This document shows, in pieces, positions 1 to 64,000 of a DNA stretch of 64,000 bases (position 1 is the first letter of the stretch; the number at the start of each line of letters is the position of its first letter). A model generated the notes under the pieces. It was not told the origin of the DNA, did no database searches, and saw nothing but the letters and a program-made list of their open reading frames with translations. This DNA is from Lachnospiraceae bacterium (GTDB lineage Bacteria > Bacillota > Clostridia > Lachnospirales > Lachnospiraceae). A program made the position numbers and the translations under genes. The stretch is from NCBI GenBank assembly GCA_963649295.1, contig CAVJHK010000001.1, positions 4,636 through 68,635 of the forward strand, given 5' to 3'.

Positions 1-706
1 AAGCGGTGTGTTAGAGCATCCGGGGACATTAAAGGATCCAGCCAGAGTCAGAGACAGCTGGCAGGCAACCTTTGGCGGCAGTACCAATTCTCATAAGGTG
101 GCTGTGTTGGAGGAGGGCATGAAGTACACGCCAATCTCCATTAATCCAAGTGAAGCGCAATTTCTGGAGACCAGGAAATTTCAGATTAATGAGATTGCCA
201 GGATTTTCAGAGTGCCGCCACATATGATTGGAGATTTGGAGAAGGCGACATTTTCCAATATTGAGCAGCAGAGCCTGGAGTTTGTGAAGTATACGCTGGA
301 GCCCTGGCTGATACGTTTGGAGCAGGCAATGTTTCGGGCGCTGCTTACTAAGGATGAGAAGAAGCAATATTTCTTCAAGTTCAATGTAGATGGGCTTTTG
401 CGTGGTGATTACCAGTCCAGGATGAATGGCTATGCGACGGCCAGGCAGAATGGATGGATGTCCGCCAATGACATTCGTGAGCTTGAGAATCTGGATAAGA
501 TTCCGGAGGAGCTGGGCGGTGATTTGTATCTCATCAATGGAAATATGGTGAAGATTCAGGATGCCGGAGCGGCCTATCAGAAAAGCTCTGGTGATGATAG
601 AAATGAGGAGCCGGGCGGCTCTGAGGAAAAGGAGGGAAATTCGAGTGAAGAAATTCTGGAAATGGATAGACCAGACAGATCCGGTAGGGGCGTCAGAGCC
701 TGCTGA
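1..706 (+). CDS. phage portal protein, HK97-family type (C-terminal part; 5-prime end outside window)
   Basis: The frame is open from the window edge. It contains the motif FLETRKFQINEIARIFRVPPHMIGD and lies directly upstream of a ClpP-like prohead protease and an HK97-type capsid gene. Confidence 0.85.
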   Translation, partial: SGVLEHPGTLKDPARVRDSWQATFGGSTNSHKVAVLEEGMKYTPISINPSEAQFLETRKFQINEIARIFRVPPHMIGDLEKATFSNIEQQSLEFVKYTLEPWLIRLEQAMFRALLTKDEKKQYFFKFNVDGLLRGDYQSRMNGYATARQNGWMSANDIRELENLDKIPEELGGDLYLINGNMVKIQDAGAAYQKSSGDDRNEEPGGSEEKEGNSSEEILEMDRPDRSGRGVRAC

Positions 707-1472
707 GGAAGCGGAACGCATTTTGATGCTGAATGGCACCATTGCTGAGGATTCCTGGTTTGATGATGATGTGACACCGGGAGAGTTCCACGATGAGTTG
801 AATGCTGGCAAGGGCAACATTACCGTATGGATCAACAGTCCTGGTGGGGATTGCATTGCGGCGGCGCAGATTTATAAGATGCTGTCGGAGTATCCTGGCA
901 AGGTCACTGTGAAGGTGGATGGCCTGGCAGCATCGGCGGCTTCTGTCATTGCTATGGCGGGGGATGAGGTGCTGATGAGTCCGGTGTCCATGCTGATGAT
1001 TCACAATCCGGCTACGATGGCTTTCGGTGATCATAGTGATATGCAGAAGGCTATTGAGCTTTTGGATGCGGTGAAGGAGAGTATCATCAATTCTTATGTG
1101 AAGAAGACGGGGCTTAGCCGTGCAAGGCTTTCCCATCTCATGGATGCAGAAACCTGGATGGATGCCAATAAGGCAGTGGAACTGGGATTTGCAGATGGGA
1201 TTCTTTATGGAGACACGGATGCAAATGCGACGGATCAGGCACATGGCAGAGTGAGAAATGCAGCCGGTGGTGCAGGTGATGTAGCTTCTGTGATGTTCAG
1301 CCGTAAGGCTGTAAATAATGCTCTGGTAAATAAGCTGGAAAGACATTTTGCCGAAGACAGGAAGCCGGCTGCAGAGCAGGCGAGGATTGTACAAGAAAAT
1401 AGCAATGTAGTTACTGGGCGCTCAGCGGAGGAAATTCGCGGGCGCCTTTCATTTATCAAGAAATTTATCTGA
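645..1472 (+). CDS. ClpP-like (S14) prohead maturation protease
   Basis: Motifs INSPGGDCIAAAQIY, LAASAASVIAMAGD and MIHNP are present. The likely start is GTG 645, preceded by GGAGGG at 631-636. The ORF-track ATG at 561 lies deep inside the portal gene. Confidence 0.9.
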   Translation: MKKFWKWIDQTDPVGASEPAEEAERILMLNGTIAEDSWFDDDVTPGEFHDELNAGKGNITVWINSPGGDCIAAAQIYKMLSEYPGKVTVKVDGLAASAASVIAMAGDEVLMSPVSMLMIHNPATMAFGDHSDMQKAIELLDAVKESIINSYVKKTGLSRARLSHLMDAETWMDANKAVELGFADGILYGDTDANATDQAHGRVRNAAGGAGDVASVMFSRKAVNNALVNKLERHFAEDRKPAAEQARIVQENSNVVTGRSAEEIRGRLSFIKKFI

Positions 1473-1485
1473 GGAGGATAGGACA

Positions 1486-2679
1486 ATGACGATTAAGGAT
1501 TTGATTGAGAAGAGAGCAAAGGTGTGGGAGGCTGCAAAGAATTTTGTGGATACTCACGAGAATGAGAATGGCGTGCTGTCTGCGGAGGACGCTGCTACCT
1601 ACGAGAAGATGGAGGCTGAGATTGAGGACCTTACTAAGGCCATTGACCTTACTAAGGCCATTGACCGTCAGCAGAAGGCGGAGCAGAGGGAAGCAGAACT
1701 TTCAAGACCTGTGAATTCGCCGCTTACGGGCAAGCCTTATTCAGCAGGCAGAAATGATGAGGAGAAGGTTGGTCGTGCTTCTGACAGCTATCGCAAGGCA
1801 ATGCTGCAGGCCATGAGAACCAATTTCAGACAGGTCAGCAACGTGCTCCAGGAGGGCGTGGATGCTGATGGCGGTTATCTTGTTCCTGAGGAGTATGACA
1901 AGCGCCTTATCGATGTGCTGGATGAGGAAAATATTATGCGTGGTCTTGCAACCAAGATTACCACTTCCGGTCAGCACAAGATTAACATTGCGGCAACCAA
2001 GCCTGCGGCAGCATGGATTGAGGAAGGCGGAGCACTTACCTTTGGGGATGCAACCTTTGACCAGAAGTACCTGGATGCCTTCAAGCTTCATGTGGCAATC
2101 AAGGTGACTGAGGAGCTTCTTTATGACAATGCCTTCAACCTGGAGAATTACATCATTACCCAGTTCGGCAAGGCTCTTGCCAATGCTGAGGAGGATGCTT
2201 TCTTAAATGGCGATGGCACCGGCAAGCCAACCGGTATTTTTGATGCTGCAAATGGCGGACATATTTGCTCTACTTTGACTGCGGCTATCAAGTCGGATGA
2301 CATGTTAGACCTTGTTTATGCTTTGAAGAGACCTTACAGAAGAAAGGCCATCTTCATCATGAACGATGCAACACTTGCATCCATCCGCAAGCTCAAGGAC
2401 AACAACGGGGCTTATATCTGGCAGCCTTCTTATCAGGCTGGCGAGCCGGATAGAGTGCTGGGCTATGAGGTGCATACTTCTGCCTACGCGCCTAAGGATG
2501 GCATTGCCTTCGGTGATTACAGCTACTACAACATTGGCGACAGAGGCACCAGATCCTTCAAGCAGCTCAATGAGCTTTTTGCAGGAAATGGCATGATTGG
2601 CTTTGTGGCTAAGGAGCGTGTGGATGGCAAGCTAATTCTTCCTGAGGCCGTGCAGGTCATGAAGCTTAAGAGTGAGTAA
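1486..2679 (+). CDS. major capsid protein, HK97-like
   Basis: 397 aa with a charged coiled-coil N-terminal (delta-like) domain and a DADGGYLVPEEYD motif. RBS GAGGAGGA lies upstream, and the gene follows the protease in canonical order. Confidence 0.85.
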   Translation: MTIKDLIEKRAKVWEAAKNFVDTHENENGVLSAEDAATYEKMEAEIEDLTKAIDLTKAIDRQQKAEQREAELSRPVNSPLTGKPYSAGRNDEEKVGRASDSYRKAMLQAMRTNFRQVSNVLQEGVDADGGYLVPEEYDKRLIDVLDEENIMRGLATKITTSGQHKINIAATKPAAAWIEEGGALTFGDATFDQKYLDAFKLHVAIKVTEELLYDNAFNLENYIITQFGKALANAEEDAFLNGDGTGKPTGIFDAANGGHICSTLTAAIKSDDMLDLVYALKRPYRRKAIFIMNDATLASIRKLKDNNGAYIWQPSYQAGEPDRVLGYEVHTSAYAPKDGIAFGDYSYYNIGDRGTRSFKQLNELFAGNGMIGFVAKERVDGKLILPEAVQVMKLKSE

Positions 2680-2777
2680 TCAAATTAGCTGAGCCCTTGG
2701 AGTCCTTCGGGATGTCCATGAAAGCTTGCCGTTTGCGGACGGTGTGAGAAAGGCAAGGCTGTTTAGTTGACTAAACA

Positions 2778-3071
2778 GTGCTGGAGGTGAATGTTGTGGT
2801 AGTGACATTAGAGGAAATGAAAAATTATCTGCGGGTGAATTTTGAAGACGATGATGCACTGCTAGAGAGCATTATTTCACAGAGCCAGCAGATATGCATG
2901 GATGTGGCAAGGCTTTCGGATGCAGAGGAGTTTGAGAAGCAGCCGGTGGCAAAGGTGGCAGTTATGTACGCCGTGGCTTATCTGTATGAGCACAGGGAAG
3001 AAGCGGATCATCATGGACTCATGATAGGACTAAGAAATCTGCTGTTCGGAGTGCGGGAGCCAGGATTCTGA
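2778..3071 (+). CDS. head-tail connector protein (gp6-like)
   Basis: N-terminal pattern LEEMKNYLRVNFEDDDALLESII is typical of gp6-like connectors. The true start is probably GTG 2796 or 2802, after GGAGGTG at 2783-2789. Confidence 0.65.
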   Translation: MLEVNVVVVTLEEMKNYLRVNFEDDDALLESIISQSQQICMDVARLSDAEEFEKQPVAKVAVMYAVAYLYEHREEADHHGLMIGLRNLLFGVREPGF

Positions 3072-3096
3072 GAACGAATTGGAAGGAGGCCGAAAA

Positions 3097-3438
3097 GTGA
3101 ATATTGCTTTGATGAATGAGAAGGTCGTCTTTCAGAAGAATGCTGTTACGGTGGATGCCATTGGTAATCACAGGAATGAGTGGACAGATGACTATAGCTG
3201 CTATGCCACCATTGGTGGTGAGGGCCTGTCAAGTTCCAAGGAGACGGAGTCAGCTGGAATGGTAGTTTCTGATGACAACATGACGATTACAGTTCGTTGG
3301 TGTCAGAAGGTATCTGCGATTACTTCGCTGACGCACAGAGTGATTTTTCGGGATGAAATCTATGACATCATGAATGTAGATCATATGAATTTCAAGAAGA
3401 AAGCAGTGAAGTTTACCTGCAGAAAGGTCCGGAGGTGA
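3097..3438 (+). CDS. head closure / head-tail adaptor protein
   Basis: GTG 3097 follows GGAAGGAGG. The size (113 aa), the C-terminal pattern RVIFRDEIYDIMNVD and the position after the gp6-like gene fit this role. Confidence 0.6.
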   Translation: MNIALMNEKVVFQKNAVTVDAIGNHRNEWTDDYSCYATIGGEGLSSSKETESAGMVVSDDNMTITVRWCQKVSAITSLTHRVIFRDEIYDIMNVDHMNFKKKAVKFTCRKVRR

Positions 3439-3442
3439 TGGC

Positions 3443-3823
3443 ATGGCGAGAGACAGATGCAGTGTAAATCAGATGGCTCATGTCATTATGGAAGGCTTGC
3501 AGGAGTATGCAGATCTGGCGACAGAGGATATGAAGAAGGCAGTTCGTAAGGCTGGCAATGAGGCAAAAAAGGAGGTCCGGGCCAATGCTCCGGAGAAGTC
3601 CGGTGCCTATAAGAAAAGCTGGGCAACCAAGGTGACCAAGGAGAATGCCAATGCCATGGAGATTACGGTGTATTCGAAGAATCGCTATCAGCTGGCGCAT
3701 CTTCTGGAGAATGGCCATGCCTTAAGACAGGGCGGAAGAACAAGAGCCTTTGTGCATATCGCACCTGCAGAGGAGAAGGCGGCGAAGCTTTTAGAGCAGG
3801 AGGTTGAGAGGGTACTGAAATAA
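3443..3823 (+). CDS. HK97 gp10-like tail component
   Basis: The motif YQLAHLLENGH is characteristic of the gp10 family. RBS GGAGGTG lies at 3431-3437. Confidence 0.65.
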   Translation: MARDRCSVNQMAHVIMEGLQEYADLATEDMKKAVRKAGNEAKKEVRANAPEKSGAYKKSWATKVTKENANAMEITVYSKNRYQLAHLLENGHALRQGGRTRAFVHIAPAEEKAAKLLEQEVERVLK

Positions 3824-4289
3824 AAGGTGCAAGGATTTCGGCTGAAGGCATTTGCCTAAGGAAGGGGGGCTTATGACAATTGAAGATTTTACAAAGGTAC
3901 TGAAGAGTACCGGAATTCCCTTTGCCTATGATCATTTCGCAGAGGGAGAGAGCCCAGAACCGCCTTTTATCTGTTATCTGCTTTCTGGCAGTGACAATTT
4001 TGCGGCAGATGGGATGGTGTATTTTCACATTGACCAGGTGCGGGTGGAATTGTACAAAAGGTGAAAGGATTTCGGCTGAAGGCATTTGCTTAAGAAAGGG
4101 GCGCTTATGACAATTGAAGATTTTACAAAGGTACTGAAGAGTACCGGCATTCCCTTTGCCTATGATCATTTCGCAGAGGGAGAGAGTCCCAAGCCGCCTT
4201 TTATCTGTTATCTGCTTTCTGGCAGTGACAATTTTGCGGCAGACGGGATGGTGTATTTTCACATTGACCAAGTGCGGGTGGAATTGTAC
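3822..4289. repeat. tandem direct duplication, 2 x 234 bp (3822-4055 and 4056-4289)
   Basis: Read directly at an offset of exactly 234 nt, with about ten substitutions by eye. Each unit covers the intergenic RBS region plus the first ~61 codons of a tail gene. Confidence 0.95.
3873..4064 (+). pseudogene. truncated duplicate (63 aa) of the downstream tail gene
   Basis: MTIEDFTKVLKSTGIPFAYDHFAEGESP... is nearly identical to the N-terminus of the 4107-4424 product. It stops at the duplication junction (..VELYKR*). Confidence 0.6.
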
Positions 4290-4424
4290 ACGGATGCCAA
4301 GGCTCCGGAGACGGAGACCAAGGTGGAGGCGGCGCTGGATGCTGCTGGGATTTTTTATAACAAGTCGGAGGTATGGATCAGCAGCGAGAAGCTGTATGAG
4401 GTTCTGTACTCGTTTGAGATGTGA
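4107..4424 (+). CDS. putative tail completion / tail terminator protein (full-length copy)
   Basis: 105 aa, located between the gp10-like gene and the major tail gene. The function is assigned by position only. Confidence 0.4.
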   Translation: MTIEDFTKVLKSTGIPFAYDHFAEGESPKPPFICYLLSGSDNFAADGMVYFHIDQVRVELYTDAKAPETETKVEAALDAAGIFYNKSEVWISSEKLYEVLYSFEM

Positions 4425-4435
4425 GGAGGATTGAA

Positions 4436-5050
4436 ATGGCTGAGAATAATAAGGTCAAATATAACCTGAAGAATGCGCATTATGCGCTTTTGACGGTGGG
4501 AGAGGATGGGACACCAACCTATGGAACACCGGTGGCAATGCCAGGTTCAGTGTCATTGTCCCTGGATGCAAATGGTGAACCTGAGAATTTTTATGCGGAC
4601 GGTATCGCCTACTATGTGATTAACAACAACATGGGCTATGATGGCGATTTGGAACTGGCATTGATTCCGGAAAGCTTCAGGACGGATGTGCTGAAGGAGA
4701 CACTGGATGCCAAGGGCGTGCTTGTTGAGAATTCGGATTCGGAGCTGGCGGCATTTGCTCTGCTTTTTGAATTTGATGGTGATGTGAGACATATCCGCCA
4801 TGTGCTTTACAATTGCTCTGCTTCAAGACCTGGTATCGAGGGCAAGACCAATGAGGATACCAAGGAAGTGCAGACAGAGACGCTGACTATCAAGGCAACG
4901 CCTCTTTCGGATGGCATGGTGAAGGCAAAGACCGGAAATACCACCGATGATACGGTTTATGCCAATTGGTATAAGTCTGTGTATATCCCAAGTGCTGCGG
5001 AGGCTGCAGCCCAGAGTGAGACTACAAGTACGAAGAAGGCTGTGGGATAA
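4436..5050 (+). CDS. major tail protein (phi13-like family)
   Basis: ATG 4436 follows GAGGAGG. The N-terminus MAENNKVKYNLKNAHYALL...GTPVAMPGSVSLSLDANGE..FYADG fits the family, and the gene lies upstream of the chaperone and tape measure genes. Confidence 0.7.
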   Translation: MAENNKVKYNLKNAHYALLTVGEDGTPTYGTPVAMPGSVSLSLDANGEPENFYADGIAYYVINNNMGYDGDLELALIPESFRTDVLKETLDAKGVLVENSDSELAAFALLFEFDGDVRHIRHVLYNCSASRPGIEGKTNEDTKEVQTETLTIKATPLSDGMVKAKTGNTTDDTVYANWYKSVYIPSAAEAAAQSETTSTKKAVG

Positions 5051-5179
5051 GTCGGAGATATGATGATTGGTTGATTGGCGTGAAGCTGGTTAGTAATTTG
5101 CAGACGGATTGAGAAAGCCTCAGGGCAGACGGGCTCTGGGGCATTTAATCCGCGCAAGGATATATTTGGAGGTACGATA

Positions 5180-5566
5180 ATGAGCATGGTAAAGAAAATA
5201 GAAATTGATGGGAAGCCGGTGGCTTTTCGGGCATCGGCTGCGATTCCCAGAATTTATAGAATGAAATTTCAGAGGGATATTTACAAGGATCTGGCAGTGC
5301 TGGAGAAGGCCATTGGCAAGGATAGTGGCAATGATGAGCAGGTCAGCAACCTGGATATGTTCTCTCTGGAGATGTTTGAAAATATTGCCTATGTCATGGC
5401 AAAGCATGCGGACCCGGAGATTGCTGATACACCGGAGGAATGGCTGGATGAGTTTAATACCTTCAGCATTTACCAGGTTTTACCGAAAATTATCGAGCTG
5501 TGGGGTCTGAATGTGAAAGGCGATGCAGAGGCTAAAAAAAACTTCATCCAACAGAGCGTGAAATGA
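5180..5566 (+). CDS. tail assembly chaperone (gpG-like)
   Basis: 128 aa and acidic, sitting immediately before the tape measure gene. A slippery run lies near its 3-prime end. Confidence 0.6.
   Translation: MSMVKKIEIDGKPVAFRASAAIPRIYRMKFQRDIYKDLAVLEKAIGKDSGNDEQVSNLDMFSLEMFENIAYVMAKHADPEIADTPEEWLDEFNTFSIYQVLPKIIELWGLNVKGDAEAKKNFIQQSVK
5536..5542 (+). promoter_or_regulatory. candidate -1 programmed frameshift heptamer A_AAA_AAC
   Basis: In the zero frame of the chaperone the codons read gct aaa aaa aac. The -1 frame stays open from this point to 5730. Confidence 0.5.
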
Positions 5567-5730
5567 CAACGCCGCTCTTTCTTCTAAGGTGCGTGCAGCT
5601 GGGACTCTCCATCAGAGACTTGGATTTGCTGACTATTGGCATGGTCAATGACATGTTTATCGAGAGCAGAAATGATGAGTATAAGGGATGGAAGAAGACA
5701 GCGACGCAAGAGGATTTTGATAGGTTTTAG
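5563..5730 (+). CDS. gpT-like extension of the tail chaperone (reached by -1 frameshift; also has its own ATG)
   Basis: A 55-codon frame (MTTPLFLLRCVQLGLSIRDLDLLTIGMVNDMFIE...) lies in the -1 frame relative to 5180-5566. It is below the ORF-track size cutoff. Confidence 0.45.
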   Translation: MTTPLFLLRCVQLGLSIRDLDLLTIGMVNDMFIESRNDEYKGWKKTATQEDFDRF

Positions 5731-5761
5731 TGCAAGATTTTAGCGGAGAGGAGGTGCTCGG

Positions 5762-8449
5762 ATGGCAAATCGTATCAAGGGTATCACCATTGAAATTGGT
5801 GGGGATACTACCAAGCTGCAGACAGCCTTGAAGGGTGTGAATTCGGAGATTCGAAGCACACAGTCTCAGCTGAAGGATGTGGAAAAGCTGCTGAAGCTGG
5901 ATCCGGGGAATACGGAGCTGATTACCCAGAAGCATAAGCTGCTTGCTCAGGCTGTGACGGAGACTAAGGAAAAGCTGGAGACGTTAAAGACTGCTCAGCA
6001 GCAGGCCAATGAAGCTTTGAAGAATGGGACGATTTCTCAGGAGCAGTATGATGCACTGCAGAGGGAGATTGTTGAGACGGAGCAGGACTTGAAGCGTCTG
6101 GAGGAGCAAGCCAACCAGTCGGCGACGGCCTTGCAGAAAATCTCTTCGACCGGTGAGAAGCTGCAGACGGTGGGCGATAAGGTTTACGATGTGGGAACCA
6201 AGCTATTGCCTGTGACAGGAGCTGTAGCAGCTGCAGGTACTGCGGCAGTGAAGACAGCAGCAGATTTTGAGTCCGGTATGAGTAAGGTGTCGGCCATTTC
6301 CGGAGCAACCGAATCTGATTTGGATGCTCTTTCTGATAAAGCCAGAGAGATGGGAGCCATGACCAAGTTTTCTGCATCTGAGGCGGCATCAGCTATGGAG
6401 TACATGGCTATGGCAGGCTGGAAGACAGAGGACATGCTGGGCGGCATCGAGGGTGTCATGAATCTGGCGGCGGCTTCCGGTGAGGACCTGGCTACGACAT
6501 CTGATATTGTGACGGATGCTTTGACAGCTTTTGGACTGACAGCTTCTGATTCAGGGCATTTTGCTGATGTGCTGGCAGCGGCTTCAAGTAATGCCAATAC
6601 CAACGTGTCATTGATGGGCGAGACCTTTAAGTACTGTGCACCGATTGCGGGCTCTCTTGGATTTTCGGTAGAGGATACGGCGGAGGCCATTGGCCTTATG
6701 GCAAATGCCGGAATCAAATCTACCCAGGCTGGTACGTCTCTTCGAACCATTATGACAAATCTCTCCAGCGATTTTTCCATTGCCGGTCAGAATATCGGAG
6801 AGGTTACCATTGCCACCACCAATGCAGATGGCTCCATGAGGGATTTGTCGGATATCCTGGCAGATTGCAGGGTGGCATTTGCAGGACTGACCGAGTCTGA
6901 GAAGGCAGCTGCGGCAGAATCTCTGGTTGGCAAGAATGCCATGTCAGGCTTTTTGGCATTGATGAATGCAGGCGAGGGTGACATTGATAAGCTGTCCTCT
7001 GCCATAGAAAACTGTGATGGTACGGCACAAAGTATGGCCGATACCATGAATAACAATCTGGAAGGTCAGCTCACCATTCTGAAATCAGCATTGGAGGAGT
7101 TGGCCATTTCTTTTGGAGAAATATTACTGCCAGCGGTGAAGAACATCGTGTCCTTTCTGCAGGGGCTTGTAGATGTGCTAAATTCCATGCCGGACGGCAT
7201 GAAGCAGACCATTGTCACTATTGCCCTGGTTGCGGCGGCCCTAGGACCGGTGCTGATTGTAGTGGGCAAGGTGATTTCTGCGGTGGGAACCATTATGACG
7301 GTTGTGCCTAAGGTGGTGGGCGTCATCAATGGAGTAAAGACAGCATTTGCAGCGCTGAATGTAACCATGCTGGCAAATCCGATTACATTGATTATCGCAG
7401 CTATTGCAGCTCTGGTGGCAGCCTTCATTTACCTGTGGAATACCAATGAGGAATTCAGGCAGTTCTGGATTAACCTTTGGGAAAATGTGAAGGAGGTAGC
7501 AATCCAGTGCTGGCAGGCAATCTCAGAATTTTTGTCTGGTGCCTGGGAGGCTATTCGAAATACTGCGGAGACAGTTTGGAATGGGATAAAGGACTTCTTC
7601 TCAGGGCTTTGGACTGGGATTCAGGGAATTTTTACTACGGTGGTGACAGCCATCAGTGGATTTTTGCAGAGTGCCTGGTCGACAATTCAGACAGTGACTT
7701 CGACAATCTGGAATGGCATCATGTCTGTGATTTCTAATGTAACGAATGGGATTAAAACAACCATTACGACGGTTTGGAACAATATCAAAGCGACGGTCAC
7801 GAGTCTCAGCAACAGCATTAAGACGGGTGTGAGCAATGCCTTTAGTGCCATGTGGAATGGGATTAAGAACACAGTATCTGGAATCTACAATACGATTCGG
7901 GAAGGCTTTGGAAATGCGGTTGGCTTTATCACAGGGCTGGCATCCTCTGCCTGGCAGTGGGGTGCGGACATCATCAATGGGATTGTAAATGGTATCCGAA
8001 GCTGCATTGGTGCGGTAAAGAATGCGGTCAGTGATGTGGCCGAGACCATTAAGTCTTTTCTGCATTTCTCCGTACCGGATGAAGGCCCACTTACTGATTT
8101 TGAATCCTGGATGCCGGACTTCATGGAAGGCTTGGCTCAGGGGATTGAAAAGAGCAGAGGTCTTGTGAAGGATGCTGTGGATAATGTGGCAGGAGACATG
8201 GTGCTGTCGCCGGGACTTGCTATGGCTGATGGGGCTTCCGGTATATCTGGCGAAGCCGGGGCGTTTGGAAACTCTGGTGACAGAGGAAGCCTGGTGTCTG
8301 CGATTCGTGAGGCGGTCAGCGGCATCAGTACAGGAAATAATGGCGAGGCTGGTGACATTGTCATTCCGGTTTATCTGGGAAATCAGATGCTGGATGAGGT
8401 GATTGTGACAGCACAGCAGAGAATGAATCTAAGAAGCGGAGGCAGGTAA
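5762..8449 (+). CDS. tail tape measure protein
   Basis: 895 aa with an N-terminal coiled coil, a TP901-type core (AMTKFSASEAASAMEYMAMAGW), hydrophobic segments and repeated W/G-rich segments (WNGIK..). Confidence 0.9.
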   Translation: MANRIKGITIEIGGDTTKLQTALKGVNSEIRSTQSQLKDVEKLLKLDPGNTELITQKHKLLAQAVTETKEKLETLKTAQQQANEALKNGTISQEQYDALQREIVETEQDLKRLEEQANQSATALQKISSTGEKLQTVGDKVYDVGTKLLPVTGAVAAAGTAAVKTAADFESGMSKVSAISGATESDLDALSDKAREMGAMTKFSASEAASAMEYMAMAGWKTEDMLGGIEGVMNLAAASGEDLATTSDIVTDALTAFGLTASDSGHFADVLAAASSNANTNVSLMGETFKYCAPIAGSLGFSVEDTAEAIGLMANAGIKSTQAGTSLRTIMTNLSSDFSIAGQNIGEVTIATTNADGSMRDLSDILADCRVAFAGLTESEKAAAAESLVGKNAMSGFLALMNAGEGDIDKLSSAIENCDGTAQSMADTMNNNLEGQLTILKSALEELAISFGEILLPAVKNIVSFLQGLVDVLNSMPDGMKQTIVTIALVAAALGPVLIVVGKVISAVGTIMTVVPKVVGVINGVKTAFAALNVTMLANPITLIIAAIAALVAAFIYLWNTNEEFRQFWINLWENVKEVAIQCWQAISEFLSGAWEAIRNTAETVWNGIKDFFSGLWTGIQGIFTTVVTAISGFLQSAWSTIQTVTSTIWNGIMSVISNVTNGIKTTITTVWNNIKATVTSLSNSIKTGVSNAFSAMWNGIKNTVSGIYNTIREGFGNAVGFITGLASSAWQWGADIINGIVNGIRSCIGAVKNAVSDVAETIKSFLHFSVPDEGPLTDFESWMPDFMEGLAQGIEKSRGLVKDAVDNVAGDMVLSPGLAMADGASGISGEAGAFGNSGDRGSLVSAIREAVSGISTGNNGEAGDIVIPVYLGNQMLDEVIVTAQQRMNLRSGGR

Positions 8450-8450
8450 G

Positions 8451-8813
8451 ATGGCATTTTATCAATATTTGATTTTCGATGGAGAGAGCCTGCCGCTTCC
8501 GGATTCCTATGATGTGGAACTCAAGGATGTGGAAGCAGACTCCGGTGGAGAGACCGAGGCCGGCACTACCCAGAGGGATGTGGTAAGGCATGGCGTGGTC
8601 AGCATCCCTGTCAGCTTTTCCGTGACAAAGGCCTGGCTTACCAAGTTTGGCGCCTATGCCAAGAAGGATAAAATCCAGGTGCAGTATTTTGATCCTGTGA
8701 CAGCGGAGCTAGTAGGAACGGAGATGTATGTGGATGGGCTTAAGGTGAAGCTGGAGAAGGACACCAGCTATAAGGGACTTTGGACGGTGAGTTTTACGCT
8801 GAGGGAGATGTAG
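8451..8813 (+). CDS. putative distal tail protein (short form)
   Basis: Assigned by position only: the gene starts 2 nt after the tape measure stop. 120 aa. Confidence 0.35.
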   Translation: MAFYQYLIFDGESLPLPDSYDVELKDVEADSGGETEAGTTQRDVVRHGVVSIPVSFSVTKAWLTKFGAYAKKDKIQVQYFDPVTAELVGTEMYVDGLKVKLEKDTSYKGLWTVSFTLREM

Positions 8814-8890
8814 GAAATTAACTGGTTATTTTGATGATTGGAAATATCGGCTATAATGAATACAGAAATAATCAATAAGGAGCACAAAAA

Positions 8891-9835
8891 ATGGGAATAG
8901 ATATCCAATATAACTATTTGATTGAAGACGAAATAAAAAACTTCCCTAATGATTTTCCGATATATAGCCGCAGAGATCCGGACGCCTGTAGTAAAAAATT
9001 GTATGATGATATCGAAAAGATATTTTTTCAGGGAGAAGAGAGTAGCGTCAAAGAGGGATTTGATAAAAAAAGGCGTGAGAGTTATTATACATTGAAAGTG
9101 GCGGATAGTACCCTATTATCGGTAGATTATATTGGTCCGTCTGTGTATTGGGCTGAAAAGAAAGGAGTAGAGCCAGAAAGGATTCGCGATTTTTTAAAAC
9201 GTTGCCGTACAATCGGAGGACATATCGTATGGGAACGAGGAAGTGATTTGAAATATAAGGTCAATCAGGCACGCGGAGGAGAAAAAGGCGTATATGATAG
9301 AATTGATTGGACAATTTTGTTGTTGAAGATTTTTACAGAAAATAAAGAAATATCGCAGAAAGATTTTGTCTCAAAAGCATACACATATATTCCAAAAGAG
9401 AATCGAAATGATGACATAACAGTATTTGAAAATTTATATTATGCGTTTAAATGCTCTAAATGGCTTTCAAAATTTGAATTCAAAACATTTTGCAACAAGT
9501 TTAAACTCGTGGGAAGCTTTGTGGATAATCATTATAATGTAATTGAATTGGCTCCGCTATTTCCAATTCTACCAGATGATTATGAAAATTATATCAACAA
9601 TACATGTAAGGCTATTGATTTACGGAATGGTTATATTGTTGGTGCTAATCCTAAGGAATTTGATGTCGTTGGAGAATTGTTTCCGAATGGTGGAGAAGTA
9701 TATACTCGAGAAGAATTAATGACGCAATTTTCAGTTGAACTTGGTTATGATTCGAATAAAAGTGTTCGGTTAATCGAAACATGTGTCATGAAAGGTTTTA
9801 TTTACGAGGTGTCAGAAAATATATATACTAGATAA
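8891..9835 (+). CDS. moron-encoded protein of unknown function (314 aa)
   Basis: The ORF has conspicuously AT-rich codon usage within a GC-richer tail module. It has its own RBS (AAGGAG) and its own terminator. I recognised no family. Confidence 0.6.
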   Translation: MGIDIQYNYLIEDEIKNFPNDFPIYSRRDPDACSKKLYDDIEKIFFQGEESSVKEGFDKKRRESYYTLKVADSTLLSVDYIGPSVYWAEKKGVEPERIRDFLKRCRTIGGHIVWERGSDLKYKVNQARGGEKGVYDRIDWTILLLKIFTENKEISQKDFVSKAYTYIPKENRNDDITVFENLYYAFKCSKWLSKFEFKTFCNKFKLVGSFVDNHYNVIELAPLFPILPDDYENYINNTCKAIDLRNGYIVGANPKEFDVVGELFPNGGEVYTREELMTQFSVELGYDSNKSVRLIETCVMKGFIYEVSENIYTR

Positions 9836-9844
9836 AAATGCAGG

Positions 9845-9879
9845 GCATCAGTTGATGAAGAGTCAGCTGGTGCTTTTTC
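9845..9879 (+). terminator. rho-independent terminator after the moron
   Basis: 11-bp stem (gcatcagttga / tcagctggtgc, with 2 G-U pairs), 7-nt loop, then TTTTT. Confidence 0.7.
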
Positions 9880-9905
9880 TATGCCATTTTTGAGGAGGAG
9901 AGGCG

Positions 9906-11762
9906 ATGTATCCGGTGTCGGAGGCCTTCCTGCAGGCAGTGCAGGAGAATGCTAGGAATTATTACTGGACGGGGAAGATTACAACTAAGGCTGGCGCGGT
10001 ATATGGGTTTGGCCCGAAGGATATCGTAAAGGGCAGCGGATATATTACCAGGCAGTGCTGTGGCTCTACCGAGATTGAGCTAGGGACAGTGTATGCAGCG
10101 GAGATGGGAATTACCCTTTTCAGCGACATTGACCGGTATACGCTGGAGGATGCCAGCATTTCCCTAAGCTATCATCTGAAGCTGCCGGACGGCTCTGTCG
10201 AAGAGACGCCGATGGGAATCTTTGAGGTGTCGGAGGCCAATCGTCTGGTGAAATGCCTGGAGATTAAGGCTTATGATTATATGCTGCGCTTTGATAAAAG
10301 CTTCAACGGTTTTGAAACGGTGGGTACGGCATGGGATTTCATCAACCTGTGCTGTCAGACCTGCAAGGTGGATTCAGAGCAGTCAGAGGAAGATATTAAG
10401 GCTTTACCAAATGGCAGCGAGGTGCTGTCAATCTATACAGAAAATGATATTGAAACCTGCCGGGATGTGCTGAGCTATGTGGCTCAGGTTCTTGGCGGGT
10501 TTTTCAGTATCAATCGCAGCGGCAGACTGGAGCTGGTGAAATATGGGACAGAGCCGGTGATGACCGTGGCACAGAGGCACAGATTTTCCTCCAGCTTTTC
10601 TGATTTCATTACCAGGTACACGGCGGTGAGCTCTACCAATAAGAAGACAGAAACTGCAGAGTATTATGCCTTGGATCCGGATGATGGACTGACTATGAAT
10701 CTGGGCATAAATCCGCTCTTGCAGTTTGGCTTGAAGGAGACCAGAGAAACGCTTTGTAGGAATATCCTTCAGGACATTTCTGCGATTCGATATGTGCCTT
10801 TTGATTCGGTGACTATCGGAAATCCGGCTTTGAATCCAGGGGATGTGCTTAGATTTGCTGGAGGACAGGCGGACAGCGAGGAGATTACCTGCATTACCAG
10901 TATTCAGACGAAAATTGGTGGCAGGCAGACTATCAAATGCGTGGGCAAGAACCCAAGGCTGGCTCAGGCTAAGTCTAAGAATGACAAGAACATTTCCGGG
11001 CTGATGAATCAGATCAGCGAAACAGCCTCAAATGGCAAGCTGGGAATTCATACCTTTACCAATGCCAGCGCCTACAGCATTTCTGAGGAGGATGTGAAAA
11101 TCATCAGTATTCAGTTTGCTTCGGCTGAGGAGAATCATATGCAGTTTCTGGCAGAGCTGGTGGTGGATGTGAAGGCAGAATCGATAAGCCGCAGTGCAGA
11201 GGCAAAGGGAACCATCGTGGTGCCGATACCGGAAAGCAGTTCTGGAGAAACAGAGGATAGTTCTTCGAGTAATACAGAGGTTTCTGTAGATGTGGCGTTA
11301 CCGGTGGCCTGGTCTGAGGATGGACAAGCCCAGTGTTATGTGACCTTTGAACTGAATGATGCGGTGATTGAGACCTTTCATCCCACGGAGACCTGGCATT
11401 CTGGGAAGCATACGCTATTTCTTTATTATCCCATTGAAAAGGTGGTGACCAATTATACCAATACCTTTAATGTGTACCTGCGGATGGCTGGCGGCAGTGG
11501 TGGTGTAGATGTAGGCGGCTGTATTGCTTCAGTCAGCGGTCAGGCTATGGCAGCAGAGGAAGCCTGGGACGGCAAGCTGGAATTTGAGGAGCAGGTACTT
11601 CGTTTTGCTTTTGGTACCGGTAAGGAGACTGGCAGACTTCAGGGTAAGACCTTTGCAGAAAAGGATGTCTGGGAGATTGCGGAGCTTCTGACACGAAGCT
11701 ATAGCGATGTGGTAAGCGGCAGGGCTAAAATCGGAGCCTTTGGAAGAGTGATTGAGATTTAA
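9906..11762 (+). CDS. tail tip / tail-associated (Tal-like) structural protein
   Basis: 618 aa, following the TMP and distal tail genes. The N-terminal style matches tail proteins of Firmicutes siphophages. Assigned by position and size. Confidence 0.5.
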   Translation: MYPVSEAFLQAVQENARNYYWTGKITTKAGAVYGFGPKDIVKGSGYITRQCCGSTEIELGTVYAAEMGITLFSDIDRYTLEDASISLSYHLKLPDGSVEETPMGIFEVSEANRLVKCLEIKAYDYMLRFDKSFNGFETVGTAWDFINLCCQTCKVDSEQSEEDIKALPNGSEVLSIYTENDIETCRDVLSYVAQVLGGFFSINRSGRLELVKYGTEPVMTVAQRHRFSSSFSDFITRYTAVSSTNKKTETAEYYALDPDDGLTMNLGINPLLQFGLKETRETLCRNILQDISAIRYVPFDSVTIGNPALNPGDVLRFAGGQADSEEITCITSIQTKIGGRQTIKCVGKNPRLAQAKSKNDKNISGLMNQISETASNGKLGIHTFTNASAYSISEEDVKIISIQFASAEENHMQFLAELVVDVKAESISRSAEAKGTIVVPIPESSSGETEDSSSSNTEVSVDVALPVAWSEDGQAQCYVTFELNDAVIETFHPTETWHSGKHTLFLYYPIEKVVTNYTNTFNVYLRMAGGSGGVDVGGCIASVSGQAMAAEEAWDGKLEFEEQVLRFAFGTGKETGRLQGKTFAEKDVWEIAELLTRSYSDVVSGRAKIGAFGRVIEI

Positions 11763-11795
11763 TGGCGGAGCATCTTTCGCAGAAAGGATTGGAAT

Positions 11796-13208
11796 ATGAA
11801 GCTAAAGGGCCAAATGCTCCTGGAACTGACGGATACGGCCACCGGAGAGGTGGAGACCATCCAGGAGACAAATATGGTGACAAATGCGGTGAATAACATT
11901 TTGGGAATGAATCCTATGGGTGTGTGGATGAAGGGGGCAGGGGAGTATGATGACATGCTCCTCTGGAATGATAATTTGCTGCCGATTTGTCCCAACATGA
12001 TTGGCGGGATATTGTTATTTTCCAAGGCATTGACGGAGGATGCCGACAACATTTACCCATCTTCGGAGAATCTGCCGGTGGCCTATGCCAGCAATGACGT
12101 GAATTCTACTACCAATGTGAAGCGCGGCAGCATGAACCTGACGGAGAGCAAGGCGTTGGACAACGGCTATAAATTTGTCTGGGAGTTTACGCCGAGTCAG
12201 GGCAACGGCACCATTGCAGCGGTGGGACTAACCTCCAAGCAGGGCGGTGCTAATGCCTATGGAAGTGATGCGGCGTCGGATACACCATTTTTGTATGTGC
12301 GATCGGTGGATCTAAGGGATTTGTCCCAGGAGCAGCAGATGATTTTCTATGAGGCGGTGGAGCTTGATTTTGAAAAGGACTTGCTCTATTCCTTCAGTTA
12401 TGCCAGCAATACAGTGACGATTCGAAAGTTTAAGTATCCGGTCTTTAGCCTTGGACTCAATGACAGGCTGAATGATACGACACCGGTGCTGCTGGAGACG
12501 AAGGTATTGACCTGCTCGACCTTCCGATTCTATGGAAGCTATACGCCGTATGGGCATTTCTTTGATGGTAAGGATGGATACTGGTATGGCTTTGCCAATC
12601 AGCAGAATTCCTCCGGTAATGCGACAGTGCTGTGGATCAAGATTAGCAAGGAGGATTATTCCTTTACCGAGGGCAAGTGGTCATTGACTAATGCAAAGCT
12701 TCAGTACATCGGCAGTGTGAAGTATGACAGCTATCCCTGCATTATAAACAGGGCTGTGGTTCGAAATGGCTATCTGTATGTGGTGGCCTATGATAAGACC
12801 GGTATTTACAAGATTAATGTGAATAACTCGTCGGATGTGACGCTGATTGAGTTTGGTTTTACTTCAGCCTTTAAGCCTCTGGGGGGAAGCGGCAGCAGTG
12901 AATCCTATCTGCAGGTGGTGGGAGATCTCATCATTGGATGGGATTTCCAGATTGATGTAAATGATAAGGTGATTCAGACAGCGGGCACGGAGCGATGCAC
13001 TAATATCGCAACGCCTCTGTTTGAGTATAAGGGCTTTATGGTTGGCTGGTGCTCAGCCTATGGCAGCGAGTATAGGAGAATGTATCTGAGGAGTCCATAT
13101 CTGGCTACCATCAACAACCTAAGTCAGGCTGTTGTGAAGAATGCGGATAAGACCATGAAGATTACTTACACGCTGACGGAGGTGGACGAGACGACAGCTG
13201 GTGAGTAA
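11796..13208 (+). CDS. putative receptor-binding / tail fibre protein
   Basis: 470 aa and the last structural gene before the lysis cassette. Assigned by position only. Confidence 0.35.
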   Translation: MKLKGQMLLELTDTATGEVETIQETNMVTNAVNNILGMNPMGVWMKGAGEYDDMLLWNDNLLPICPNMIGGILLFSKALTEDADNIYPSSENLPVAYASNDVNSTTNVKRGSMNLTESKALDNGYKFVWEFTPSQGNGTIAAVGLTSKQGGANAYGSDAASDTPFLYVRSVDLRDLSQEQQMIFYEAVELDFEKDLLYSFSYASNTVTIRKFKYPVFSLGLNDRLNDTTPVLLETKVLTCSTFRFYGSYTPYGHFFDGKDGYWYGFANQQNSSGNATVLWIKISKEDYSFTEGKWSLTNAKLQYIGSVKYDSYPCIINRAVVRNGYLYVVAYDKTGIYKINVNNSSDVTLIEFGFTSAFKPLGGSGSSESYLQVVGDLIIGWDFQIDVNDKVIQTAGTERCTNIATPLFEYKGFMVGWCSAYGSEYRRMYLRSPYLATINNLSQAVVKNADKTMKITYTLTEVDETTAGE

Positions 13209-13355
13209 GGCTGTGGAAAAAGGAATATGGCAAGGGTAACTGAGGGATGGCTGCGGCTGTCCCTTTTAGTTTGCATGAAATGAGCCGAAGCTTGGGGTGC
13301 TAGAGAGGCTTTGGCTAGGTTTATGCGAAGGCGAAGGAAATGGAGGGTTTTGCTA

Positions 13356-13772
13356 ATGAAAGAATTTTGGAACTTGATTCAGGCTATGTTTGCAGCTGTG
13401 GGAGGCTGGCTTGGGTATTTCCTGGGAGGCTGTGATGGGCTTCTTATGGCGCTGGTGCTTTTCGTGGTTGTGGATTACATCACGGGAGTCATGTGTGCGG
13501 TGGCAGATCATACACTGTCCAGTGCTGTGGGCTTTAAGGGAATCTGCAGGAAGGTGCTGATTTTTATGCTGGTTGGCATTGCTAATGTCATGGATGTGGA
13601 GATTCTAAAGAGCGGCTGTGTGCTGAGAACGGCAGTGATTTTTTTCTATCTCAGCAATGAGGGCATCAGCATGATGGAGAACGCAGCGCATCTGGGATTG
13701 CCGGTGCCGGAGAAACTGAAGGTGGTGCTGGAGCAGCTGCATGAGAGAGATGATAAGGAGAGTGATGAATAA
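13356..13772 (+). CDS. holin (phage holin family 4-like)
   Basis: ATG 13356 follows GGAGGG. It has three hydrophobic segments, the motifs VVDYITGV and FFYLSNEGISMMENAAHLGLPVP, and lies immediately upstream of the endolysin. Confidence 0.8.
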   Translation: MKEFWNLIQAMFAAVGGWLGYFLGGCDGLLMALVLFVVVDYITGVMCAVADHTLSSAVGFKGICRKVLIFMLVGIANVMDVEILKSGCVLRTAVIFFYLSNEGISMMENAAHLGLPVPEKLKVVLEQLHERDDKESDE

Positions 13773-14584
13773 TGGCAGGAAAAGCAAGTGCATTGGTGGC
13801 TCAGGCGAAGGCCTGGATCGGATGCAAGGAATCCGATGGAAGCCATCGGAAGATTATTGATGTTTACAATGAACATAAACCATTGGCAAGAGGCTATAAG
13901 GTGAAGTACACGGATTCCTGGTGCGCAACATTTGTGTCGGCCTGCGCCATTAAGACGGGCATGACTGACATTATCCCGACAGAGTGCGGCTGCGGCCAGA
14001 TGGTGCAGCTGTTTCAAAAGCTGGGGGAATGGGATGAAAATGATGGCAGAGTGCCGAAGGCTGGGGATGTAATTTTTTATGATTGGAATGACAGTGGCTC
14101 TGGGGATAACAATGGATGGCCTGATCATGTGGGCATCGTGGAGAAGGTCAGCGGTAAGAGCATTACCGTGATTGAAGGCAATTATCAGGACGCGGTGAAG
14201 AGGCGAGTGCTTAAGGTTAATGGAAAGTATATCAGGGGATATGGAGTGCCGAGGTATGAGGAAGAAAGCAGCACTGGCACTGGCACAATGGCAACGGCTG
14301 GTGGAAGTGGAACTGGCTCTGGGGTATTGGCAGATGCCTCGGGAAATGGAGCGCTGAGCAAGACACCGAAATGGACCGGAAGAGTGACAGCTTCAGTGCT
14401 TAATGTTCGCTCATGGGCGGGAACAGAGCATGTAAATATTAAGTCCTGGCCGAGGCTTGCCAAAGGGAATCTAGTGGATGTGTGCGACTGCATCCTGGCT
14501 AAGGATGGCAGCAAATGGTATTACGTGAAAATTGACGGACGGGTGTACGGATTTGTGCATTCGAGGTATGTGGAAGAAGTGTAA
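13772..14584 (+). CDS. endolysin: N-terminal CHAP/NlpC-P60-like amidase plus C-terminal SH3b
   Basis: Cys motif DSWCATFVSAC and His motif PDHVGIVEKV, a Gly/Ser linker, and an SH3b-like C-terminus (GRVTASVLNVRSWAG...YYVKIDGRVYGFVHSRYV). Confidence 0.85.
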   Translation: MAGKASALVAQAKAWIGCKESDGSHRKIIDVYNEHKPLARGYKVKYTDSWCATFVSACAIKTGMTDIIPTECGCGQMVQLFQKLGEWDENDGRVPKAGDVIFYDWNDSGSGDNNGWPDHVGIVEKVSGKSITVIEGNYQDAVKRRVLKVNGKYIRGYGVPRYEEESSTGTGTMATAGGSGTGSGVLADASGNGALSKTPKWTGRVTASVLNVRSWAGTEHVNIKSWPRLAKGNLVDVCDCILAKDGSKWYYVKIDGRVYGFVHSRYVEEV

Positions 14585-14601
14585 GGGAATAGAGATGAGA
14601 G

Positions 14602-14650
14602 AGGCCTGCTGGCATTGGGAGAGATCCTGGTGCTGGCGGGCCTTTTTTTG
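14602..14650 (+). terminator. probable terminator after the lysis cassette
   Basis: aggcctgc ... gcgggcct stem followed by TTTTTTT. The loop is long, so confidence is moderate. Confidence 0.5.
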
Positions 14651-14731
14651 GTTTATGAAATTTTATGATTGAGGTTAAAATTTTGTTCTTTTTCTTTGCC
14701 TGTGACCTGAGAAGAGATTTTCTCAGGAAGG

Positions 14732-14983
14732 ATGGCAAAGAGTATGACAGCAGACGAAATGAAGAATGTGGATATCAGAACTGTCGACAGAGATGCGCTT
14801 GTGGATATTCACGATGTAAAGATTGACAGGACACTTCCAAAGAAAGAGCGGATCAGAAGTTTTGTAGAGCAGATTAAAAATCCATATTGCTTTAAATGCG
14901 GGGAAGTGGTTGTGAAAATGTCTTTTTCTGATACGGAGGCGACTTTGGAAGATAGAATGGAGCATTACCTTCGAAGCCTTTGA
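14732..14983 (+). CDS. small conserved-looking protein (83 aa) preceding the recombinase genes
   Basis: The ORF has phage-like composition and the motif IKNPYCFKCGEVVVKMSF. Function unknown. Confidence 0.5.
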   Translation: MAKSMTADEMKNVDIRTVDRDALVDIHDVKIDRTLPKKERIRSFVEQIKNPYCFKCGEVVVKMSFSDTEATLEDRMEHYLRSL

Positions 14984-15120
14984 TGCCATATTTCAGATGT
15001 CATGGAAGCTGATAGAAGGCTGTGTTAAGATAAACTTGGTCAAAAAAATAGGTGCTTTGCATCTGAAAAGGCATAGCTTTTCGGTTCTTGGCTGAGTAAA
15101 TCAGAAAGGACGAAAAAGCT

Positions 15121-16737
15121 GTGAAAAATAAAAATTTCAACGCATGTATTTATACAAGACTGTCGCGTGATGATGGTGACAAACTTGAGAGCGACAGTAT
15201 CATAAACCAGAGAGCCCTTATTAAGGACTTTCTTTCTAAGCATCCGGAGATACAGGTGGTTTCAGAGAAAACTGATGATGGATACTCCGGTGTCAATTTT
15301 GACAGACCCGCATTCCAGGAGATGATGGATGAAATTCGTTCTGGGAAGGTAAACTGTGTGGTTGTCAAAGACCTTTCCCGTTTTGGAAGAAATTATATTG
15401 AAGCCGGCAATTATATTGAGAGAGTATTTCCTTTTATGGGAGTGCGCTTTATTGCCATTAATGACAGCTATGACAGCATAGACAGGAATCAATCGGATTC
15501 CTTGATTATTCCTTTTAAGAATCTTATCAACGATGCCTACTGCAAGGATATTTCCGTAAAAATCAGATCTCAGCTTGAAATCAAGAGAAAAAAGGGACAG
15601 TTTATCGGAGCCTTTGCTGTGTATGGCTATCTGAAGGATGACGAGGACCACAACAGGCTTGTCATTGATACCTATGCTTCAGAAGTGGTGAGAGCCATTT
15701 ATAAGTGGAAACTGGAAGGTATGAGCCAGGGACGTATTGCAGACAAGCTGAATCTGCAAGGGGTTCTGTGTCCGATGGAGTACAAGCTTTCCCTTGGTAT
15801 GAAGGTGCAGACCAATTTCAGAGTCCATAAAAAAGCTATGTGGTCACCGGTTTCTGTTACAAGGATTCTGACGAATGAAATTTACACAGGAGTTCTAATC
15901 CAGGGAAAAAGCGGCACACCGAATTACAAGGTGAAGAAGGTTATGCCAAAGGATGAGGAGGAATGGATTCGTGTCGAGGATTCGCATCCGTCAATTATCT
16001 GCAGGGAGGATTTTGAAAATGTGCAGATGATTATGCAGAAGGACATCCGCATTGCGCCGGAAGAGGAAGCGGTATATCCATTTTCGGGGTATTTGAAATG
16101 CGCTGATTGCGGTCAGAACATGGTGCGCAAGCATTACAAATCCGGCGATAGTGAATATACCTATTTCATCTGCTCTACACGCAAGGCGAAAAAAGGATGC
16201 AGTACACATACCATCAGAGAAGATGCATTGATGGATGCGGTCCTTGCAGGAATCAGGCAACAGGTGAAGCATGTGCTGGAACTAGAGCAAATCATTGATA
16301 CGTTAGATTCACTGCCGGAGAGCCAGCAGAATGTTTTTAATTATGATGCTCAGATTGTACGGCTCAAGGAAGACATTGAAAGGAATAAATCCTTTAAGCT
16401 GAAGCTTTATGAAAATCTTCAAGAAGGCATGATTGGACAGGATGAGTATTTTCTTTTTAAGAAAAGCTATGCAGCGAAAATTGAGGAAGCGGAAGCGGCA
16501 ATTATTGCCATAGAAACCGAGCGAGAGCAGATGGTTGGCAGAAATCGTGAACGTATGGCTTGGATTGATGTCTATAAGAAATACCAGAATGTCACGGAAG
16601 TTACGAGAAGGCTTGTGGTGGAACTGATTGAGCAGATAAGAGTTTATGAGGACAGCCGTATTGAAATTAAATGGCGCTATCAGGATGAGTATGGGAAAAT
16701 CATGGATTCTCTTGTGAAATCTGAGATAGCAGTGTAG
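15121..16737 (+). CDS. large serine recombinase 1
   Basis: N-terminal resolvase catalytic domain (IYTRLSRDDGD; VVKDLSRFGRNYIEAG; FPFMGVRFIAINDSYDS), a recombinase domain, a Cys-rich Zn-ribbon (CADCGQ...CSTRKAKKGC) and a C-terminal coiled coil. Confidence 0.9.
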   Translation: MKNKNFNACIYTRLSRDDGDKLESDSIINQRALIKDFLSKHPEIQVVSEKTDDGYSGVNFDRPAFQEMMDEIRSGKVNCVVVKDLSRFGRNYIEAGNYIERVFPFMGVRFIAINDSYDSIDRNQSDSLIIPFKNLINDAYCKDISVKIRSQLEIKRKKGQFIGAFAVYGYLKDDEDHNRLVIDTYASEVVRAIYKWKLEGMSQGRIADKLNLQGVLCPMEYKLSLGMKVQTNFRVHKKAMWSPVSVTRILTNEIYTGVLIQGKSGTPNYKVKKVMPKDEEEWIRVEDSHPSIICREDFENVQMIMQKDIRIAPEEEAVYPFSGYLKCADCGQNMVRKHYKSGDSEYTYFICSTRKAKKGCSTHTIREDALMDAVLAGIRQQVKHVLELEQIIDTLDSLPESQQNVFNYDAQIVRLKEDIERNKSFKLKLYENLQEGMIGQDEYFLFKKSYAAKIEEAEAAIIAIETEREQMVGRNRERMAWIDVYKKYQNVTEVTRRLVVELIEQIRVYEDSRIEIKWRYQDEYGKIMDSLVKSEIAV

Positions 16738-16747
16738 GAGATGCGGT

Positions 16748-18451
16748 ATGGCAAGAAAAAGCAGAAAAAATACGGGCGTTCTTACTGAAACGCCTGTGCA
16801 AGAGAGCAGCTTCTTTTCCACAGCCATCTATGCCCGCTTGTCCATTGAAAACAGCGGCAAGGACGATGACGGCGATTCTATTGCTAACCAAATCAGTTTC
16901 TGTAGGGCATACCTGGAAGAACATAAAGATCTGAAGCTGTATGGAATCTATGAGGACAACGGCGAGAAGGGTACAAATTTTGACCGGCCAGAGTTTCAGA
17001 GAATGATGGATGACATAAGGGGCGGTAAAGTGAAATGTGTCCTTGTTAAGGATTTGAGCCGCTTCGGAAGAGATTATATTGAGGCAGGGGAACTTTTGGA
17101 GAAGATATTTCCCTTTATGGGTATCCGCTTTATTTCCATTACGGACGGTTATGATAGTCTGACTTCTGACGATGCGGAAGGTGCTCTGATGATCCCTCTA
17201 AAAAACATGATCAATGACGTCTATGCAAAGGATATTTCACGGAAGATTATTACATCCTTTAGGGCCAGGCAGGAGAAGGGAGAATTTCTGCCGGCATTTG
17301 CTCCATACGGATATGTGAAGTCAAAGACAGAGGCTTACCGGTATGAGATAGATGAGGTGACGGCTCCTTACGTGAAGATGATTTTTGAGTGGAAAGCTGA
17401 GGGTATTTCCCATAATGAAATCTGCAGAAGGCTCAATGAAATGGGAGCGGTGACACCATCCAGACGAAAAGTTGATCTCGGCATCTGGAGAGCAGAGAAA
17501 TACAAGCATACGGTGTGGTTTGGACGCACTATCATTGATATTCTGAAGAATCCTACCTACACCGGCTGCATTGTTTATGGAAGGATTCCTAAGTCCTTAT
17601 ATGAGGGAATCAAGATGCACCGTGCTCCGGCGGATGAGTGGAGATATGTGCCGGATGCCCATGAGCCAATTATCAGCCAGGAATTGTTCGATAAGGTCCA
17701 GCAGATGTTTGCAGACCGCGCAGAAAAATTCAAGAAGAAAATGGATGAGAATGCTAAACTGAGGGAACTGATTGCAAATCCTCTTAAAGGGAAGATTTAC
17801 TGTGGCGACTGTGGTAAGAGAATGCGGTTTGTAAAGCCTACAGACAAACGGTATCCGATAGATCAGGATCATGCCATTTATGTCTGCGGAGGGTATTTGG
17901 ACAGCGGATACAGCAGATGCTCTAGGCATTCTATCCGGTATCCGCCTGTGGCTGATGCAGTGATGGCAGTGGTAAAAATGCAGACAGAACTTGCCTTAAA
18001 GCATGAACAGCTAATCCGTCAGATGAGAGGTTCTGTGCAGGAGAAGAATCTGATCGATAAGTATGTAGGTCAGTTCAATTATCTGAATCAGGAACTGAAG
18101 AAAATTAATGCCAGAAGAGAAGGCCTGTTTGAAAATTTTGTCGATGGGATTCTCGATGAAAAAGAGTATCAGTTCGCAAAGGAAAAGTATGACGAAGAAG
18201 CTTCTGCTCTTGATAAAAAGCTGAAGAAAAAAAAAAAAAAAAAGAATCAGGTGGACTTCGACAACAAGTGGCTTGCGGCAATGCACGAAGCGGAGAATAC
18301 TGCTGAAATGAATGAAACTCTTACGAAGAGTCTTATCAGCAAGGTCATGATATTTGAGGATAACCGTGTTGAAGTGGAACTGAATTATGCAGAGGATAGG
18401 GACATCTTCCAGAATATCGTAGCTGAAATGGCAGGTGATGATCATGAGTAA
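16748..18451 (+). CDS. large serine recombinase 2
   Basis: IYARLSIENSG; VKDLSRFGRDYIEAG; FPFMGIRFISITDGYDS; Zn-ribbon CGDCGKRM...CGG; coiled-coil tail containing a K7 run. Confidence 0.9.
   Translation: MARKSRKNTGVLTETPVQESSFFSTAIYARLSIENSGKDDDGDSIANQISFCRAYLEEHKDLKLYGIYEDNGEKGTNFDRPEFQRMMDDIRGGKVKCVLVKDLSRFGRDYIEAGELLEKIFPFMGIRFISITDGYDSLTSDDAEGALMIPLKNMINDVYAKDISRKIITSFRARQEKGEFLPAFAPYGYVKSKTEAYRYEIDEVTAPYVKMIFEWKAEGISHNEICRRLNEMGAVTPSRRKVDLGIWRAEKYKHTVWFGRTIIDILKNPTYTGCIVYGRIPKSLYEGIKMHRAPADEWRYVPDAHEPIISQELFDKVQQMFADRAEKFKKKMDENAKLRELIANPLKGKIYCGDCGKRMRFVKPTDKRYPIDQDHAIYVCGGYLDSGYSRCSRHSIRYPPVADAVMAVVKMQTELALKHEQLIRQMRGSVQEKNLIDKYVGQFNYLNQELKKINARREGLFENFVDGILDEKEYQFAKEKYDEEASALDKKLKKKKKKKNQVDFDNKWLAAMHEAENTAEMNETLTKSLISKVMIFEDNRVEVELNYAEDRDIFQNIVAEMAGDDHE
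18227..18243 (+). repeat. A17 homopolymer within the recombinase 2 coding sequence
   Basis: Counted directly: ctgaag + 17 A + gaatcag. It encodes seven consecutive Lys residues. Confidence 0.95.
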
Positions 18452-20063
18452 ATGGGTGATAGGGAAATATATACGTTTGTCGCAGGCTGACCGTGATCTT
18501 ATGAAAAAGGAAAACAAGTCAGAGAGTGAGAGCGTGTCCCACCAGAAGGCGCTGATCCAGAATTTCATCAATGGGAATGCGGAACTGAGCGGATCGGAGC
18601 AGTATGAGTTTTTCGATGACGGTTATACCGGTACTAATTTCGAGCGACCTTCCTTTGAGCGACTGCTGGAAAAGATTAAGAAGGGTGAAATCAATTGTGT
18701 TGTGGTGAAGGACTTCTCGCGATTTGGCAGAAATTATATTGAACTGGGAGATTACCTGGAACGTATATTTCCATTCATGGGAGTGCGTTTTATCTCTATC
18801 AACGACCATTATGACAGCACAGATTACAAAGGAACCACCGGCGGACTTGACGTGGTTATGAAAAATATTGTTTATGATTATTACAGTAAGGATTTGTCGG
18901 TGAAGGTGAAGACAGCCAAGCGGCAGAAGATGAAACAGGGCAAATACCTTGGCGGTCATGTGCCTTACGGATATGTCAGATGTAAGGATGACGGAAACAA
19001 AATAGAACCGGATCCAGAAGCGGCAGCCATTGTCAGAGAAATTTTTGATGAAGCAATTGGAGGAATTCGCCCCACAGAAATCGGCAGGCTGATGAATGAG
19101 CGTGGTTATGAAACACCATCTGCCTATTACCGAAGGATGAACCCAAAGACAAAAAAGTTTGCAGATGCATCGGAATACAGATGTTGGGATATCAATTCCA
19201 TCAGAAGAATCCTTCAGAACAGGGTTTATTATGGCGCCGTGGTAGGACACAAGCGAGAACAGATTAGCGCCTGCAGCAGGCATTCAGTCAAAGTGCCGGA
19301 AGAAGAACAGGTCATTGTTGAAAATATGCATCAGGGAATTGTTACAAAGGAAGAGTTTCAGGCTGCACAGAAAATATTCCGCAGAAGATACGCTACGGAA
19401 GAAAAGAAGATTGAGAAGGATTATCCTCTTTACGGAAAAGTAAAATGCGGAGTCTGTGGCAGGGCGATGGCTTACCGTGCATATGGTTACAGGGGCAGGC
19501 GGTATAAATATTTTATCTGTCCACATGCCAAGAATCAGTTGGAGAACCAGTGCTGCAAACATTACATCCATGAAGAGATGTTGAATGGGATTGTGTGGCA
19601 GGCTGTTAAACAGCTTCTGGCTATGGCGGATATTGCGCAGAAGAAGATTCGGGACAAGGCGGCTGAGGCGAAGAATGACAATTTCATCCTTGCCCAGAAG
19701 CTGGCTGATCTGCAGAAGGACAAGGAAAAATGTGAGTCAGACAGATTTGCAAATGTGGATCTGTTCATGGCAGGAAGCCTGGATAAAGAAATCTACTTGG
19801 ACAGACGGCAGGAACTGAACCGGATGGCAGATGAAATCGAAAAGCGGATAGCTGAAATGGAGCAGAGCCTTAAAGCTGTTGAAACTGCCTCCGATGATGG
19901 CACGGCGGAAGCCCTGGGGAAGATGAAAAAGTTTTCTGGTGCAGAGCAGCTTGATCAGAAGATGGTACATGCACTGATTGACAAGGTACTGGTCACGGAC
20001 CCGGAGCACGTGGAGATCCGGTGGAAGTTTAAGGATGAGGTTGTGAAGTTTATAGAGGAATGA
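18435..20063 (+). CDS. large serine recombinase 3
   Basis: KYIRLSQADRD; VVKDFSRFGRNYIELG; FPFMGVRFISINDHYDS; Zn-ribbon CGVCGRAM...CPH. It overlaps recombinase 2 by 17 nt, and the start could be ATG 18444. Confidence 0.9.
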   Translation: MMIMSKWVIGKYIRLSQADRDLMKKENKSESESVSHQKALIQNFINGNAELSGSEQYEFFDDGYTGTNFERPSFERLLEKIKKGEINCVVVKDFSRFGRNYIELGDYLERIFPFMGVRFISINDHYDSTDYKGTTGGLDVVMKNIVYDYYSKDLSVKVKTAKRQKMKQGKYLGGHVPYGYVRCKDDGNKIEPDPEAAAIVREIFDEAIGGIRPTEIGRLMNERGYETPSAYYRRMNPKTKKFADASEYRCWDINSIRRILQNRVYYGAVVGHKREQISACSRHSVKVPEEEQVIVENMHQGIVTKEEFQAAQKIFRRRYATEEKKIEKDYPLYGKVKCGVCGRAMAYRAYGYRGRRYKYFICPHAKNQLENQCCKHYIHEEMLNGIVWQAVKQLLAMADIAQKKIRDKAAEAKNDNFILAQKLADLQKDKEKCESDRFANVDLFMAGSLDKEIYLDRRQELNRMADEIEKRIAEMEQSLKAVETASDDGTAEALGKMKKFSGAEQLDQKMVHALIDKVLVTDPEHVEIRWKFKDEVVKFIEE

Positions 20064-20474
20064 TGAAAAAAGGTGTTTGCTGTGGATTTGTATCTTGGGC
20101 AAGCATCTAATTTTCTTTTGTTAACTCTTCAAATGTTGTGTGGAGAATTTCAAAGAGTTTTTGATTTTCACTGGGAAAGATTGTAACGGTGCTGAAACTC
20201 GATGAGGTTCGCACTAATCAGATTTTTACTGCCAGTATCTGGACACAGTTTAGGTTTACATCACACTCTTCTGACCACTTATTTGAACCATTTTTTAATG
20301 GCTTGTGGTAATGATGCTTAAATTGAGCTGCAAAAAATGAGATAAAAGTGGAAAAATGCTAGATTTTTTTCGCCTAAGCGAGTAAAATGAATATAGATTT
20401 CTGAGCAATTCAACTGAAAGGTTGTGACGCAAAGCTAGAGAGTCTGTAAAATGGCAGCCATCTGCCACGTTGAT

Positions 20475-20502
20475 GCATTGCCAGAAATGGCAATGCTTTT
20501 TT
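20475..20502 (+). terminator. orphan rho-independent terminator
   Basis: Perfect stem gcattgcc / ggcaatgc, loop agaaat, then TTTTTT. There is no sizeable upstream ORF on this strand. Confidence 0.65.
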
Positions 20503-20522
20503 GAAAGGTAAGTATAAAAAGC

Positions 20523-20738
20523 GTGATAGAAGGATATACAACTGTAAAAGAAATCGCAGAACGGTGGGATTTAAAGCCAAGAACAGTACAAATAATGTGC
20601 GCTGAAGGCCGCATAGAGGGTGCGGTAAAGTTTGGACGAGATTGGGCTATTCCTAAGGATGCAGCTCGTCCTGGAGATGGCAGAGTTACTTCTGGAGAAT
20701 ACAAGGATTATAGAAAAAATAAGAAAAATAGTTTGTAA
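20523..20738 (+). CDS. helix-turn-helix DNA-binding protein (excisionase/MerR-like HTH)
   Basis: The pattern TVKEIAERWDLKPRTVQIMCAEGRIEGAVKFGRDWAIPKDA also occurs at the N-terminus of the 39890 product (RRVNQLCNEGKIKGARKIGGVWKIPEDS). GTG start. Confidence 0.7.
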   Translation: MIEGYTTVKEIAERWDLKPRTVQIMCAEGRIEGAVKFGRDWAIPKDAARPGDGRVTSGEYKDYRKNKKNSL

Positions 20739-20818
20739 GAATTCTTTTTTGGGGGTATAAGCAGTTACCGAGATGTCTATAAGGACATCTTAAACATATA
20801 AACAAGGAAAAGGAGACA

Positions 20819-21229
20819 ATGATTATGGGTATGTTTGATTTCAAACGTTGCGATGGATTCGTAGGAAGTATTCCACAGAAATTTATTGACACTAAGTTTC
20901 CCAAGTGTCCTATGTGCGGAACAAATGAGCCTTATTGGAAACTTAAGGATAAGATGGAGATGATGGGAAATCGTACAATGTTTCTTTGCGATAAGTGCGG
21001 AGCTATCCTTTCTGCAACGACGGCTGATCTCTCTGGAATGTCAAAAAGTAAAGCATCGGTTTTAACAACAGCAGGTATGTTTAATGCAATTGGAAAGAAG
21101 GCTAGCGGAAAGTCAGTTGCAACTACATATATTAAAGTTGAAGAAGTTGGTAATGCTCAAACAACAAAAGTATATGAAGGAAAGGAAATGCCAATAGAGG
21201 AACTGCAGGCACTTGCGGAAAGCCTTTAA
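20819..21229 (+). CDS. Zn-ribbon protein, unknown function
   Basis: CPMCG...x26...CDKCG cysteine pairs with AAGGAGA upstream. The start may be ATG 20825. Confidence 0.6.
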   Translation: MIMGMFDFKRCDGFVGSIPQKFIDTKFPKCPMCGTNEPYWKLKDKMEMMGNRTMFLCDKCGAILSATTADLSGMSKSKASVLTTAGMFNAIGKKASGKSVATTYIKVEEVGNAQTTKVYEGKEMPIEELQALAESL

Positions 21230-21246
21230 TTGACTGAAAGCAGATT

Positions 21247-21717
21247 ATGGCAAAGTTAGTTTTCTTACGTCGAACTGAAAAAGAGATACAGGTATTTGGT
21301 GGGGATGTCTATATTGATATAGATGGAAAAAATGTTGGTATCTTGTCAAGAGCAAACCAAGAGTACAATATTCAGGCGGGACAGCATACTATTAAAATGT
21401 ATAAGTCACATACCTATGATACGTTTATTGGCTTTGCCGAATCTACAATTACGGTTGAAGAAAATGAGCAGCTTATGGTGCGGTATGCCGCACCTATGGC
21501 TGCGAATCAGCCTGGAAATCTTATTATCTCCCCATATGATCCTTCAAAAGAAAGCGAAATTCTTAGGGCGCGGGAGAATACCATTCAACGGGATTTTGCT
21601 GCAGATGAACATAGAAAACAAGAACAAAACAATAAATATAATACCGGAGTTATGATATTTATTGCTTTCATAATTATAGATGCAATCATATGGGCTGTTT
21701 GGATGGCATCAATATAA
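21247..21717 (+). CDS. tail-anchored membrane protein, paralog A
   Basis: 156 aa with a beta-rich N-domain (MAKLVFLRRTEKEIQVFGGDVYIDIDGKNVG...), a charged linker and a single C-terminal TM. It is clearly paralogous to the next gene. Confidence 0.65.
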   Translation: MAKLVFLRRTEKEIQVFGGDVYIDIDGKNVGILSRANQEYNIQAGQHTIKMYKSHTYDTFIGFAESTITVEENEQLMVRYAAPMAANQPGNLIISPYDPSKESEILRARENTIQRDFAADEHRKQEQNNKYNTGVMIFIAFIIIDAIIWAVWMASI

Positions 21718-21736
21718 ATTGAGAGGTACTAAGAAC

Positions 21737-22210
21737 ATGGCAAAGCTAGTATTTTTACAGAGAACACAAAAGGAAATTGAAATTTTTGGCGGTGAAGTGT
21801 TTTTTGACATTGACGGAAAGAATGTGGGAAAACTTACTACCGTTAATCAGACTATTGAGCTGCCTGCAGGTGAGCATATGGTCAAGATGTATAAGTCACA
21901 TACATTTGATACTTTCATAGGTTTTGCAGAGCAAACTATTTCTTTATCAGAGAATGAATCGCTCATGGTTAAGTATTCGGCGCCTATGATGGTGAGTCAG
22001 CCTGGTAATATGGTTATTTCTGAGTATTCAGAACAGAAACAAGTAGAGGCTGTGAAAGCACGCGAGGAAATGATTCAACGCGACTTTGTTAATGAACAAA
22101 ATAAAAGAAAAGAAGCTGATGAAAAATACAAAAATGGAGTATGGATTGTCATTGGTATTGCTGTTGCTATTGGAATTATTTATGGCATAATGATGGCATC
22201 TATGATGTGA
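21737..22210 (+). CDS. tail-anchored membrane protein, paralog B
   Basis: ATG 21737 follows GAGAGG. MAKLVFLQRTQKEIEIFGGEVFFDIDGKNVG... has the same architecture as 21247-21717. Confidence 0.65.
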   Translation: MAKLVFLQRTQKEIEIFGGEVFFDIDGKNVGKLTTVNQTIELPAGEHMVKMYKSHTFDTFIGFAEQTISLSENESLMVKYSAPMMVSQPGNMVISEYSEQKQVEAVKAREEMIQRDFVNEQNKRKEADEKYKNGVWIVIGIAVAIGIIYGIMMASMM

Positions 22211-22211
22211 T

Positions 22212-22532
22212 ATGTATCTATTTTGTACATTAGCTGTTGCGGCTCTTTTAGGCTTAATACCTGCTAACATAGCTAAAGATAAAGGCTATAGCTTCGGCCT
22301 TTGGTGGTTCTATGGTTGGATGCTTTTTATAGTCGCAATAATTCACGTTCAATTTATACCTGATAAAAATGCAGATAGTGGTTCTGGATATAGACCAAAT
22401 TCGATACCGTATACACCACCAACTCAACTGAGTGCAGCGGACGAATTAAAGCAATATAAGGATTTACATGATCAAGGGATAATTACAGAAGAAGATTTTG
22501 AAAAGAAAAAGAAGCAGATTATGGGTATCTGA
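22212..22532 (+). CDS. membrane protein with C-terminal SHOCT domain
   Basis: Two N-terminal hydrophobic helices. The C-terminus ELKQYKDLHDQGIITEEDFEKKKKQI matches the SHOCT short oligomerisation motif. Confidence 0.7.
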   Translation: MYLFCTLAVAALLGLIPANIAKDKGYSFGLWWFYGWMLFIVAIIHVQFIPDKNADSGSGYRPNSIPYTPPTQLSAADELKQYKDLHDQGIITEEDFEKKKKQIMGI

Positions 22533-22538
22533 TAATAA

Positions 22539-22563
22539 GCCGGGGTGATACCCCGGCTTTATG
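22539..22563 (+). terminator. hairpin terminator or attenuator
   Basis: gccggggt gat accccggc (8-bp GC-rich stem) followed by TTTATGTAT, which is a weak U-tract. Confidence 0.5.
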
Positions 22564-22577
22564 TATATGGAGGGGAA

Positions 22578-23180
22578 ATGCAGGGAAATATATTTGAGTA
22601 TAAAAAACCTATATATGAAATCGGGTTACCTAAGGATTTAGAATCAACTATATGGGACTTTTATGTAACAAGATCTTTTGCGAATAGTGCGTCTCAAAAG
22701 AGGACAGTAAAAGATTTCGGAATTAAACAAATTCCGTTTAAGAAAATGATGCAGAAGGCTGAAATAACAGATGATAATTGTAAGATATTAACCTGTACCA
22801 CAATGAAAAAGGCTCTTGCTGATTTAAAATTAGAAGTCGAAGGAAAAGATGAAAGAGGCAATAAGACTACGATTGAAATTGACTTTGATACACCACGAAT
22901 TTGTTGCTTACAGTCTTTTACAGTAAATGAGGATATTAAAGTTGTTCCTAGTGGTTCACAAGCAGATTGTATACTTACCCACATTAGAAATTCATTTGCC
23001 CATGGAAACACATATTTCTTTGATAATGGAAATGTACTGTTAGAGGACAAGGATCGTGGTAAAGTTACTGCTAGAATGCTTATTGCGGTTGAAAGTCTAA
23101 TAGATTGGATAAAACTAATAGATAGCTCGCACATAGTGTATCCAGAACTATTTAAAGACTCAGACCTAGATAGTCGATAA
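22578..23180 (+). CDS. HEPN-motif protein (candidate RNase), 200 aa
   Basis: ATG 22578 follows GGAGGGG. The motif THIRNSFAHGN is R-x4-H with the flanking N and AH residues typical of HEPN families. The ORF-track GTG at 22545 lies inside the terminator hairpin. Confidence 0.55.
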   Translation: MQGNIFEYKKPIYEIGLPKDLESTIWDFYVTRSFANSASQKRTVKDFGIKQIPFKKMMQKAEITDDNCKILTCTTMKKALADLKLEVEGKDERGNKTTIEIDFDTPRICCLQSFTVNEDIKVVPSGSQADCILTHIRNSFAHGNTYFFDNGNVLLEDKDRGKVTARMLIAVESLIDWIKLIDSSHIVYPELFKDSDLDSR

Positions 23181-23435
23181 TGTAAGATGGCTTGTTGATG
23201 AATTCCAAAAAGACGGTAGCACCATACTAAAACATGTTTGGATTTCATATAATAATTTTATCTGTAATTTATATCAGAAAAGTGATTTTAAGAAAGATGA
23301 GCATCGACACTGGCTTCTACATGGAAAATCAGATTTTGAGATTGAGGAAATCGATTGTTTGCGTTTATTTAATGCAGTTGAAAGTTTGTGCATGGTAGTG
23401 AAAAAAGGAGAATGAGATAAGAAAGTAGAGTGGTT

Positions 23436-23460
23436 TTATGCCATCCAAATTATGGCATAA
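23436..23460. repeat. perfect 9-bp inverted repeat (ttatgccat N7 atggcataa) at the helicase breakpoint
   Basis: Read directly. It ends about 10 nt before helicase-like sequence begins. Confidence 0.9.
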
Positions 23461-23478
23461 AAATCTTTTAGACCTATC

Positions 23479-25302
23479 TTGACATACGCTGATGAATGTC
23501 ACCATGCAGCTGCGGAAACATACAAAAAAATTATAGGATATTTTGAGCCGGAGTTTTTGCTTGGGCTTACGGCAACACCGGAGCGACTTGATAATCAGGA
23601 CGTATTTGAATTGTTTGACCACAATGTTCCGTATGAATTGCGACTTAGAGATGCAATTGCAAATGATTTGGTCGTTCCTTTTAAATATTATGGTATACGG
23701 GATGAGCTGATTGACTATGGTTTATCACAAACGGAAGAGCGTAAAATGATTGCGCAGCTTGCAAATGCTGATCATTGCGACTTTGTTGCCGCTCAAATTG
23801 AAAAATACCGCCCACAGGGAAAATTAAAGGCGCTTGCATTTTGCCGCAATATTACTCATGCGAGGATGATGGCGGAGGCGCTCGGAGAAAAATATAAAAC
23901 GGCTTATCTTACGGGGAAAAATGATATCGGCGAACGTGTCCGAGCATATAATGACCTGCAAAGCGATTCGGAAGCACTTGAAATTTTGTTTTCTGTAGAC
24001 ATTTTGAATGAGGGTGTTGATATTCCAGGCGTTAACATGGTGCTTTTTTTGAGACCGACGGAATCTACCACAATTTTTATTCAGCAACTTGGACGCGGAC
24101 TTCGTAAGTATACAAATAAGACGTTTGTAACGGTGCTTGATTTTATCGGAAACAGTTATAAAAGAAGCGTACAGATTGCATTTGCCTTAGGGTCACTATC
24201 GGAAAATTTTGTTATGGAAAAACGCCTTATGGCATCGCTTGTAAAAGATGATTTTAAAGCACTTGGACTTACGGAATACGGCGTTGAAATTCATATTGAC
24301 GATTTAAGCAAAGAGGAAATTCTTGAATATATTGATAAAGAAAACTTTAATGCGATAAAGTATTTAAAACAGGATTATTTTAATTTTAAAAAGTATATCG
24401 GAGCTGAATTTTACCCGAAGCACGTTGATTATATTAATAATGATTGCGCACCGGATCTTATTCGTTTTATGAGCGTAAAAACAGAAGGTAAGAAGAATTG
24501 CAGTTATTATAATTTCCTTAAAGGCATAAATGAAGAAAATCTTCCGATTTTTACTGAAAGTCAGGTCAATTTTATAAATTATTTGTCGGGATTTTTGCCT
24601 CTTGTAAGGCAGCATGAATATTATATTGTGAAATTATTGCTTACAGGAAGCAAAACATTTGATGAAACGGCGAAATATCTTAGAGAAAATATAAAGGATT
24701 TTAAAAATGAAGAGCTTGAGCATGCGCTTGAATTTTTGAAAATAGTAAAAAAGGACGGCATTGTGCTTACTCTTGACGTAAAAATTGATGATCAGTTTTT
24801 GGAATATACGGAAGATTTAATCGAATATGGACTTATACGATATTCGGTTGATAATGGTGAAGAAACAGGATTCAAGCTTTGGCAAAATTACCGCATGGAT
24901 CAGGTTCAGCTGAAACTGCTTAAAAATCCTGCACATAACCAGGTTGGAACATATTATTATGATGATTTTGTCGTTATATTTGCATCCCTTAAAAAGGATT
25001 TAGACGAGGCTGATAAATTAAATTATAAGGATAAATTTTTGCAGGCGGACATTTTTCAATGGGAATCGATGACGAATCTTCCTGGTTCCGATTTGCAAAA
25101 ACTGAAAAATAGTATATTTGCATATGTTTTTATCAGAAAGGTTAATTCGGAAAACGGGCTTGTGCTTCCGTTTACATATGTAGGAAAGGGAAAGTTGACA
25201 AATCCCCGTAAAACCGATGCCGGCAACGGAACATATCTTTTTGATATTCATATGGAAAATAGTTTGCCTGACTATTTGCAATACGATTTTGGCTTGACTT
25301 AA
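23479..25302 (+). pseudogene. SF2 DEAH-type helicase with DUF3427-like C-terminal domain, 5-prime truncated
   Basis: Translation starts at motif II (ADECHH), followed by motif III (GLTATPER), the helicase C domain (DILNEGVDIPGVN, QQLGRGLR) and a long C-terminal domain. There is no Walker A / motif I, and an in-frame stop lies at 23458-23460. Confidence 0.65.
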
Positions 25303-25314
25303 AAGGAGCACCAA

Positions 25315-25701
25315 ATGAAAACAATTCATGTTGCGGCGGCTGTAATCTGTTCTTCCGGACGTATTTTTGCGACGGAGCGCGGGTACGGCGAATTTAAAGG
25401 AAAATGGGAATTTCCGGGCGGAAAGCCGGAATACGGGGAAACTCCCGACGCCGCATTAAAAAGAGAAATAAAGGAAGAACTTGATACGGAAATAGAGGTG
25501 CTTGATTTAATCGATACGGTTGAATATGATTATCCCGAGTTTCACCTTACAATGGATGTATTTGATTGCAAAATAATTTCCGGAAATCTTATTTTAAAAG
25601 AGCACATGGCGGCAAAATGGCTTGATAAGGACTCTCTTTACAGTGTCGAGTGGCTGCCGGCGGATTTGTGTATGATTGAAAAGATAAAAAGAATTATGTA
25701 G
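25315..25701 (+). CDS. NUDIX hydrolase (MutT-like)
   Basis: Nudix box GKWEFPGGKPEYGETPDAALKREIKEELD. RBS AAGGAG. Confidence 0.85.
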   Translation: MKTIHVAAAVICSSGRIFATERGYGEFKGKWEFPGGKPEYGETPDAALKREIKEELDTEIEVLDLIDTVEYDYPEFHLTMDVFDCKIISGNLILKEHMAAKWLDKDSLYSVEWLPADLCMIEKIKRIM

Positions 25702-25822
25702 ACAAATATGATAAATTGATGTATTAAAACATTGATAAACAGACAAATATGGCATGTTAATTACAGAATGTAAAAAAACAATTTCCTGTAATGGAATATT
25801 AACCTAACGAAAGGACATCACT

Positions 25823-26383
25823 ATGAACAGAAAAAATTTTGGACCGAAACCCTATTCCCTTCCGCAGCCTGTGTTTATTATTGCGTCTTATGACGAAACA
25901 GGTGTTCCGTGCGCAATGAATGCGGCATGGTGCGGGATAAGCGAGCAGACGGAAGTGAGCCTTTGTCTCTCTGAGGGACACAAGACAACAAAGAATATTT
26001 TGAAAAAGAAAGCCTTTACAATCAGTATGGCGGATGCGGCACATGTTTCCGAATGTGATTATTTTGGCATTGCGTCGGGCAACGATGTGGATAACAAAAT
26101 CAAGCATGCCGATATGACGGTCACCAAGAGCGAAAATGTCGACGCTCCGATTATCAATGAACTTGCGGTATGTATGGAGTGTAAATTTGTTTCTTATGAT
26201 CCCAAAACCTGCATTATGAAGGGCGAAATCGTAAATGTGAGTGTTGACGAAAATGCTCTCACAGACGGCAAGGCGGATATCAAAAAAATAGCGCCGATTA
26301 CCTTTGATCCGTTTAACAATGCCTATCATGTTATCGGCGAAAAGGTTGGAGACGCCTGGAAATCGGGCAAAAAGTTTTTGTAG
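25823..26383 (+). CDS. flavin reductase-like (FMN-binding split-barrel) protein
   Basis: The N-terminal pattern PQPVFIIASYDETGVPCAMNAAW is typical of the flavin reductase family. Confidence 0.7.
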   Translation: MNRKNFGPKPYSLPQPVFIIASYDETGVPCAMNAAWCGISEQTEVSLCLSEGHKTTKNILKKKAFTISMADAAHVSECDYFGIASGNDVDNKIKHADMTVTKSENVDAPIINELAVCMECKFVSYDPKTCIMKGEIVNVSVDENALTDGKADIKKIAPITFDPFNNAYHVIGEKVGDAWKSGKKFL

Positions 26384-26467
26384 GGAAATTTTGGAACAAT
26401 ACAAAAATCCCTTGCGTGAAACTTTGGAAATAATACAAAATTTCTACGGAAAAACGAGTGAAACACT

Positions 26468-26815
26468 ATGGAAAATGTGATTATTATAATAATTCTTGTT
26501 GCTGCGGTTACAGCAGGTATTTTTTATGCCGTACGTCATTTTGCGGGAAAAAGCGGCTGCTGCGGAAGCGGCGACTTAAAAGTTAAAAAGAAAAAGCTTT
26601 CGCATGTGTTATATAAGCGCAACTTTAAAGTCATGGGCATGCACTGCAAGCACTGTAAGGGGCGTGTCGAAGAAGTGGTAAACGACATAACGGGCGTTGC
26701 GGGTACGGTGAAACTTAAAAAAGGACTTCTTACCGTATCCTACGAAACGGATGTTGACGACAGCGTGATATTGACGGCGCTTACACGTGCGGGATATGAA
26801 GGGGAACGAATATAG
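26468..26815 (+). CDS. heavy-metal-associated (HMA) domain protein with N-terminal TM
   Basis: MGMHCKHCKGRVEEVV metal-binding CxxC motif and a hydrophobic N-terminus. Confidence 0.75.
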   Translation: MENVIIIIILVAAVTAGIFYAVRHFAGKSGCCGSGDLKVKKKKLSHVLYKRNFKVMGMHCKHCKGRVEEVVNDITGVAGTVKLKKGLLTVSYETDVDDSVILTALTRAGYEGERI

Positions 26816-26970
26816 CACCGGTAAAGATTATTCGGACTTTGCGGTTTAAGTATTTTTGTTTGGCAGGGTAAGCTGCTTTTTTAGAGTGCAAAGCGGTACA
26901 AAGCGGCAATCTGCCTATCGTTAAGATAAATCTTTTGACACTACCCAATATTTTTAAGAAGGAAATTTTT

Positions 26971-27765
26971 ATGAATGCATTTGGAAACAAAGACCGCGAG
27001 GCAATTATAATCGGTGCGTCACCGATGGGGCGTGAAAAAGAAGGGCTTATAAAACTCTTAAATAAAGCGGGCTATGGGACAAAAGTGGGTTACGGAACAA
27101 AAGAAGAAAAAGTAAGCATAACCTGTACTGGGAACTGCAAGTCTTGTAGCTCCCGGTGCGGGTCGCATGCGGGACTCAATGATATTTATGTTATGGCAGC
27201 GGACGGCGGGCTTGAGTTTTTGTTAAAAAATGACATGCTTCCCGATTTTTTTGTGGGAGATTTGGACTCGTTTGAAACGGAAAGCGGGCTGAATAAAGAC
27301 GAAATAAATGAACTCTTAAAGAAAATTCCCCACAAAATCGTGCCTGTCGAAAAGGATGACACCGATATGGCTCTTGCCGCGCAAATTGCGTGCGAAAACG
27401 GATGCAACAAAATCATAATTTACGGCGGGCTTGGCGGCACAAGGATTTCGCATACCTTTGCAAATGTGCAATTGATGGCGGATTATGCCATTAAAGGCAT
27501 TACAATGCTTTTGATGGGAAACGGCATAAAGGCAGAAGTTATTTATAATTCCAAAAAAAATTATTCCGCAATCATGAAGGGGAATATTTCGGTGATTTCA
27601 CTGTCTGATGTGTCAAACGGTGTCAAAATAAAGGGACTTAAATATGAATACGAGGGCAATTTGACAAACACGCGCACGCTTGGGGTGAGCAATTCGTTTG
27701 TCGGGAAAGAAGCGAGTGTGTCGGTGGAAGATGGGATAGTTTTACTAATATACGAAAGAAAATAA
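26971..27765 (+). CDS. thiamine pyrophosphokinase
   Basis: Motifs GDLDSF, KDDTDMALA and IIIYGGLGGTRISHTFANVQL. The likely start is ATG 26971. Confidence 0.8.
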   Translation: MNAFGNKDREAIIIGASPMGREKEGLIKLLNKAGYGTKVGYGTKEEKVSITCTGNCKSCSSRCGSHAGLNDIYVMAADGGLEFLLKNDMLPDFFVGDLDSFETESGLNKDEINELLKKIPHKIVPVEKDDTDMALAAQIACENGCNKIIIYGGLGGTRISHTFANVQLMADYAIKGITMLLMGNGIKAEVIYNSKKNYSAIMKGNISVISLSDVSNGVKIKGLKYEYEGNLTNTRTLGVSNSFVGKEASVSVEDGIVLLIYERK

Positions 27766-27792
27766 ATTTTTGTGCTGTAAGCTATGGTGAAG

Positions 27793-27905
27793 ACATAAAA
27801 TTTGCCGGATGTTTACATAAAATTTGCCGGATGTTTATATAAAAAAATGCCGTGGGTTTACATAAAAAAATGCCGGATGTTTATATAAAAAAATGCCGTG
27901 GGTTT
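27793..27905. repeat. five tandem 22-23-bp units (acataaaatttgccggatgttt-type)
   Basis: Read directly. Units lie at 27793, 27815, 27837, 27860 and 27883, alternating between gccggatg and gccgtggg variants. Confidence 0.95.
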
Positions 27906-27936
27906 ATTTATAAAAATTGTGACAAGAAAACAATTA

Positions 27937-27981
27937 TAATTTGCTAAATCTCGATTTTTTTTGCCACATTTAGCAAATTAT
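27937..27981. repeat. 14-bp perfect inverted repeat (ataatttgctaaat N17 atttagcaaattat)
   Basis: Read directly. A related copy lies at 28026-28061. Confidence 0.9.
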
Positions 27982-28025
27982 AAATGTGAAATAGCTTGAT
28001 TTTCGAAAAAAGAATGGCGTATACT

Positions 28026-28061
28026 TTGCTAAAAGTCGAATTTTTTATGAGATTTAGCAAA
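28026..28061. repeat. 9-bp inverted repeat tttgctaaa N18 tttagcaaa (second copy of the element)
   Basis: Read directly. The spacer (agtcgaatttttt...) resembles that of the first copy (tctcgatttttttt...). It lies about 57 nt upstream of the mscL ATG. Confidence 0.9.
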
Positions 28062-28117
28062 ATATAAAAGAATTTTTGATAAAAGCAGTTAAACCAAAAT
28101 TTCAAGGAGAACAATTT

Positions 28118-28783
28118 ATGTCAAAGAAACAAAACAAAAAATCCGTTGTTAAGGAATTTAAGGAATTTATTTCAAGAGGAAACGTTGTGGATATGGCAGT
28201 CGGTGTTATTATCGGTAGTGCGTTCACCGCAATTGTCAATTCGCTTGTAAAGGATATTTTTACGCCGCTTATCGGAATAATAATCGGAGGAATAAATTTT
28301 GCGAGCCTTTCGATTAAGATTCCCGATACAACGCTTGAAGACGGAACGGTTATCATACAGGGCGCAGAGCTTACTTACGGAAACTTTATTCAAAGCATAA
28401 TTACGTTTCTTCTTACCGCTTTGTGCGTATTTATTTTTGTTAAGGCGATAAATGCGATAAGAAACGGATCTTTGTTTAAAAAAATAAAGGATGTGACGGA
28501 CGGAGAACCCGCACCCGCTCCCGCTCCCGAGCCGCCCAAGCCCTCGAATGAAGAAGTGCTTCTTACGGAAATCAGGGATTTGCTTAAAAATCAAAATGAA
28601 ATGACACAAAAGCCCAAGAATTTCTTCAACAGAAACAGAAATTTTGACAAGAATAACAAGGACAACAACAGGAATAACAAAGACGGTAATAAGGATAGTA
28701 AAGACCGCAATAAGGACGATAATAAAGATACGATAAAACACGTTGGAGGCACTTCCGAAACCGATACAAATAAGACTGAATAA
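28118..28783 (+). CDS. mscL: large-conductance mechanosensitive channel MscL with extended C-terminal tail
   Basis: EFKEFISRGNVVDMAVGVIIGSAFTAIVNSLVKDIFTPLIG is the MscL signature. ATG 28118 follows AAGGAG. The product is 221 aa. Confidence 0.9.
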   Translation: MSKKQNKKSVVKEFKEFISRGNVVDMAVGVIIGSAFTAIVNSLVKDIFTPLIGIIIGGINFASLSIKIPDTTLEDGTVIIQGAELTYGNFIQSIITFLLTALCVFIFVKAINAIRNGSLFKKIKDVTDGEPAPAPAPEPPKPSNEEVLLTEIRDLLKNQNEMTQKPKNFFNRNRNFDKNNKDNNRNNKDGNKDSKDRNKDDNKDTIKHVGGTSETDTNKTE

Positions 28784-28794
28784 AACGGCGAATA

Positions 28795-28842
28795 AAAACG
28801 ACCGCCGTTAGCTTCTCAAAAACTTAGGGTGGTCGTTTTTTT
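28795..28842 (+). terminator. rho-independent terminator after mscL
   Basis: aaaacgaccgcc ... ggtggtcgtttt stem followed by a T-run. Confidence 0.7.
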
Positions 28843-28943
28843 GATTATTTTATAATTGGGACGGCCGTCTATCGGCAACACCTCTTTTGTGATAATATGC
28901 TAACATATATACATATAAATCAACCACAACTCTCATATTCTAT

Positions 28944-29969
28944 ATGCAAAATCAAAAAGAAAAACTCTTAGGATTTTCAAAAAAGAATATTTTGCTTACG
29001 GAGCTTGCTGCGCTCTTTCGTATCGATTATTCGGATACAAAAGAGCTTTATTCTCTCGTAACGGAACTTGGAAATCAGGGCTTAATAAAGCCTGTTTCGG
29101 CATCGGGAAAAATTGCAAATCTTACGTATCCCATGTACAAAAAATATAAGATTTGCGCAGCGGATGAAGAGTATGCGGCGGATATTAAAAAAATTCTGTC
29201 CTTACATCCCACAATCACAAAAAGCGGATATTTAAGCAGAAATCCGAAAATATACAGGGAAAACGAAAATTTTCTTGCTATGCTTTCAAAATATTTTTTT
29301 ACAAACCGGCATGCCGAATATATTTCAAGAAAAGAGCGTTCATATGAGATATTCGGAAAAGAAAAAGAGCTCGACAATCCTACTTTCAAACGTCTTTTAA
29401 ATAATCTCAAAATCACCGATTCCGACCTTATGTTTTATGATACGCCGGAATATTGTTTTCATGACTTCATTCCCGAGAGAAAAGAGCATATGACGCTCCT
29501 TATATGCGAAAATAAGGATATTTGGTTTAATATAAGGCGCCGTATGTTTGAAGAAAATATGAGAATGCTGTTCGGCACAAAAATAGACGGCGTTGTGTAC
29601 GGGGCAGGAAACAAGGTTTCCGAAAAGTCTGGTGCGCTTATACAGTATGTAAGGTTTATGGGAAAACGCACGGCAGATTTTTTGTATTGGGGGGACATAG
29701 ACCGAGAAGGCTTTGACATATTTAAGCGTACACGGGAAGTAAATGCAGGGCTTATGATCAAGCTTTTTGTTCCCGGATACAAAAAAATGATAAAAAAAGC
29801 AGCGGGAAAAGCGCAGGAAGACGCTCCGTCATCAAAAGATAAGGGAAATTATGATGAAATATTTGCGGAATTTTCCGAGCACGAAAGAGAATTTTTAAGC
29901 GACATTATGAAAAATAACAAACTTATTCCTCAGGAAATTATTTCCTATACGGATTTGAGCGAGGTGTGA
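28944..29969 (+). CDS. Toprim/DUF2220-like nuclease candidate (JetD/MksG-like)
   Basis: 341 aa with an N-terminal winged-helix-like region. The C-terminal half carries [11 protein letters not shown] (Toprim-type Glu), [15 protein letters not shown] (DxD) and a terminal LIPQEII. This is the pattern I associate with DUF2220. Confidence 0.6.
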
Positions 29970-29973
29970 AAAG

Positions 29974-31521
29974 GTGCTGCGGCAGGATGTAAAAGAGATG
30001 TTTTCGGGCTTCCAAAACCGAATGAAATTTATAGATATTGTGAGAAGCATTACGGTAACAAGTTATCCGGATGACATTAAAGAAATGTTTCACGGAGATT
30101 ATGATATTTTAAATAATCTGGTTGTGGCAGTTTTGCTTTTTATTAAGGAGCGGACGCTTGGGACGATGGAAAGCTGTACGCTTCGCGATATCGAAGGCTT
30201 TTTGGACAATATAGCAGAGATTGTGCCGGAGGGGTACTTGCTTGACACAGGGCGGCTTTCGTCTTTTATTGTCATAAATGTGCTTCAAAACAACGGAAAG
30301 ACGATAGAATACGATACATATTATGCGGATGCGGGAATTTTTAAGAAAATGCCCGTCCGTCTCATAAACGAAGAAAAGGGAACATATCATTTGACTGATG
30401 ATGCGTTTGATTTTTTGTATCGTTCAAAGGAAATAGAATCGGAACTTGATTATTCCGTAACGCGTTTTAAGATGCAGGAATATATGAAGCGCAAAAATTA
30501 TTCGGAGGCCTTGTCGCAAAGCCGCGAGCTTGTGGCAAGACTCAGAAACATGAGTCACGGAATGGATGACTTTATTTTGCGATGCCGTGAAAATATTGCA
30601 AAGATAAGTGTGGACGAATACGAAAGGATCGTCGGACAATACAGAAATTTGCTTATCGACGAGCAAAAGGAGCTGGAAGAAATTCAAAAAACGGCTGCGG
30701 CATCGGCAGAAATAATAAGAAACGCGCTGGACGCGGGTGCGGATACAACAGAGGCACGCAAGAATCTTGTCGATCTTTCGGAAATCAACAAAAATCTCGA
30801 TATGACAATTTATGAACAGCGTGCTCTTATAAATGCGCGTAATCTTGTTTCGGAATCATATAGGGAGATGCTCAAAGACAGCTTCATCATAAAAAATTAT
30901 GAACGCATGAATTTTGAAAAGGATATTATGAGAAAGCTGCAAAAATCGGGTGACGCACTCGGAGACGCCGTGCTGAAGCTGTTTTTGCCTTTGCTTACGC
31001 CAAGCTTTAAAAATATGTTCAATATCGAAAATTTTTATGCGGAGTCGGGACCGATTACGGATGAGGCAGAAGAATCAGGCGTCGAAATCGGAGATACGGA
31101 CGAATCGGAAGATGAATTCATAAAGGAAAGAAACAAAATATATACGGAAATATGTGCAGCTTTTTTTGAATTTATGTGTCATGAAAAGGATTTTTATGTA
31201 AAGGACTTTGTAAAATCGCTTTCTGTGGATAATTTGATGTGCTGGAATAAAGACAATATTCTTTCAAACACGCTGCTTACAATTTTTCAGGCGAAGGAAA
31301 TAGATGTCGAAAGCATAAAAGAGGACAAAGACTTAATTTTGACGGAGCCTCTCGGAGAGTTTGATCTTCTTTGGATAATGAAAAATATGCGGGAAGATTG
31401 TCTTGCTATGAAAAAAATCGAATTTGAAACGTCGGATGAAACATTTAAATTCAGCATAAGCGACGGCGAAAATATTGCAACGACGGAAATGACAAATTTT
31501 TTGGTTAAGGTGGAACGATGA
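29974..31521 (+). CDS. kleisin-sized helical protein (JetA/MksF-like candidate)
   Basis: 515 aa. It starts 4 nt after the previous stop and contains [17 protein letters not shown], a central coiled segment and an acidic linker ([16 protein letters not shown]). The assignment rests on size, position and weak pattern similarity. Confidence 0.4.
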
Positions 31522-32222
31522 ATACCAATACGGTAAAGCTTTTTCATGAGCTTATGAAAAAAGGAAGAATAGACAGAAACGACAATGCCGCACTATGGAT
31601 TGCGGCAGAAGACGAAGAGGTGCGTGACGAACTTGATTTTATGGGTTCGGAGCTCGGCTTTGAAATTGTAAACGCGCCGAACCGCATTTATCTTGTTCCG
31701 ACGGAAAATAACGACCTATTTTTAAAGAACAACATAGATTACCGTGCGGATATAAAGGCGGGGAATGATGCAAGGGTGAGAGATTTGTATCTTTTAAATT
31801 ATCTCGCCGTATTTGTTCTTTTTATATTTTTTAAGGGTGAAGGAAACGATATCAGGGTGAGAGACTTTATCACGAAAGAGGATTTGATAAAGGAATTTAC
31901 GGAACATACTGAGAATGTCGCAAAAAAAGGCATTGACGGCGAAGAAAAAAAGGACGATTATTCGGAAAATTTTGTGACACTTGCAAACGACTGGCTTTCG
32001 AAAAAGGAAGGAACTGTACTTAGCCGCAAAACCGATGAGCGTTACGGAGTCATAAACAAATTATTGTTAAAATTCAGGGCGGATGATTTGTTTACGGAAG
32101 AATCGGGAATAATAAAGCCTACAAAGAAAACCTGCGATTTGATGCCTTATGTTCTCAGAAAGGACAGAGTGCAGACAATAAACGATTGGATTGGAGAAAC
32201 ATGCGATGCCGCAGATAAGTAA
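31518..32222 (+). CDS. small acidic winged-helix-like subunit (JetB/MksE-like candidate)
   Basis: 234 aa, joined to the upstream gene by an ATGA start/stop overlap. The pattern [37 protein letters not shown] resembles DUF4194-type proteins. Confidence 0.45.
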
Positions 32223-35200
32223 GATTAGGATAGTGAATTTTTATTACAATAACGGCAAGAGATTTATTGCGGATGAGCTTTATGATCTCGAAAACGAAAA
32301 AGGAGAGGCGTTAAATACTCTTTTTAATCTTAACAACGGCGGCGGAAAGACTGTCCTTGTGCAGCTTATGATGCAGCCCGTAAATCCGAGGGCAATGGCG
32401 GGCGGAAGAAGAATAGAGGATTATTTTGAGAGATCCGCTGATCATTCGTTTGTGCTGATTGAGTGGATTATGGATGAAAGCCGCGAGAGGCTTATGACCG
32501 GAATTGCGATTGCGGCAAGCAGTGTAAATTCGTCTGATGACAATGAACGGGGAAACAGAATAAGATATTACACCTTTAAGTCGGTTTATGAGGATTATTC
32601 TCCCTATTCGATTGCAAATTTGGAGCTTTCAAAAAACGAGAACGGACGATTTGTTCCCGCGGGCTTTGAATTTGTAAAGGATAAGGGAAAACAGAGTAAA
32701 GGAGCGCTTTTATGTTATTCCTCGGATGATGCGAGGCTGTGGGAAAAGGAGCTTTCGGATTATGGAATTTTGCGCTCTGAATGGGAAAACGTGATAGAAA
32801 CGTTAAACAAGGACGAAGGCGGTTTAAATGAGTATTTTGGGGATGCAAAGACGTCGGATAAGCTGATTTCAAAGTTTTTTATTCCGGCAATCGAAAAAAA
32901 GATAAAAAGTGTGGGAAATAATACATCGGATGGGTCGCTTGGCACCATGCTTATTTCGTATGCAAAAAAGATTACCGAAAAAGAAAGTGTTATGCGGGAG
33001 CGTGACATAAACCGCGAGCTGCTTACGGAGCTTAGGGGGACTTTAGATGAGAGCAGGGCGCTTTTTGCGGCAGCGGACGCATTTGCTGTAAATACCGGAA
33101 AAGTGCGCTCCTTTAAGGCTGCGATAAGTAAGAGAACAGCTGAAATTGAGTCAGAAAAAGCAAAATTCGAAGCAAAAATCAATTCTTTAAACGAAAGGAT
33201 TCATCATATTGCGCATGAAGAAAAATCAAAGGATTTTTATATTGCGTCAGATAATCTTGAAATTGCGTCAGAGGCATATAAAGCGTCAAAAGAAAAATAT
33301 GACGATTGTGATGAGTTATTAAAAAATCTCCGCAAGTCTGAGGATATTTTAAATGCCGCAAAGATTTGTGGAGAAATTCGTGAAAAGGAAGCGGAAATCA
33401 AGGAACTAAAAAAACTGATCGAAGAAAAGGAAAATAATTCGGAAGATGCGGAACGTATTGCCGCACTTAAATTTTCCGTGCTTTTGAAGGCAAAAGAAAA
33501 AGAGGAAAAGGAAAGTGCCGCACTTAATTATAAAAAGAATGAGCTTGATACCGTAAATGCGGAATATGAGAAGAACAGGCACAAAGAGCATGACGTAAAA
33601 GAAATTTTGGAAAAAGCAAAAGAAGAAAGTCTAAAAGCGGAAATTTCTTTAAAAGAAACAAAGAAAACAACGGACAATTTGGTTCAAAAGTTTTCCTTAA
33701 ACGTTAACAGGCGTCTTGACGGTTTTTATGAGATAGACGAAATCGAAGAGGAAAGGGCAAATGCCGCACTTGAAAAAGAGACACTTGAAAAAGAAAAGAG
33801 GCATTTGAGCAATGAGCTTGAGAGGATAGAACGCCTAAAAGAGGAATTGCCCGCAAGAATATCTGATAATATGCTTGAAAGCCAAAGAAAGGACGATGAA
33901 AAAAGGAATATCGAACAGGAAATCAAGCATTTTGACGTGGCATATGAGAAAATAATCGGAATTTGCAATAAATATAATTTTGAGCCGGAAGCCGTATGGA
34001 ACGGAAATTTATGTCTTGCAGCGGAAACGGAACTCAAAAATTCCCGCGCAAAATACAATAAGGCGGAAAAAGACAAGGCAGCTTTAAATGATATGCTTAC
34101 GGCGGCAAAGAACGGATGCCTTCATATTCTTCCCGAAATTATGGAATATATAAGGTCGACGGGAATTTATTGCATTACGGGTGAAGATTATTTATGCAGG
34201 CAAAGCGCCGCACAAAACATAACAAAAGAAAGACTTGATAAAATACTTGACGAATATCCTGAAATCGCATATTCGGTACTTTTTGATACGGAAAAGGATT
34301 TGAAACGCTTTTTGGAGGCGGGGAACAGTGATTGGACCCAAAGCTGTATTCCGCTTTTTACCATGGAGCGGGTGAATTTGATTTTAAAAGGAGAATTCGA
34401 TCGCGCAGAATTTTTTGCATGCTGCGACAGGGAATATTTTGCTGCCCCTGAACGCTTTTCGGAAAAAAAGGAAGAAGAAATAAGTGAGCTTGAAGGTAAA
34501 ATAAAAAGATATGCCGGGCATATAAGTGAATGTGAAAAGGATATAAAAGAGATTCAGGGCTTTTGTTATGACAAAAATTGGAAGAAAACACGAGGAACTG
34601 AGCTCTTATCTTTGGAAGCAAGCATAGAGTGGTTTGCGGACGAAATAAAAAGACTTGAAGCGGAGCTTGACGGCGCAAAAAAACAATACAAAGTGACCAA
34701 AAGATTATATGAAGAAGCAGGCGAAAAAATTGCAAATTCGGAAAAACGTCTTGAAGGCATAGCAGATGTTATTTTGAATATCGATTGTGAAAATAATCTG
34801 TTTGACACTTGGCAAAAGTGTTCAGGAAATGTAAAAAATGCCGAAAACGCATTTGAAATGGCTTCTGATGCCGTAAAGAAATCGGAAAAGCAGCTTGACG
34901 ATTTAAATATTGAGATATCGGAAATAAACCGGATTTTATTGGGCGTAAAGGAAATTCTCAAAAAAGTATCGGGGGCAAAGCCTGTCAAAAACGAAAAAAT
35001 TACAGACGGCGAAACAAATGAACTGTATTCACGTTATCTTACTTTATGCGAAAATCTGTCAAAGGATCTTGAGGCGCTTAACGAAAAATTAAATATCGTA
35101 AACAAAAGAAAATCGGATGCGGAGCGAGAGCTTAAAAATTATAAGAACTGCCAAAGGGAAGAATATGAAAATATACAGTTTTCTGCGGAACGGATGGAAA

Positions 35201-36600
35201 AGATAAAAGATGATATCATACGCGCGGAAGGGAATTTGAGAGGCTTGCGTGAAGAATTTGATAAATGTAAAAGTGAATTTATCACGTGCACCGAAAAGAA
35301 AAAGGGAATTTTGGAAAATCTTCCGGAATTCGGCGGAGAGCCTCTTACCAAAAATGAGATAGGGGATAATTTTAAAGGAAGAATTTTGGAAGCGAAGAAC
35401 GAAATAAATAATGTTGCGAATAAGGAAAAACGCCTTGATTCAGAAAATACTCAGCTTTCAAAGGTTGAGATGGGAGTGAATTTTTCACTTGAAACGGAAG
35501 TGCCTGAAAATGAAGGTGAACTGCCGGTGACTGTGCTTTCACGGGACGTGGTCGCAGAATGGAATGATTTGAAGCGTGATTTTGACAATTCAAAGGATAA
35601 TTATTTTTCGGCAAAAGACAAATTAATGATGATGCTTCGTGATACAAAAGCAAAGTTTGACGGACGTGTGCTTATTGAAATTACGACAAAGCTTTCGGAT
35701 ATTTTGAAGCTGTTTGATTGTTCGGGTGTAAAAAAAGACCGCTTAAAGAGCGCTTCGGAAGGTATCCTTGCGATGACGGATTCCGTCAGCAAAATAAACA
35801 GCCGGATAGAGACGGATTTAAAGGAAATCGAAAATGATTTTAATGATATCATAAATCAATGCATGAACCAGGGACGAAGAATGTATCACGATCTGCGTGC
35901 GATTGCGATGAGCTCCAAAGCGCAGGTGTTTGCAAACAAGCCGCAGGTTCAGATGTTAAAGCTTGATTTGCCCGAAGAAAACGCTCTTTCCGAAGAAGCG
36001 GGGAGAACGGCAATAGAGGAGGAGCTTACAAGCGGTGCAAACGAAATAAGAGACATGCTTATAAAAGGCGCAGAGGAATGTGAAATTTTGAAACGCGCAA
36101 ATAAAATTGTGTCAAGTGAACGGCTTTTGCACAAATATATAAAGAAGGACTCGATTGCGGTTAAAGTTTATAAAATCGACATGACATCGGAAAACTCAGG
36201 CTACAAGCGTTGGGAGGAGGCTCTCACGGAAAACTCGGGCGCAGAAAAGTTTGTAGTGTTTTTTGCGGTTGTGCTTACTCTTATGAATTATACAAGAGCC
36301 GAAGCGGGAGTTGTAAATAAAAGAGCAAAGAGTGTGCTTGTCCTGGACAATCCGTTCGGAAAAATCACGTCGGCGCACCTCTTAAAGCCTATGTTTGATA
36401 TAGCGCGTCACTTTAACGTGCAACTTATCTGCCTTTCCGATATCAACAAGAGTGACGTCACAAATTGCTTTGAATGTGTGATAAAGCTTGTGATCAAATC
36501 GCAAAGTCTTTCGAATTTTGAAATAATGACACATGCGGGAAACGAAATGATAGAACACGGATTTTATAAGGTTATGAACGGGCAGATGAGTTTGTTTTGA
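32206..36600 (+). CDS. SMC-like coiled-coil ABC-type ATPase (JetC/MksB/MukB-like candidate)
   Basis: 1,464 aa from ATG 32206, with GGAGAAA upstream and a 17-nt overlap with the previous gene. It has a P-loop NLNNGGGKT, very long E/K-rich coiled coils with a central non-coiled block, a signature-like SGAEKF and a Walker B VLVLDNPFG near the C-terminus. Confidence 0.7.
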   Translation: MPQISKIRIVNFYYNNGKRFIADELYDLENEKGEALNTLFNLNNGGGKTVLVQLMMQPVNPRAMAGGRRIEDYFERSADHSFVLIEWIMDESRERLMTGIAIAASSVNSSDDNERGNRIRYYTFKSVYEDYSPYSIANLELSKNENGRFVPAGFEFVKDKGKQSKGALLCYSSDDARLWEKELSDYGILRSEWENVIETLNKDEGGLNEYFGDAKTSDKLISKFFIPAIEKKIKSVGNNTSDGSLGTMLISYAKKITEKESVMRERDINRELLTELRGTLDESRALFAAADAFAVNTGKVRSFKAAISKRTAEIESEKAKFEAKINSLNERIHHIAHEEKSKDFYIASDNLEIASEAYKASKEKYDDCDELLKNLRKSEDILNAAKICGEIREKEAEIKELKKLIEEKENNSEDAERIAALKFSVLLKAKEKEEKESAALNYKKNELDTVNAEYEKNRHKEHDVKEILEKAKEESLKAEISLKETKKTTDNLVQKFSLNVNRRLDGFYEIDEIEEERANAALEKETLEKEKRHLSNELERIERLKEELPARISDNMLESQRKDDEKRNIEQEIKHFDVAYEKIIGICNKYNFEPEAVWNGNLCLAAETELKNSRAKYNKAEKDKAALNDMLTAAKNGCLHILPEIMEYIRSTGIYCITGEDYLCRQSAAQNITKERLDKILDEYPEIAYSVLFDTEKDLKRFLEAGNSDWTQSCIPLFTMERVNLILKGEFDRAEFFACCDREYFAAPERFSEKKEEEISELEGKIKRYAGHISECEKDIKEIQGFCYDKNWKKTRGTELLSLEASIEWFADEIKRLEAELDGAKKQYKVTKRLYEEAGEKIANSEKRLEGIADVILNIDCENNLFDTWQKCSGNVKNAENAFEMASDAVKKSEKQLDDLNIEISEINRILLGVKEILKKVSGAKPVKNEKITDGETNELYSRYLTLCENLSKDLEALNEKLNIVNKRKSDAERELKNYKNCQREEYENIQFSAERMEKIKDDIIRAEGNLRGLREEFDKCKSEFITCTEKKKGILENLPEFGGEPLTKNEIGDNFKGRILEAKNEINNVANKEKRLDSENTQLSKVEMGVNFSLETEVPENEGELPVTVLSRDVVAEWNDLKRDFDNSKDNYFSAKDKLMMMLRDTKAKFDGRVLIEITTKLSDILKLFDCSGVKKDRLKSASEGILAMTDSVSKINSRIETDLKEIENDFNDIINQCMNQGRRMYHDLRAIAMSSKAQVFANKPQVQMLKLDLPEENALSEEAGRTAIEEELTSGANEIRDMLIKGAEECEILKRANKIVSSERLLHKYIKKDSIAVKVYKIDMTSENSGYKRWEEALTENSGAEKFVVFFAVVLTLMNYTRAEAGVVNKRAKSVLVLDNPFGKITSAHLLKPMFDIARHFNVQLICLSDINKSDVTNCFECVIKLVIKSQSLSNFEIMTHAGNEMIEHGFYKVMNGQMSLF

Positions 36601-36674
36601 GCGGAAGAAAAACGTGTCAGTAGTTTGAACATAAAAATTACAAGGAAGGAGAATAATATGATATCGATAAAAAA

Positions 36675-36821
36675 ATGTTGGTAGGAATAGCCATTACTAT
36701 ATTTGGGTGTGCAGTTTCGGCGTGTGATGCATTGGTTACGTATTCTATGGTAGGATTGCTGATTTCGTTGTATGGTCTTATTATTACCTGCCGCGGATAT
36801 TGGTTTAAGGAAGACAAATGA
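36675..36821 (+). CDS. small hydrophobic protein (48 aa, two predicted TM helices)
   Basis: MLVGIAITIFGCAVSACDALVTYSMVGLLISLYGLIITCRGYWFKEDK. It is below the ORF-track cutoff. A strong RBS and ATG (36643-36660) lie upstream, but out of frame by one base of an A7 run. Confidence 0.35.
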   Translation: MLVGIAITIFGCAVSACDALVTYSMVGLLISLYGLIITCRGYWFKEDK

Positions 36822-36829
36822 ATTGCGAT

Positions 36830-36871
36830 AAAAAAGAGATGTGAAGCATCAGCCGCACATCTCTTTTTTTC
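36830..36871. terminator. bidirectional rho-independent terminator
   Basis: A-run, then the stem agagatgtg / cacatctct with a 12-nt loop, then a T7 run. It lies between convergent genes. Confidence 0.8.
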
Positions 36872-36880
36872 TGAAATTAA

Positions 36881-39523
36881 TTATTTTTTGATTTTTCTTT
36901 GAACAAATTTTACGATCTCCACAATCGGGATTACAATAATCGCAAGCGCAAGTGCCGTGATATATTCCTTAAATCCGATTGATGTAAATCCAAAAGCTTT
37001 TGCAAGGAAAGGAATTTCAAGTACGCATGTGGTAAGAACAAGCGATCCTATCATTGCGAGCCACAAAACCTTGTTTTGCTTCTTTAAGGTAAATACGGAC
37101 TTTCTTTGCGAACGAAGGTTAAACGAGTGGAAAATTTCGCACATGGACATTGTGAGGAATGCCATTGTCATTCCGTGATTCGATATGCCGTCCGGCATGC
37201 TGAAGTGACCGACCTCAAACGAATTTCCGATTATATAGGAAATAAGTGTGAGCGCTGTTACAAGTACGCCCTGGTAAATAATGTCTCCGAGCATTCCACC
37301 CGCAAAGATGCCTTCCTTTGAATCACGGGGCGGCCGGCTCATGGTGTCGGGTTCTGCGTCTTCAAGTCCGAGCGCGAGAGCGGGGAAGCAGTCCGTTACA
37401 AGGTTAATGAAAAGCAGGTGTACGGGATTAAGGAGCGTAAAGCCCATAAGCGTTGCGCTGAATACGCCCAGCACCTCACTCATGTTTGAAGCAAGGAGGA
37501 ACTGGATTGCTTTTCTTATATTGTCATAAATTCTGCGTCCTTCATGAACTGCGGAAACGATTGTCGCAAAGTTGTCGTCGGCAAGTACCATGTCGGCGAC
37601 GTTTTTGGTGACGTCGGTTCCGGTAATTCCCATTCCGACACCGATGTCGGCGGATTTTATCGAAGGAGCGTCGTTTACGCCGTCGCCCGTCATTGCGGTG
37701 ATTTTTCCGAGTGATTTCCAGGCGGTTACGATACGTGTCTTGTGCTCGGGCTGAACTCTCGCATAAACAGAATATTTCTGAACGGCTTCCTGTATTTTGT
37801 CATCCGGAATTTCATTTAATTCCGCACCTGTGATTGCCTCTGATGCGTCTTTTATGATTCCGAGCTCTTTTGCGATTGCGACAGCCGTATCCTTGTGGTC
37901 ACCCGTAATCATTATCGGACGGATTCCCGCGCTGCGGCATTCGTTGATTGCTGCCTTTACTTCGGGACGAACGGGATCGATCATGCCTGTAAGTCCGATA
38001 AATGTTAAATCTTTTTCAAGATATTCTGATGAGTTGTCTGTGGGCTTATTGTCCCAGTCACGCTTTGATGCGGCAAGGACTCTGAGCGCACGGTCCGCCA
38101 TCGATTTGTTTGCTTCTTCGATTTCTGCGCGTTTTTCGGGAGTCATCGGGAATTCTTTTCCGTTTTCGATGTATTTTGTACATCTTGAAAGTATTACGTC
38201 GGGACCGCCCTTTGTATATTGTATAAACGAATTGCTGCTTTTGTGGATTGTTGACATCATCTTACGGCCCGAGTCAAAAGGAGCTTCGTCAACTCTCGGT
38301 GTTATGCCTTCGAGCTCCTGTTTCTTGAGCCCCACGGAATAGGCATAATTTACAAGTGCACATTCGGTAGGCTCGCCTTCCGCAATGTTTTCGGCATTTA
38401 AATTTGCGTCCGAGCACAGTGCCATGGCAGCTGCAAGGAGCTTTTCGTCACCTATGTGATCCACAACGGTCATCTTGTTCTGGGTGAGCGTGCCTGTTTT
38501 ATCGGAACATATTATCTGTGTGCATCCGAGTGTTTCAACAGCGGTAAGCCTGCGGATAACGGCATTTTGTTCGGACATCTTTGTAACACCGATAGAAAGC
38601 ACAACGGTTACAACAGTCGCAAGACCTTCGGGAATTGCGGCAACGGCAAGAGAAACGGCTACCATGAAGGTTTTTAGGATAACGGCGAGCTCAAAGTTGC
38701 GCTCCATCAAAAGGTTGAACACAAAGATGAATACGCATATAAAAAGTACCATTTTACTCAGCATCCGTCCGAGCTCATCAAGCTTCTTTTGGAGAGGAGT
38801 CTGCTCTTCTGCGGTGTCAGCAAGGGCGCCTGCGATTTTTCCCATTTCGGTATTCATTCCCGTGCCCGTGATAACAGCTCTTCCGCGTCCGAAAACAACG
38901 GTTGATCCCATGTAGCACATGTTTTTTCTGTCACCGAGAGGAATGTCTTTTTGTGCGCCGTCAAGACCGAGTGCCTCGATAACCTTGTTTACCGGAACGG
39001 ATTCGCCGGTAAGGGCGGCTTCTTCTATCTTTAACGAGGCGTTTTCGATTATTCTTCCGTCTGCCGGAATTGCGTCGCCGGCTTCAAGGATTACGACGTC
39101 GCCCGGGACAAGTGCGTCCGCATGTATAACGGACATTTTGTTGTCACGCATAACCTTGCAGGTGGCGGCGGTCATTGTCTGCAATGCCGCTATTGCTTCT
39201 TCTGCCTTGCTTTCCTGTATAACGCCCAGAACGGCATTAAGGATAACAACCATAAGTATGATTATTACGTCGGCCCATTCGTTTTCGCCCGAAAGCATTC
39301 CGGTAAGTGCGCTGACACCGGCCGCAATGATCAGGATGATAAGCATCGGGTCTTTGAGCTGTGTGAGAAAACGCTCGAGAAGCGTAGGCTTTTTGGCTTC
39401 GGCAAGCTTGTTTGGTCCGTATTTGGTGAGTCGTTCTGCGGCTTCGGCTTCCGTAAGCCCGTTTTCGGCGGATCCGAGGCTTTTTAAAACTTCGGAAACC
39501 GATTCCCGGTATTCTTTGTTCAT
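36881..39523 (-). CDS. P-type Ca2+-transporting ATPase (P2-type)
   Basis: ICSDKTGTLTQNKM phosphorylation motif, TGDGVNDAPSIK hinge motif and about 10 TM segments. ATG 39523 follows AGGGGG. Confidence 0.9.
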   Translation of the reverse strand: MNKEYRESVSEVLKSLGSAENGLTEAEAAERLTKYGPNKLAEAKKPTLLERFLTQLKDPMLIILIIAAGVSALTGMLSGENEWADVIIILMVVILNAVLGVIQESKAEEAIAALQTMTAATCKVMRDNKMSVIHADALVPGDVVILEAGDAIPADGRIIENASLKIEEAALTGESVPVNKVIEALGLDGAQKDIPLGDRKNMCYMGSTVVFGRGRAVITGTGMNTEMGKIAGALADTAEEQTPLQKKLDELGRMLSKMVLFICVFIFVFNLLMERNFELAVILKTFMVAVSLAVAAIPEGLATVVTVVLSIGVTKMSEQNAVIRRLTAVETLGCTQIICSDKTGTLTQNKMTVVDHIGDEKLLAAAMALCSDANLNAENIAEGEPTECALVNYAYSVGLKKQELEGITPRVDEAPFDSGRKMMSTIHKSSNSFIQYTKGGPDVILSRCTKYIENGKEFPMTPEKRAEIEEANKSMADRALRVLAASKRDWDNKPTDNSSEYLEKDLTFIGLTGMIDPVRPEVKAAINECRSAGIRPIMITGDHKDTAVAIAKELGIIKDASEAITGAELNEIPDDKIQEAVQKYSVYARVQPEHKTRIVTAWKSLGKITAMTGDGVNDAPSIKSADIGVGMGITGTDVTKNVADMVLADDNFATIVSAVHEGRRIYDNIRKAIQFLLASNMSEVLGVFSATLMGFTLLNPVHLLFINLVTDCFPALALGLEDAEPDTMSRPPRDSKEGIFAGGMLGDIIYQGVLVTALTLISYIIGNSFEVGHFSMPDGISNHGMTMAFLTMSMCEIFHSFNLRSQRKSVFTLKKQNKVLWLAMIGSLVLTTCVLEIPFLAKAFGFTSIGFKEYITALALAIIVIPIVEIVKFVQRKIKK

Positions 39524-39704
39524 TTGATACCCCCTGTTGGATGTGAAAAGTTGATTGGTTAAATTTTGCAATGTCTAACCATTATATACCTAATTAGATT
39601 AAAATCCATAAATTTTTGAATAAATGGTATATTTTTTTGATACATAAATCGCTTTAAGCACCGGGCACGGGGGAAAAACAAAAAATGAAAGCGACCGGGG
39701 AATA

Positions 39705-39835
39705 ATCGGAAATGACATGAAAGTAATTTGGAAGCAAGTTGGAAGTGAATTGGGAATGATCCGGAAGAAAGTTGGAAATAACTTGGAAATTTTTTGGAAA
39801 TAATTTGGAAATGACTTGGAAATTCGTATATGTTT
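39705..39835. repeat. array of about ten (T)TGGAA(A/G) motifs at 10-13-bp spacing
   Basis: Read directly: ..cggaaatgac..tttggaagca agttggaagtga attgggaatgat ccggaagaaa gttggaaataac ttggaaattttt tggaaataat ttggaaatgac ttggaaattcg. Confidence 0.9.
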
Positions 39836-39889
39836 ATGATACAATAATGCCGGTAATCGGTTTGCTAAGTTAAACGAGGAGAAAACAGT

Positions 39890-40984
39890 ATGACGGAAGA
39901 AATGCTCGGAATAAAAAAAACAGCGGAAAATTTGGGGATGTCCGTAAGACGTGTCAATCAATTATGTAATGAGGGCAAAATAAAAGGTGCCAGAAAAATC
40001 GGTGGTGTCTGGAAGATTCCCGAAGATTCGGAGGATTTAAAAAAAATTGCCGAAAAAAGAAAAATAAAACATAATCAATTAATGCCTCTTCTTCCGTGTC
40101 CTGTCGGAATTACCTCTTACAGGGAAGTTTCCGCAGAGTGCTATTATGTTGATAAAACGCTTATGATAAAGGAACTTATAGATTCTCACAATAAAGTGAC
40201 TTTGTTTACGCGTCCGCGCAGATTCGGCAAAACCCTCACCATGGATATGATTAAAACTTATTTTGAGAAGACGGATGAAGATGTGTCCGGTTATTTTTCA
40301 AATCGTGCAATTTGGTCGTGCAGTGACTCCTATAAGACATATATGGGCGCGTATCCGGTGATTTTTATTTCATTTAAAGATGCACATCAGAATACCTGGC
40401 GCGATATGTACGAAAGCCTTTTGATGTCAATCCGCGGCGAATACAAAAGGCATATGAATGTTCTTGAAAGTAAGCTTGTTTCGGAAATAGACAAGGCTTT
40501 TTTTAAAAGAATGCTGAGCGGAAAGGTGTCGGAAGTGGAAGCACAGGCGTCTCTCGGACAATTGTCGCATATTTTGTCGGATTCCTATGATTCAAGGGTG
40601 ATTGTGATTATTGACGAATATGATACGCCTATTCAGCAGGGATACGACAACGGTTATTATAACGAAGTCATTTCTTTTATGAGAAATCTGTTTTCTGCGG
40701 TGCTGAAGGATAACGCAGCCCTTGAATTCGGAATATTGACGGGAATTCTTCGTGTTGCAAAGGAAAGCTTATTCAGCGGGTTGAATAATTTGGTCGTCAA
40801 TACGATTTTGGATGAAAGGTATTCGGAGTATTTTGGTTTCACATTGGCGGAAGTTAGGGAAATGGCCGCATATTACGGAAAACCCGAAAAAATAGAGGAA
40901 ATATCCGATTGGTATGACGGATACAGGTTCGGTAAATCGGAAATATTTAATCCCTGGTCGGTTATAGGAGCGGCAATGACATGA
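39890..40984 (+). CDS. HTH + AAA-ATPase-like domain protein (N-terminal part of a split gene)
   Basis: N-terminal HTH of the same type as the 20523 product. TRPRRFGKTLTMDMI is a Walker A-like motif of the predicted AAA-ATPase (DUF1703-associated) family. The product ends shortly after NPWSV. Confidence 0.6.
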   Translation: MTEEMLGIKKTAENLGMSVRRVNQLCNEGKIKGARKIGGVWKIPEDSEDLKKIAEKRKIKHNQLMPLLPCPVGITSYREVSAECYYVDKTLMIKELIDSHNKVTLFTRPRRFGKTLTMDMIKTYFEKTDEDVSGYFSNRAIWSCSDSYKTYMGAYPVIFISFKDAHQNTWRDMYESLLMSIRGEYKRHMNVLESKLVSEIDKAFFKRMLSGKVSEVEAQASLGQLSHILSDSYDSRVIVIIDEYDTPIQQGYDNGYYNEVISFMRNLFSAVLKDNAALEFGILTGILRVAKESLFSGLNNLVVNTILDERYSEYFGFTLAEVREMAAYYGKPEKIEEISDWYDGYRFGKSEIFNPWSVIGAAMT

Positions 40985-41715
40985 TTTTGGATGTGATAAA
41001 AGACGGAAAGCCCGAAATACAGGATTCACTTACCCGTCTTTTGCAAGGCTCGCATGTTAAGGCTTTTATTGATACCGACATCATATATCCGGAAATTAAG
41101 TCATCCGAAGATGCGATTTACAGTTTTTTGATGATGACGGGATATCTTAAAATATCCGAAATTGTGACAGATTTTGATGATAATCCGGTATGCAATCTTT
41201 TGATTCCGAACAAAGAAATAAAAATGATTTTCAAAAAAGAAATTCTTGATAATTTGTCTCAAACGATGAATCAATCGGTTATCAGGAACTTTCAGTTAGC
41301 TCTTAAAACAAACAACAAAGAAGAACTTCAAAAAACGATACGCGAATATTTGATTATGACGACAAGCTATTTTGACACGGCAAAGGAAAGCTTTTATCAC
41401 GGAATTATGCTTGGTCTTTTGGCAATTATGTCGGATGACTATCGGATTATGTCAAACAGAGAAGCAGGAGAAGGACGATTTGACATTTTGATGACTCCCG
41501 TTTCAAAAACAAACCCCGGAATTGTTATGGAATTTAAGGTGGGCGGCAATGCCGACGAAAAAGAATTGGAAAAACTGGCGGAGATTGCGATAAAGCAGAT
41601 CCGGGATAAGAAATACGCTACCGTATTTAAGACGGACGAAATAGCGGATGTCCGCGCATACGGAATTGCTTTTTGCAAAAAAAAGGCGGTTGTTAAAACG
41701 ATACGATTGTGGTAA
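40981..41715 (+). CDS. PD-(D/E)XK nuclease-like C-terminal part of the split gene
   Basis: YHGIMLGLL....NREAGEGRFDILM....IVMEFKV is the typical PD-(D/E)XK (DUF1703-type) core. An ATGA overlap joins it to the upstream ORF. Confidence 0.6.
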   Translation: MILDVIKDGKPEIQDSLTRLLQGSHVKAFIDTDIIYPEIKSSEDAIYSFLMMTGYLKISEIVTDFDDNPVCNLLIPNKEIKMIFKKEILDNLSQTMNQSVIRNFQLALKTNNKEELQKTIREYLIMTTSYFDTAKESFYHGIMLGLLAIMSDDYRIMSNREAGEGRFDILMTPVSKTNPGIVMEFKVGGNADEKELEKLAEIAIKQIRDKKYATVFKTDEIADVRAYGIAFCKKKAVVKTIRLW

Positions 41716-41859
41716 TGAATTATAATGTATTCTATATGAATAAAAACTAAAAAAACCTCTTGCATTTATTTTTGTATTGTTGTATACTTGCCGACAGGAC
41801 AAAGGCGTCTTAAATCCGGCATATTTATGCCTGTTTTTAGGAGCCTTAATTTTTTTTAG

Positions 41860-43218
<1,359 letters not shown>

Positions 43219-43305
43219 AAAAAGTAAGATCGCGGAGCAGTAAACGCATTATTGAGCACAAAAATTCGTTTTGATCGCAATATAATACAAGGAGAACGGC
43301 ACAAC

Positions 43306-43830
43306 ATGCAAAACATTTTGATGGTTATCGATATGCAGAATGATTTTATCGACGGAGCGCTCGGTACTCCGGAAGCGGTAAAAATTGTTCCTTATGTTAT
43401 CGAAAAGATTAAAAATTTTGACGGTAAAGTCTTTTTTACGCGGGATACGCATTTTGAAAATTATTTACAAACGCAGGAAGGAAAAAATCTCCCCGTCCCC
43501 CATTGCATAAAGGGGACCGACGGCCGGCAAATAAGAAAAGAGATTGATTTTTTGAGAAAAACAGAGCCGATCGACAAGGTTACATTCGGATCGAGTGATT
43601 TGCCCAAACTCCTTTTAAAGGAAAATACCTTGGATCCGATATCTTCAATTACCTTTGTGGGACTTTGCACCGACATATGCGTTATTTCAAATGCGCTTAT
43701 CACAAAAGCGTTTTTACCGGAAACAGAGATTATTGTTGACGCAAAAGGTACCGCGGGTGTTACACCCAAATCTCACCAAAATGCCTTAAATGCGATGAAA
43801 ATGTGCCAGATAAAGATAGTAAACGAATAA
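43306..43830 (+). CDS. isochorismatase-family cysteine hydrolase (nicotinamidase-like)
   Basis: VIDMQNDFIDGALG and GLCTDICV motifs. ATG 43306 follows AAGGAGA. Confidence 0.8.
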   Translation: MQNILMVIDMQNDFIDGALGTPEAVKIVPYVIEKIKNFDGKVFFTRDTHFENYLQTQEGKNLPVPHCIKGTDGRQIRKEIDFLRKTEPIDKVTFGSSDLPKLLLKENTLDPISSITFVGLCTDICVISNALITKAFLPETEIIVDAKGTAGVTPKSHQNALNAMKMCQIKIVNE

Positions 43831-43933
43831 TTGGGACGTTAAGTACAAAAAACGTTAAATAAAAGACATTAAATAAAAAGTATTGAATAAAAAGTATTAA
43901 ACAAAAAAACGTTGAATGAAAAAAACGTCGAAT

Positions 43934-43975
43934 AAAAAAAAGAACGTAGCGGACAGGCGCTATGTTCTTTTTTTG
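43934..43975. terminator. bidirectional terminator
   Basis: A-run, then the stem agaacgtagcg / cgctatgttct (one G-U pair), then a T7 run. It lies between convergent genes. Confidence 0.75.
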
Positions 43976-43989
43976 TTTACATTTTACAA

Positions 43990-45270
43990 TTATAAAAATT
44001 TGTCAAGCTCTGCTTTTACACGTTTGTTTACCTTAAATCGGGGATGCTCATAAAGTCTTCCCATACACATAACCGTATCGACTTCGGAAAGCGCCTTGAG
44101 GTCGGAAAGAGGATTTTTTTGTGTTACGATCATGTCTGCGGCTTTTCCGATTTCAAGCGTTCCGGTTATGTCACCGATTCCTGCGGTTACTGCTGCCTGC
44201 CCCGTTGCCGCATATATTGCGTCTGCGGTGCTTACACCGACAAATTTGCGGAAATAATAAAGCTCACGCCAAAAATCGTATTGGGTGATCCAGGGGCATC
44301 CGACATCGTTTCCGAGCACAATCGGAATGCCGTTTTTGACGGCGGCTTTTGCACAATTTATAATGCCCTCAAATACAACATTCCCGTTATATTGCTCCAC
44401 TTCGCTCGCATTTGAAACCGAACGGTCAAAAAGAGCATAGGGAAGAGCGGGAGAAATTGTTGTGCAAAGGGCGGCATTATTTTTTTTGAATAACGAAATT
44501 ATCTCATCGTCGGGAGCGGCACCGTGCTCAATCGAATCCACTCCGTTTAAAAGCGCAAGCCGTACGCCTTCGGGTGATTCGACGTGAGCCGCAACCTTGT
44601 AACCGAGAGCATGTGCTTTTTCTGTAACGGCCTTTATCATTTCGGGCGGCATTTTGAGCTCGCCCGGAACTCCCTTTTCTTTTGCGTCAAGGACACCGCC
44701 GGTAATCATGAGCTTTATTAAGTCAACTTTTTCTTTGGCGGATTTTTCGACTTGCGACAGGGCCATATCAACATTTTCACAGGCTACGGCAACTGAGCCC
44801 GCCATATGACCGTGTGGAACCGAAATTCCCATATTGCTTGCAAGAATTCTGGGACCTTGTTTTTTGCCTTCTTTTATTTCGTCTCGAAGGCGCGTGTCAA
44901 AATCGCCGAGACCTCCCACGGTTCTTATTGTCGTAACGCCGCTCATAAGCTCGGTTTTTGCAAAAGATGCGACAACATTGTAAGCTATCGCGCGTGAAAG
45001 AGCGGTGCCCATAAGCACTTTTACAAGCTTTTCGTTGTCACGCTGCTTTTTTTGCGGCTTTCCGTTTCCTGCAAGATGAACGTGCATATTTATGAGCCCG
45101 GGAAGCAGATATTTTCCGTTTAAATTTATTGTGACGGCATCCTTTGGTATATGTCCGCCCGGGAAAATGTCTTCGATTTTGTCATTGTTTGTAACAAGTG
45201 TATAATTTTCTTTGACGGTCATGTTTTTTGTGCCGTCGATGATATTTGCACCGGTAAAAGCGTATTTCAT
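43990..45270 (-). CDS. amidohydrolase-family metallohydrolase
   Basis: LINMHVHL (HxH) metal site and overall amidohydrolase pattern. ATG 45270 follows AAAGGAG. Confidence 0.8.
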   Translation of the reverse strand: MKYAFTGANIIDGTKNMTVKENYTLVTNNDKIEDIFPGGHIPKDAVTINLNGKYLLPGLINMHVHLAGNGKPQKKQRDNEKLVKVLMGTALSRAIAYNVVASFAKTELMSGVTTIRTVGGLGDFDTRLRDEIKEGKKQGPRILASNMGISVPHGHMAGSVAVACENVDMALSQVEKSAKEKVDLIKLMITGGVLDAKEKGVPGELKMPPEMIKAVTEKAHALGYKVAAHVESPEGVRLALLNGVDSIEHGAAPDDEIISLFKKNNAALCTTISPALPYALFDRSVSNASEVEQYNGNVVFEGIINCAKAAVKNGIPIVLGNDVGCPWITQYDFWRELYYFRKFVGVSTADAIYAATGQAAVTAGIGDITGTLEIGKAADMIVTQKNPLSDLKALSEVDTVMCMGRLYEHPRFKVNKRVKAELDKFL

Positions 45271-45431
45271 GGTATACTCCTTTCGCAGAGCGGATTTTGT
45301 TATAACAGCGTATGCTTGAATCGGCATATTGCTTATTAGGTCATTTTTAAACCCAAATAAGAAAAAAGTCAATAATTGCTTGAGTGTTTTTGTATGAGTG
45401 GTATAATCGAAAAAAAACAGGAGGCATATTA

Positions 45432-45755
45432 ATGTATAAAAATATCGAAAAGCACCAAAAAATTTTATTGAAAAATCAGGTTGATTATGCCGAGGGACAG
45501 GTAATCAGCAAAACGCTTGTTCAGAACGATGCGGTCAGCATGACGATCTTTTCGTTTGACAAGGGAGAGGAAATTTCAACGCATGCGGCAGCGGGTGACG
45601 CAATGGTCACCGTGCTTGAAGGAAAAGGCCGCTTTACCGTAGGCGGTGAGGTGTTTTATCTTGAGGCTGGTGAAACTCTCATTATGCCCAAGGACATCCC
45701 TCATGCTGTATACGGAGAAGAAAGATTTAAGATGCAGCTTATCGTGTCATATTGA
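45432..45755 (+). CDS. cupin-domain protein
   Basis: Cupin_2 pattern ISTHAAAGDAMVTVLEGKG...LEAGETLIMPKDIPHAV. ATG follows AGGAGG. Confidence 0.75.
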   Translation: MYKNIEKHQKILLKNQVDYAEGQVISKTLVQNDAVSMTIFSFDKGEEISTHAAAGDAMVTVLEGKGRFTVGGEVFYLEAGETLIMPKDIPHAVYGEERFKMQLIVSY

Positions 45756-45788
45756 TAAAATTTTGACCTTGGCAGGAAAATTTTTACA

Positions 45789-45819
45789 GGAGCCGGCGAT
45801 GGTCGGCTCCTTATTTTTC
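45789..45819 (+). terminator. rho-independent terminator
   Basis: ggagccg ... cggctcc stem followed by TTATTTTT. Confidence 0.65.
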
Positions 45820-45877
45820 TGTTTGTGAGATTTTTAAATATAGACATGTTGGTTTAAATAATGGGGAGATTTTTGTT

Positions 45878-46954
45878 ATGCGTAAATTTTTGCTTGTTTT
45901 TTTGTGGCTTGGATTTTTTTGCTGTATGGTTACGGGATGCGGTAAAACGAAAAAAACGGATTGCAAAGCGGAAAATATGATTTCGTTGACGCAGGTGCCT
46001 GTGCGGGACATTACGCCCGCTCCGACATTTACATGTGCTCCCACACCCACACCCGTTCTTACGGATTATCTGTTTGTTTATTTTACGGGAAACGGAAAGG
46101 GGCAGGAAGCGATTACGATGGCGGTAAGTCATGATGCGCTTTCATGGAAAACGTTAAACAACAAAAAGCCGGTTATTACGTCAGCGCTTGGGACGGGCGG
46201 ATTGCGTGACCCTTTTATAATAAGGGCACACGACGGAAAAAAGTTTTATTTGCTTGCGACGGATTTATGTATTGCCGAAAGCGAAGACTGGTGGAAAGCT
46301 CAATATGCCGGCAGCAAAAGCATTATGATTTGGGAGTCGGAGGATTTGGTCAACTGGTCCGACGAACGTGAAGTAAAGATAAATTCCGACAATGCCGGAT
46401 GCACATGGGCACCGGAAGCTTTTTATGATGCAGAAAACGAAAATTATATCGTATTTTTTTCGTCAAGAGTATCGGATGACAATTACGCAAGGCAAAGAGT
46501 TTATTATTGTACGACGACGGATTTTAAAGAATTTGGTGCTCCCGTGCTTTGGATTGATTATGGTTACGACACGATTGACACAACCGTAATCCGGGACGGG
46601 GATATGTATTACCGTTTTACAAAGCTTGAAAAGGATTCGAAAATTATTTTGGAAAAATGCGATACGCTTCTCGGAACCTGGGAAAGAGTGGAATCGGAAA
46701 GCCTGTATGCACAAACGGGCGTTGAGGGTCCGTGCTGCTTTAAGTTTAACGATGATGATGTCACGGATAACCAAAAGTTTGGTTTGCTCCTTGATAACTA
46801 CGGCGGAAACGGATATTATATGCTGACGTGTGAGGATCTTCTTACGGGAATATTCAATAAAAAAATGGGATATTCGTTGCCGAAACCAGCACCGCGTCAC
46901 GGAACCGTAATCGGCATTACGGCGGAAGAATACGAAGCACTTCTCGGAAATTGA
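45878..46954 (+). CDS. GH43-family glycoside hydrolase lipoprotein
   Basis: Lipoprotein signal with lipobox (MVTGC). GLRDPFIIRAHDGKKFYLLATD and WAPEAFYD are typical of GH43 five-bladed propellers. Confidence 0.75.
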   Translation: MRKFLLVFLWLGFFCCMVTGCGKTKKTDCKAENMISLTQVPVRDITPAPTFTCAPTPTPVLTDYLFVYFTGNGKGQEAITMAVSHDALSWKTLNNKKPVITSALGTGGLRDPFIIRAHDGKKFYLLATDLCIAESEDWWKAQYAGSKSIMIWESEDLVNWSDEREVKINSDNAGCTWAPEAFYDAENENYIVFFSSRVSDDNYARQRVYYCTTTDFKEFGAPVLWIDYGYDTIDTTVIRDGDMYYRFTKLEKDSKIILEKCDTLLGTWERVESESLYAQTGVEGPCCFKFNDDDVTDNQKFGLLLDNYGGNGYYMLTCEDLLTGIFNKKMGYSLPKPAPRHGTVIGITAEEYEALLGN

Positions 46955-47067
46955 ATACGGGGATGTGAAAAATACACGGATATTGGTTGAAATTTACGTG
47001 AGCCTGCTCTATAATGCGGTTAAATTTGGTGGGATGTTGGGGGCGATATTCAAAAAAGGAGCTTTAT

Positions 47068-47709
47068 ATGTGGGAAGCCATGATTTTTGACCTTGACGGC
47101 ACTCTCCTTAATACTCTTTCGGATCTTACTGACGCGATAAATCATACGCTTAAAAATTATGGTTATCCCGGGCATACGACTGCGAAAGTAAGGGGATTTG
47201 TCGGAAACGGACTTAGGATGCTTGCAAGAAGAGCATTGCCGGTTACTCTTTCGGATTCTGATGAGAATGAATTTTACCGCGATTTTGTGGATTTTTATCA
47301 TAATCATGCGTGTGAAAAAACCTTGCCGTATGAAGGCGCCTGTGATACAATAAAGCTTTTGTCGGAAAACGGCATAAAAATCGCGGTTGTCACAAATAAA
47401 GCGGAAGACGTGAGCAAAAACCTCATAAAGACGTTTTTTGGAGATTATATTCATGTTGTTGTGGGAGCAAAAGGTTCTCGCCCCAAGAAACCGGATCCCG
47501 CAGGCATAAACGAAGCACTCGGATTACTTAAGGTAACCGACAAATCAAAGGTTCTTTATGTCGGCGATTCGGACGTTGACGCTTATACTGCCGAAAATGC
47601 GGGATTAAAATACGCACTTTGTCTGTGGGGCTTTAGGACAAGGGAACAGCTTCAAAATTTTTCGCCGGTTAAATTTTTGGATAAATTTGACGAATTGTTA
47701 AATATATGA
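47068..47709 (+). CDS. HAD-IA hydrolase (phosphoglycolate phosphatase-like)
   Basis: Motifs IFDLDGTL, VTNK and GDSDVD. Confidence 0.8.
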   Translation: MWEAMIFDLDGTLLNTLSDLTDAINHTLKNYGYPGHTTAKVRGFVGNGLRMLARRALPVTLSDSDENEFYRDFVDFYHNHACEKTLPYEGACDTIKLLSENGIKIAVVTNKAEDVSKNLIKTFFGDYIHVVVGAKGSRPKKPDPAGINEALGLLKVTDKSKVLYVGDSDVDAYTAENAGLKYALCLWGFRTREQLQNFSPVKFLDKFDELLNI

Positions 47710-47865
47710 CATTGCGGATGAATTATTAAAAAAGCAACATGAATTAAAAATGTGACATGAGACAGACTCATGTTGCACCGGATAAGTCAAAAACTTTTAT
47801 GGCATATTTTTGTTTTTTTTCATAAAAGTTTTGATATATATTTTTTTAAAGGAGAAATGAAGGAA

Positions 47866-48297
47866 ATGAAGAAATTTAAAAAGTCGCTTGCGGCATTACT
47901 TATCGCTGTAACGGTTGTTATGTGCGCGGCATGCGGATCCGCAAATACGGTTTCACAGGAAGGACTTTGGGAGACGGCAACGTACCTTAAGGATACCGAA
48001 ATCGGTAAAGGCGCTATAACGCTCACCGCAAAGGTTGTTGCGGGAGAGGAAGAGATTACGTTTACCGTTCACACGGACAAAAAGACCGTTGGTGAGGCAC
48101 TTCTTGAAGCAGGTCTTGTTTCGGGCGATGAAACGGCATACGGACTTTATGTTAAGGTTGTAAACGGAATCACGGCCGATTATGATGTTGACCAAAGCTA
48201 TTGGGCATTTTATATTGACGGCGAATATGCCATGACAGGCGTGGATTCAACGGATATTGTCGAAGGAACAGTATACAGTCTTGAGTACACAAAATAA
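47866..48297 (+). CDS. DUF4430-type lipoprotein
   Basis: Signal peptide with lipobox (MCAACGS). The C-terminal pattern YWAFYIDGEYAMTGVDSTDIVEGTVYSLEY fits DUF4430. Confidence 0.65.
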   Translation: MKKFKKSLAALLIAVTVVMCAACGSANTVSQEGLWETATYLKDTEIGKGAITLTAKVVAGEEEITFTVHTDKKTVGEALLEAGLVSGDETAYGLYVKVVNGITADYDVDQSYWAFYIDGEYAMTGVDSTDIVEGTVYSLEYTK

Positions 48298-48826
48298 AAG
48301 GAAAATAACTGCCTTCGAAATCGCCGTATATCCGATGCTTGGCGCACTTATGTTTTGCTCCAAAATTATGCTTGAATTTTTGCCGAACATTCATTTGCTC
48401 GGCATGTTTACGATGGCATATACGCTTGCATTTGGAATAAGGGCGCTTATTCCCATATATATTTATATATTCATAAACGGAATTTATGCGGGATTTAATA
48501 TGTGGTGGTATCCTTACCTTTATTTATGGACGATTTTGTGGGGAGTGACAATGCTTCTTCCAAAAAACATGCCGGATAAAAAGGCAAGGATCCTTTACCC
48601 GATTGTGTGTAGCTTACACGGACTTTTGTTTGGGACGCTTTATGCGCCCGCACAGGCTGTTATGTTTCATTTGGGCTTTAAAGGAATGATAGCGTGGATT
48701 ATTGCGGGGCTTCCGTGGGATGCGGTTCATGCTGTGGGAAATCTGGCGGCGGGATGTTTGGTTCTTCCTGTTTCGAAGCTCCTAAAAAAGCTTATGCGCG
48801 AAAGAGGAATTCCGGACAGACAGTAA
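48257..48826 (+). CDS. polytopic membrane protein (possible ECF-type substrate-capture component)
   Basis: About six hydrophobic helices, adjacent to the DUF4430 gene. The start is uncertain because the ORF overlaps the upstream gene by 41 nt. Confidence 0.45.
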   Translation: MSKEQYTVLSTQNKRKITAFEIAVYPMLGALMFCSKIMLEFLPNIHLLGMFTMAYTLAFGIRALIPIYIYIFINGIYAGFNMWWYPYLYLWTILWGVTMLLPKNMPDKKARILYPIVCSLHGLLFGTLYAPAQAVMFHLGFKGMIAWIIAGLPWDAVHAVGNLAAGCLVLPVSKLLKKLMRERGIPDRQ

Positions 48827-48881
48827 AAACCTTTTGTAATTGGTATGCAATATGACGTATGCAATATAACATATGCAATAT

Positions 48882-48913
48882 AAAAAAGGCTGTGAGAAGT
48901 CACAGCCTTTTTT
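48882..48913. terminator. bidirectional terminator
   Basis: AAAAAA, then the stem ggctgtga gaag tcacagcc, then TTTTTT. Confidence 0.85.
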
Positions 48914-48926
48914 GTTGTTTTGTGGG

Positions 48927-49529
48927 TCAATTCTTCGAATCCTTATTTTTTAAAAAGGGAAGAAGTGCCGGTGCCTTTATGATGAGCGAAGCGCCGATCA
49001 TTGTGAGGATCATTTCGGGGAGCATGTATGCGCCGTTGTAGATGAGCGAATAAAGGAGCGGATTGTCTGTTGTAAAGCCTTCCCAAAGCTCACCGACCGA
49101 CTGCCAGATGATGACACCGCTCAAATAGTGGCATAAGAATCTCAAAGTGACGGCGATTGCGATTCCTGCGATCCAGCCGAGCACATCGTTGTTTTTGATG
49201 CCCTTGCGGAAGATTCCCGCAAGTCCGAGTACGGTGAAAGCAAGGATATAATCCATTAGGATGCAGGCGATAAGCATGCCCGGCGTGAGTCCCCAGCCGA
49301 AAAGTCCGTCGATTACGCCCTGCATAAATTGCAAAAGCGAATAGGTGAACGATACAAGAAGTCCCGGCTTCACACCGTGTCTTATCGAAAAGATGACAAT
49401 CGGCACCATAGAGAATAACGTAATCGATCCGCCGACAGGGAGCTTGAACACCCTGACATAGCTCAGTGCGGTTGCGAGCGCAATCATGAGCGCGCCTTCA
49501 ACCAGAATAAAAGTTTTTTTGTCTTGCAT
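48927..49529 (-). CDS. thiT: thiamine ECF-transporter S component ThiT
   Basis: Six-TM protein with the FKLPVGGSITLFSMVPIVIFSIRHG pattern. A TPP riboswitch lies directly upstream. Confidence 0.8.
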   Translation of the reverse strand: MQDKKTFILVEGALMIALATALSYVRVFKLPVGGSITLFSMVPIVIFSIRHGVKPGLLVSFTYSLLQFMQGVIDGLFGWGLTPGMLIACILMDYILAFTVLGLAGIFRKGIKNNDVLGWIAGIAIAVTLRFLCHYLSGVIIWQSVGELWEGFTTDNPLLYSLIYNGAYMLPEMILTMIGASLIIKAPALLPFLKNKDSKN

Positions 49530-49535
49530 AAAAAA

Positions 49536-49662
49536 ATCCTCCTTACACATATGTACGGGAGGTATGAAATAAAGCTTCCTTACGCCGGCATTATCCGGGT
49601 CAAGTAATAAGGGTCGGCGGAAAAATTCCGCCTCTCAGCGTTTTAGCGCCCCTAGCACATAT
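49536..49662 (-). ncRNA. TPP (THI-box) riboswitch with SD-sequestering platform
   Basis: The minus strand reads ..CUAGGGGCGC..GCUGAGAGGCGG..CCGCCGACCC..GACCCGGAUAAUGCCGGCGUAAGGAAGC.. and matches the conserved CUGAGA / ACCC / GGAUAAUGCC.GCG motifs. A downstream CCUCCC can pair with the AGGAGG SD. Confidence 0.9.
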
Positions 49663-49951
49663 GCGATATAAAATTATTTTTGACAGAAATTTGATTTTAA
49701 GAAAATCCGGTCATATGTGACCGATGGCCTAAAAAACATGACCGATTAGCCAAAACAAAAATCTTGTCGGGAGTGAATATACCACAAATTGTTTTGTTGT
49801 CAAGAGATATTTTTCTTTTTTCTTGCGTAATTATGTGATTTGTACTAAAATCGTTACTATTCACTTGGACATTCGCTTAAAAAAATATATCAACAATAAA
49901 ATATATCAATAACAAAGTATATCAATAATACGAAAGCAGAGGAAATATAAA

Positions 49952-52375
49952 ATGGTACGTGAATACGATCCGAAAACAATTGAACCCAAATGGCAAAAAT
50001 ACTGGGCGGCAAACGATACGTTCAAAACCGACGTATGGGATTTTTCAAAGCCCAAATTTTATGCACTCGATATGTTCCCGTATCCGTCGGGAGTCGGCCT
50101 TCATGCGGGACATCCCGAAGGCTATACCGCAACGGACATAATTTCGAGAATGAAGAGAATGCAGGGCTACAATGTCCTTCACCCGATGGGCTACGATTCG
50201 TTCGGACTTCCGGCAGAGCAGTATGCCGTAAACACGGGCAACAATCCCAACGGCTTTACTCAAAAAAATATCGAAACCTTTTCGAAGCAGTTAAGGGAAC
50301 TCGGCTTTGATTATGACTGGCACAGATGCATAGCAACCTCCGACCCTGCGTTTTACAAGTGGACACAGTGGATTTTTAAGCGGCTTTATCTTGCAGGATA
50401 CGCAAAATATGTCGATATGCCCGTAAACTGGTGTGAAGAGCTCGGCACAGTTCTTTCCAACGACGAAGTAATCGACGGAAAGTCGGAGCGCGGCGGCTTC
50501 CCCGTAGTCAGAAAAAATATGAAGCAATGGGTAATCGACCAGGCGGCTTTTGCGGAAGAGCTTCTGGAAGGACTTGACGAAATCGACTGGCCCGAATCCA
50601 CAAAGGATATGCAGCGCCACTGGATAGGAAAATCCGAAGGTGTTGAAGTAAAATTTAAGATCGTCGGCGGCGGTGAATTTTCGATTTTTACAACCTGTAT
50701 CGAAACAATTTATGGAATCACGTTTATGGTGCTTGCGCCCGACGGGCAAATCGTAAAGGATTTGATGCCGAGGATCGAAAATAAAGAAGAAGTGGAAGCT
50801 TATATCGCCGAAACCCTAAAGAAAAACGATATGGACCGCACGGAGTTAAATAAAGGCAAAACCGGCTGTCCTTTAAAGGGAATTAAGGCAGTCAATCCGA
50901 TAAACGGACGCGAAGTGGATCTCTATATCGGTGACTTTGTTCTTGCAAGCTATGGAACAGGTGCGGTTATGGCTGTTCCGTCTCACGACCAGAGAGACTT
51001 TGAATATGCTATTGCACACAATATTCCGATGATTCAGGTTATCGAAGGTCGTGATACAACGGAATCCGCCTTTGAAAAATATGATTATCTCGGGAAAGGC
51101 TGCCGTCTAATAAATTCCGAAGAATTTACGGGACTTACCGTTGAAGAAGCAAAGGAACAGATTACAAAGAAGCTTTGTGACATGGGTGTTGCAAAGCGTG
51201 TGACAAATTATCACTTCCGTGAATGGATTTTTGCGCGCCAAAGATATTGGGGCGAGCCTGTTCCGATCGTATATACCGAAAACGGAGAAATACACGTTCT
51301 TGACGATGACGAACTTCCGCTTGTATTGCCCGAGCTCAAGGACTATAAGGGCAAAAACGGCAAGGCACCGCTGGAAAATGCCGTTGAATGGAAAAAGTAT
51401 GACCATAACGGCATAAAGGGAACAAGAGAAACCTCCACAATGCCGGGCTCTGCGGGATCAAGCTGGTATTATTTCAGATATATCGATCCCGATAACGATA
51501 AGGAATTTTGCGATCCCGCTCTTGCCGCGCATTGGCTTCCCGTTGACCTCTACATAGGCGGACCCGAGCATGCCGTGGGACATCTTATGTATTCGCGTAT
51601 ATGGAACAGATTTCTTTATGATACGGGACTTTCTCCCGTAAAGGAACCTTTCAAAAAGCTTGTTCACCAGGGAATGATACTCGGCTCAAACGGCATCAAG
51701 ATGGGAAAGCGTTTCCCCGAATTTGTCGTAAATCCGAGCGACATTGTTGACAAGTACGGTGCGGATACATTGAGACTCTACGAAATGTTTATGGGAGCGC
51801 TTGAGGTTTCAAAGCCTTGGAGCGACGAAGGCGTTGCGGGTGCAAGAAGATTTTTGAACCGTGTATGGACGTTCTTTACGGACGAAAAGAACATTACGGA
51901 CGGTGAAAACAACAATCTCAAAAAGGTTTATCATCAAACCGTCAAGAAGGTTACGTCGGATTATGAGACGCTCGGCTTTAATACGGCAATCAGCCAGCTC
52001 ATGATTTTTGTGAATGCCGTAACACGTGAAGGCACATGCCCCAAAGCTTATGCCGAAGGCTTTGTAAAGATGCTTTCGTGCGTCTGCCCTCATATCGGTG
52101 AGGAGCTCTGGGAAATGCTTGGCCACAATTGTTCGATTGCATACGAAAAATGGCCCGAATTTGATCCGGAAGCTCTTGTTGAAAACGAAATCACAATCGG
52201 TGTACAGGTAAACGGAAAGCTTCGCGGAACGGTTATGCTTTCCGTTAACGAAGATTCCGAGAGCGCGCTTAAGAAAGCCAAAGCACTTGATTCCGTAAAG
52301 ACATTTGTTGAAGGAAAAACAATCGTAAAAGAAATTTATGTTAAGGGAAGAATCGTAAATATCGTTGTAAAGTAA
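49952..52375 (+). CDS. leuS: leucyl-tRNA synthetase
   Basis: 807 aa. HAGHPEGYT (HIGH-type), [14 protein letters not shown] and overall LeuS pattern. Confidence 0.95.
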
Positions 52376-52388
52376 GCGGAGGAGAGTT

Positions 52389-53231
52389 ATGTTACTCGGT
52401 TCGCATGTGGGAATCGGCGGCAGGGAAATGTTATTCGGTTCCGTCAAGGAAGCTGTTTCTTATAGAGCTGACACATTTATGGTTTATACGGGAGCACCGC
52501 AAAATACGATACGTCGTGACATATCGGAAATGAAAATCCCGGAAGCGCATGAGTTTATGCATGCAAACGGAATAGAGAGATTTGTTGTTCATGCGCCTTA
52601 TATCATAAATCTTGCAAATACAATAAATCCCGAAATATTTAAGCTTGGAATTGACTTTTTGGCAAAAGAAATTGAGCGCTCGATTGCAATGGGCGCAGAA
52701 ACAATTATTCTGCATCCGGGCGCCCACGTGGGAGCGGGAGCGGACGCAGGGATAAAAAGCATTGCGGACGGCTTAAATAAAGTTTTATATAAGGATATGC
52801 CGCTTACCGTATCGCTTGAAACGATGGCGGGAAAAGGCACGGAAATCGGCAGGAATTTTGAGGAACTTGTACGCATCCTTGACCTTGTAAATATCCCCGA
52901 CAAAATCCGGATCTGCTTTGACACATGCCATACGTTTGATGCGGGATATGACATCAAAAACGATTTTTCGGGCGTAATGACCAAATTCGATAAGATAATC
53001 GGAAAAGAAAAAATATCCGTTTTTCATATCAATGACAGCAAAAATGAGCTCGGAAGCAGAAAGGACCGTCACGCAAATATAGGAAAGGGCAGCATAGGTT
53101 TTGATGCGCTTTTTGATATTGTGCACACAAAAGACTTTGAAAATGTCCCCAAAATCCTTGAAACACCCTATATAGACAAGGTTCCGCCATACAGGGAAGA
53201 AATTGTAATGCTGCGTGGAGGAACCGCTTGA
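52389..53231 (+). CDS. nfo: endonuclease IV
   Basis: 280 aa TIM-barrel AP endonuclease pattern (GSHV.., [33 protein letters not shown]). Confidence 0.9.
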
Positions 53232-53256
53232 CAACTTAAAAAAATCTTTATATAAT
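53228..53256 (+). promoter_or_regulatory. consensus sigma-A promoter (TTGACA-17-TATAAT) for SRP RNA
   Basis: TTGACA at 53228-53233 overlaps the nfo stop codon. TATAAT lies at 53251-53256, a 17-nt spacing. Confidence 0.75.
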
Positions 53257-53262
53257 CGCACA

Positions 53263-53367
53263 CATAGCCTCGGTCTTGCGAAGCAATGCACTCGAACCGT
53301 GTCAGGTCAGGAATGAAGCAGCACTAAGAGTCGCCTCTTGTTTGTCGCAAGGTAGCCGGGGCTTTTT
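53263..53367 (+). ncRNA. ffs: signal recognition particle RNA (small/4.5S type)
   Basis: Conserved domain IV sequence GUCAGGUCAGGAAUGAAGCAGC at 53300-53322. The flanks (gcctcggtcttgcga / tcgcaaggtagccgggg) pair to form the long helix, and the RNA ends in a T-run. Confidence 0.8.
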
Positions 53368-53434
53368 GTTGTAATAATTGCACAAAAATGGTACAATCAC
53401 ATTTAAAGCATAAAAAAAGAGGGACAATGAAAAA

Positions 53435-55891
53435 ATGGCGCAGGGTTCGGTCGTTAAGACGTTTTCAAATTTTGGAAAAAGCATATCGGCATTTGTAAAA
53501 AACACAAAAAAATTTTTGAAATCGTCCAAATATCGTACTGCCGCATATTATTCCTATTGCTATAATCATACAAAGACGGACAAAAAAATTATTCTTTATG
53601 AGGCTTTTTTTGGGCGAGGGATGCTTTGCGGACCTTATGCGATTTTTCTGGAGGCCCTGAAAGAGCCCCGCATGGAAAATTTTGAGCATTTTTGGGTGAT
53701 TGCGGGGTCTGATGACTTAAAAAAATTAAAAAAAGAAAATAATAATCCCCACGTCCATTTTGTACAATACAACAGCCGCAAATATCTGAAGCTTCTTTCA
53801 AAAGCGGGATATCTGATAAACAATGTCAATTTTAAATATTATTTTACAAAAAAGCCGGATCAAATCTATGTAAACACATGGCACGGAATTCCTCTAAAAA
53901 CACTGGGCTACGACATGCCGAACGGCAAAACCGAGACATCAAACGTAGTCAGGAATATGATGCTTTCCGATTATATGATATCCGCAAGCCCTTTTTTGAC
54001 ACAGATTTATCTAAAAAGCTACAAGCTTGACGAAATCTATACCGGAAAAATTATCGAAGAGGGCTATCCGCGTCTTGATTTGATTGACAATGAATCTTAT
54101 GACGAACGTGCTGAGGTGCTTTTTGGCCACGGCGTAAAAATTCAAAAAGGCAAAAAAGTCATACTTTATGCGCCGACCTGGAAGGGAAAAAGCTATGGCA
54201 CGGCAAGCTCGGATGTGTCGGGGCTTTTTGAATTCAAATCAAATCTCGAAAAAATGATTGATACAGACAAATATCAAATCCTCATAAAACCTCACCAGAG
54301 GCTGTGGGAGCTGGCACACAATGATTTAAATTTTCCTTTTGTTGTGCCCGCTACTGTAGACGCAAATCTGGTGCTCGGCATAACAGATATACTTGTGAGT
54401 GATTTTTCAAGTATTTTTTATGATTTTTTGAGAACCGGCAGGCCTGTGCTCTTTCTTATTGAGGATTATGAATCGTATGCATCGGAGCGCGGTTTGTATT
54501 TTAGCCCCACGTCGGCGCTTCCGGGGCCCGTTGCGGTGACGGCATCCGAAATTGCGTCATATATAAACGATATTGAGAGTGTAACCAAAGCTTTTGCGGA
54601 CAAATACAGGGAAATTTCGGAATTTGCATGCGCTTCGGCATCGCCCTGTATTTCAAAGCGTATAATTGACATCGTATTTTTCAAAAAAACGGAAGGGTAT
54701 AATATCATATCCGCAAATCATACAAAAAAGAAAATTCTTTTGTCACGCGGGCGCATGGGCATAAACGGAATTACCACGTCCATGCTGAGTCTGTTAAACA
54801 ATATTGACTATGATCGTTATGATGTAACGCTCATGATCGAAAAAACGAAGGATGACAGAAGAAGCGGCTTCATAGAAAGAATAAACAAACATGTGCGTGT
54901 GATATACAGAACGCAGATGCCGCCGATGACGGCAGCGGAGGTGCTCTTTTACAAATACGAAAGAAAACGTGATTCACATACCGAAATCAGGTCAAAAGGT
55001 CTGAAAAGAGAATGGTCAAGGCTCTTTGGAGATGTTGTATTTGATTCGGCCATAGATTTTTCGGGATATATATATTTTGACGCGGCGCTGCTTCTTGTGG
55101 GTTCTGCCCGTCACAAAAGCATCTGGCTTCACAATGACATGAAGGCGGAATATGACAACAAAAACAGAATATACAGGTATATCTTTGCGATTTATTCGCT
55201 GTTTGATTCGGTTGTTGCGTGCGGCAAAGAAATTATGCGCGTAAATGCGGAAAAAATTCCCGGGCACTACGGCTTAAAATCACGAATCACATATGCGGGA
55301 AATACCATAGATCTTGAAAGGATTTTGTCGGAAAGCATGGCGGAGCCCCGATATGATATAATTCATGAAGATCCGGAAAGTCACAAAAGGGTAATTAATT
55401 TTATCACAATCGGCCGCATGTCACCCGAAAAAAATCAGCCGGAGCTTGTTCGCGGATTTAAGCTGTTCCATGATAAAAATCCCGATTCGAAGCTTTATAT
55501 TTTTGGTACGGGAAAGCTAAAAAAAGAGCTTAGGGCTTACGTCGAAGAAAATAATCTTATGGATTCTGTAATTATGCCGGGAACTGTCAAAAATCCGTAT
55601 CCGATGCTAAAGAATGCCGATTGCTTTATTTTGCCCTCGATTTATGAAGGACTTCCCATGACCGTATATGAGGCAAGAGTCCTGCATAAACCTATCATTA
55701 TGTCGGATTTTGATTCCGTCACGGAATGCGAAACGGAAAACGGACAGCTTGTTGTCGGCAAAAGTGCAAATGAGATTTATAAAGGGATGGTTTGTTATAA
55801 AGAAGGCAGGGTTCCGGAAAATTATATATTTGATGCCGAAGCCTACAACAAAGAAAAGATGGACGAGTTTTATCACAGCGTTGGAGTATAA
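53435..55891 (+). CDS. bifunctional CDP-glycerol glycerophosphotransferase (TagF-like) / GT4-type glycosyltransferase
   Basis: YVNTWHGIPLKTLGYD is the TagB/TagF family motif. The C-terminal GRMSPEKN...ILPSIYEGLPMTVYEA is a Glycos_transf_1 motif. Confidence 0.8.
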   Translation: MAQGSVVKTFSNFGKSISAFVKNTKKFLKSSKYRTAAYYSYCYNHTKTDKKIILYEAFFGRGMLCGPYAIFLEALKEPRMENFEHFWVIAGSDDLKKLKKENNNPHVHFVQYNSRKYLKLLSKAGYLINNVNFKYYFTKKPDQIYVNTWHGIPLKTLGYDMPNGKTETSNVVRNMMLSDYMISASPFLTQIYLKSYKLDEIYTGKIIEEGYPRLDLIDNESYDERAEVLFGHGVKIQKGKKVILYAPTWKGKSYGTASSDVSGLFEFKSNLEKMIDTDKYQILIKPHQRLWELAHNDLNFPFVVPATVDANLVLGITDILVSDFSSIFYDFLRTGRPVLFLIEDYESYASERGLYFSPTSALPGPVAVTASEIASYINDIESVTKAFADKYREISEFACASASPCISKRIIDIVFFKKTEGYNIISANHTKKKILLSRGRMGINGITTSMLSLLNNIDYDRYDVTLMIEKTKDDRRSGFIERINKHVRVIYRTQMPPMTAAEVLFYKYERKRDSHTEIRSKGLKREWSRLFGDVVFDSAIDFSGYIYFDAALLLVGSARHKSIWLHNDMKAEYDNKNRIYRYIFAIYSLFDSVVACGKEIMRVNAEKIPGHYGLKSRITYAGNTIDLERILSESMAEPRYDIIHEDPESHKRVINFITIGRMSPEKNQPELVRGFKLFHDKNPDSKLYIFGTGKLKKELRAYVEENNLMDSVIMPGTVKNPYPMLKNADCFILPSIYEGLPMTVYEARVLHKPIIMSDFDSVTECETENGQLVVGKSANEIYKGMVCYKEGRVPENYIFDAEAYNKEKMDEFYHSVGV

Positions 55892-56887
55892 ATGATACCG
55901 ATAAGCATAATTATTCCCGCATACAACATCGAAGACTATGTTTCGGAGTGCATGAATCACCTGATTTATGACCTTTCTTTTGGCGCGGAAATAATTGTTG
56001 TTGATGACGGAAGCACCGACAATACGGGAAAAATCGCAAAAGAATTTGCGGACAAAAATCCGGAGCTCGTAAGGTATTATAGGATTTCCCATTCGGGACT
56101 TTCTGCCGCACGTAATTTTGGAATAAGTGTATCGCGGGGGCGGTATGTGGGATTTGCGGACGGAGACGATTATGTCGTGCCGGGTTGCTTTTATAAGGCT
56201 TTTACCGAAGCCCAAAAGCATGATGCGGATATGGCTGTTTTTGACTGGGCAAAAGTAAATGAACGTCATACGGTGATTTCATCGGTTACGGAAGGAACTT
56301 CCGAAAACGGGCTGATCCCCCAAAATCAAAAAAAGGATTTTATAAAAAAATGCCAGCCGTATGCATGGTCAAAAATATACAAAAAATCGTTCCTTGATAA
56401 GCATCAGACTATAAGATATCCCGTCGGAAAAATTTATGAGGATATTCCCGTGACATTTCCGCTTCTTTTTCTTTCCGAAAAAACGATTAAGATAAACGAG
56501 TGTCTTTATTATCATGTTGATGACAGAAGGGGCGCAATAACTAACGCAAAAACGTCAAAAATCCTTGATATTTTTGATTCGTTAAAAACAATACTTGAAT
56601 TTTTTAAGACCTACGGGGTCTTTTACGAATACAGAAATGCTTTGTGTTATATTGCTCTTCGCCATATATATGCAAGATTTATGGATTTTTCGGGATATGT
56701 GGACAAAAAATTAAAAATAAAAATCCTTGATACCGGATTTGATTTTCTTAATTTTGAATTTCCCGACTGGAAAAGGCACAATGAATTTTTTTGTGACGCC
56801 TTTCACGGTAAAATTGCCCAAAATATTGTCAAATCAAGGCTCTTTTGGGAGATAGGAATAAAACATAAAAATTTAAAATTTATTTAG
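55892..56887 (+). CDS. family 2 glycosyltransferase
   Basis: ISIIIPAYNIEDYV...VVDDGSTDNT...FADGDD motifs. Confidence 0.85.
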   Translation: MIPISIIIPAYNIEDYVSECMNHLIYDLSFGAEIIVVDDGSTDNTGKIAKEFADKNPELVRYYRISHSGLSAARNFGISVSRGRYVGFADGDDYVVPGCFYKAFTEAQKHDADMAVFDWAKVNERHTVISSVTEGTSENGLIPQNQKKDFIKKCQPYAWSKIYKKSFLDKHQTIRYPVGKIYEDIPVTFPLLFLSEKTIKINECLYYHVDDRRGAITNAKTSKILDIFDSLKTILEFFKTYGVFYEYRNALCYIALRHIYARFMDFSGYVDKKLKIKILDTGFDFLNFEFPDWKRHNEFFCDAFHGKIAQNIVKSRLFWEIGIKHKNLKFI

Positions 56888-56969
56888 TGGTATCGTTAAT
56901 TTTAAAAAGAATTTTTTTGACACGGCGGGCGAATTTGTCAGGCGTTCAAAAGCAAACAGAAATTATTAT

Positions 56970-58709
56970 GTGAGCTGTTCGTCACGTAAAATAAAAAAAG
57001 ACACATATCTTTTTGAAAGCTTCTGGGGGCGCGAGGTTACGGGCACACCGCTTGCGATATGTGAGGAGCTTGTGCGGACCGGCTGTCACAAAAAACCAAA
57101 AATTTATTTTGTGACCGATAAGGAAAACAAAAAAACAAACCGGCGCGTGCTGGATTATGCGGGGCTACGGACAGTGCGCCTCATAGATATCAAAAGCCGC
57201 AAGTACCACAAAATCCTTGCGACGGCAGAATATCTGGTGAACAATGTCACGTTTCCCGAATATTTTATCAGGCGTCCCGAGCAAACGTACCTAAACACCT
57301 GGCACGGCACACCGCTTAAGACGCTTGGGAAGAGCGAGGGACATTCCTTTGACGGCATAAAAAATACCGAAAGAAATTTTTTGCAGGCAAATTTGCTTCT
57401 TTATCCGAATGAATATACAAAAGACAAAATTTTTTGCGATTATAATCTCGATATGCTTTATACGGGGAAATATATGCTTATGGGATATCCGCAGAATGAT
57501 GTGTTTTTGAGGGAAGCCTGTGTGCCTGTAAACGGAAACGATGTGTCCTTAAACAAAAATGCTGCGGATTGTGTTCCTCGCACACACTTAAATATCGCAT
57601 ATATGCCTACGTGGCGTACACTAAATACGGGAGAAATACGTAAAAAAGATATCTTTAATATTTTAAGGCAGTTTGACAGTATCCTAAAGGACAATCAAAA
57701 GCTTTTTGTAAAGCTCCATCAATATGACAGGATGCATGTGGATTTTAGTGGATTTAAGCATATATTCACTTTTCCCTGCGATATTCCGACATATGATTTT
57801 TTGATTGGTATGGATGCTCTCATAACCGATTATTCAAGTATTATGTTTGACTTTATGGTATCACGCCGTCCGGTTGTGCTTTTTGTATATGACAGGGATA
57901 AATATTTGTCGGACAGAGGATGCTATATTGATTTGGATGAGCTTTTGTTTAAAAAAGCTTATAATTTTGACGAAATGCGTGAAGTGTTAAACAATAATTT
58001 TGAGGGATGTGCGGATTATGGGGACAATCCGGACTTTATGAAGAAATTTTGCGGGGAATTAAAGGCGACATCGGGTGTGGTGCTTAATTTTCTTTTGGGA
58101 AAAGACAGCCGTATAACAGAGAGTTCTGTATCAGACAGCCGTATAACAGAGAGTTCTGTATCAGACAGCCGTATAACAGAGAGCCAAGTAAACCGCGACT
58201 TTGTAACCGACTGTTCCTTAAACAGATTTGTCTTAAAAGATGTTTATGTGATAAGTCCGGACCGTGATTTTGAAAAAAACATAAAAATGCTTAAAAGTAC
58301 TGATCCCATGCGCACCGTTATTGTATTTGACGGAGAACCGGGAGAGCGTGAGATGCGATTGCTTGAGAGCGTAACACGTGCGCCCCAGATTATCGCGGGC
58401 AGATTCATGCATGTGAGAGGTGTGGATGCGGTCAGATTAAACAAAATGTTTGAGCGAAACGCAGGAAATATAAAGACGGAAAGCGATGCAAAAATACGAA
58501 GCGATACAAAAGTACAAGGCGATGCAAAAGCGTGCTGCGGTACCAAAAGAGAATGCGGAATACAAAAACATAGAAAACATAGCACTTCCCTCACACACGC
58601 ATTTTCGCGTGAAACAGAGCGCCTGCTTCCGAATATTACAATAAAAAGCGTAAATGTGCTTTCGGAGAGTGCGTACGGTGCGGAACTTGCGCGTTCATTT
58701 AAGAAATAA
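56970..58709 (+). CDS. CDP-glycerol glycerophosphotransferase (TagF-like), second copy, with repeat-containing C-terminal extension
   Basis: YLNTWHGTPLKTLGK and ITDYSSIMFDF motifs. The start codon is uncertain (GTG 56970, no clear RBS). Confidence 0.75.
   Translation: MSCSSRKIKKDTYLFESFWGREVTGTPLAICEELVRTGCHKKPKIYFVTDKENKKTNRRVLDYAGLRTVRLIDIKSRKYHKILATAEYLVNNVTFPEYFIRRPEQTYLNTWHGTPLKTLGKSEGHSFDGIKNTERNFLQANLLLYPNEYTKDKIFCDYNLDMLYTGKYMLMGYPQNDVFLREACVPVNGNDVSLNKNAADCVPRTHLNIAYMPTWRTLNTGEIRKKDIFNILRQFDSILKDNQKLFVKLHQYDRMHVDFSGFKHIFTFPCDIPTYDFLIGMDALITDYSSIMFDFMVSRRPVVLFVYDRDKYLSDRGCYIDLDELLFKKAYNFDEMREVLNNNFEGCADYGDNPDFMKKFCGELKATSGVVLNFLLGKDSRITESSVSDSRITESSVSDSRITESQVNRDFVTDCSLNRFVLKDVYVISPDRDFEKNIKMLKSTDPMRTVIVFDGEPGEREMRLLESVTRAPQIIAGRFMHVRGVDAVRLNKMFERNAGNIKTESDAKIRSDTKVQGDAKACCGTKRECGIQKHRKHSTSLTHAFSRETERLLPNITIKSVNVLSESAYGAELARSFKK
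58104..58183 (+). repeat. 30-bp tandem coding repeat, 2.7 copies (DSRITESSVS)
   Basis: gacagccgtataacagagagttctgtatca occurs twice perfectly, plus a 20-nt partial copy. Confidence 0.95.
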
Positions 58710-58761
58710 GGAAAATTAAAAAAATCACGCGTGAATACGTGAATATGCAAAGGATATTTAT

Positions 58762-59616
58762 ATGGGAAATTTAATCGACCCAAAAGAAACAATAGAAATA
58801 CTGAATAAATACAAATTTGTTTTCCAAAAGCGTTTCGGACAGAATTTTCTTGTGGATGCGCACGTCCTTAACAAGATTATAAATGCAGCAGGCATAACCG
58901 GGGACGATTTTGTGCTTGAAATAGGCCCCGGGATAGGAACAATGACGCAAAGGCTTGCCGAAACCGCACGCGAAGTTGTAGCGGTTGAGATAGACAAAAA
59001 TCTGATTCCGATTCTGACCGAAGACACGTTAAAGGATTACAGCAACGTAACCGTCATAAATGCGGATATTCTTGAGCTTGATATAAACAAACTTATCACA
59101 GAAAAAAATGCCGGCAAAAAAATCAAGGTTGTGGCAAATCTTCCTTATTACATCACAACGCCCATAATTATGTCTTTGTTTGAAAAGCACATTCCGATCG
59201 AAAGCATTACGGTAATGGTGCAGGCGGAGGTTGCGGCCCGCATGCAGGCGTCGCCCGGCACAAAGGATTACGGCGCATTGTCGCTTGCGGTTCAATATTA
59301 TGCGGATGCCTATATTGCGGCAAATGTTCCCATGAATTCGTTTATGCCGCGTCCGAATGTTTCATCGGCGGTAATAAGGCTTACGTTAAAGGACGAAAAA
59401 ATAAAGGTAAAAGACGAACGGCTTATGTTTATGTTAATCAGGGCATCCTTTAATCACAGGCGCAAAACCCTCGTAAACGGACTTGCGGGAGAATTAAAGG
59501 ATAAGTATTTAAAGGAGCAAATCCTTTCGGCGGTTTTATCCTGCGGATTTAAAGAAACGGTGCGCGGCGAAGAGCTCACACTTTCTGATTTTGCAAGGCT
59601 CTCGGAGGCTTTATGA
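58762..59616 (+). CDS. rsmA: 16S rRNA (adenine1518/1519-N6)-dimethyltransferase
   Basis: KRFGQNFLVD, LEIGPGIGTMT and NLPYYITTPI motifs. Confidence 0.95.
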   Translation: MGNLIDPKETIEILNKYKFVFQKRFGQNFLVDAHVLNKIINAAGITGDDFVLEIGPGIGTMTQRLAETAREVVAVEIDKNLIPILTEDTLKDYSNVTVINADILELDINKLITEKNAGKKIKVVANLPYYITTPIIMSLFEKHIPIESITVMVQAEVAARMQASPGTKDYGALSLAVQYYADAYIAANVPMNSFMPRPNVSSAVIRLTLKDEKIKVKDERLMFMLIRASFNHRRKTLVNGLAGELKDKYLKEQILSAVLSCGFKETVRGEELTLSDFARLSEAL

Positions 59617-60266
59617 GATTCAAAAAAACAGATGCATATGAGGGCGTGTTGTTTTTTAGGGGTATAGTGTGTGACTGTTATTTTTTGTCCGGTTATGAGA
59701 TTGAACTTATTGTAAAAAAATACAAAGACAATTTGGACGTAAGGACGCTTTATAAGTTTTTTCGGAAAGTCAGAATAAAATTCGAAAAAAAAGGATATAC
59801 GGATATTTCTGTTGTGTCCTATGCGGACAGCGTTTTAAACGAATTGTACAAGAGAACGGCGGGACTAAAATTTGATTCGTCCGAATTTATGCTTTGTTTG
59901 AAGTATGGTGCAATGCGTTTTACGCCGAATGCGGAAATAATAAAAAAGAATGCCGGGGAACTAAAAAAAACAAAATACGGAGCGGAAGTATCTGAGGACA
60001 CCGAAGGTGTTTTTTCAAAGGAGCCCGGCGTTTTTGGATGCTTTGTAAAGGATTATTCCGACGGAAAATATATTTATGATGTTTTTGTGAGAGAGGATTT
60101 GCGTGGGCTCGGATACGGAACAAAATATATGAAAAAAGTTTTGTATGAATATTCGGATTATAATATTTATATCCAGGTGAGCGGTCAGAATACAGCCGCA
60201 ATGGCATTGTATAAGAAACTCGGATTTGAAGCAAAAGAAGAGCTGTGGTATTATAGGGTGCAGTGA
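59613..60266 (+). CDS. GNAT-family N-acetyltransferase (C-terminal domain)
   Basis: VREDLRGLGYGTKYMKKVL...NTAAMALYKKLGFE is an acetyl-CoA binding motif. Confidence 0.65.
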   Translation: MRFKKTDAYEGVLFFRGIVCDCYFLSGYEIELIVKKYKDNLDVRTLYKFFRKVRIKFEKKGYTDISVVSYADSVLNELYKRTAGLKFDSSEFMLCLKYGAMRFTPNAEIIKKNAGELKKTKYGAEVSEDTEGVFSKEPGVFGCFVKDYSDGKYIYDVFVREDLRGLGYGTKYMKKVLYEYSDYNIYIQVSGQNTAAMALYKKLGFEAKEELWYYRVQ

Positions 60267-60294
60267 AAATATGCTGCAGGGCGTGTAATTGTTT

Positions 60295-60840
60295 ATGAAA
60301 ATGACCGATGACGAAAAATTTATGGGCGCGGCAATACGCGAAGCGCGTAAGGCGGCAAAAATCGGTGAAGTGCCGATAGGAGCCGTGATTGTATACGAAG
60401 GCAGAATAATAGGCCGCGGTTACAATAAGAGAAATACAAAGAAGACAACTCTTGCGCACGCGGAGCTTGAAGCGATTCTTAAAGCGGACAAAAAAATCGG
60501 TGACTGGCGGCTTGAAGACTGTACGATTTATATTACGCTTGAGCCCTGTCAAATGTGTGCGGGGGCGCTTGTTCAGGCGCGGATTAAGAGATGCGTTGTG
60601 GGATGCATGAGCCCAAAAGCCGGATGTGCGGGCTCGGTTCTTGATATTTTGCGTCAAAATACGTTTAATCACCAAGTGGAATATGTAAGCGGAATAAGAA
60701 ATGATGAGTGTTCGGAACTCTTAAAGGAATTTTTTAAGAATTTACGTATAGAGAATGCGCTTATAAAAAAGCAGAAAAAGCAAAATGCGGAGGAAGAGTA
60801 TGACTCAAAACTTAATTCCCGGGGAACAGAATCAAATTAA
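60295..60840 (+). CDS. tadA: tRNA-specific adenosine deaminase
   Basis: HAELEAI and TLEPCQMCAGAL zinc-binding motifs. Confidence 0.9.
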   Translation: MKMTDDEKFMGAAIREARKAAKIGEVPIGAVIVYEGRIIGRGYNKRNTKKTTLAHAELEAILKADKKIGDWRLEDCTIYITLEPCQMCAGALVQARIKRCVVGCMSPKAGCAGSVLDILRQNTFNHQVEYVSGIRNDECSELLKEFFKNLRIENALIKKQKKQNAEEEYDSKLNSRGTESN

Positions 60841-63115
60841 AGCAGGAACGGTTATTTTTAGGGAAAAGGATCCTGTTGACTGTGTTTTTGCGGTTGTGCG
60901 CGGAAATGTGCTTGCAAGCAGCGAATATTTTAAAACTGTGCTTTCTGCGGGACATTTTTTCGGAATCTGTGACTTAAGGGGAAAGAGGGCGCTTACAGAC
61001 TATGTGGCTAAGGACGATGTTGTGCTTTATCCGTTCAAAGCAGAAAATATATCGGATTTTATTGCACAGCTCCTAAAAAACAAGGAATACAAGGGCCTTG
61101 TTGTTTCGTCTCTCGCAAAAATCTATAAGGATGCCGTAAAAACTGACAAAACCTATCTTGCTCTGTCAAAAAGCCTTTATGAGCTTATCGAAAACGTAAA
61201 CAACAGGTATATAAAAGCATGCCGTGCGGGCGGAGTTGCGGTAAATAGTTTTGTGCCCGAAAATTTTGCGGCTTACGGCGGCGCAGACCTCACGGATAAG
61301 GAAAACTTCTTCCTTGAATTTGCCGAAATTCCGCGTAACGTGATGAACGTATTTTATTCGGAAACAAACCTTGTCCTCGAAAAAATCGTAAACGATTTTG
61401 CGGATGAATATTTGAAAATTTTTGCAAATGTTTCGGAAGCTGGAAAATATGCCGAAGAAGCTCTCCGTATGATTTACAACGACGGTGAAATGAATATCGT
61501 ATGCGAGCTCATAAAGCTGCAAAAGACGCTCGAAATGGCCGGACGCGCCGACAAAACGCTTGAAGCGCTTGTCATGCAGACGGCGGATGCATATGCAAAG
61601 AGTGAAAATATGATTTCCGAATGCATGGGTGCATTTACATGCGCACGTCGCGACCGCTTCAAAAAAGTGCTTTTGTCGCTAAATGACGGGACGGAAATAA
61701 AAGCGTCCGGAGAAGACAAGTCGGTGTCTGATGAAGACAATTACAGGGCTCTCAAAAATTCCTTAAAGACGATTTTGACATTCGGAAATATTGAGCCGAA
61801 GCTTGCGGCGGAATTTGAAGGCTTGATAAACGAATTTGCGGACAGCCGTGACAAATTAAGCACGGAAGACGAACCGAGAAAACTCCGTCGCAAAATCTCG
61901 GACGGATTTTATAAGATATACAGGGAAGTGTTTTTTAAGTCCCTTGAGGCAAGGACATTGCCCAAGGCCGTGAAGCTTTTTTTGAATTTCGGCTTTACGG
62001 ACGAAAGGCTTGTCACAAAGGAAGAGGCTGTTTTGCTTTGCAATTTGTGTGCTAATTCCGACAAGGAATATTTTTGCAATATTTATACCATGCCCGAGTG
62101 GCTGCATGCCATATATGAAGGTCTGCGTGAGCCTTCAAAAAACGAATTTGACCTTGAATATAACGATGCGATCCGTGAAAAATTAAAGACAAAGGAAATC
62201 ACGGAGGAGCAGGCCCGCAAGCTTTCGGCTGACCAAAAAGCAAAGGTTGACTACGAAATATTCAATATGTTTAAGTATACCGAACGAATCGTAAACGGTG
62301 CGCTTTCGACGTTTGTGCCGGTGCTTTGCTCTGAGCAGGTGACACAGGATTTTATGAAGGCACTTGTGACGTTTGACCGCATGGGACAAACGGTTGAACG
62401 CTTCCGTGAGCTTGATTTTTCGGCATTTTACCGTGAAAAGCTGTTTGCGGACAAAGACCTCCAAATAGAAAAAGAAACGGTAATGATAGAAGTAAAGCCC
62501 GATATCATCCTGTTCCCGTGCTATGGCTCAAACGGCACGATGTGGCAGGAAATAAGCTGTAAATATCGTGACAGTGCGGGAAGATTTTTGTTCCCCGTCC
62601 TCTTTGACGGGAATCTTGACGATGTTTATACCAAAAACCTGGGGCGCTTCCGCTGGGAGCTTTGCCGCACAATGCAGGGCACGGCCTGGAACAATATCCA
62701 GTTTAAGTCGCTTACGTCAGAATATTATGATTATATCGAATATTACAAAAAGAACAAAAATCTCACTGACGACAAAAAAGAAAAAATCAAAAATCAGATC
62801 GCAAAGGCAAAAAACAACGTGCGCGAGGTTTTTGTGCAGGATTATGAGATGTGGATCAAATATGAATCTCAGGGCGGCATGAAATTGAATAAGCAGTCGC
62901 GTGAAATACTTGCCCTTTATTGTCCTTTCTGCAAGCACGTTCGTGCGGAGCTCATATCGCAGCCCGCAATCAATGAGGCAATTGAACGATATAACAGGGA
63001 AACAACGAAAAAGGTGCGTGAAATCGAGCTTCGCCATCATGCGATTTTGTCAAAGAATAAGATTATTTTGCCTCAGGTGATGACGGATACATTAAAGCTT
63101 TATAAGGAGATGTAA
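60800..63115 (+). CDS. large protein with N-terminal cyclic-nucleotide-binding-like domain, function unknown
   Basis: ATG 60800 follows GGAGGAAGAG. IKAGTVIFREKDPVDCVFAVVRGNV...GHFFGICDL resembles a cNMP-binding beta-roll. I did not recognise the remaining ~650 aa. Confidence 0.5.
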   Translation: MTQNLIPGEQNQIKAGTVIFREKDPVDCVFAVVRGNVLASSEYFKTVLSAGHFFGICDLRGKRALTDYVAKDDVVLYPFKAENISDFIAQLLKNKEYKGLVVSSLAKIYKDAVKTDKTYLALSKSLYELIENVNNRYIKACRAGGVAVNSFVPENFAAYGGADLTDKENFFLEFAEIPRNVMNVFYSETNLVLEKIVNDFADEYLKIFANVSEAGKYAEEALRMIYNDGEMNIVCELIKLQKTLEMAGRADKTLEALVMQTADAYAKSENMISECMGAFTCARRDRFKKVLLSLNDGTEIKASGEDKSVSDEDNYRALKNSLKTILTFGNIEPKLAAEFEGLINEFADSRDKLSTEDEPRKLRRKISDGFYKIYREVFFKSLEARTLPKAVKLFLNFGFTDERLVTKEEAVLLCNLCANSDKEYFCNIYTMPEWLHAIYEGLREPSKNEFDLEYNDAIREKLKTKEITEEQARKLSADQKAKVDYEIFNMFKYTERIVNGALSTFVPVLCSEQVTQDFMKALVTFDRMGQTVERFRELDFSAFYREKLFADKDLQIEKETVMIEVKPDIILFPCYGSNGTMWQEISCKYRDSAGRFLFPVLFDGNLDDVYTKNLGRFRWELCRTMQGTAWNNIQFKSLTSEYYDYIEYYKKNKNLTDDKKEKIKNQIAKAKNNVREVFVQDYEMWIKYESQGGMKLNKQSREILALYCPFCKHVRAELISQPAINEAIERYNRETTKKVREIELRHHAILSKNKIILPQVMTDTLKLYKEM

Positions 63116-63121
63116 CACATA

Positions 63122-64000
63122 ATGGCTTCCGAAAACGAAAATTTGGAAAGATTGAAGGAACTTTTGAGTGACGAAAAATATGATGAGGCAATTGTCCTTG
63201 TCCGCACAATAAAAGAGCGTCATGCAAAAAGCGCGTCGGACGTCCTTGCCCTTGCGCGTGTTTACGGCAAAATGCACGATTTCAAAAGATCCGAAAATCT
63301 TTTTAAAAAAGCATACAGACTCCGTCCGTCAAAGCTCATGTATCATGAGGTTATGGATATGTGCCTTGAAAACGGACACGTGAAGGATGCGGAAGAATAT
63401 CTTACGGAATATCGTGCTCTTTCAAATTATGACGAAGAAAGCGCACTTGTATACGAGTACAAAATTTTGCGTGCAAAAGGTGCAAAGAAAGAAGAACTGA
63501 TTGATGCGCTTCTTAGGATATGTGATGTTTCCTATACCGAAGACATGGCATATGAGCTTGCAAAGTTGTATTACAGAAACGGTCAAATCGAAGAATGTTT
63601 GCGTGAATGCGAAAAAATAACCAAATATTTTTATATGAGTCCCGTTGTCAAGAGAGCCACACTTCTTATGGCATATTGCAAGGGTGACGTAACAGCGGAC
63701 GAAATAAAGAATTTGGGCAAAGGGGCTTTGGATACTGACCAAAATGCGGAAGATTCGGACGCGGGACAAACGGCATCGGCTGACCCGGAAGCCGAAAGCA
63801 CGGATGAAAATTCATACGAAAGCACGGATGAAAATGCATACGAAAGCACGGATGAAAATGCATATGAAAGCACGGATGAAAATGCATATGAAACCATGGA
63901 CGATATCTCGGATTATGCGGATGAAATAATGGAATCCGATAAGGTTAACGGGATTAAGGACAGTGCGGAGGCGGTTTTTGATATTATGGATGAGGAAGAG
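63122..64000 (+). CDS. TPR-like repeat protein with acidic repeat region (3-prime end outside window)
   Basis: The frame is open from ATG 63122 to the window end (293 codons). It is absent from the ORF track because no stop is reached. Helical TPR-like repeats are followed by 4 x ESTDENAY. Confidence 0.6.
   Translation, partial: MASENENLERLKELLSDEKYDEAIVLVRTIKERHAKSASDVLALARVYGKMHDFKRSENLFKKAYRLRPSKLMYHEVMDMCLENGHVKDAEEYLTEYRALSNYDEESALVYEYKILRAKGAKKEELIDALLRICDVSYTEDMAYELAKLYYRNGQIEECLRECEKITKYFYMSPVVKRATLLMAYCKGDVTADEIKNLGKGALDTDQNAEDSDAGQTASADPEAESTDENSYESTDENAYESTDENAYESTDENAYETMDDISDYADEIMESDKVNGIKDSAEAVFDIMDEEE
63794..63889 (+). repeat. 24-bp tandem coding repeat x4 (ESTDEN(S/A)Y)
   Basis: gaaagcacggatgaaaat(t/g)cata(c/t) repeated four times, read directly. 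Confidence 0.95.

Follow-up and report, generated by a model that had tools for sequence, protein, structure and literature searches.

How should a gene cluster that joins an SMC-like ATPase to a Toprim-type nuclease be read when the nuclease gene comes first? Such a cluster lies in the window analysed here, a stretch of 64,000 nucleotides from contig CAVJHK010000001.1 of a Lachnospiraceae bacterium (GCA_963649295.1). An earlier note on this DNA had recognized a Wadjet (JetABCD/MksBEFG)-like composition, took the D-A-B-C order as a permutation of a canonical A-B-C-D, and proposed either a divergent or undescribed Wadjet subtype or an unrelated SMC-nuclease system. We now consider it very probable that the cluster is an intact chromosomal Wadjet type III operon, an accessory defence against small circular DNA (plasmids), and the locus should be labelled as such. 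It is a further copy of an already catalogued system, and PADLOC already classifies the cassette. The jetD-jetA-jetB-jetC cluster consists of four co-directional, tightly coupled genes at 28944-36600 on the plus strand, surrounded by the following features.

28795..28842, plus strand: predicted intrinsic terminator of mscL (RNA fold dG -19.8 kcal/mol, z -3.1, then a T7 run)
28843..28943, plus strand: 5′ intergenic region, presumably holding the promoter (read from sequence)
28944..29969, plus strand: jetD (type III), 341 aa, predicted Toprim/CAP nuclease effector
29974..31521, plus strand: jetA (type III), 515 aa, GTG start, putative kleisin
31518..32222, plus strand: jetB (type III), 234 aa, predicted KITE subunit, DUF6063
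32206..36600, plus strand: jetC (type III), 1464 aa, predicted SMC-like ATPase
36675..36821, plus strand: small hydrophobic ORF of 48 aa and uncertain reality, between jetC and the terminator (read from sequence)
36830..36871, both strands: predicted bidirectional intrinsic terminator (dG -20.5 kcal/mol on the plus and -22.7 kcal/mol on the minus strand; z -4.8 and -6.5)

The layout described in the earlier note was borne out when the ORFs and their junctions were re-read. A 4-nt gap (AAAG) separates jetD from jetA, an ATGA overlap joins jetA to jetB, and jetB and jetC overlap by 17 nt, where the ATG at 32206 is taken as the true jetC start because homologues begin with MPQI. Shine-Dalgarno-like GAGGTG, AAGGTGGA and GGAGAA precede jetA, jetB and jetC, respectively, and no obvious Shine-Dalgarno sequence could be read upstream of jetD. 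The two bracketing hairpins both fold strongly and are followed by T-runs; a simple terminator scan missed them because their loops exceed its 8-nt limit, and both were assessed by direct RNA folding. The first is predicted to insulate the cassette on its 5′ side, and the second, with A/T runs on both sides, would be common to the cassette on the plus strand and a convergent P-type ATPase gene on the minus strand. The flanking genes also proved to be those named before, MscL (PF01741, 8.9e-42) on one side and a P-type cation ATPase on the other. Together the four genes make up a single transcription unit that is insulated and translationally coupled. We only infer a promoter within 28843-28943, since a promoter scan of this region gave no match on the plus strand. 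A candidate extended -10 element (TG-T-GATAAT) may be seen at about 28888-28896. The 48-aa ORF gave no Pfam or PADLOC match and no tblastn match in 65 related loci; it was considered as a conserved fifth gene and rejected, having no homologue in other cassettes, where the downstream neighbours differ everywhere.

Wadjet types are defined by sequence similarity together with operon organization (PMC10586767), and both point to type III. For all four proteins the top, full-length PADLOC matches are the Wadjet type III models (1e-69 to 1e-158); given this full agreement with existing models, an undescribed subtype is not supported, nor is an unrelated SMC-nuclease system. PADLOC type I JetD models matched JetD at best at 1.8e-6 over about 50 residues, and the best type II match, JetC2 to JetC, was marginal at 1e-4. 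The Wadjet-like composition stands on PADLOC and Pfam matches and on the JetD and JetB folds, and the profile searches proposed earlier did return relatives (JetD_C, DUF6063 and the PADLOC Jet models). Scanned against NCBIfam, the four proteins gave sub-threshold coiled-coil matches to SMC and Rad50 and nothing else.

As for organization, all 65 related GTDB loci show the D-A-B-C order as far as their contigs allow, and so do four RefSeq megaplasmid cassettes (L066, L067, L068 and L081) from C. perfringens, B. mycoides, Pontibacillus and B. cereus. PADLOC types L066 and L067 as Wadjet type III; in the plasmid cassettes RefSeq names JetD [quoted passage not shown], and the third gene is annotated “DUF6063 family protein” in all four. 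Because it is present in every type III cassette examined, D-A-B-C is the standard type III arrangement and no permutation, and A-B-C-D is canonical for types I and II only. Wording on the type III gene order was not found in the literature searched, so the order is established here empirically from 69 loci. Doron et al. 2018 reportedly drew D-A-B-C for type III, whose founding example is said to be the Bacillus thuringiensis operon of that study. To our knowledge no Wadjet type has been studied less than type III, and we know of no solved structure or biochemistry for it. The cassettes of Bacillus, Pontibacillus and C. perfringens share with ours the protein sizes (about 340, 515, 235 and 1460 aa), the gene order, a DUF6063 KITE protein of about 235-255 aa and a D-N-P-F Walker B; the window's cassette differs by sequence divergence only, and its host is a rumen/gut Clostridia MAG, as against the Bacillus of the founding example.

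All motifs quoted in the earlier note are present in the proteins, and they include residues of JetD and JetC that are invariant in family alignments. JetD matches PADLOC JetD3 (PDLC00592) over its full length at 1.7e-77 and Pfam JetD_C above the gathering threshold at 8.6e-9. Its candidate catalytic residues, E189 (LLICENKD) and D251-x-D253 (GDIDREG), are invariant in alignments of 14 and 34 sequences, as is P329-Q330-E331. An AF2 model (pLDDT 84.5) has MksG (8b7f_A), JetD (7til_B) and Topo VI-A (9o7o_A) as its top Foldseek matches, all at a probability of at least 0.99; the TM is only about 0.3, as the two domains are placed differently relative to each other. A PDB sequence search with the single protein and a profile search with the JetD family gave no meaningful match, and identity to the plasmid-borne JetD of B. 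mycoides, Pontibacillus and C. perfringens is 21-32%. The model predicts a nuclease of the Toprim type that has the JetD/MksG/Topo VI-A fold; the acidic catalytic residues are all in place, and JetD looks catalytically competent. An E298A mutant of B. thuringiensis JetD is cited by Liu et al.; the JetD3 proteins seen here are 339-373 aa long and have their Toprim Glu near residue 190-220, with which this numbering conflicts, and no weight is placed on it.

JetB matches Pfam DUF6063 (PF19539) above the gathering threshold at 3.7e-26 and PADLOC JetB3 at 9.3e-69. Its AF2 model, of moderate pLDDT (65), contains two H-H-H-E-E units, and the top Foldseek matches are E. coli JetB (8as8_C) and P. aeruginosa JetB (8dk1_E/F), followed by MukE, Nse1/3 and ScpB, so that the model indicates a KITE protein with two winged-helix domains. 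A kleisin has an N-terminal winged-helix domain and helical bundle, a flexible linker, and a C-terminal winged-helix domain, and bridges the SMC heads. We call JetA a putative kleisin from its PADLOC family model (JetA3 PDLC00562, 1.1e-158 over residues 3-514) and its operon position; it carries an acidic linker around residues 357-382, which would also fit. An hhalign comparison of the JetA family with E. coli MukF gave no match. JetA showed no sequence relative in Pfam, NCBIfam or the PDB, a PDB search with the family profile was empty, and Pfam MukF_M reached an E-value of 0.079 only. The family comprises 380 clusters at 50% identity, and this JetA is at most 69% identical to the JetA of any species representative.

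JetC matches PADLOC JetC3 (PDLC00583) at 6.4e-109 over residues 1-1436. Together with the motifs, a profile of conservation and composition suggests the following parts.

Residues ~1-230: N-head, Walker A NNGGGK48T
Residues ~260-620 and ~760-1280: arms, E/K-rich and Pro/Gly-poor
Residues ~600-760: central conserved hinge-like block
Residues ~1290-1464: C-head, signature S1344-G-A-E-K and Walker B VLVLD1381-N1382-P-F

The ends are conserved, and G47-K48, S1344-G1345 and D1381 are invariant in family alignments. The protein is thus predicted to have an SMC-like layout of split heads, long coiled-coil arms and a hinge. A PDB sequence search with the single JetC gave no meaningful match, and PADLOC LmuB models matched its coiled coil and C-head weakly (~2e-5). 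The ATPase head motifs had been called atypical, which holds for Walker B, where N1382 occupies the position of the canonical SMC/ABC catalytic Glu right after the Walker B Asp. It is not a peculiarity of this locus, since 56/56 related type III JetC C-termini read D-N-P-F, those of the Bacillus, Pontibacillus and C. perfringens cassettes among them; as a trait of all type III members, the Asn does not contradict type III membership. An hhalign register sets D1381-N1382 against D1406-E1407 of MukB, weakly, at a probability of 19%. No mention of Asn at this position of type III JetC was found in the literature searched. In type I JetC, an engineered Walker B E-to-Q change abolishes hydrolysis and cleavage. 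The catalytic Walker B Glu of E. coli type I JetC is E1022 (10.1101/2022.10.04.510915). Given the Asn, the ATPase cycle of type III JetC may be slower or differently organized.

Among known systems, type I Wadjet (JetABCD of E. coli GF4-3 and P. aeruginosa PA14, MksBEFG of C. glutamicum) has the same four functional parts, the same JetD fold (8b7f, 7til) and JetB fold (8as8, 8dk1), and a conserved Toprim E and DxD, the anti-plasmid role being presumed for the cassette here. It differs in its A-B-C-D order, in a Walker B Glu where ours has Asn and in a shorter JetC, and no sequence similarity is detectable at the phmmer/hmmsearch level; type III reportedly also lacks a hinge channel (PMC12647877). 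Type II, known from Neobacillus vireti JetABCD, likewise restricts plasmids by means of an SMC-based complex that includes a Toprim nuclease, and it has long coiled coils and a hinge without a channel (10.1101/2025.03.10.642339; PMC12647877). Its order is again A-B-C-D, and its JetB is a tandem KITE protein of 388 aa with four winged-helix domains, whereas here a single KITE protein of 234 aa has two. The condensins MukBEF and MksBEF share the architecture of SMC-like ATPase, kleisin and KITE protein; MukE is among the structural matches of JetB, and JetC can be aligned with MukB at the signature and at Walker B. These condensins contain no nuclease subunit, serve to maintain the chromosome and have D-E in Walker B, whereas the cassette here is accessory and includes JetD. 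Lamassu LmuB is also an SMC-like ATPase associated with defence in which the Walker B Glu is naturally replaced (PMC10586767), but it has about 650 aa and short coiled coils against the 1464 aa of JetC, works with LmuA and LmuC without a kleisin/KITE/Toprim set, and senses DNA ends, not circles.

An anti-plasmid role is expected for this locus because the type III operon of B. thuringiensis blocks plasmid establishment in B. subtilis (10.1101/2022.10.04.510915). Extrusion followed by cleavage has been demonstrated in types I and II, and the same is proposed for type III (10.1101/2025.03.10.642339). By inference from types I and II, a JetA2B4C4 dimer of motors would load on DNA and extrude loops driven by ATP; on a small circle both motors would meet once extrusion is complete, and a JetD dimer would cut the bent stretch of DNA offered to it by the stalled complex, while the large chromosome and linear DNA would escape.

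Carrying loop extrusion over to type III is an assumption, as JetC lacks the Walker B Glu whose change to Gln abolishes hydrolysis and cleavage in type I. The alternative that survives best keeps the defensive role and changes the mechanism: type III Wadjet would recognize DNA without processive loop extrusion, with JetC, on account of the Asn at the catalytic-Glu position, acting as a slow ATP-binding switch or clamp that licenses JetD, in the manner proposed for Lamassu LmuB. The universal D-N-P-F and the MukB register suggest it, as do the missing hinge channel and the example of LmuB, in which a natural Walker B E-to-Q is thought to leave little or no ATP hydrolysis (PMC10586767). On the other side, long coiled-coil arms, a KITE subunit and an overall architecture of this kind belong to SMCs that extrude loops, and conservation of extrusion-cleavage in type III is what the authors of the type II study expect (10.1101/2025.03.10.642339). 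The catalytic base could also come from a different conserved acidic residue of JetC (e.g., E86, E192 or E204), and the register has the low probability given above. We regard this alternative as possible but unlikely. The narrower proposition, that the Asn removes the catalytic base and makes type III an SMC-based plasmid sensor in which ATP is hydrolysed very slowly or by another form of catalysis, seems to us equally doubtful. If it were true, nature would have produced an “EQ-like” SMC in type III JetC, and the assumption that every Wadjet type shares extrusion-cleavage would be challenged. For specialists in SMC proteins and defence, small leads open to testing are the Asp-Asn found universally in Walker B and the cassette's repeated natural loss, described below.

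Whichever way JetC works, the target might be phages or other linear invaders in the main, a reading that the RefSeq name of JetD invites. The survey of homologous cassettes suggested earlier found the D-A-B-C order conserved and some cassettes beside defence genes, transposases and integrases: the neighbours include IS66, a Tn916-type integrase, a prophage end, SIR2, a DUF3427 (type IV) restriction enzyme and an OLD nuclease. Cassettes thus share islands with anti-phage genes and adjoin prophages, elsewhere and in this window. Yet Wadjet had no effect on the phages tried and is specific for circular DNA (10.1101/2022.10.04.510915), the product name stems from a discovery screen and not from an assay, and a prophage resides 9 kb from the cassette in the same genome, so we hold a mainly anti-phage role to be improbable.

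Plasmid restriction remains the preferred role, and the cassette that would perform it is accessory, dispensable and polymorphic within the species. None of the 65 related loci shares the window's flanks, homologous cassettes also occur on megaplasmids, and sister strains have lost most of the operon.

29744..36041, unstranded: segment of 6,298 bp deleted in sister strains (comparison with sister contigs)

The deletion, with the junction GGGAAGTAAA|CGAAATAAG, was seen in contigs L072 (SRR13434666) and L073 (GCA_963624245.1), whose flanks are 98-99.6% identical to the window. It leaves an in-frame 452-aa fusion of JetD(1-266) to the C-terminal ~186 aa of JetC, and the breakpoints show no true direct repeat; only AAA is exact, with 13/19 positions matching imperfectly. 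With its cassette intact, this rumen/gut Clostridia strain is probably refractory to small plasmids, and the sister strains with the 6.3-kb deletion may not be, a prediction relevant to genetic tractability and to the plasmid ecology of rumen and gut communities.

Such losses raise the question of whether the window's copy is itself silent or decaying and heading the same way. In relatives, at least three changes that look like decay (the JetD::JetC fusion, the JetA-JetC deletion of L047 and the truncation of JetC in L020) are in keeping with that, and so are the promoter scan and the unclear Shine-Dalgarno sequence of jetD. All four ORFs, however, are full length against the family models, every invariant residue is retained, and the intact cassette recurs in a second sample at 99.97% identity, which makes decay here very improbable. 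That the cassette is instead a chromosome-organizing condensin of the MukBEF/MksBEF type in the host core genome, as its SMC-kleisin-KITE composition, housekeeping flanks and weak MukB Walker B similarity might suggest, is scarcely credible beside a Toprim nuclease gene with conserved catalytic residues, a genomic context that differs in every related species, the megaplasmid copies and the deletion between near-identical flanks, which already contradicts a core-genome reading. The cassette was also considered as cargo of the adjacent prophage and rejected as such: genes for a flavin reductase, an HMA protein, a thiamin pyrophosphokinase and mscL intervene, and the sister strains keep these genes.

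The four-gene cassette at window positions 28944-36600 (+) belongs to Wadjet type III, a known system that annotation tools detect automatically, and adds a new member to it at species level. All four proteins match PADLOC type III models full-length, so the Wadjet reading proposed in the earlier note was correct, and its positions for the four open reading frames are exact.

Genes of the cassette and their matches to Wadjet type III models
28944-29969 (+), gene 1 (jetD), 341 aa; JetD3, PDLC00592, E 1.7e-77, residues 3-340
29974-31521 (+), gene 2 (jetA), 515 aa, GTG start; JetA3, PDLC00562, E 1.1e-158, residues 3-514
31518-32222 (+), gene 3 (jetB), 234 aa; JetB3, PDLC00576, E 9.3e-69, residues 2-229
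32206-36600 (+), gene 4 (jetC), 1464 aa; JetC3, PDLC00583, E 6.4e-109, residues 1-1436

Two Pfam families score above their gathering thresholds, JetD_C (gene 1) and DUF6063 (gene 3), and genes 2 and 4 are without a Pfam model; an NCBIfam scan of the four proteins returned nothing. At NCBI, relatives of gene 1 are named [quoted passage not shown] and those of gene 3 “DUF6063 family protein”. The JetA3 family is an established one of moderate size, with 380 clusters at 50% identity among 1.84 billion representatives.

A JetA profile scan of one genome per species yielded 65 loci, nearly all from rumen or gut Clostridia including Butyrivibrio, Pseudobutyrivibrio, Oribacterium, Ruminococcus and Acutalibacteraceae, and tblastn with the four window proteins recovered the order D-A-B-C in every one as far as the contigs reach. 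The same order is found in distant megaplasmid cassettes of C. perfringens, B. mycoides, Pontibacillus and B. cereus, which encode in succession JetD, a protein of ~505-550 aa, DUF6063 and a protein of ~1400-1700 aa; those of C. perfringens and B. mycoides are also classified as type III. Since D-A-B-C is conserved in all cassettes examined, the order that had been called permuted is the normal one of type III, and with the type III models matching as well, the suggestion of an undescribed subtype is unsupported.

The genes are joined by a 4-nt gap (genes 1/2), an ATGA overlap (2/3) and a 17-nt overlap (3/4). Shine-Dalgarno-like sequences precede genes 2-4, and reading of the sequence ahead of jetD revealed none. 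We place the start of jetC at ATG 32206 rather than at an upstream TTG because homologues begin with MPQI. Upstream lie genes for thiamin pyrophosphokinase and MscL, downstream that for a P-type cation ATPase; these immediate neighbours and the downstream 20 kb of the window are housekeeping genes. Direct folding confirmed that the bracketing hairpins are real.

Hairpins bracketing the cassette
28795-28842, upstream hairpin, -19.8 kcal/mol, z -3.1
36830-36871, downstream hairpin, -20.5 and -22.7 kcal/mol on the two strands, z -4.8 and -6.5, T-runs on both sides

The downstream hairpin is bidirectional and common to the cassette and the convergent P-type ATPase gene. A simple terminator scanner missed both hairpins solely because it accepts loops of up to 8 nt and theirs are longer. 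The jetC stop is separated from this terminator by 230 nt, in which a good Shine-Dalgarno sequence (AAGGAAGGAG) stands ahead of an 8-codon ORF (ATG 36659); by way of an A7 tract this leads into a hydrophobic ORF of 48 aa in the -1 frame (ATG 36675; together 36659-36821). The latter is not conserved among the other cassettes and could be either noise or the coding sequence of a small membrane protein, whether slippage is involved or not. On the other side, MscL (28118-28783) carries a C-terminal extension of ~80 residues past the channel domain, composed of a Pro/Ala-rich segment and a low-complexity Lys/Asn/Asp-rich tail (...NRNFDKNNKDNNRNNKDGNKDSKDRNKDDNKD...).

PDB sequence and profile searches detected no relatives of the type III proteins. 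The AlphaFold2 model of JetD, built from a 34-sequence alignment (mean pLDDT 84.5), had as its top three Foldseek matches, all with probability >=0.99, the C. glutamicum Wadjet nuclease MksG (8b7f_A, E 4e-5), P. aeruginosa JetD (7til_B, E 1.2e-4) and topoisomerase VI-A (9o7o_A, E 2.2e-4); the TM-scores are low (~0.3), as expected because the two domains differ in relative position. In a 14-sequence alignment including Bacillus and Pontibacillus, E189 (LLICENKD), G250-D251-x-D253 and P329-Q330-E331 are invariant, as are E131-R132-S133 and E140-K141, and a scan of 68 loci found the Toprim Glu, DxD and PQE motifs again. Liu et al. treat B. thuringiensis JetD E298A as the equivalent of E. coli JetD E248A (10.1101/2022.10.04.510915), whereas the Toprim Glu falls at residue ~190-220 in the 339-373-aa type III JetD proteins examined (compared for plasmid loci L067 and L081); a longer protein or a start annotated elsewhere may account for the mismatch.

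For JetB the model is of lower confidence than for JetD (pLDDT 65) and contains two winged-helix units; Foldseek matched it to E. coli JetB (8as8_C) and P. aeruginosa JetB (8dk1_E/F), followed by MukE, Nse1/3 and ScpB, and JetB is therefore a KITE subunit. JetA is a putative kleisin by its match to the JetA3 model and its place in the operon; neither a PDB profile search nor hhalign against MukF gave independent support for this assignment.

Conservation in JetC is high at the ends, low along the arms, which are rich in E/K and poor in Pro/Gly, and greater again in a central block at ~600-760, a layout that reads as the expected SMC heads, coiled coil and hinge. Its motifs are a Walker A of N-L-N-N-G-G-G-K48-T, with G47 and K48 invariant, a signature S1344-G-A-E-K and a Walker B V-L-V-L-D1381-N1382-P-F, in which D, N, P and F (residues 1381-1384, window 36346-36357) are all invariant. 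The ATPase head motifs had been noted as atypical, and they are, but not as a locus-specific sign of a new subtype: D-N-P-F occurs family-wide, in 56 of the 56 related loci that reach the JetC C-terminus (among L001-L068, including Bacillus, Pontibacillus and C. perfringens plasmid cassettes), and D-E in none. A weak profile comparison with E. coli MukB (probability 19%, E 0.0012) aligns SGAEK with MukB STGEA and VLVLD-N with LLFLD-E. The latter pair we take to be D1406-E1407 of MukB, which would put N1382 at the position of the catalytic Glu. Thus in type III JetC an Asn appears to occupy the catalytic-Glu position of SMC, MukB and Rad50 proteins. In type I Wadjet an engineered JetC E1022Q abolishes both ATP hydrolysis and DNA cleavage (10.1101/2022.10.04.510915), and Lamassu LmuB already provides a case of Walker B being substituted naturally (PMC10586767). 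None of the papers searched was found to mention the type III Asn. It leaves room for a slower or differently catalysed ATPase cycle, and of the minor leads here this universal D-N Walker B of type III JetC is the one that specialists may find of interest.

To the operon structure, the subunit identities (with JetA a putative kleisin), the intact catalytic residues and the dispensability observed for this cassette, steps of a mechanism can be added from types I and II. JetABC would form a dimer of SMC motors extruding DNA; on a small circle the motors would collide once extrusion is complete, and the trapped, bent DNA would then be cut by JetD, while chromosomes and linear DNA would escape (10.1101/2022.10.04.510915; 10.1101/2025.03.10.642339). 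The B. thuringiensis operon, the type III representative, stops plasmid establishment in B. subtilis (10.1101/2022.10.04.510915).

The cassette is accessory rather than core. The window matches the MAG GCA_963619445.1 and the Logan assembly of SRR13434646 at 99.6-99.97% identity. Two sister strains, SRR13434666 (contig L072) and GCA_963624245.1 (contig L073), encode an identical MscL protein in flanks 98-99.6% identical to the window and lack window positions 29744-36041, a deletion of 6,298 bp whose junction is identical in the two (L072 4356-4374; L073 3721-3739). The breakpoints share only AAA as exact microhomology, and in the in-frame 452-aa ORF that the deletion leaves, JetD(1-266) is fused to the C-terminal ~186 residues of JetC. 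Strains of the species therefore differ at the Wadjet locus, which we regard as a minor lead. Two related cassettes look degraded: in L047 (CAZJAS010000155.1, 912-1873) JetA breaks off at residue ~241 and continues into the JetC C-terminus, and in L020 (12236-12724) JetC stops at ~150 aa with unrelated ORFs after it; either real decay or MAG assembly artefacts could explain the two.

None of the 65 related loci shares the flanks of the window. In contig L077 jetD directly follows an IS66 transposase gene and a prophage ends ~4 kb upstream of the cassette, while the neighbours in contig L075 are a Tn916-type integrase/Xis, a resolvase and an AAA-ATPase_like/PDDEXK_9 gene. At the prophage end of L077, a JGI metagenome contig, a 61-aa protein (4687-4872) has a precomputed Pfam match to the anti-CRISPR family AcrIC5. 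Contig L079 carries SIR2, a Schlafen-like ATPase, SbcCD and an OLD-family nuclease, with a full-length 1051-aa DUF3427 type IV restriction enzyme (PLDc_2-ResIII-Helicase_C-DUF3427) directly upstream of jetD. In the window, 3.6 kb upstream of the cassette, 23479-25302 encodes an N-terminally truncated type IV methyl-directed restriction enzyme, retaining the ResIII tail, Helicase_C and DUF3427 (positions 341-913 of 953 of the PADLOC mREase_IV profile). The full-length homologue abutting jetD in L079 suggests a recurring association of this enzyme with type III cassettes.

A prophage occupies window positions 1-20100, ending ~9 kb upstream of the cassette; its G+C of 0.47-0.50 exceeds the 0.33-0.41 of the next 20-37 kb.

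Prophage features
561-1472, ClpP-like prohead protease
1486-2679, major capsid
5762-8449, tape measure
13772-14584, CHAP-domain lysin
15121-16737, 16748-18451 and 18435-20063, three tandem large ORFs, the first and third being large serine recombinases by a Pfam scan of these two

Past the prophage and ahead of the truncated restriction enzyme, where G+C is low, 21247-21717 and 21737-22210 encode tandem paralogues of ~155 aa, ~60% identical by eye, which start with MAKLVFL.RT.KEI..FGG, end in a transmembrane helix and have no Pfam or PADLOC match. Beside the P-type ATPase, 39890-41715 holds an HTH_17 + AAA-ATPase_like ORF (364 aa) and a PDDEXK_9 ORF (244 aa) overlapping by 4 nt, the AAA-ATPase_like and PDDEXK_9 domains forming a single 518-aa protein in other genomes, for example beside the cassette in L075. 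This segment is absent from sister contig L073 (indel 39717-41741) and is therefore a second strain-variable element. The 64 kb window holds no tRNA genes and two other structured RNAs.

Structured RNAs
49560-49663 (-), TPP riboswitch, 67.5 bits, upstream of a YuaJ-type thiamine transporter gene (48927-49550, -)
53267-53365 (+), small SRP RNA, 62 bits, between an AP-endonuclease-like gene and teichoic-acid synthesis genes
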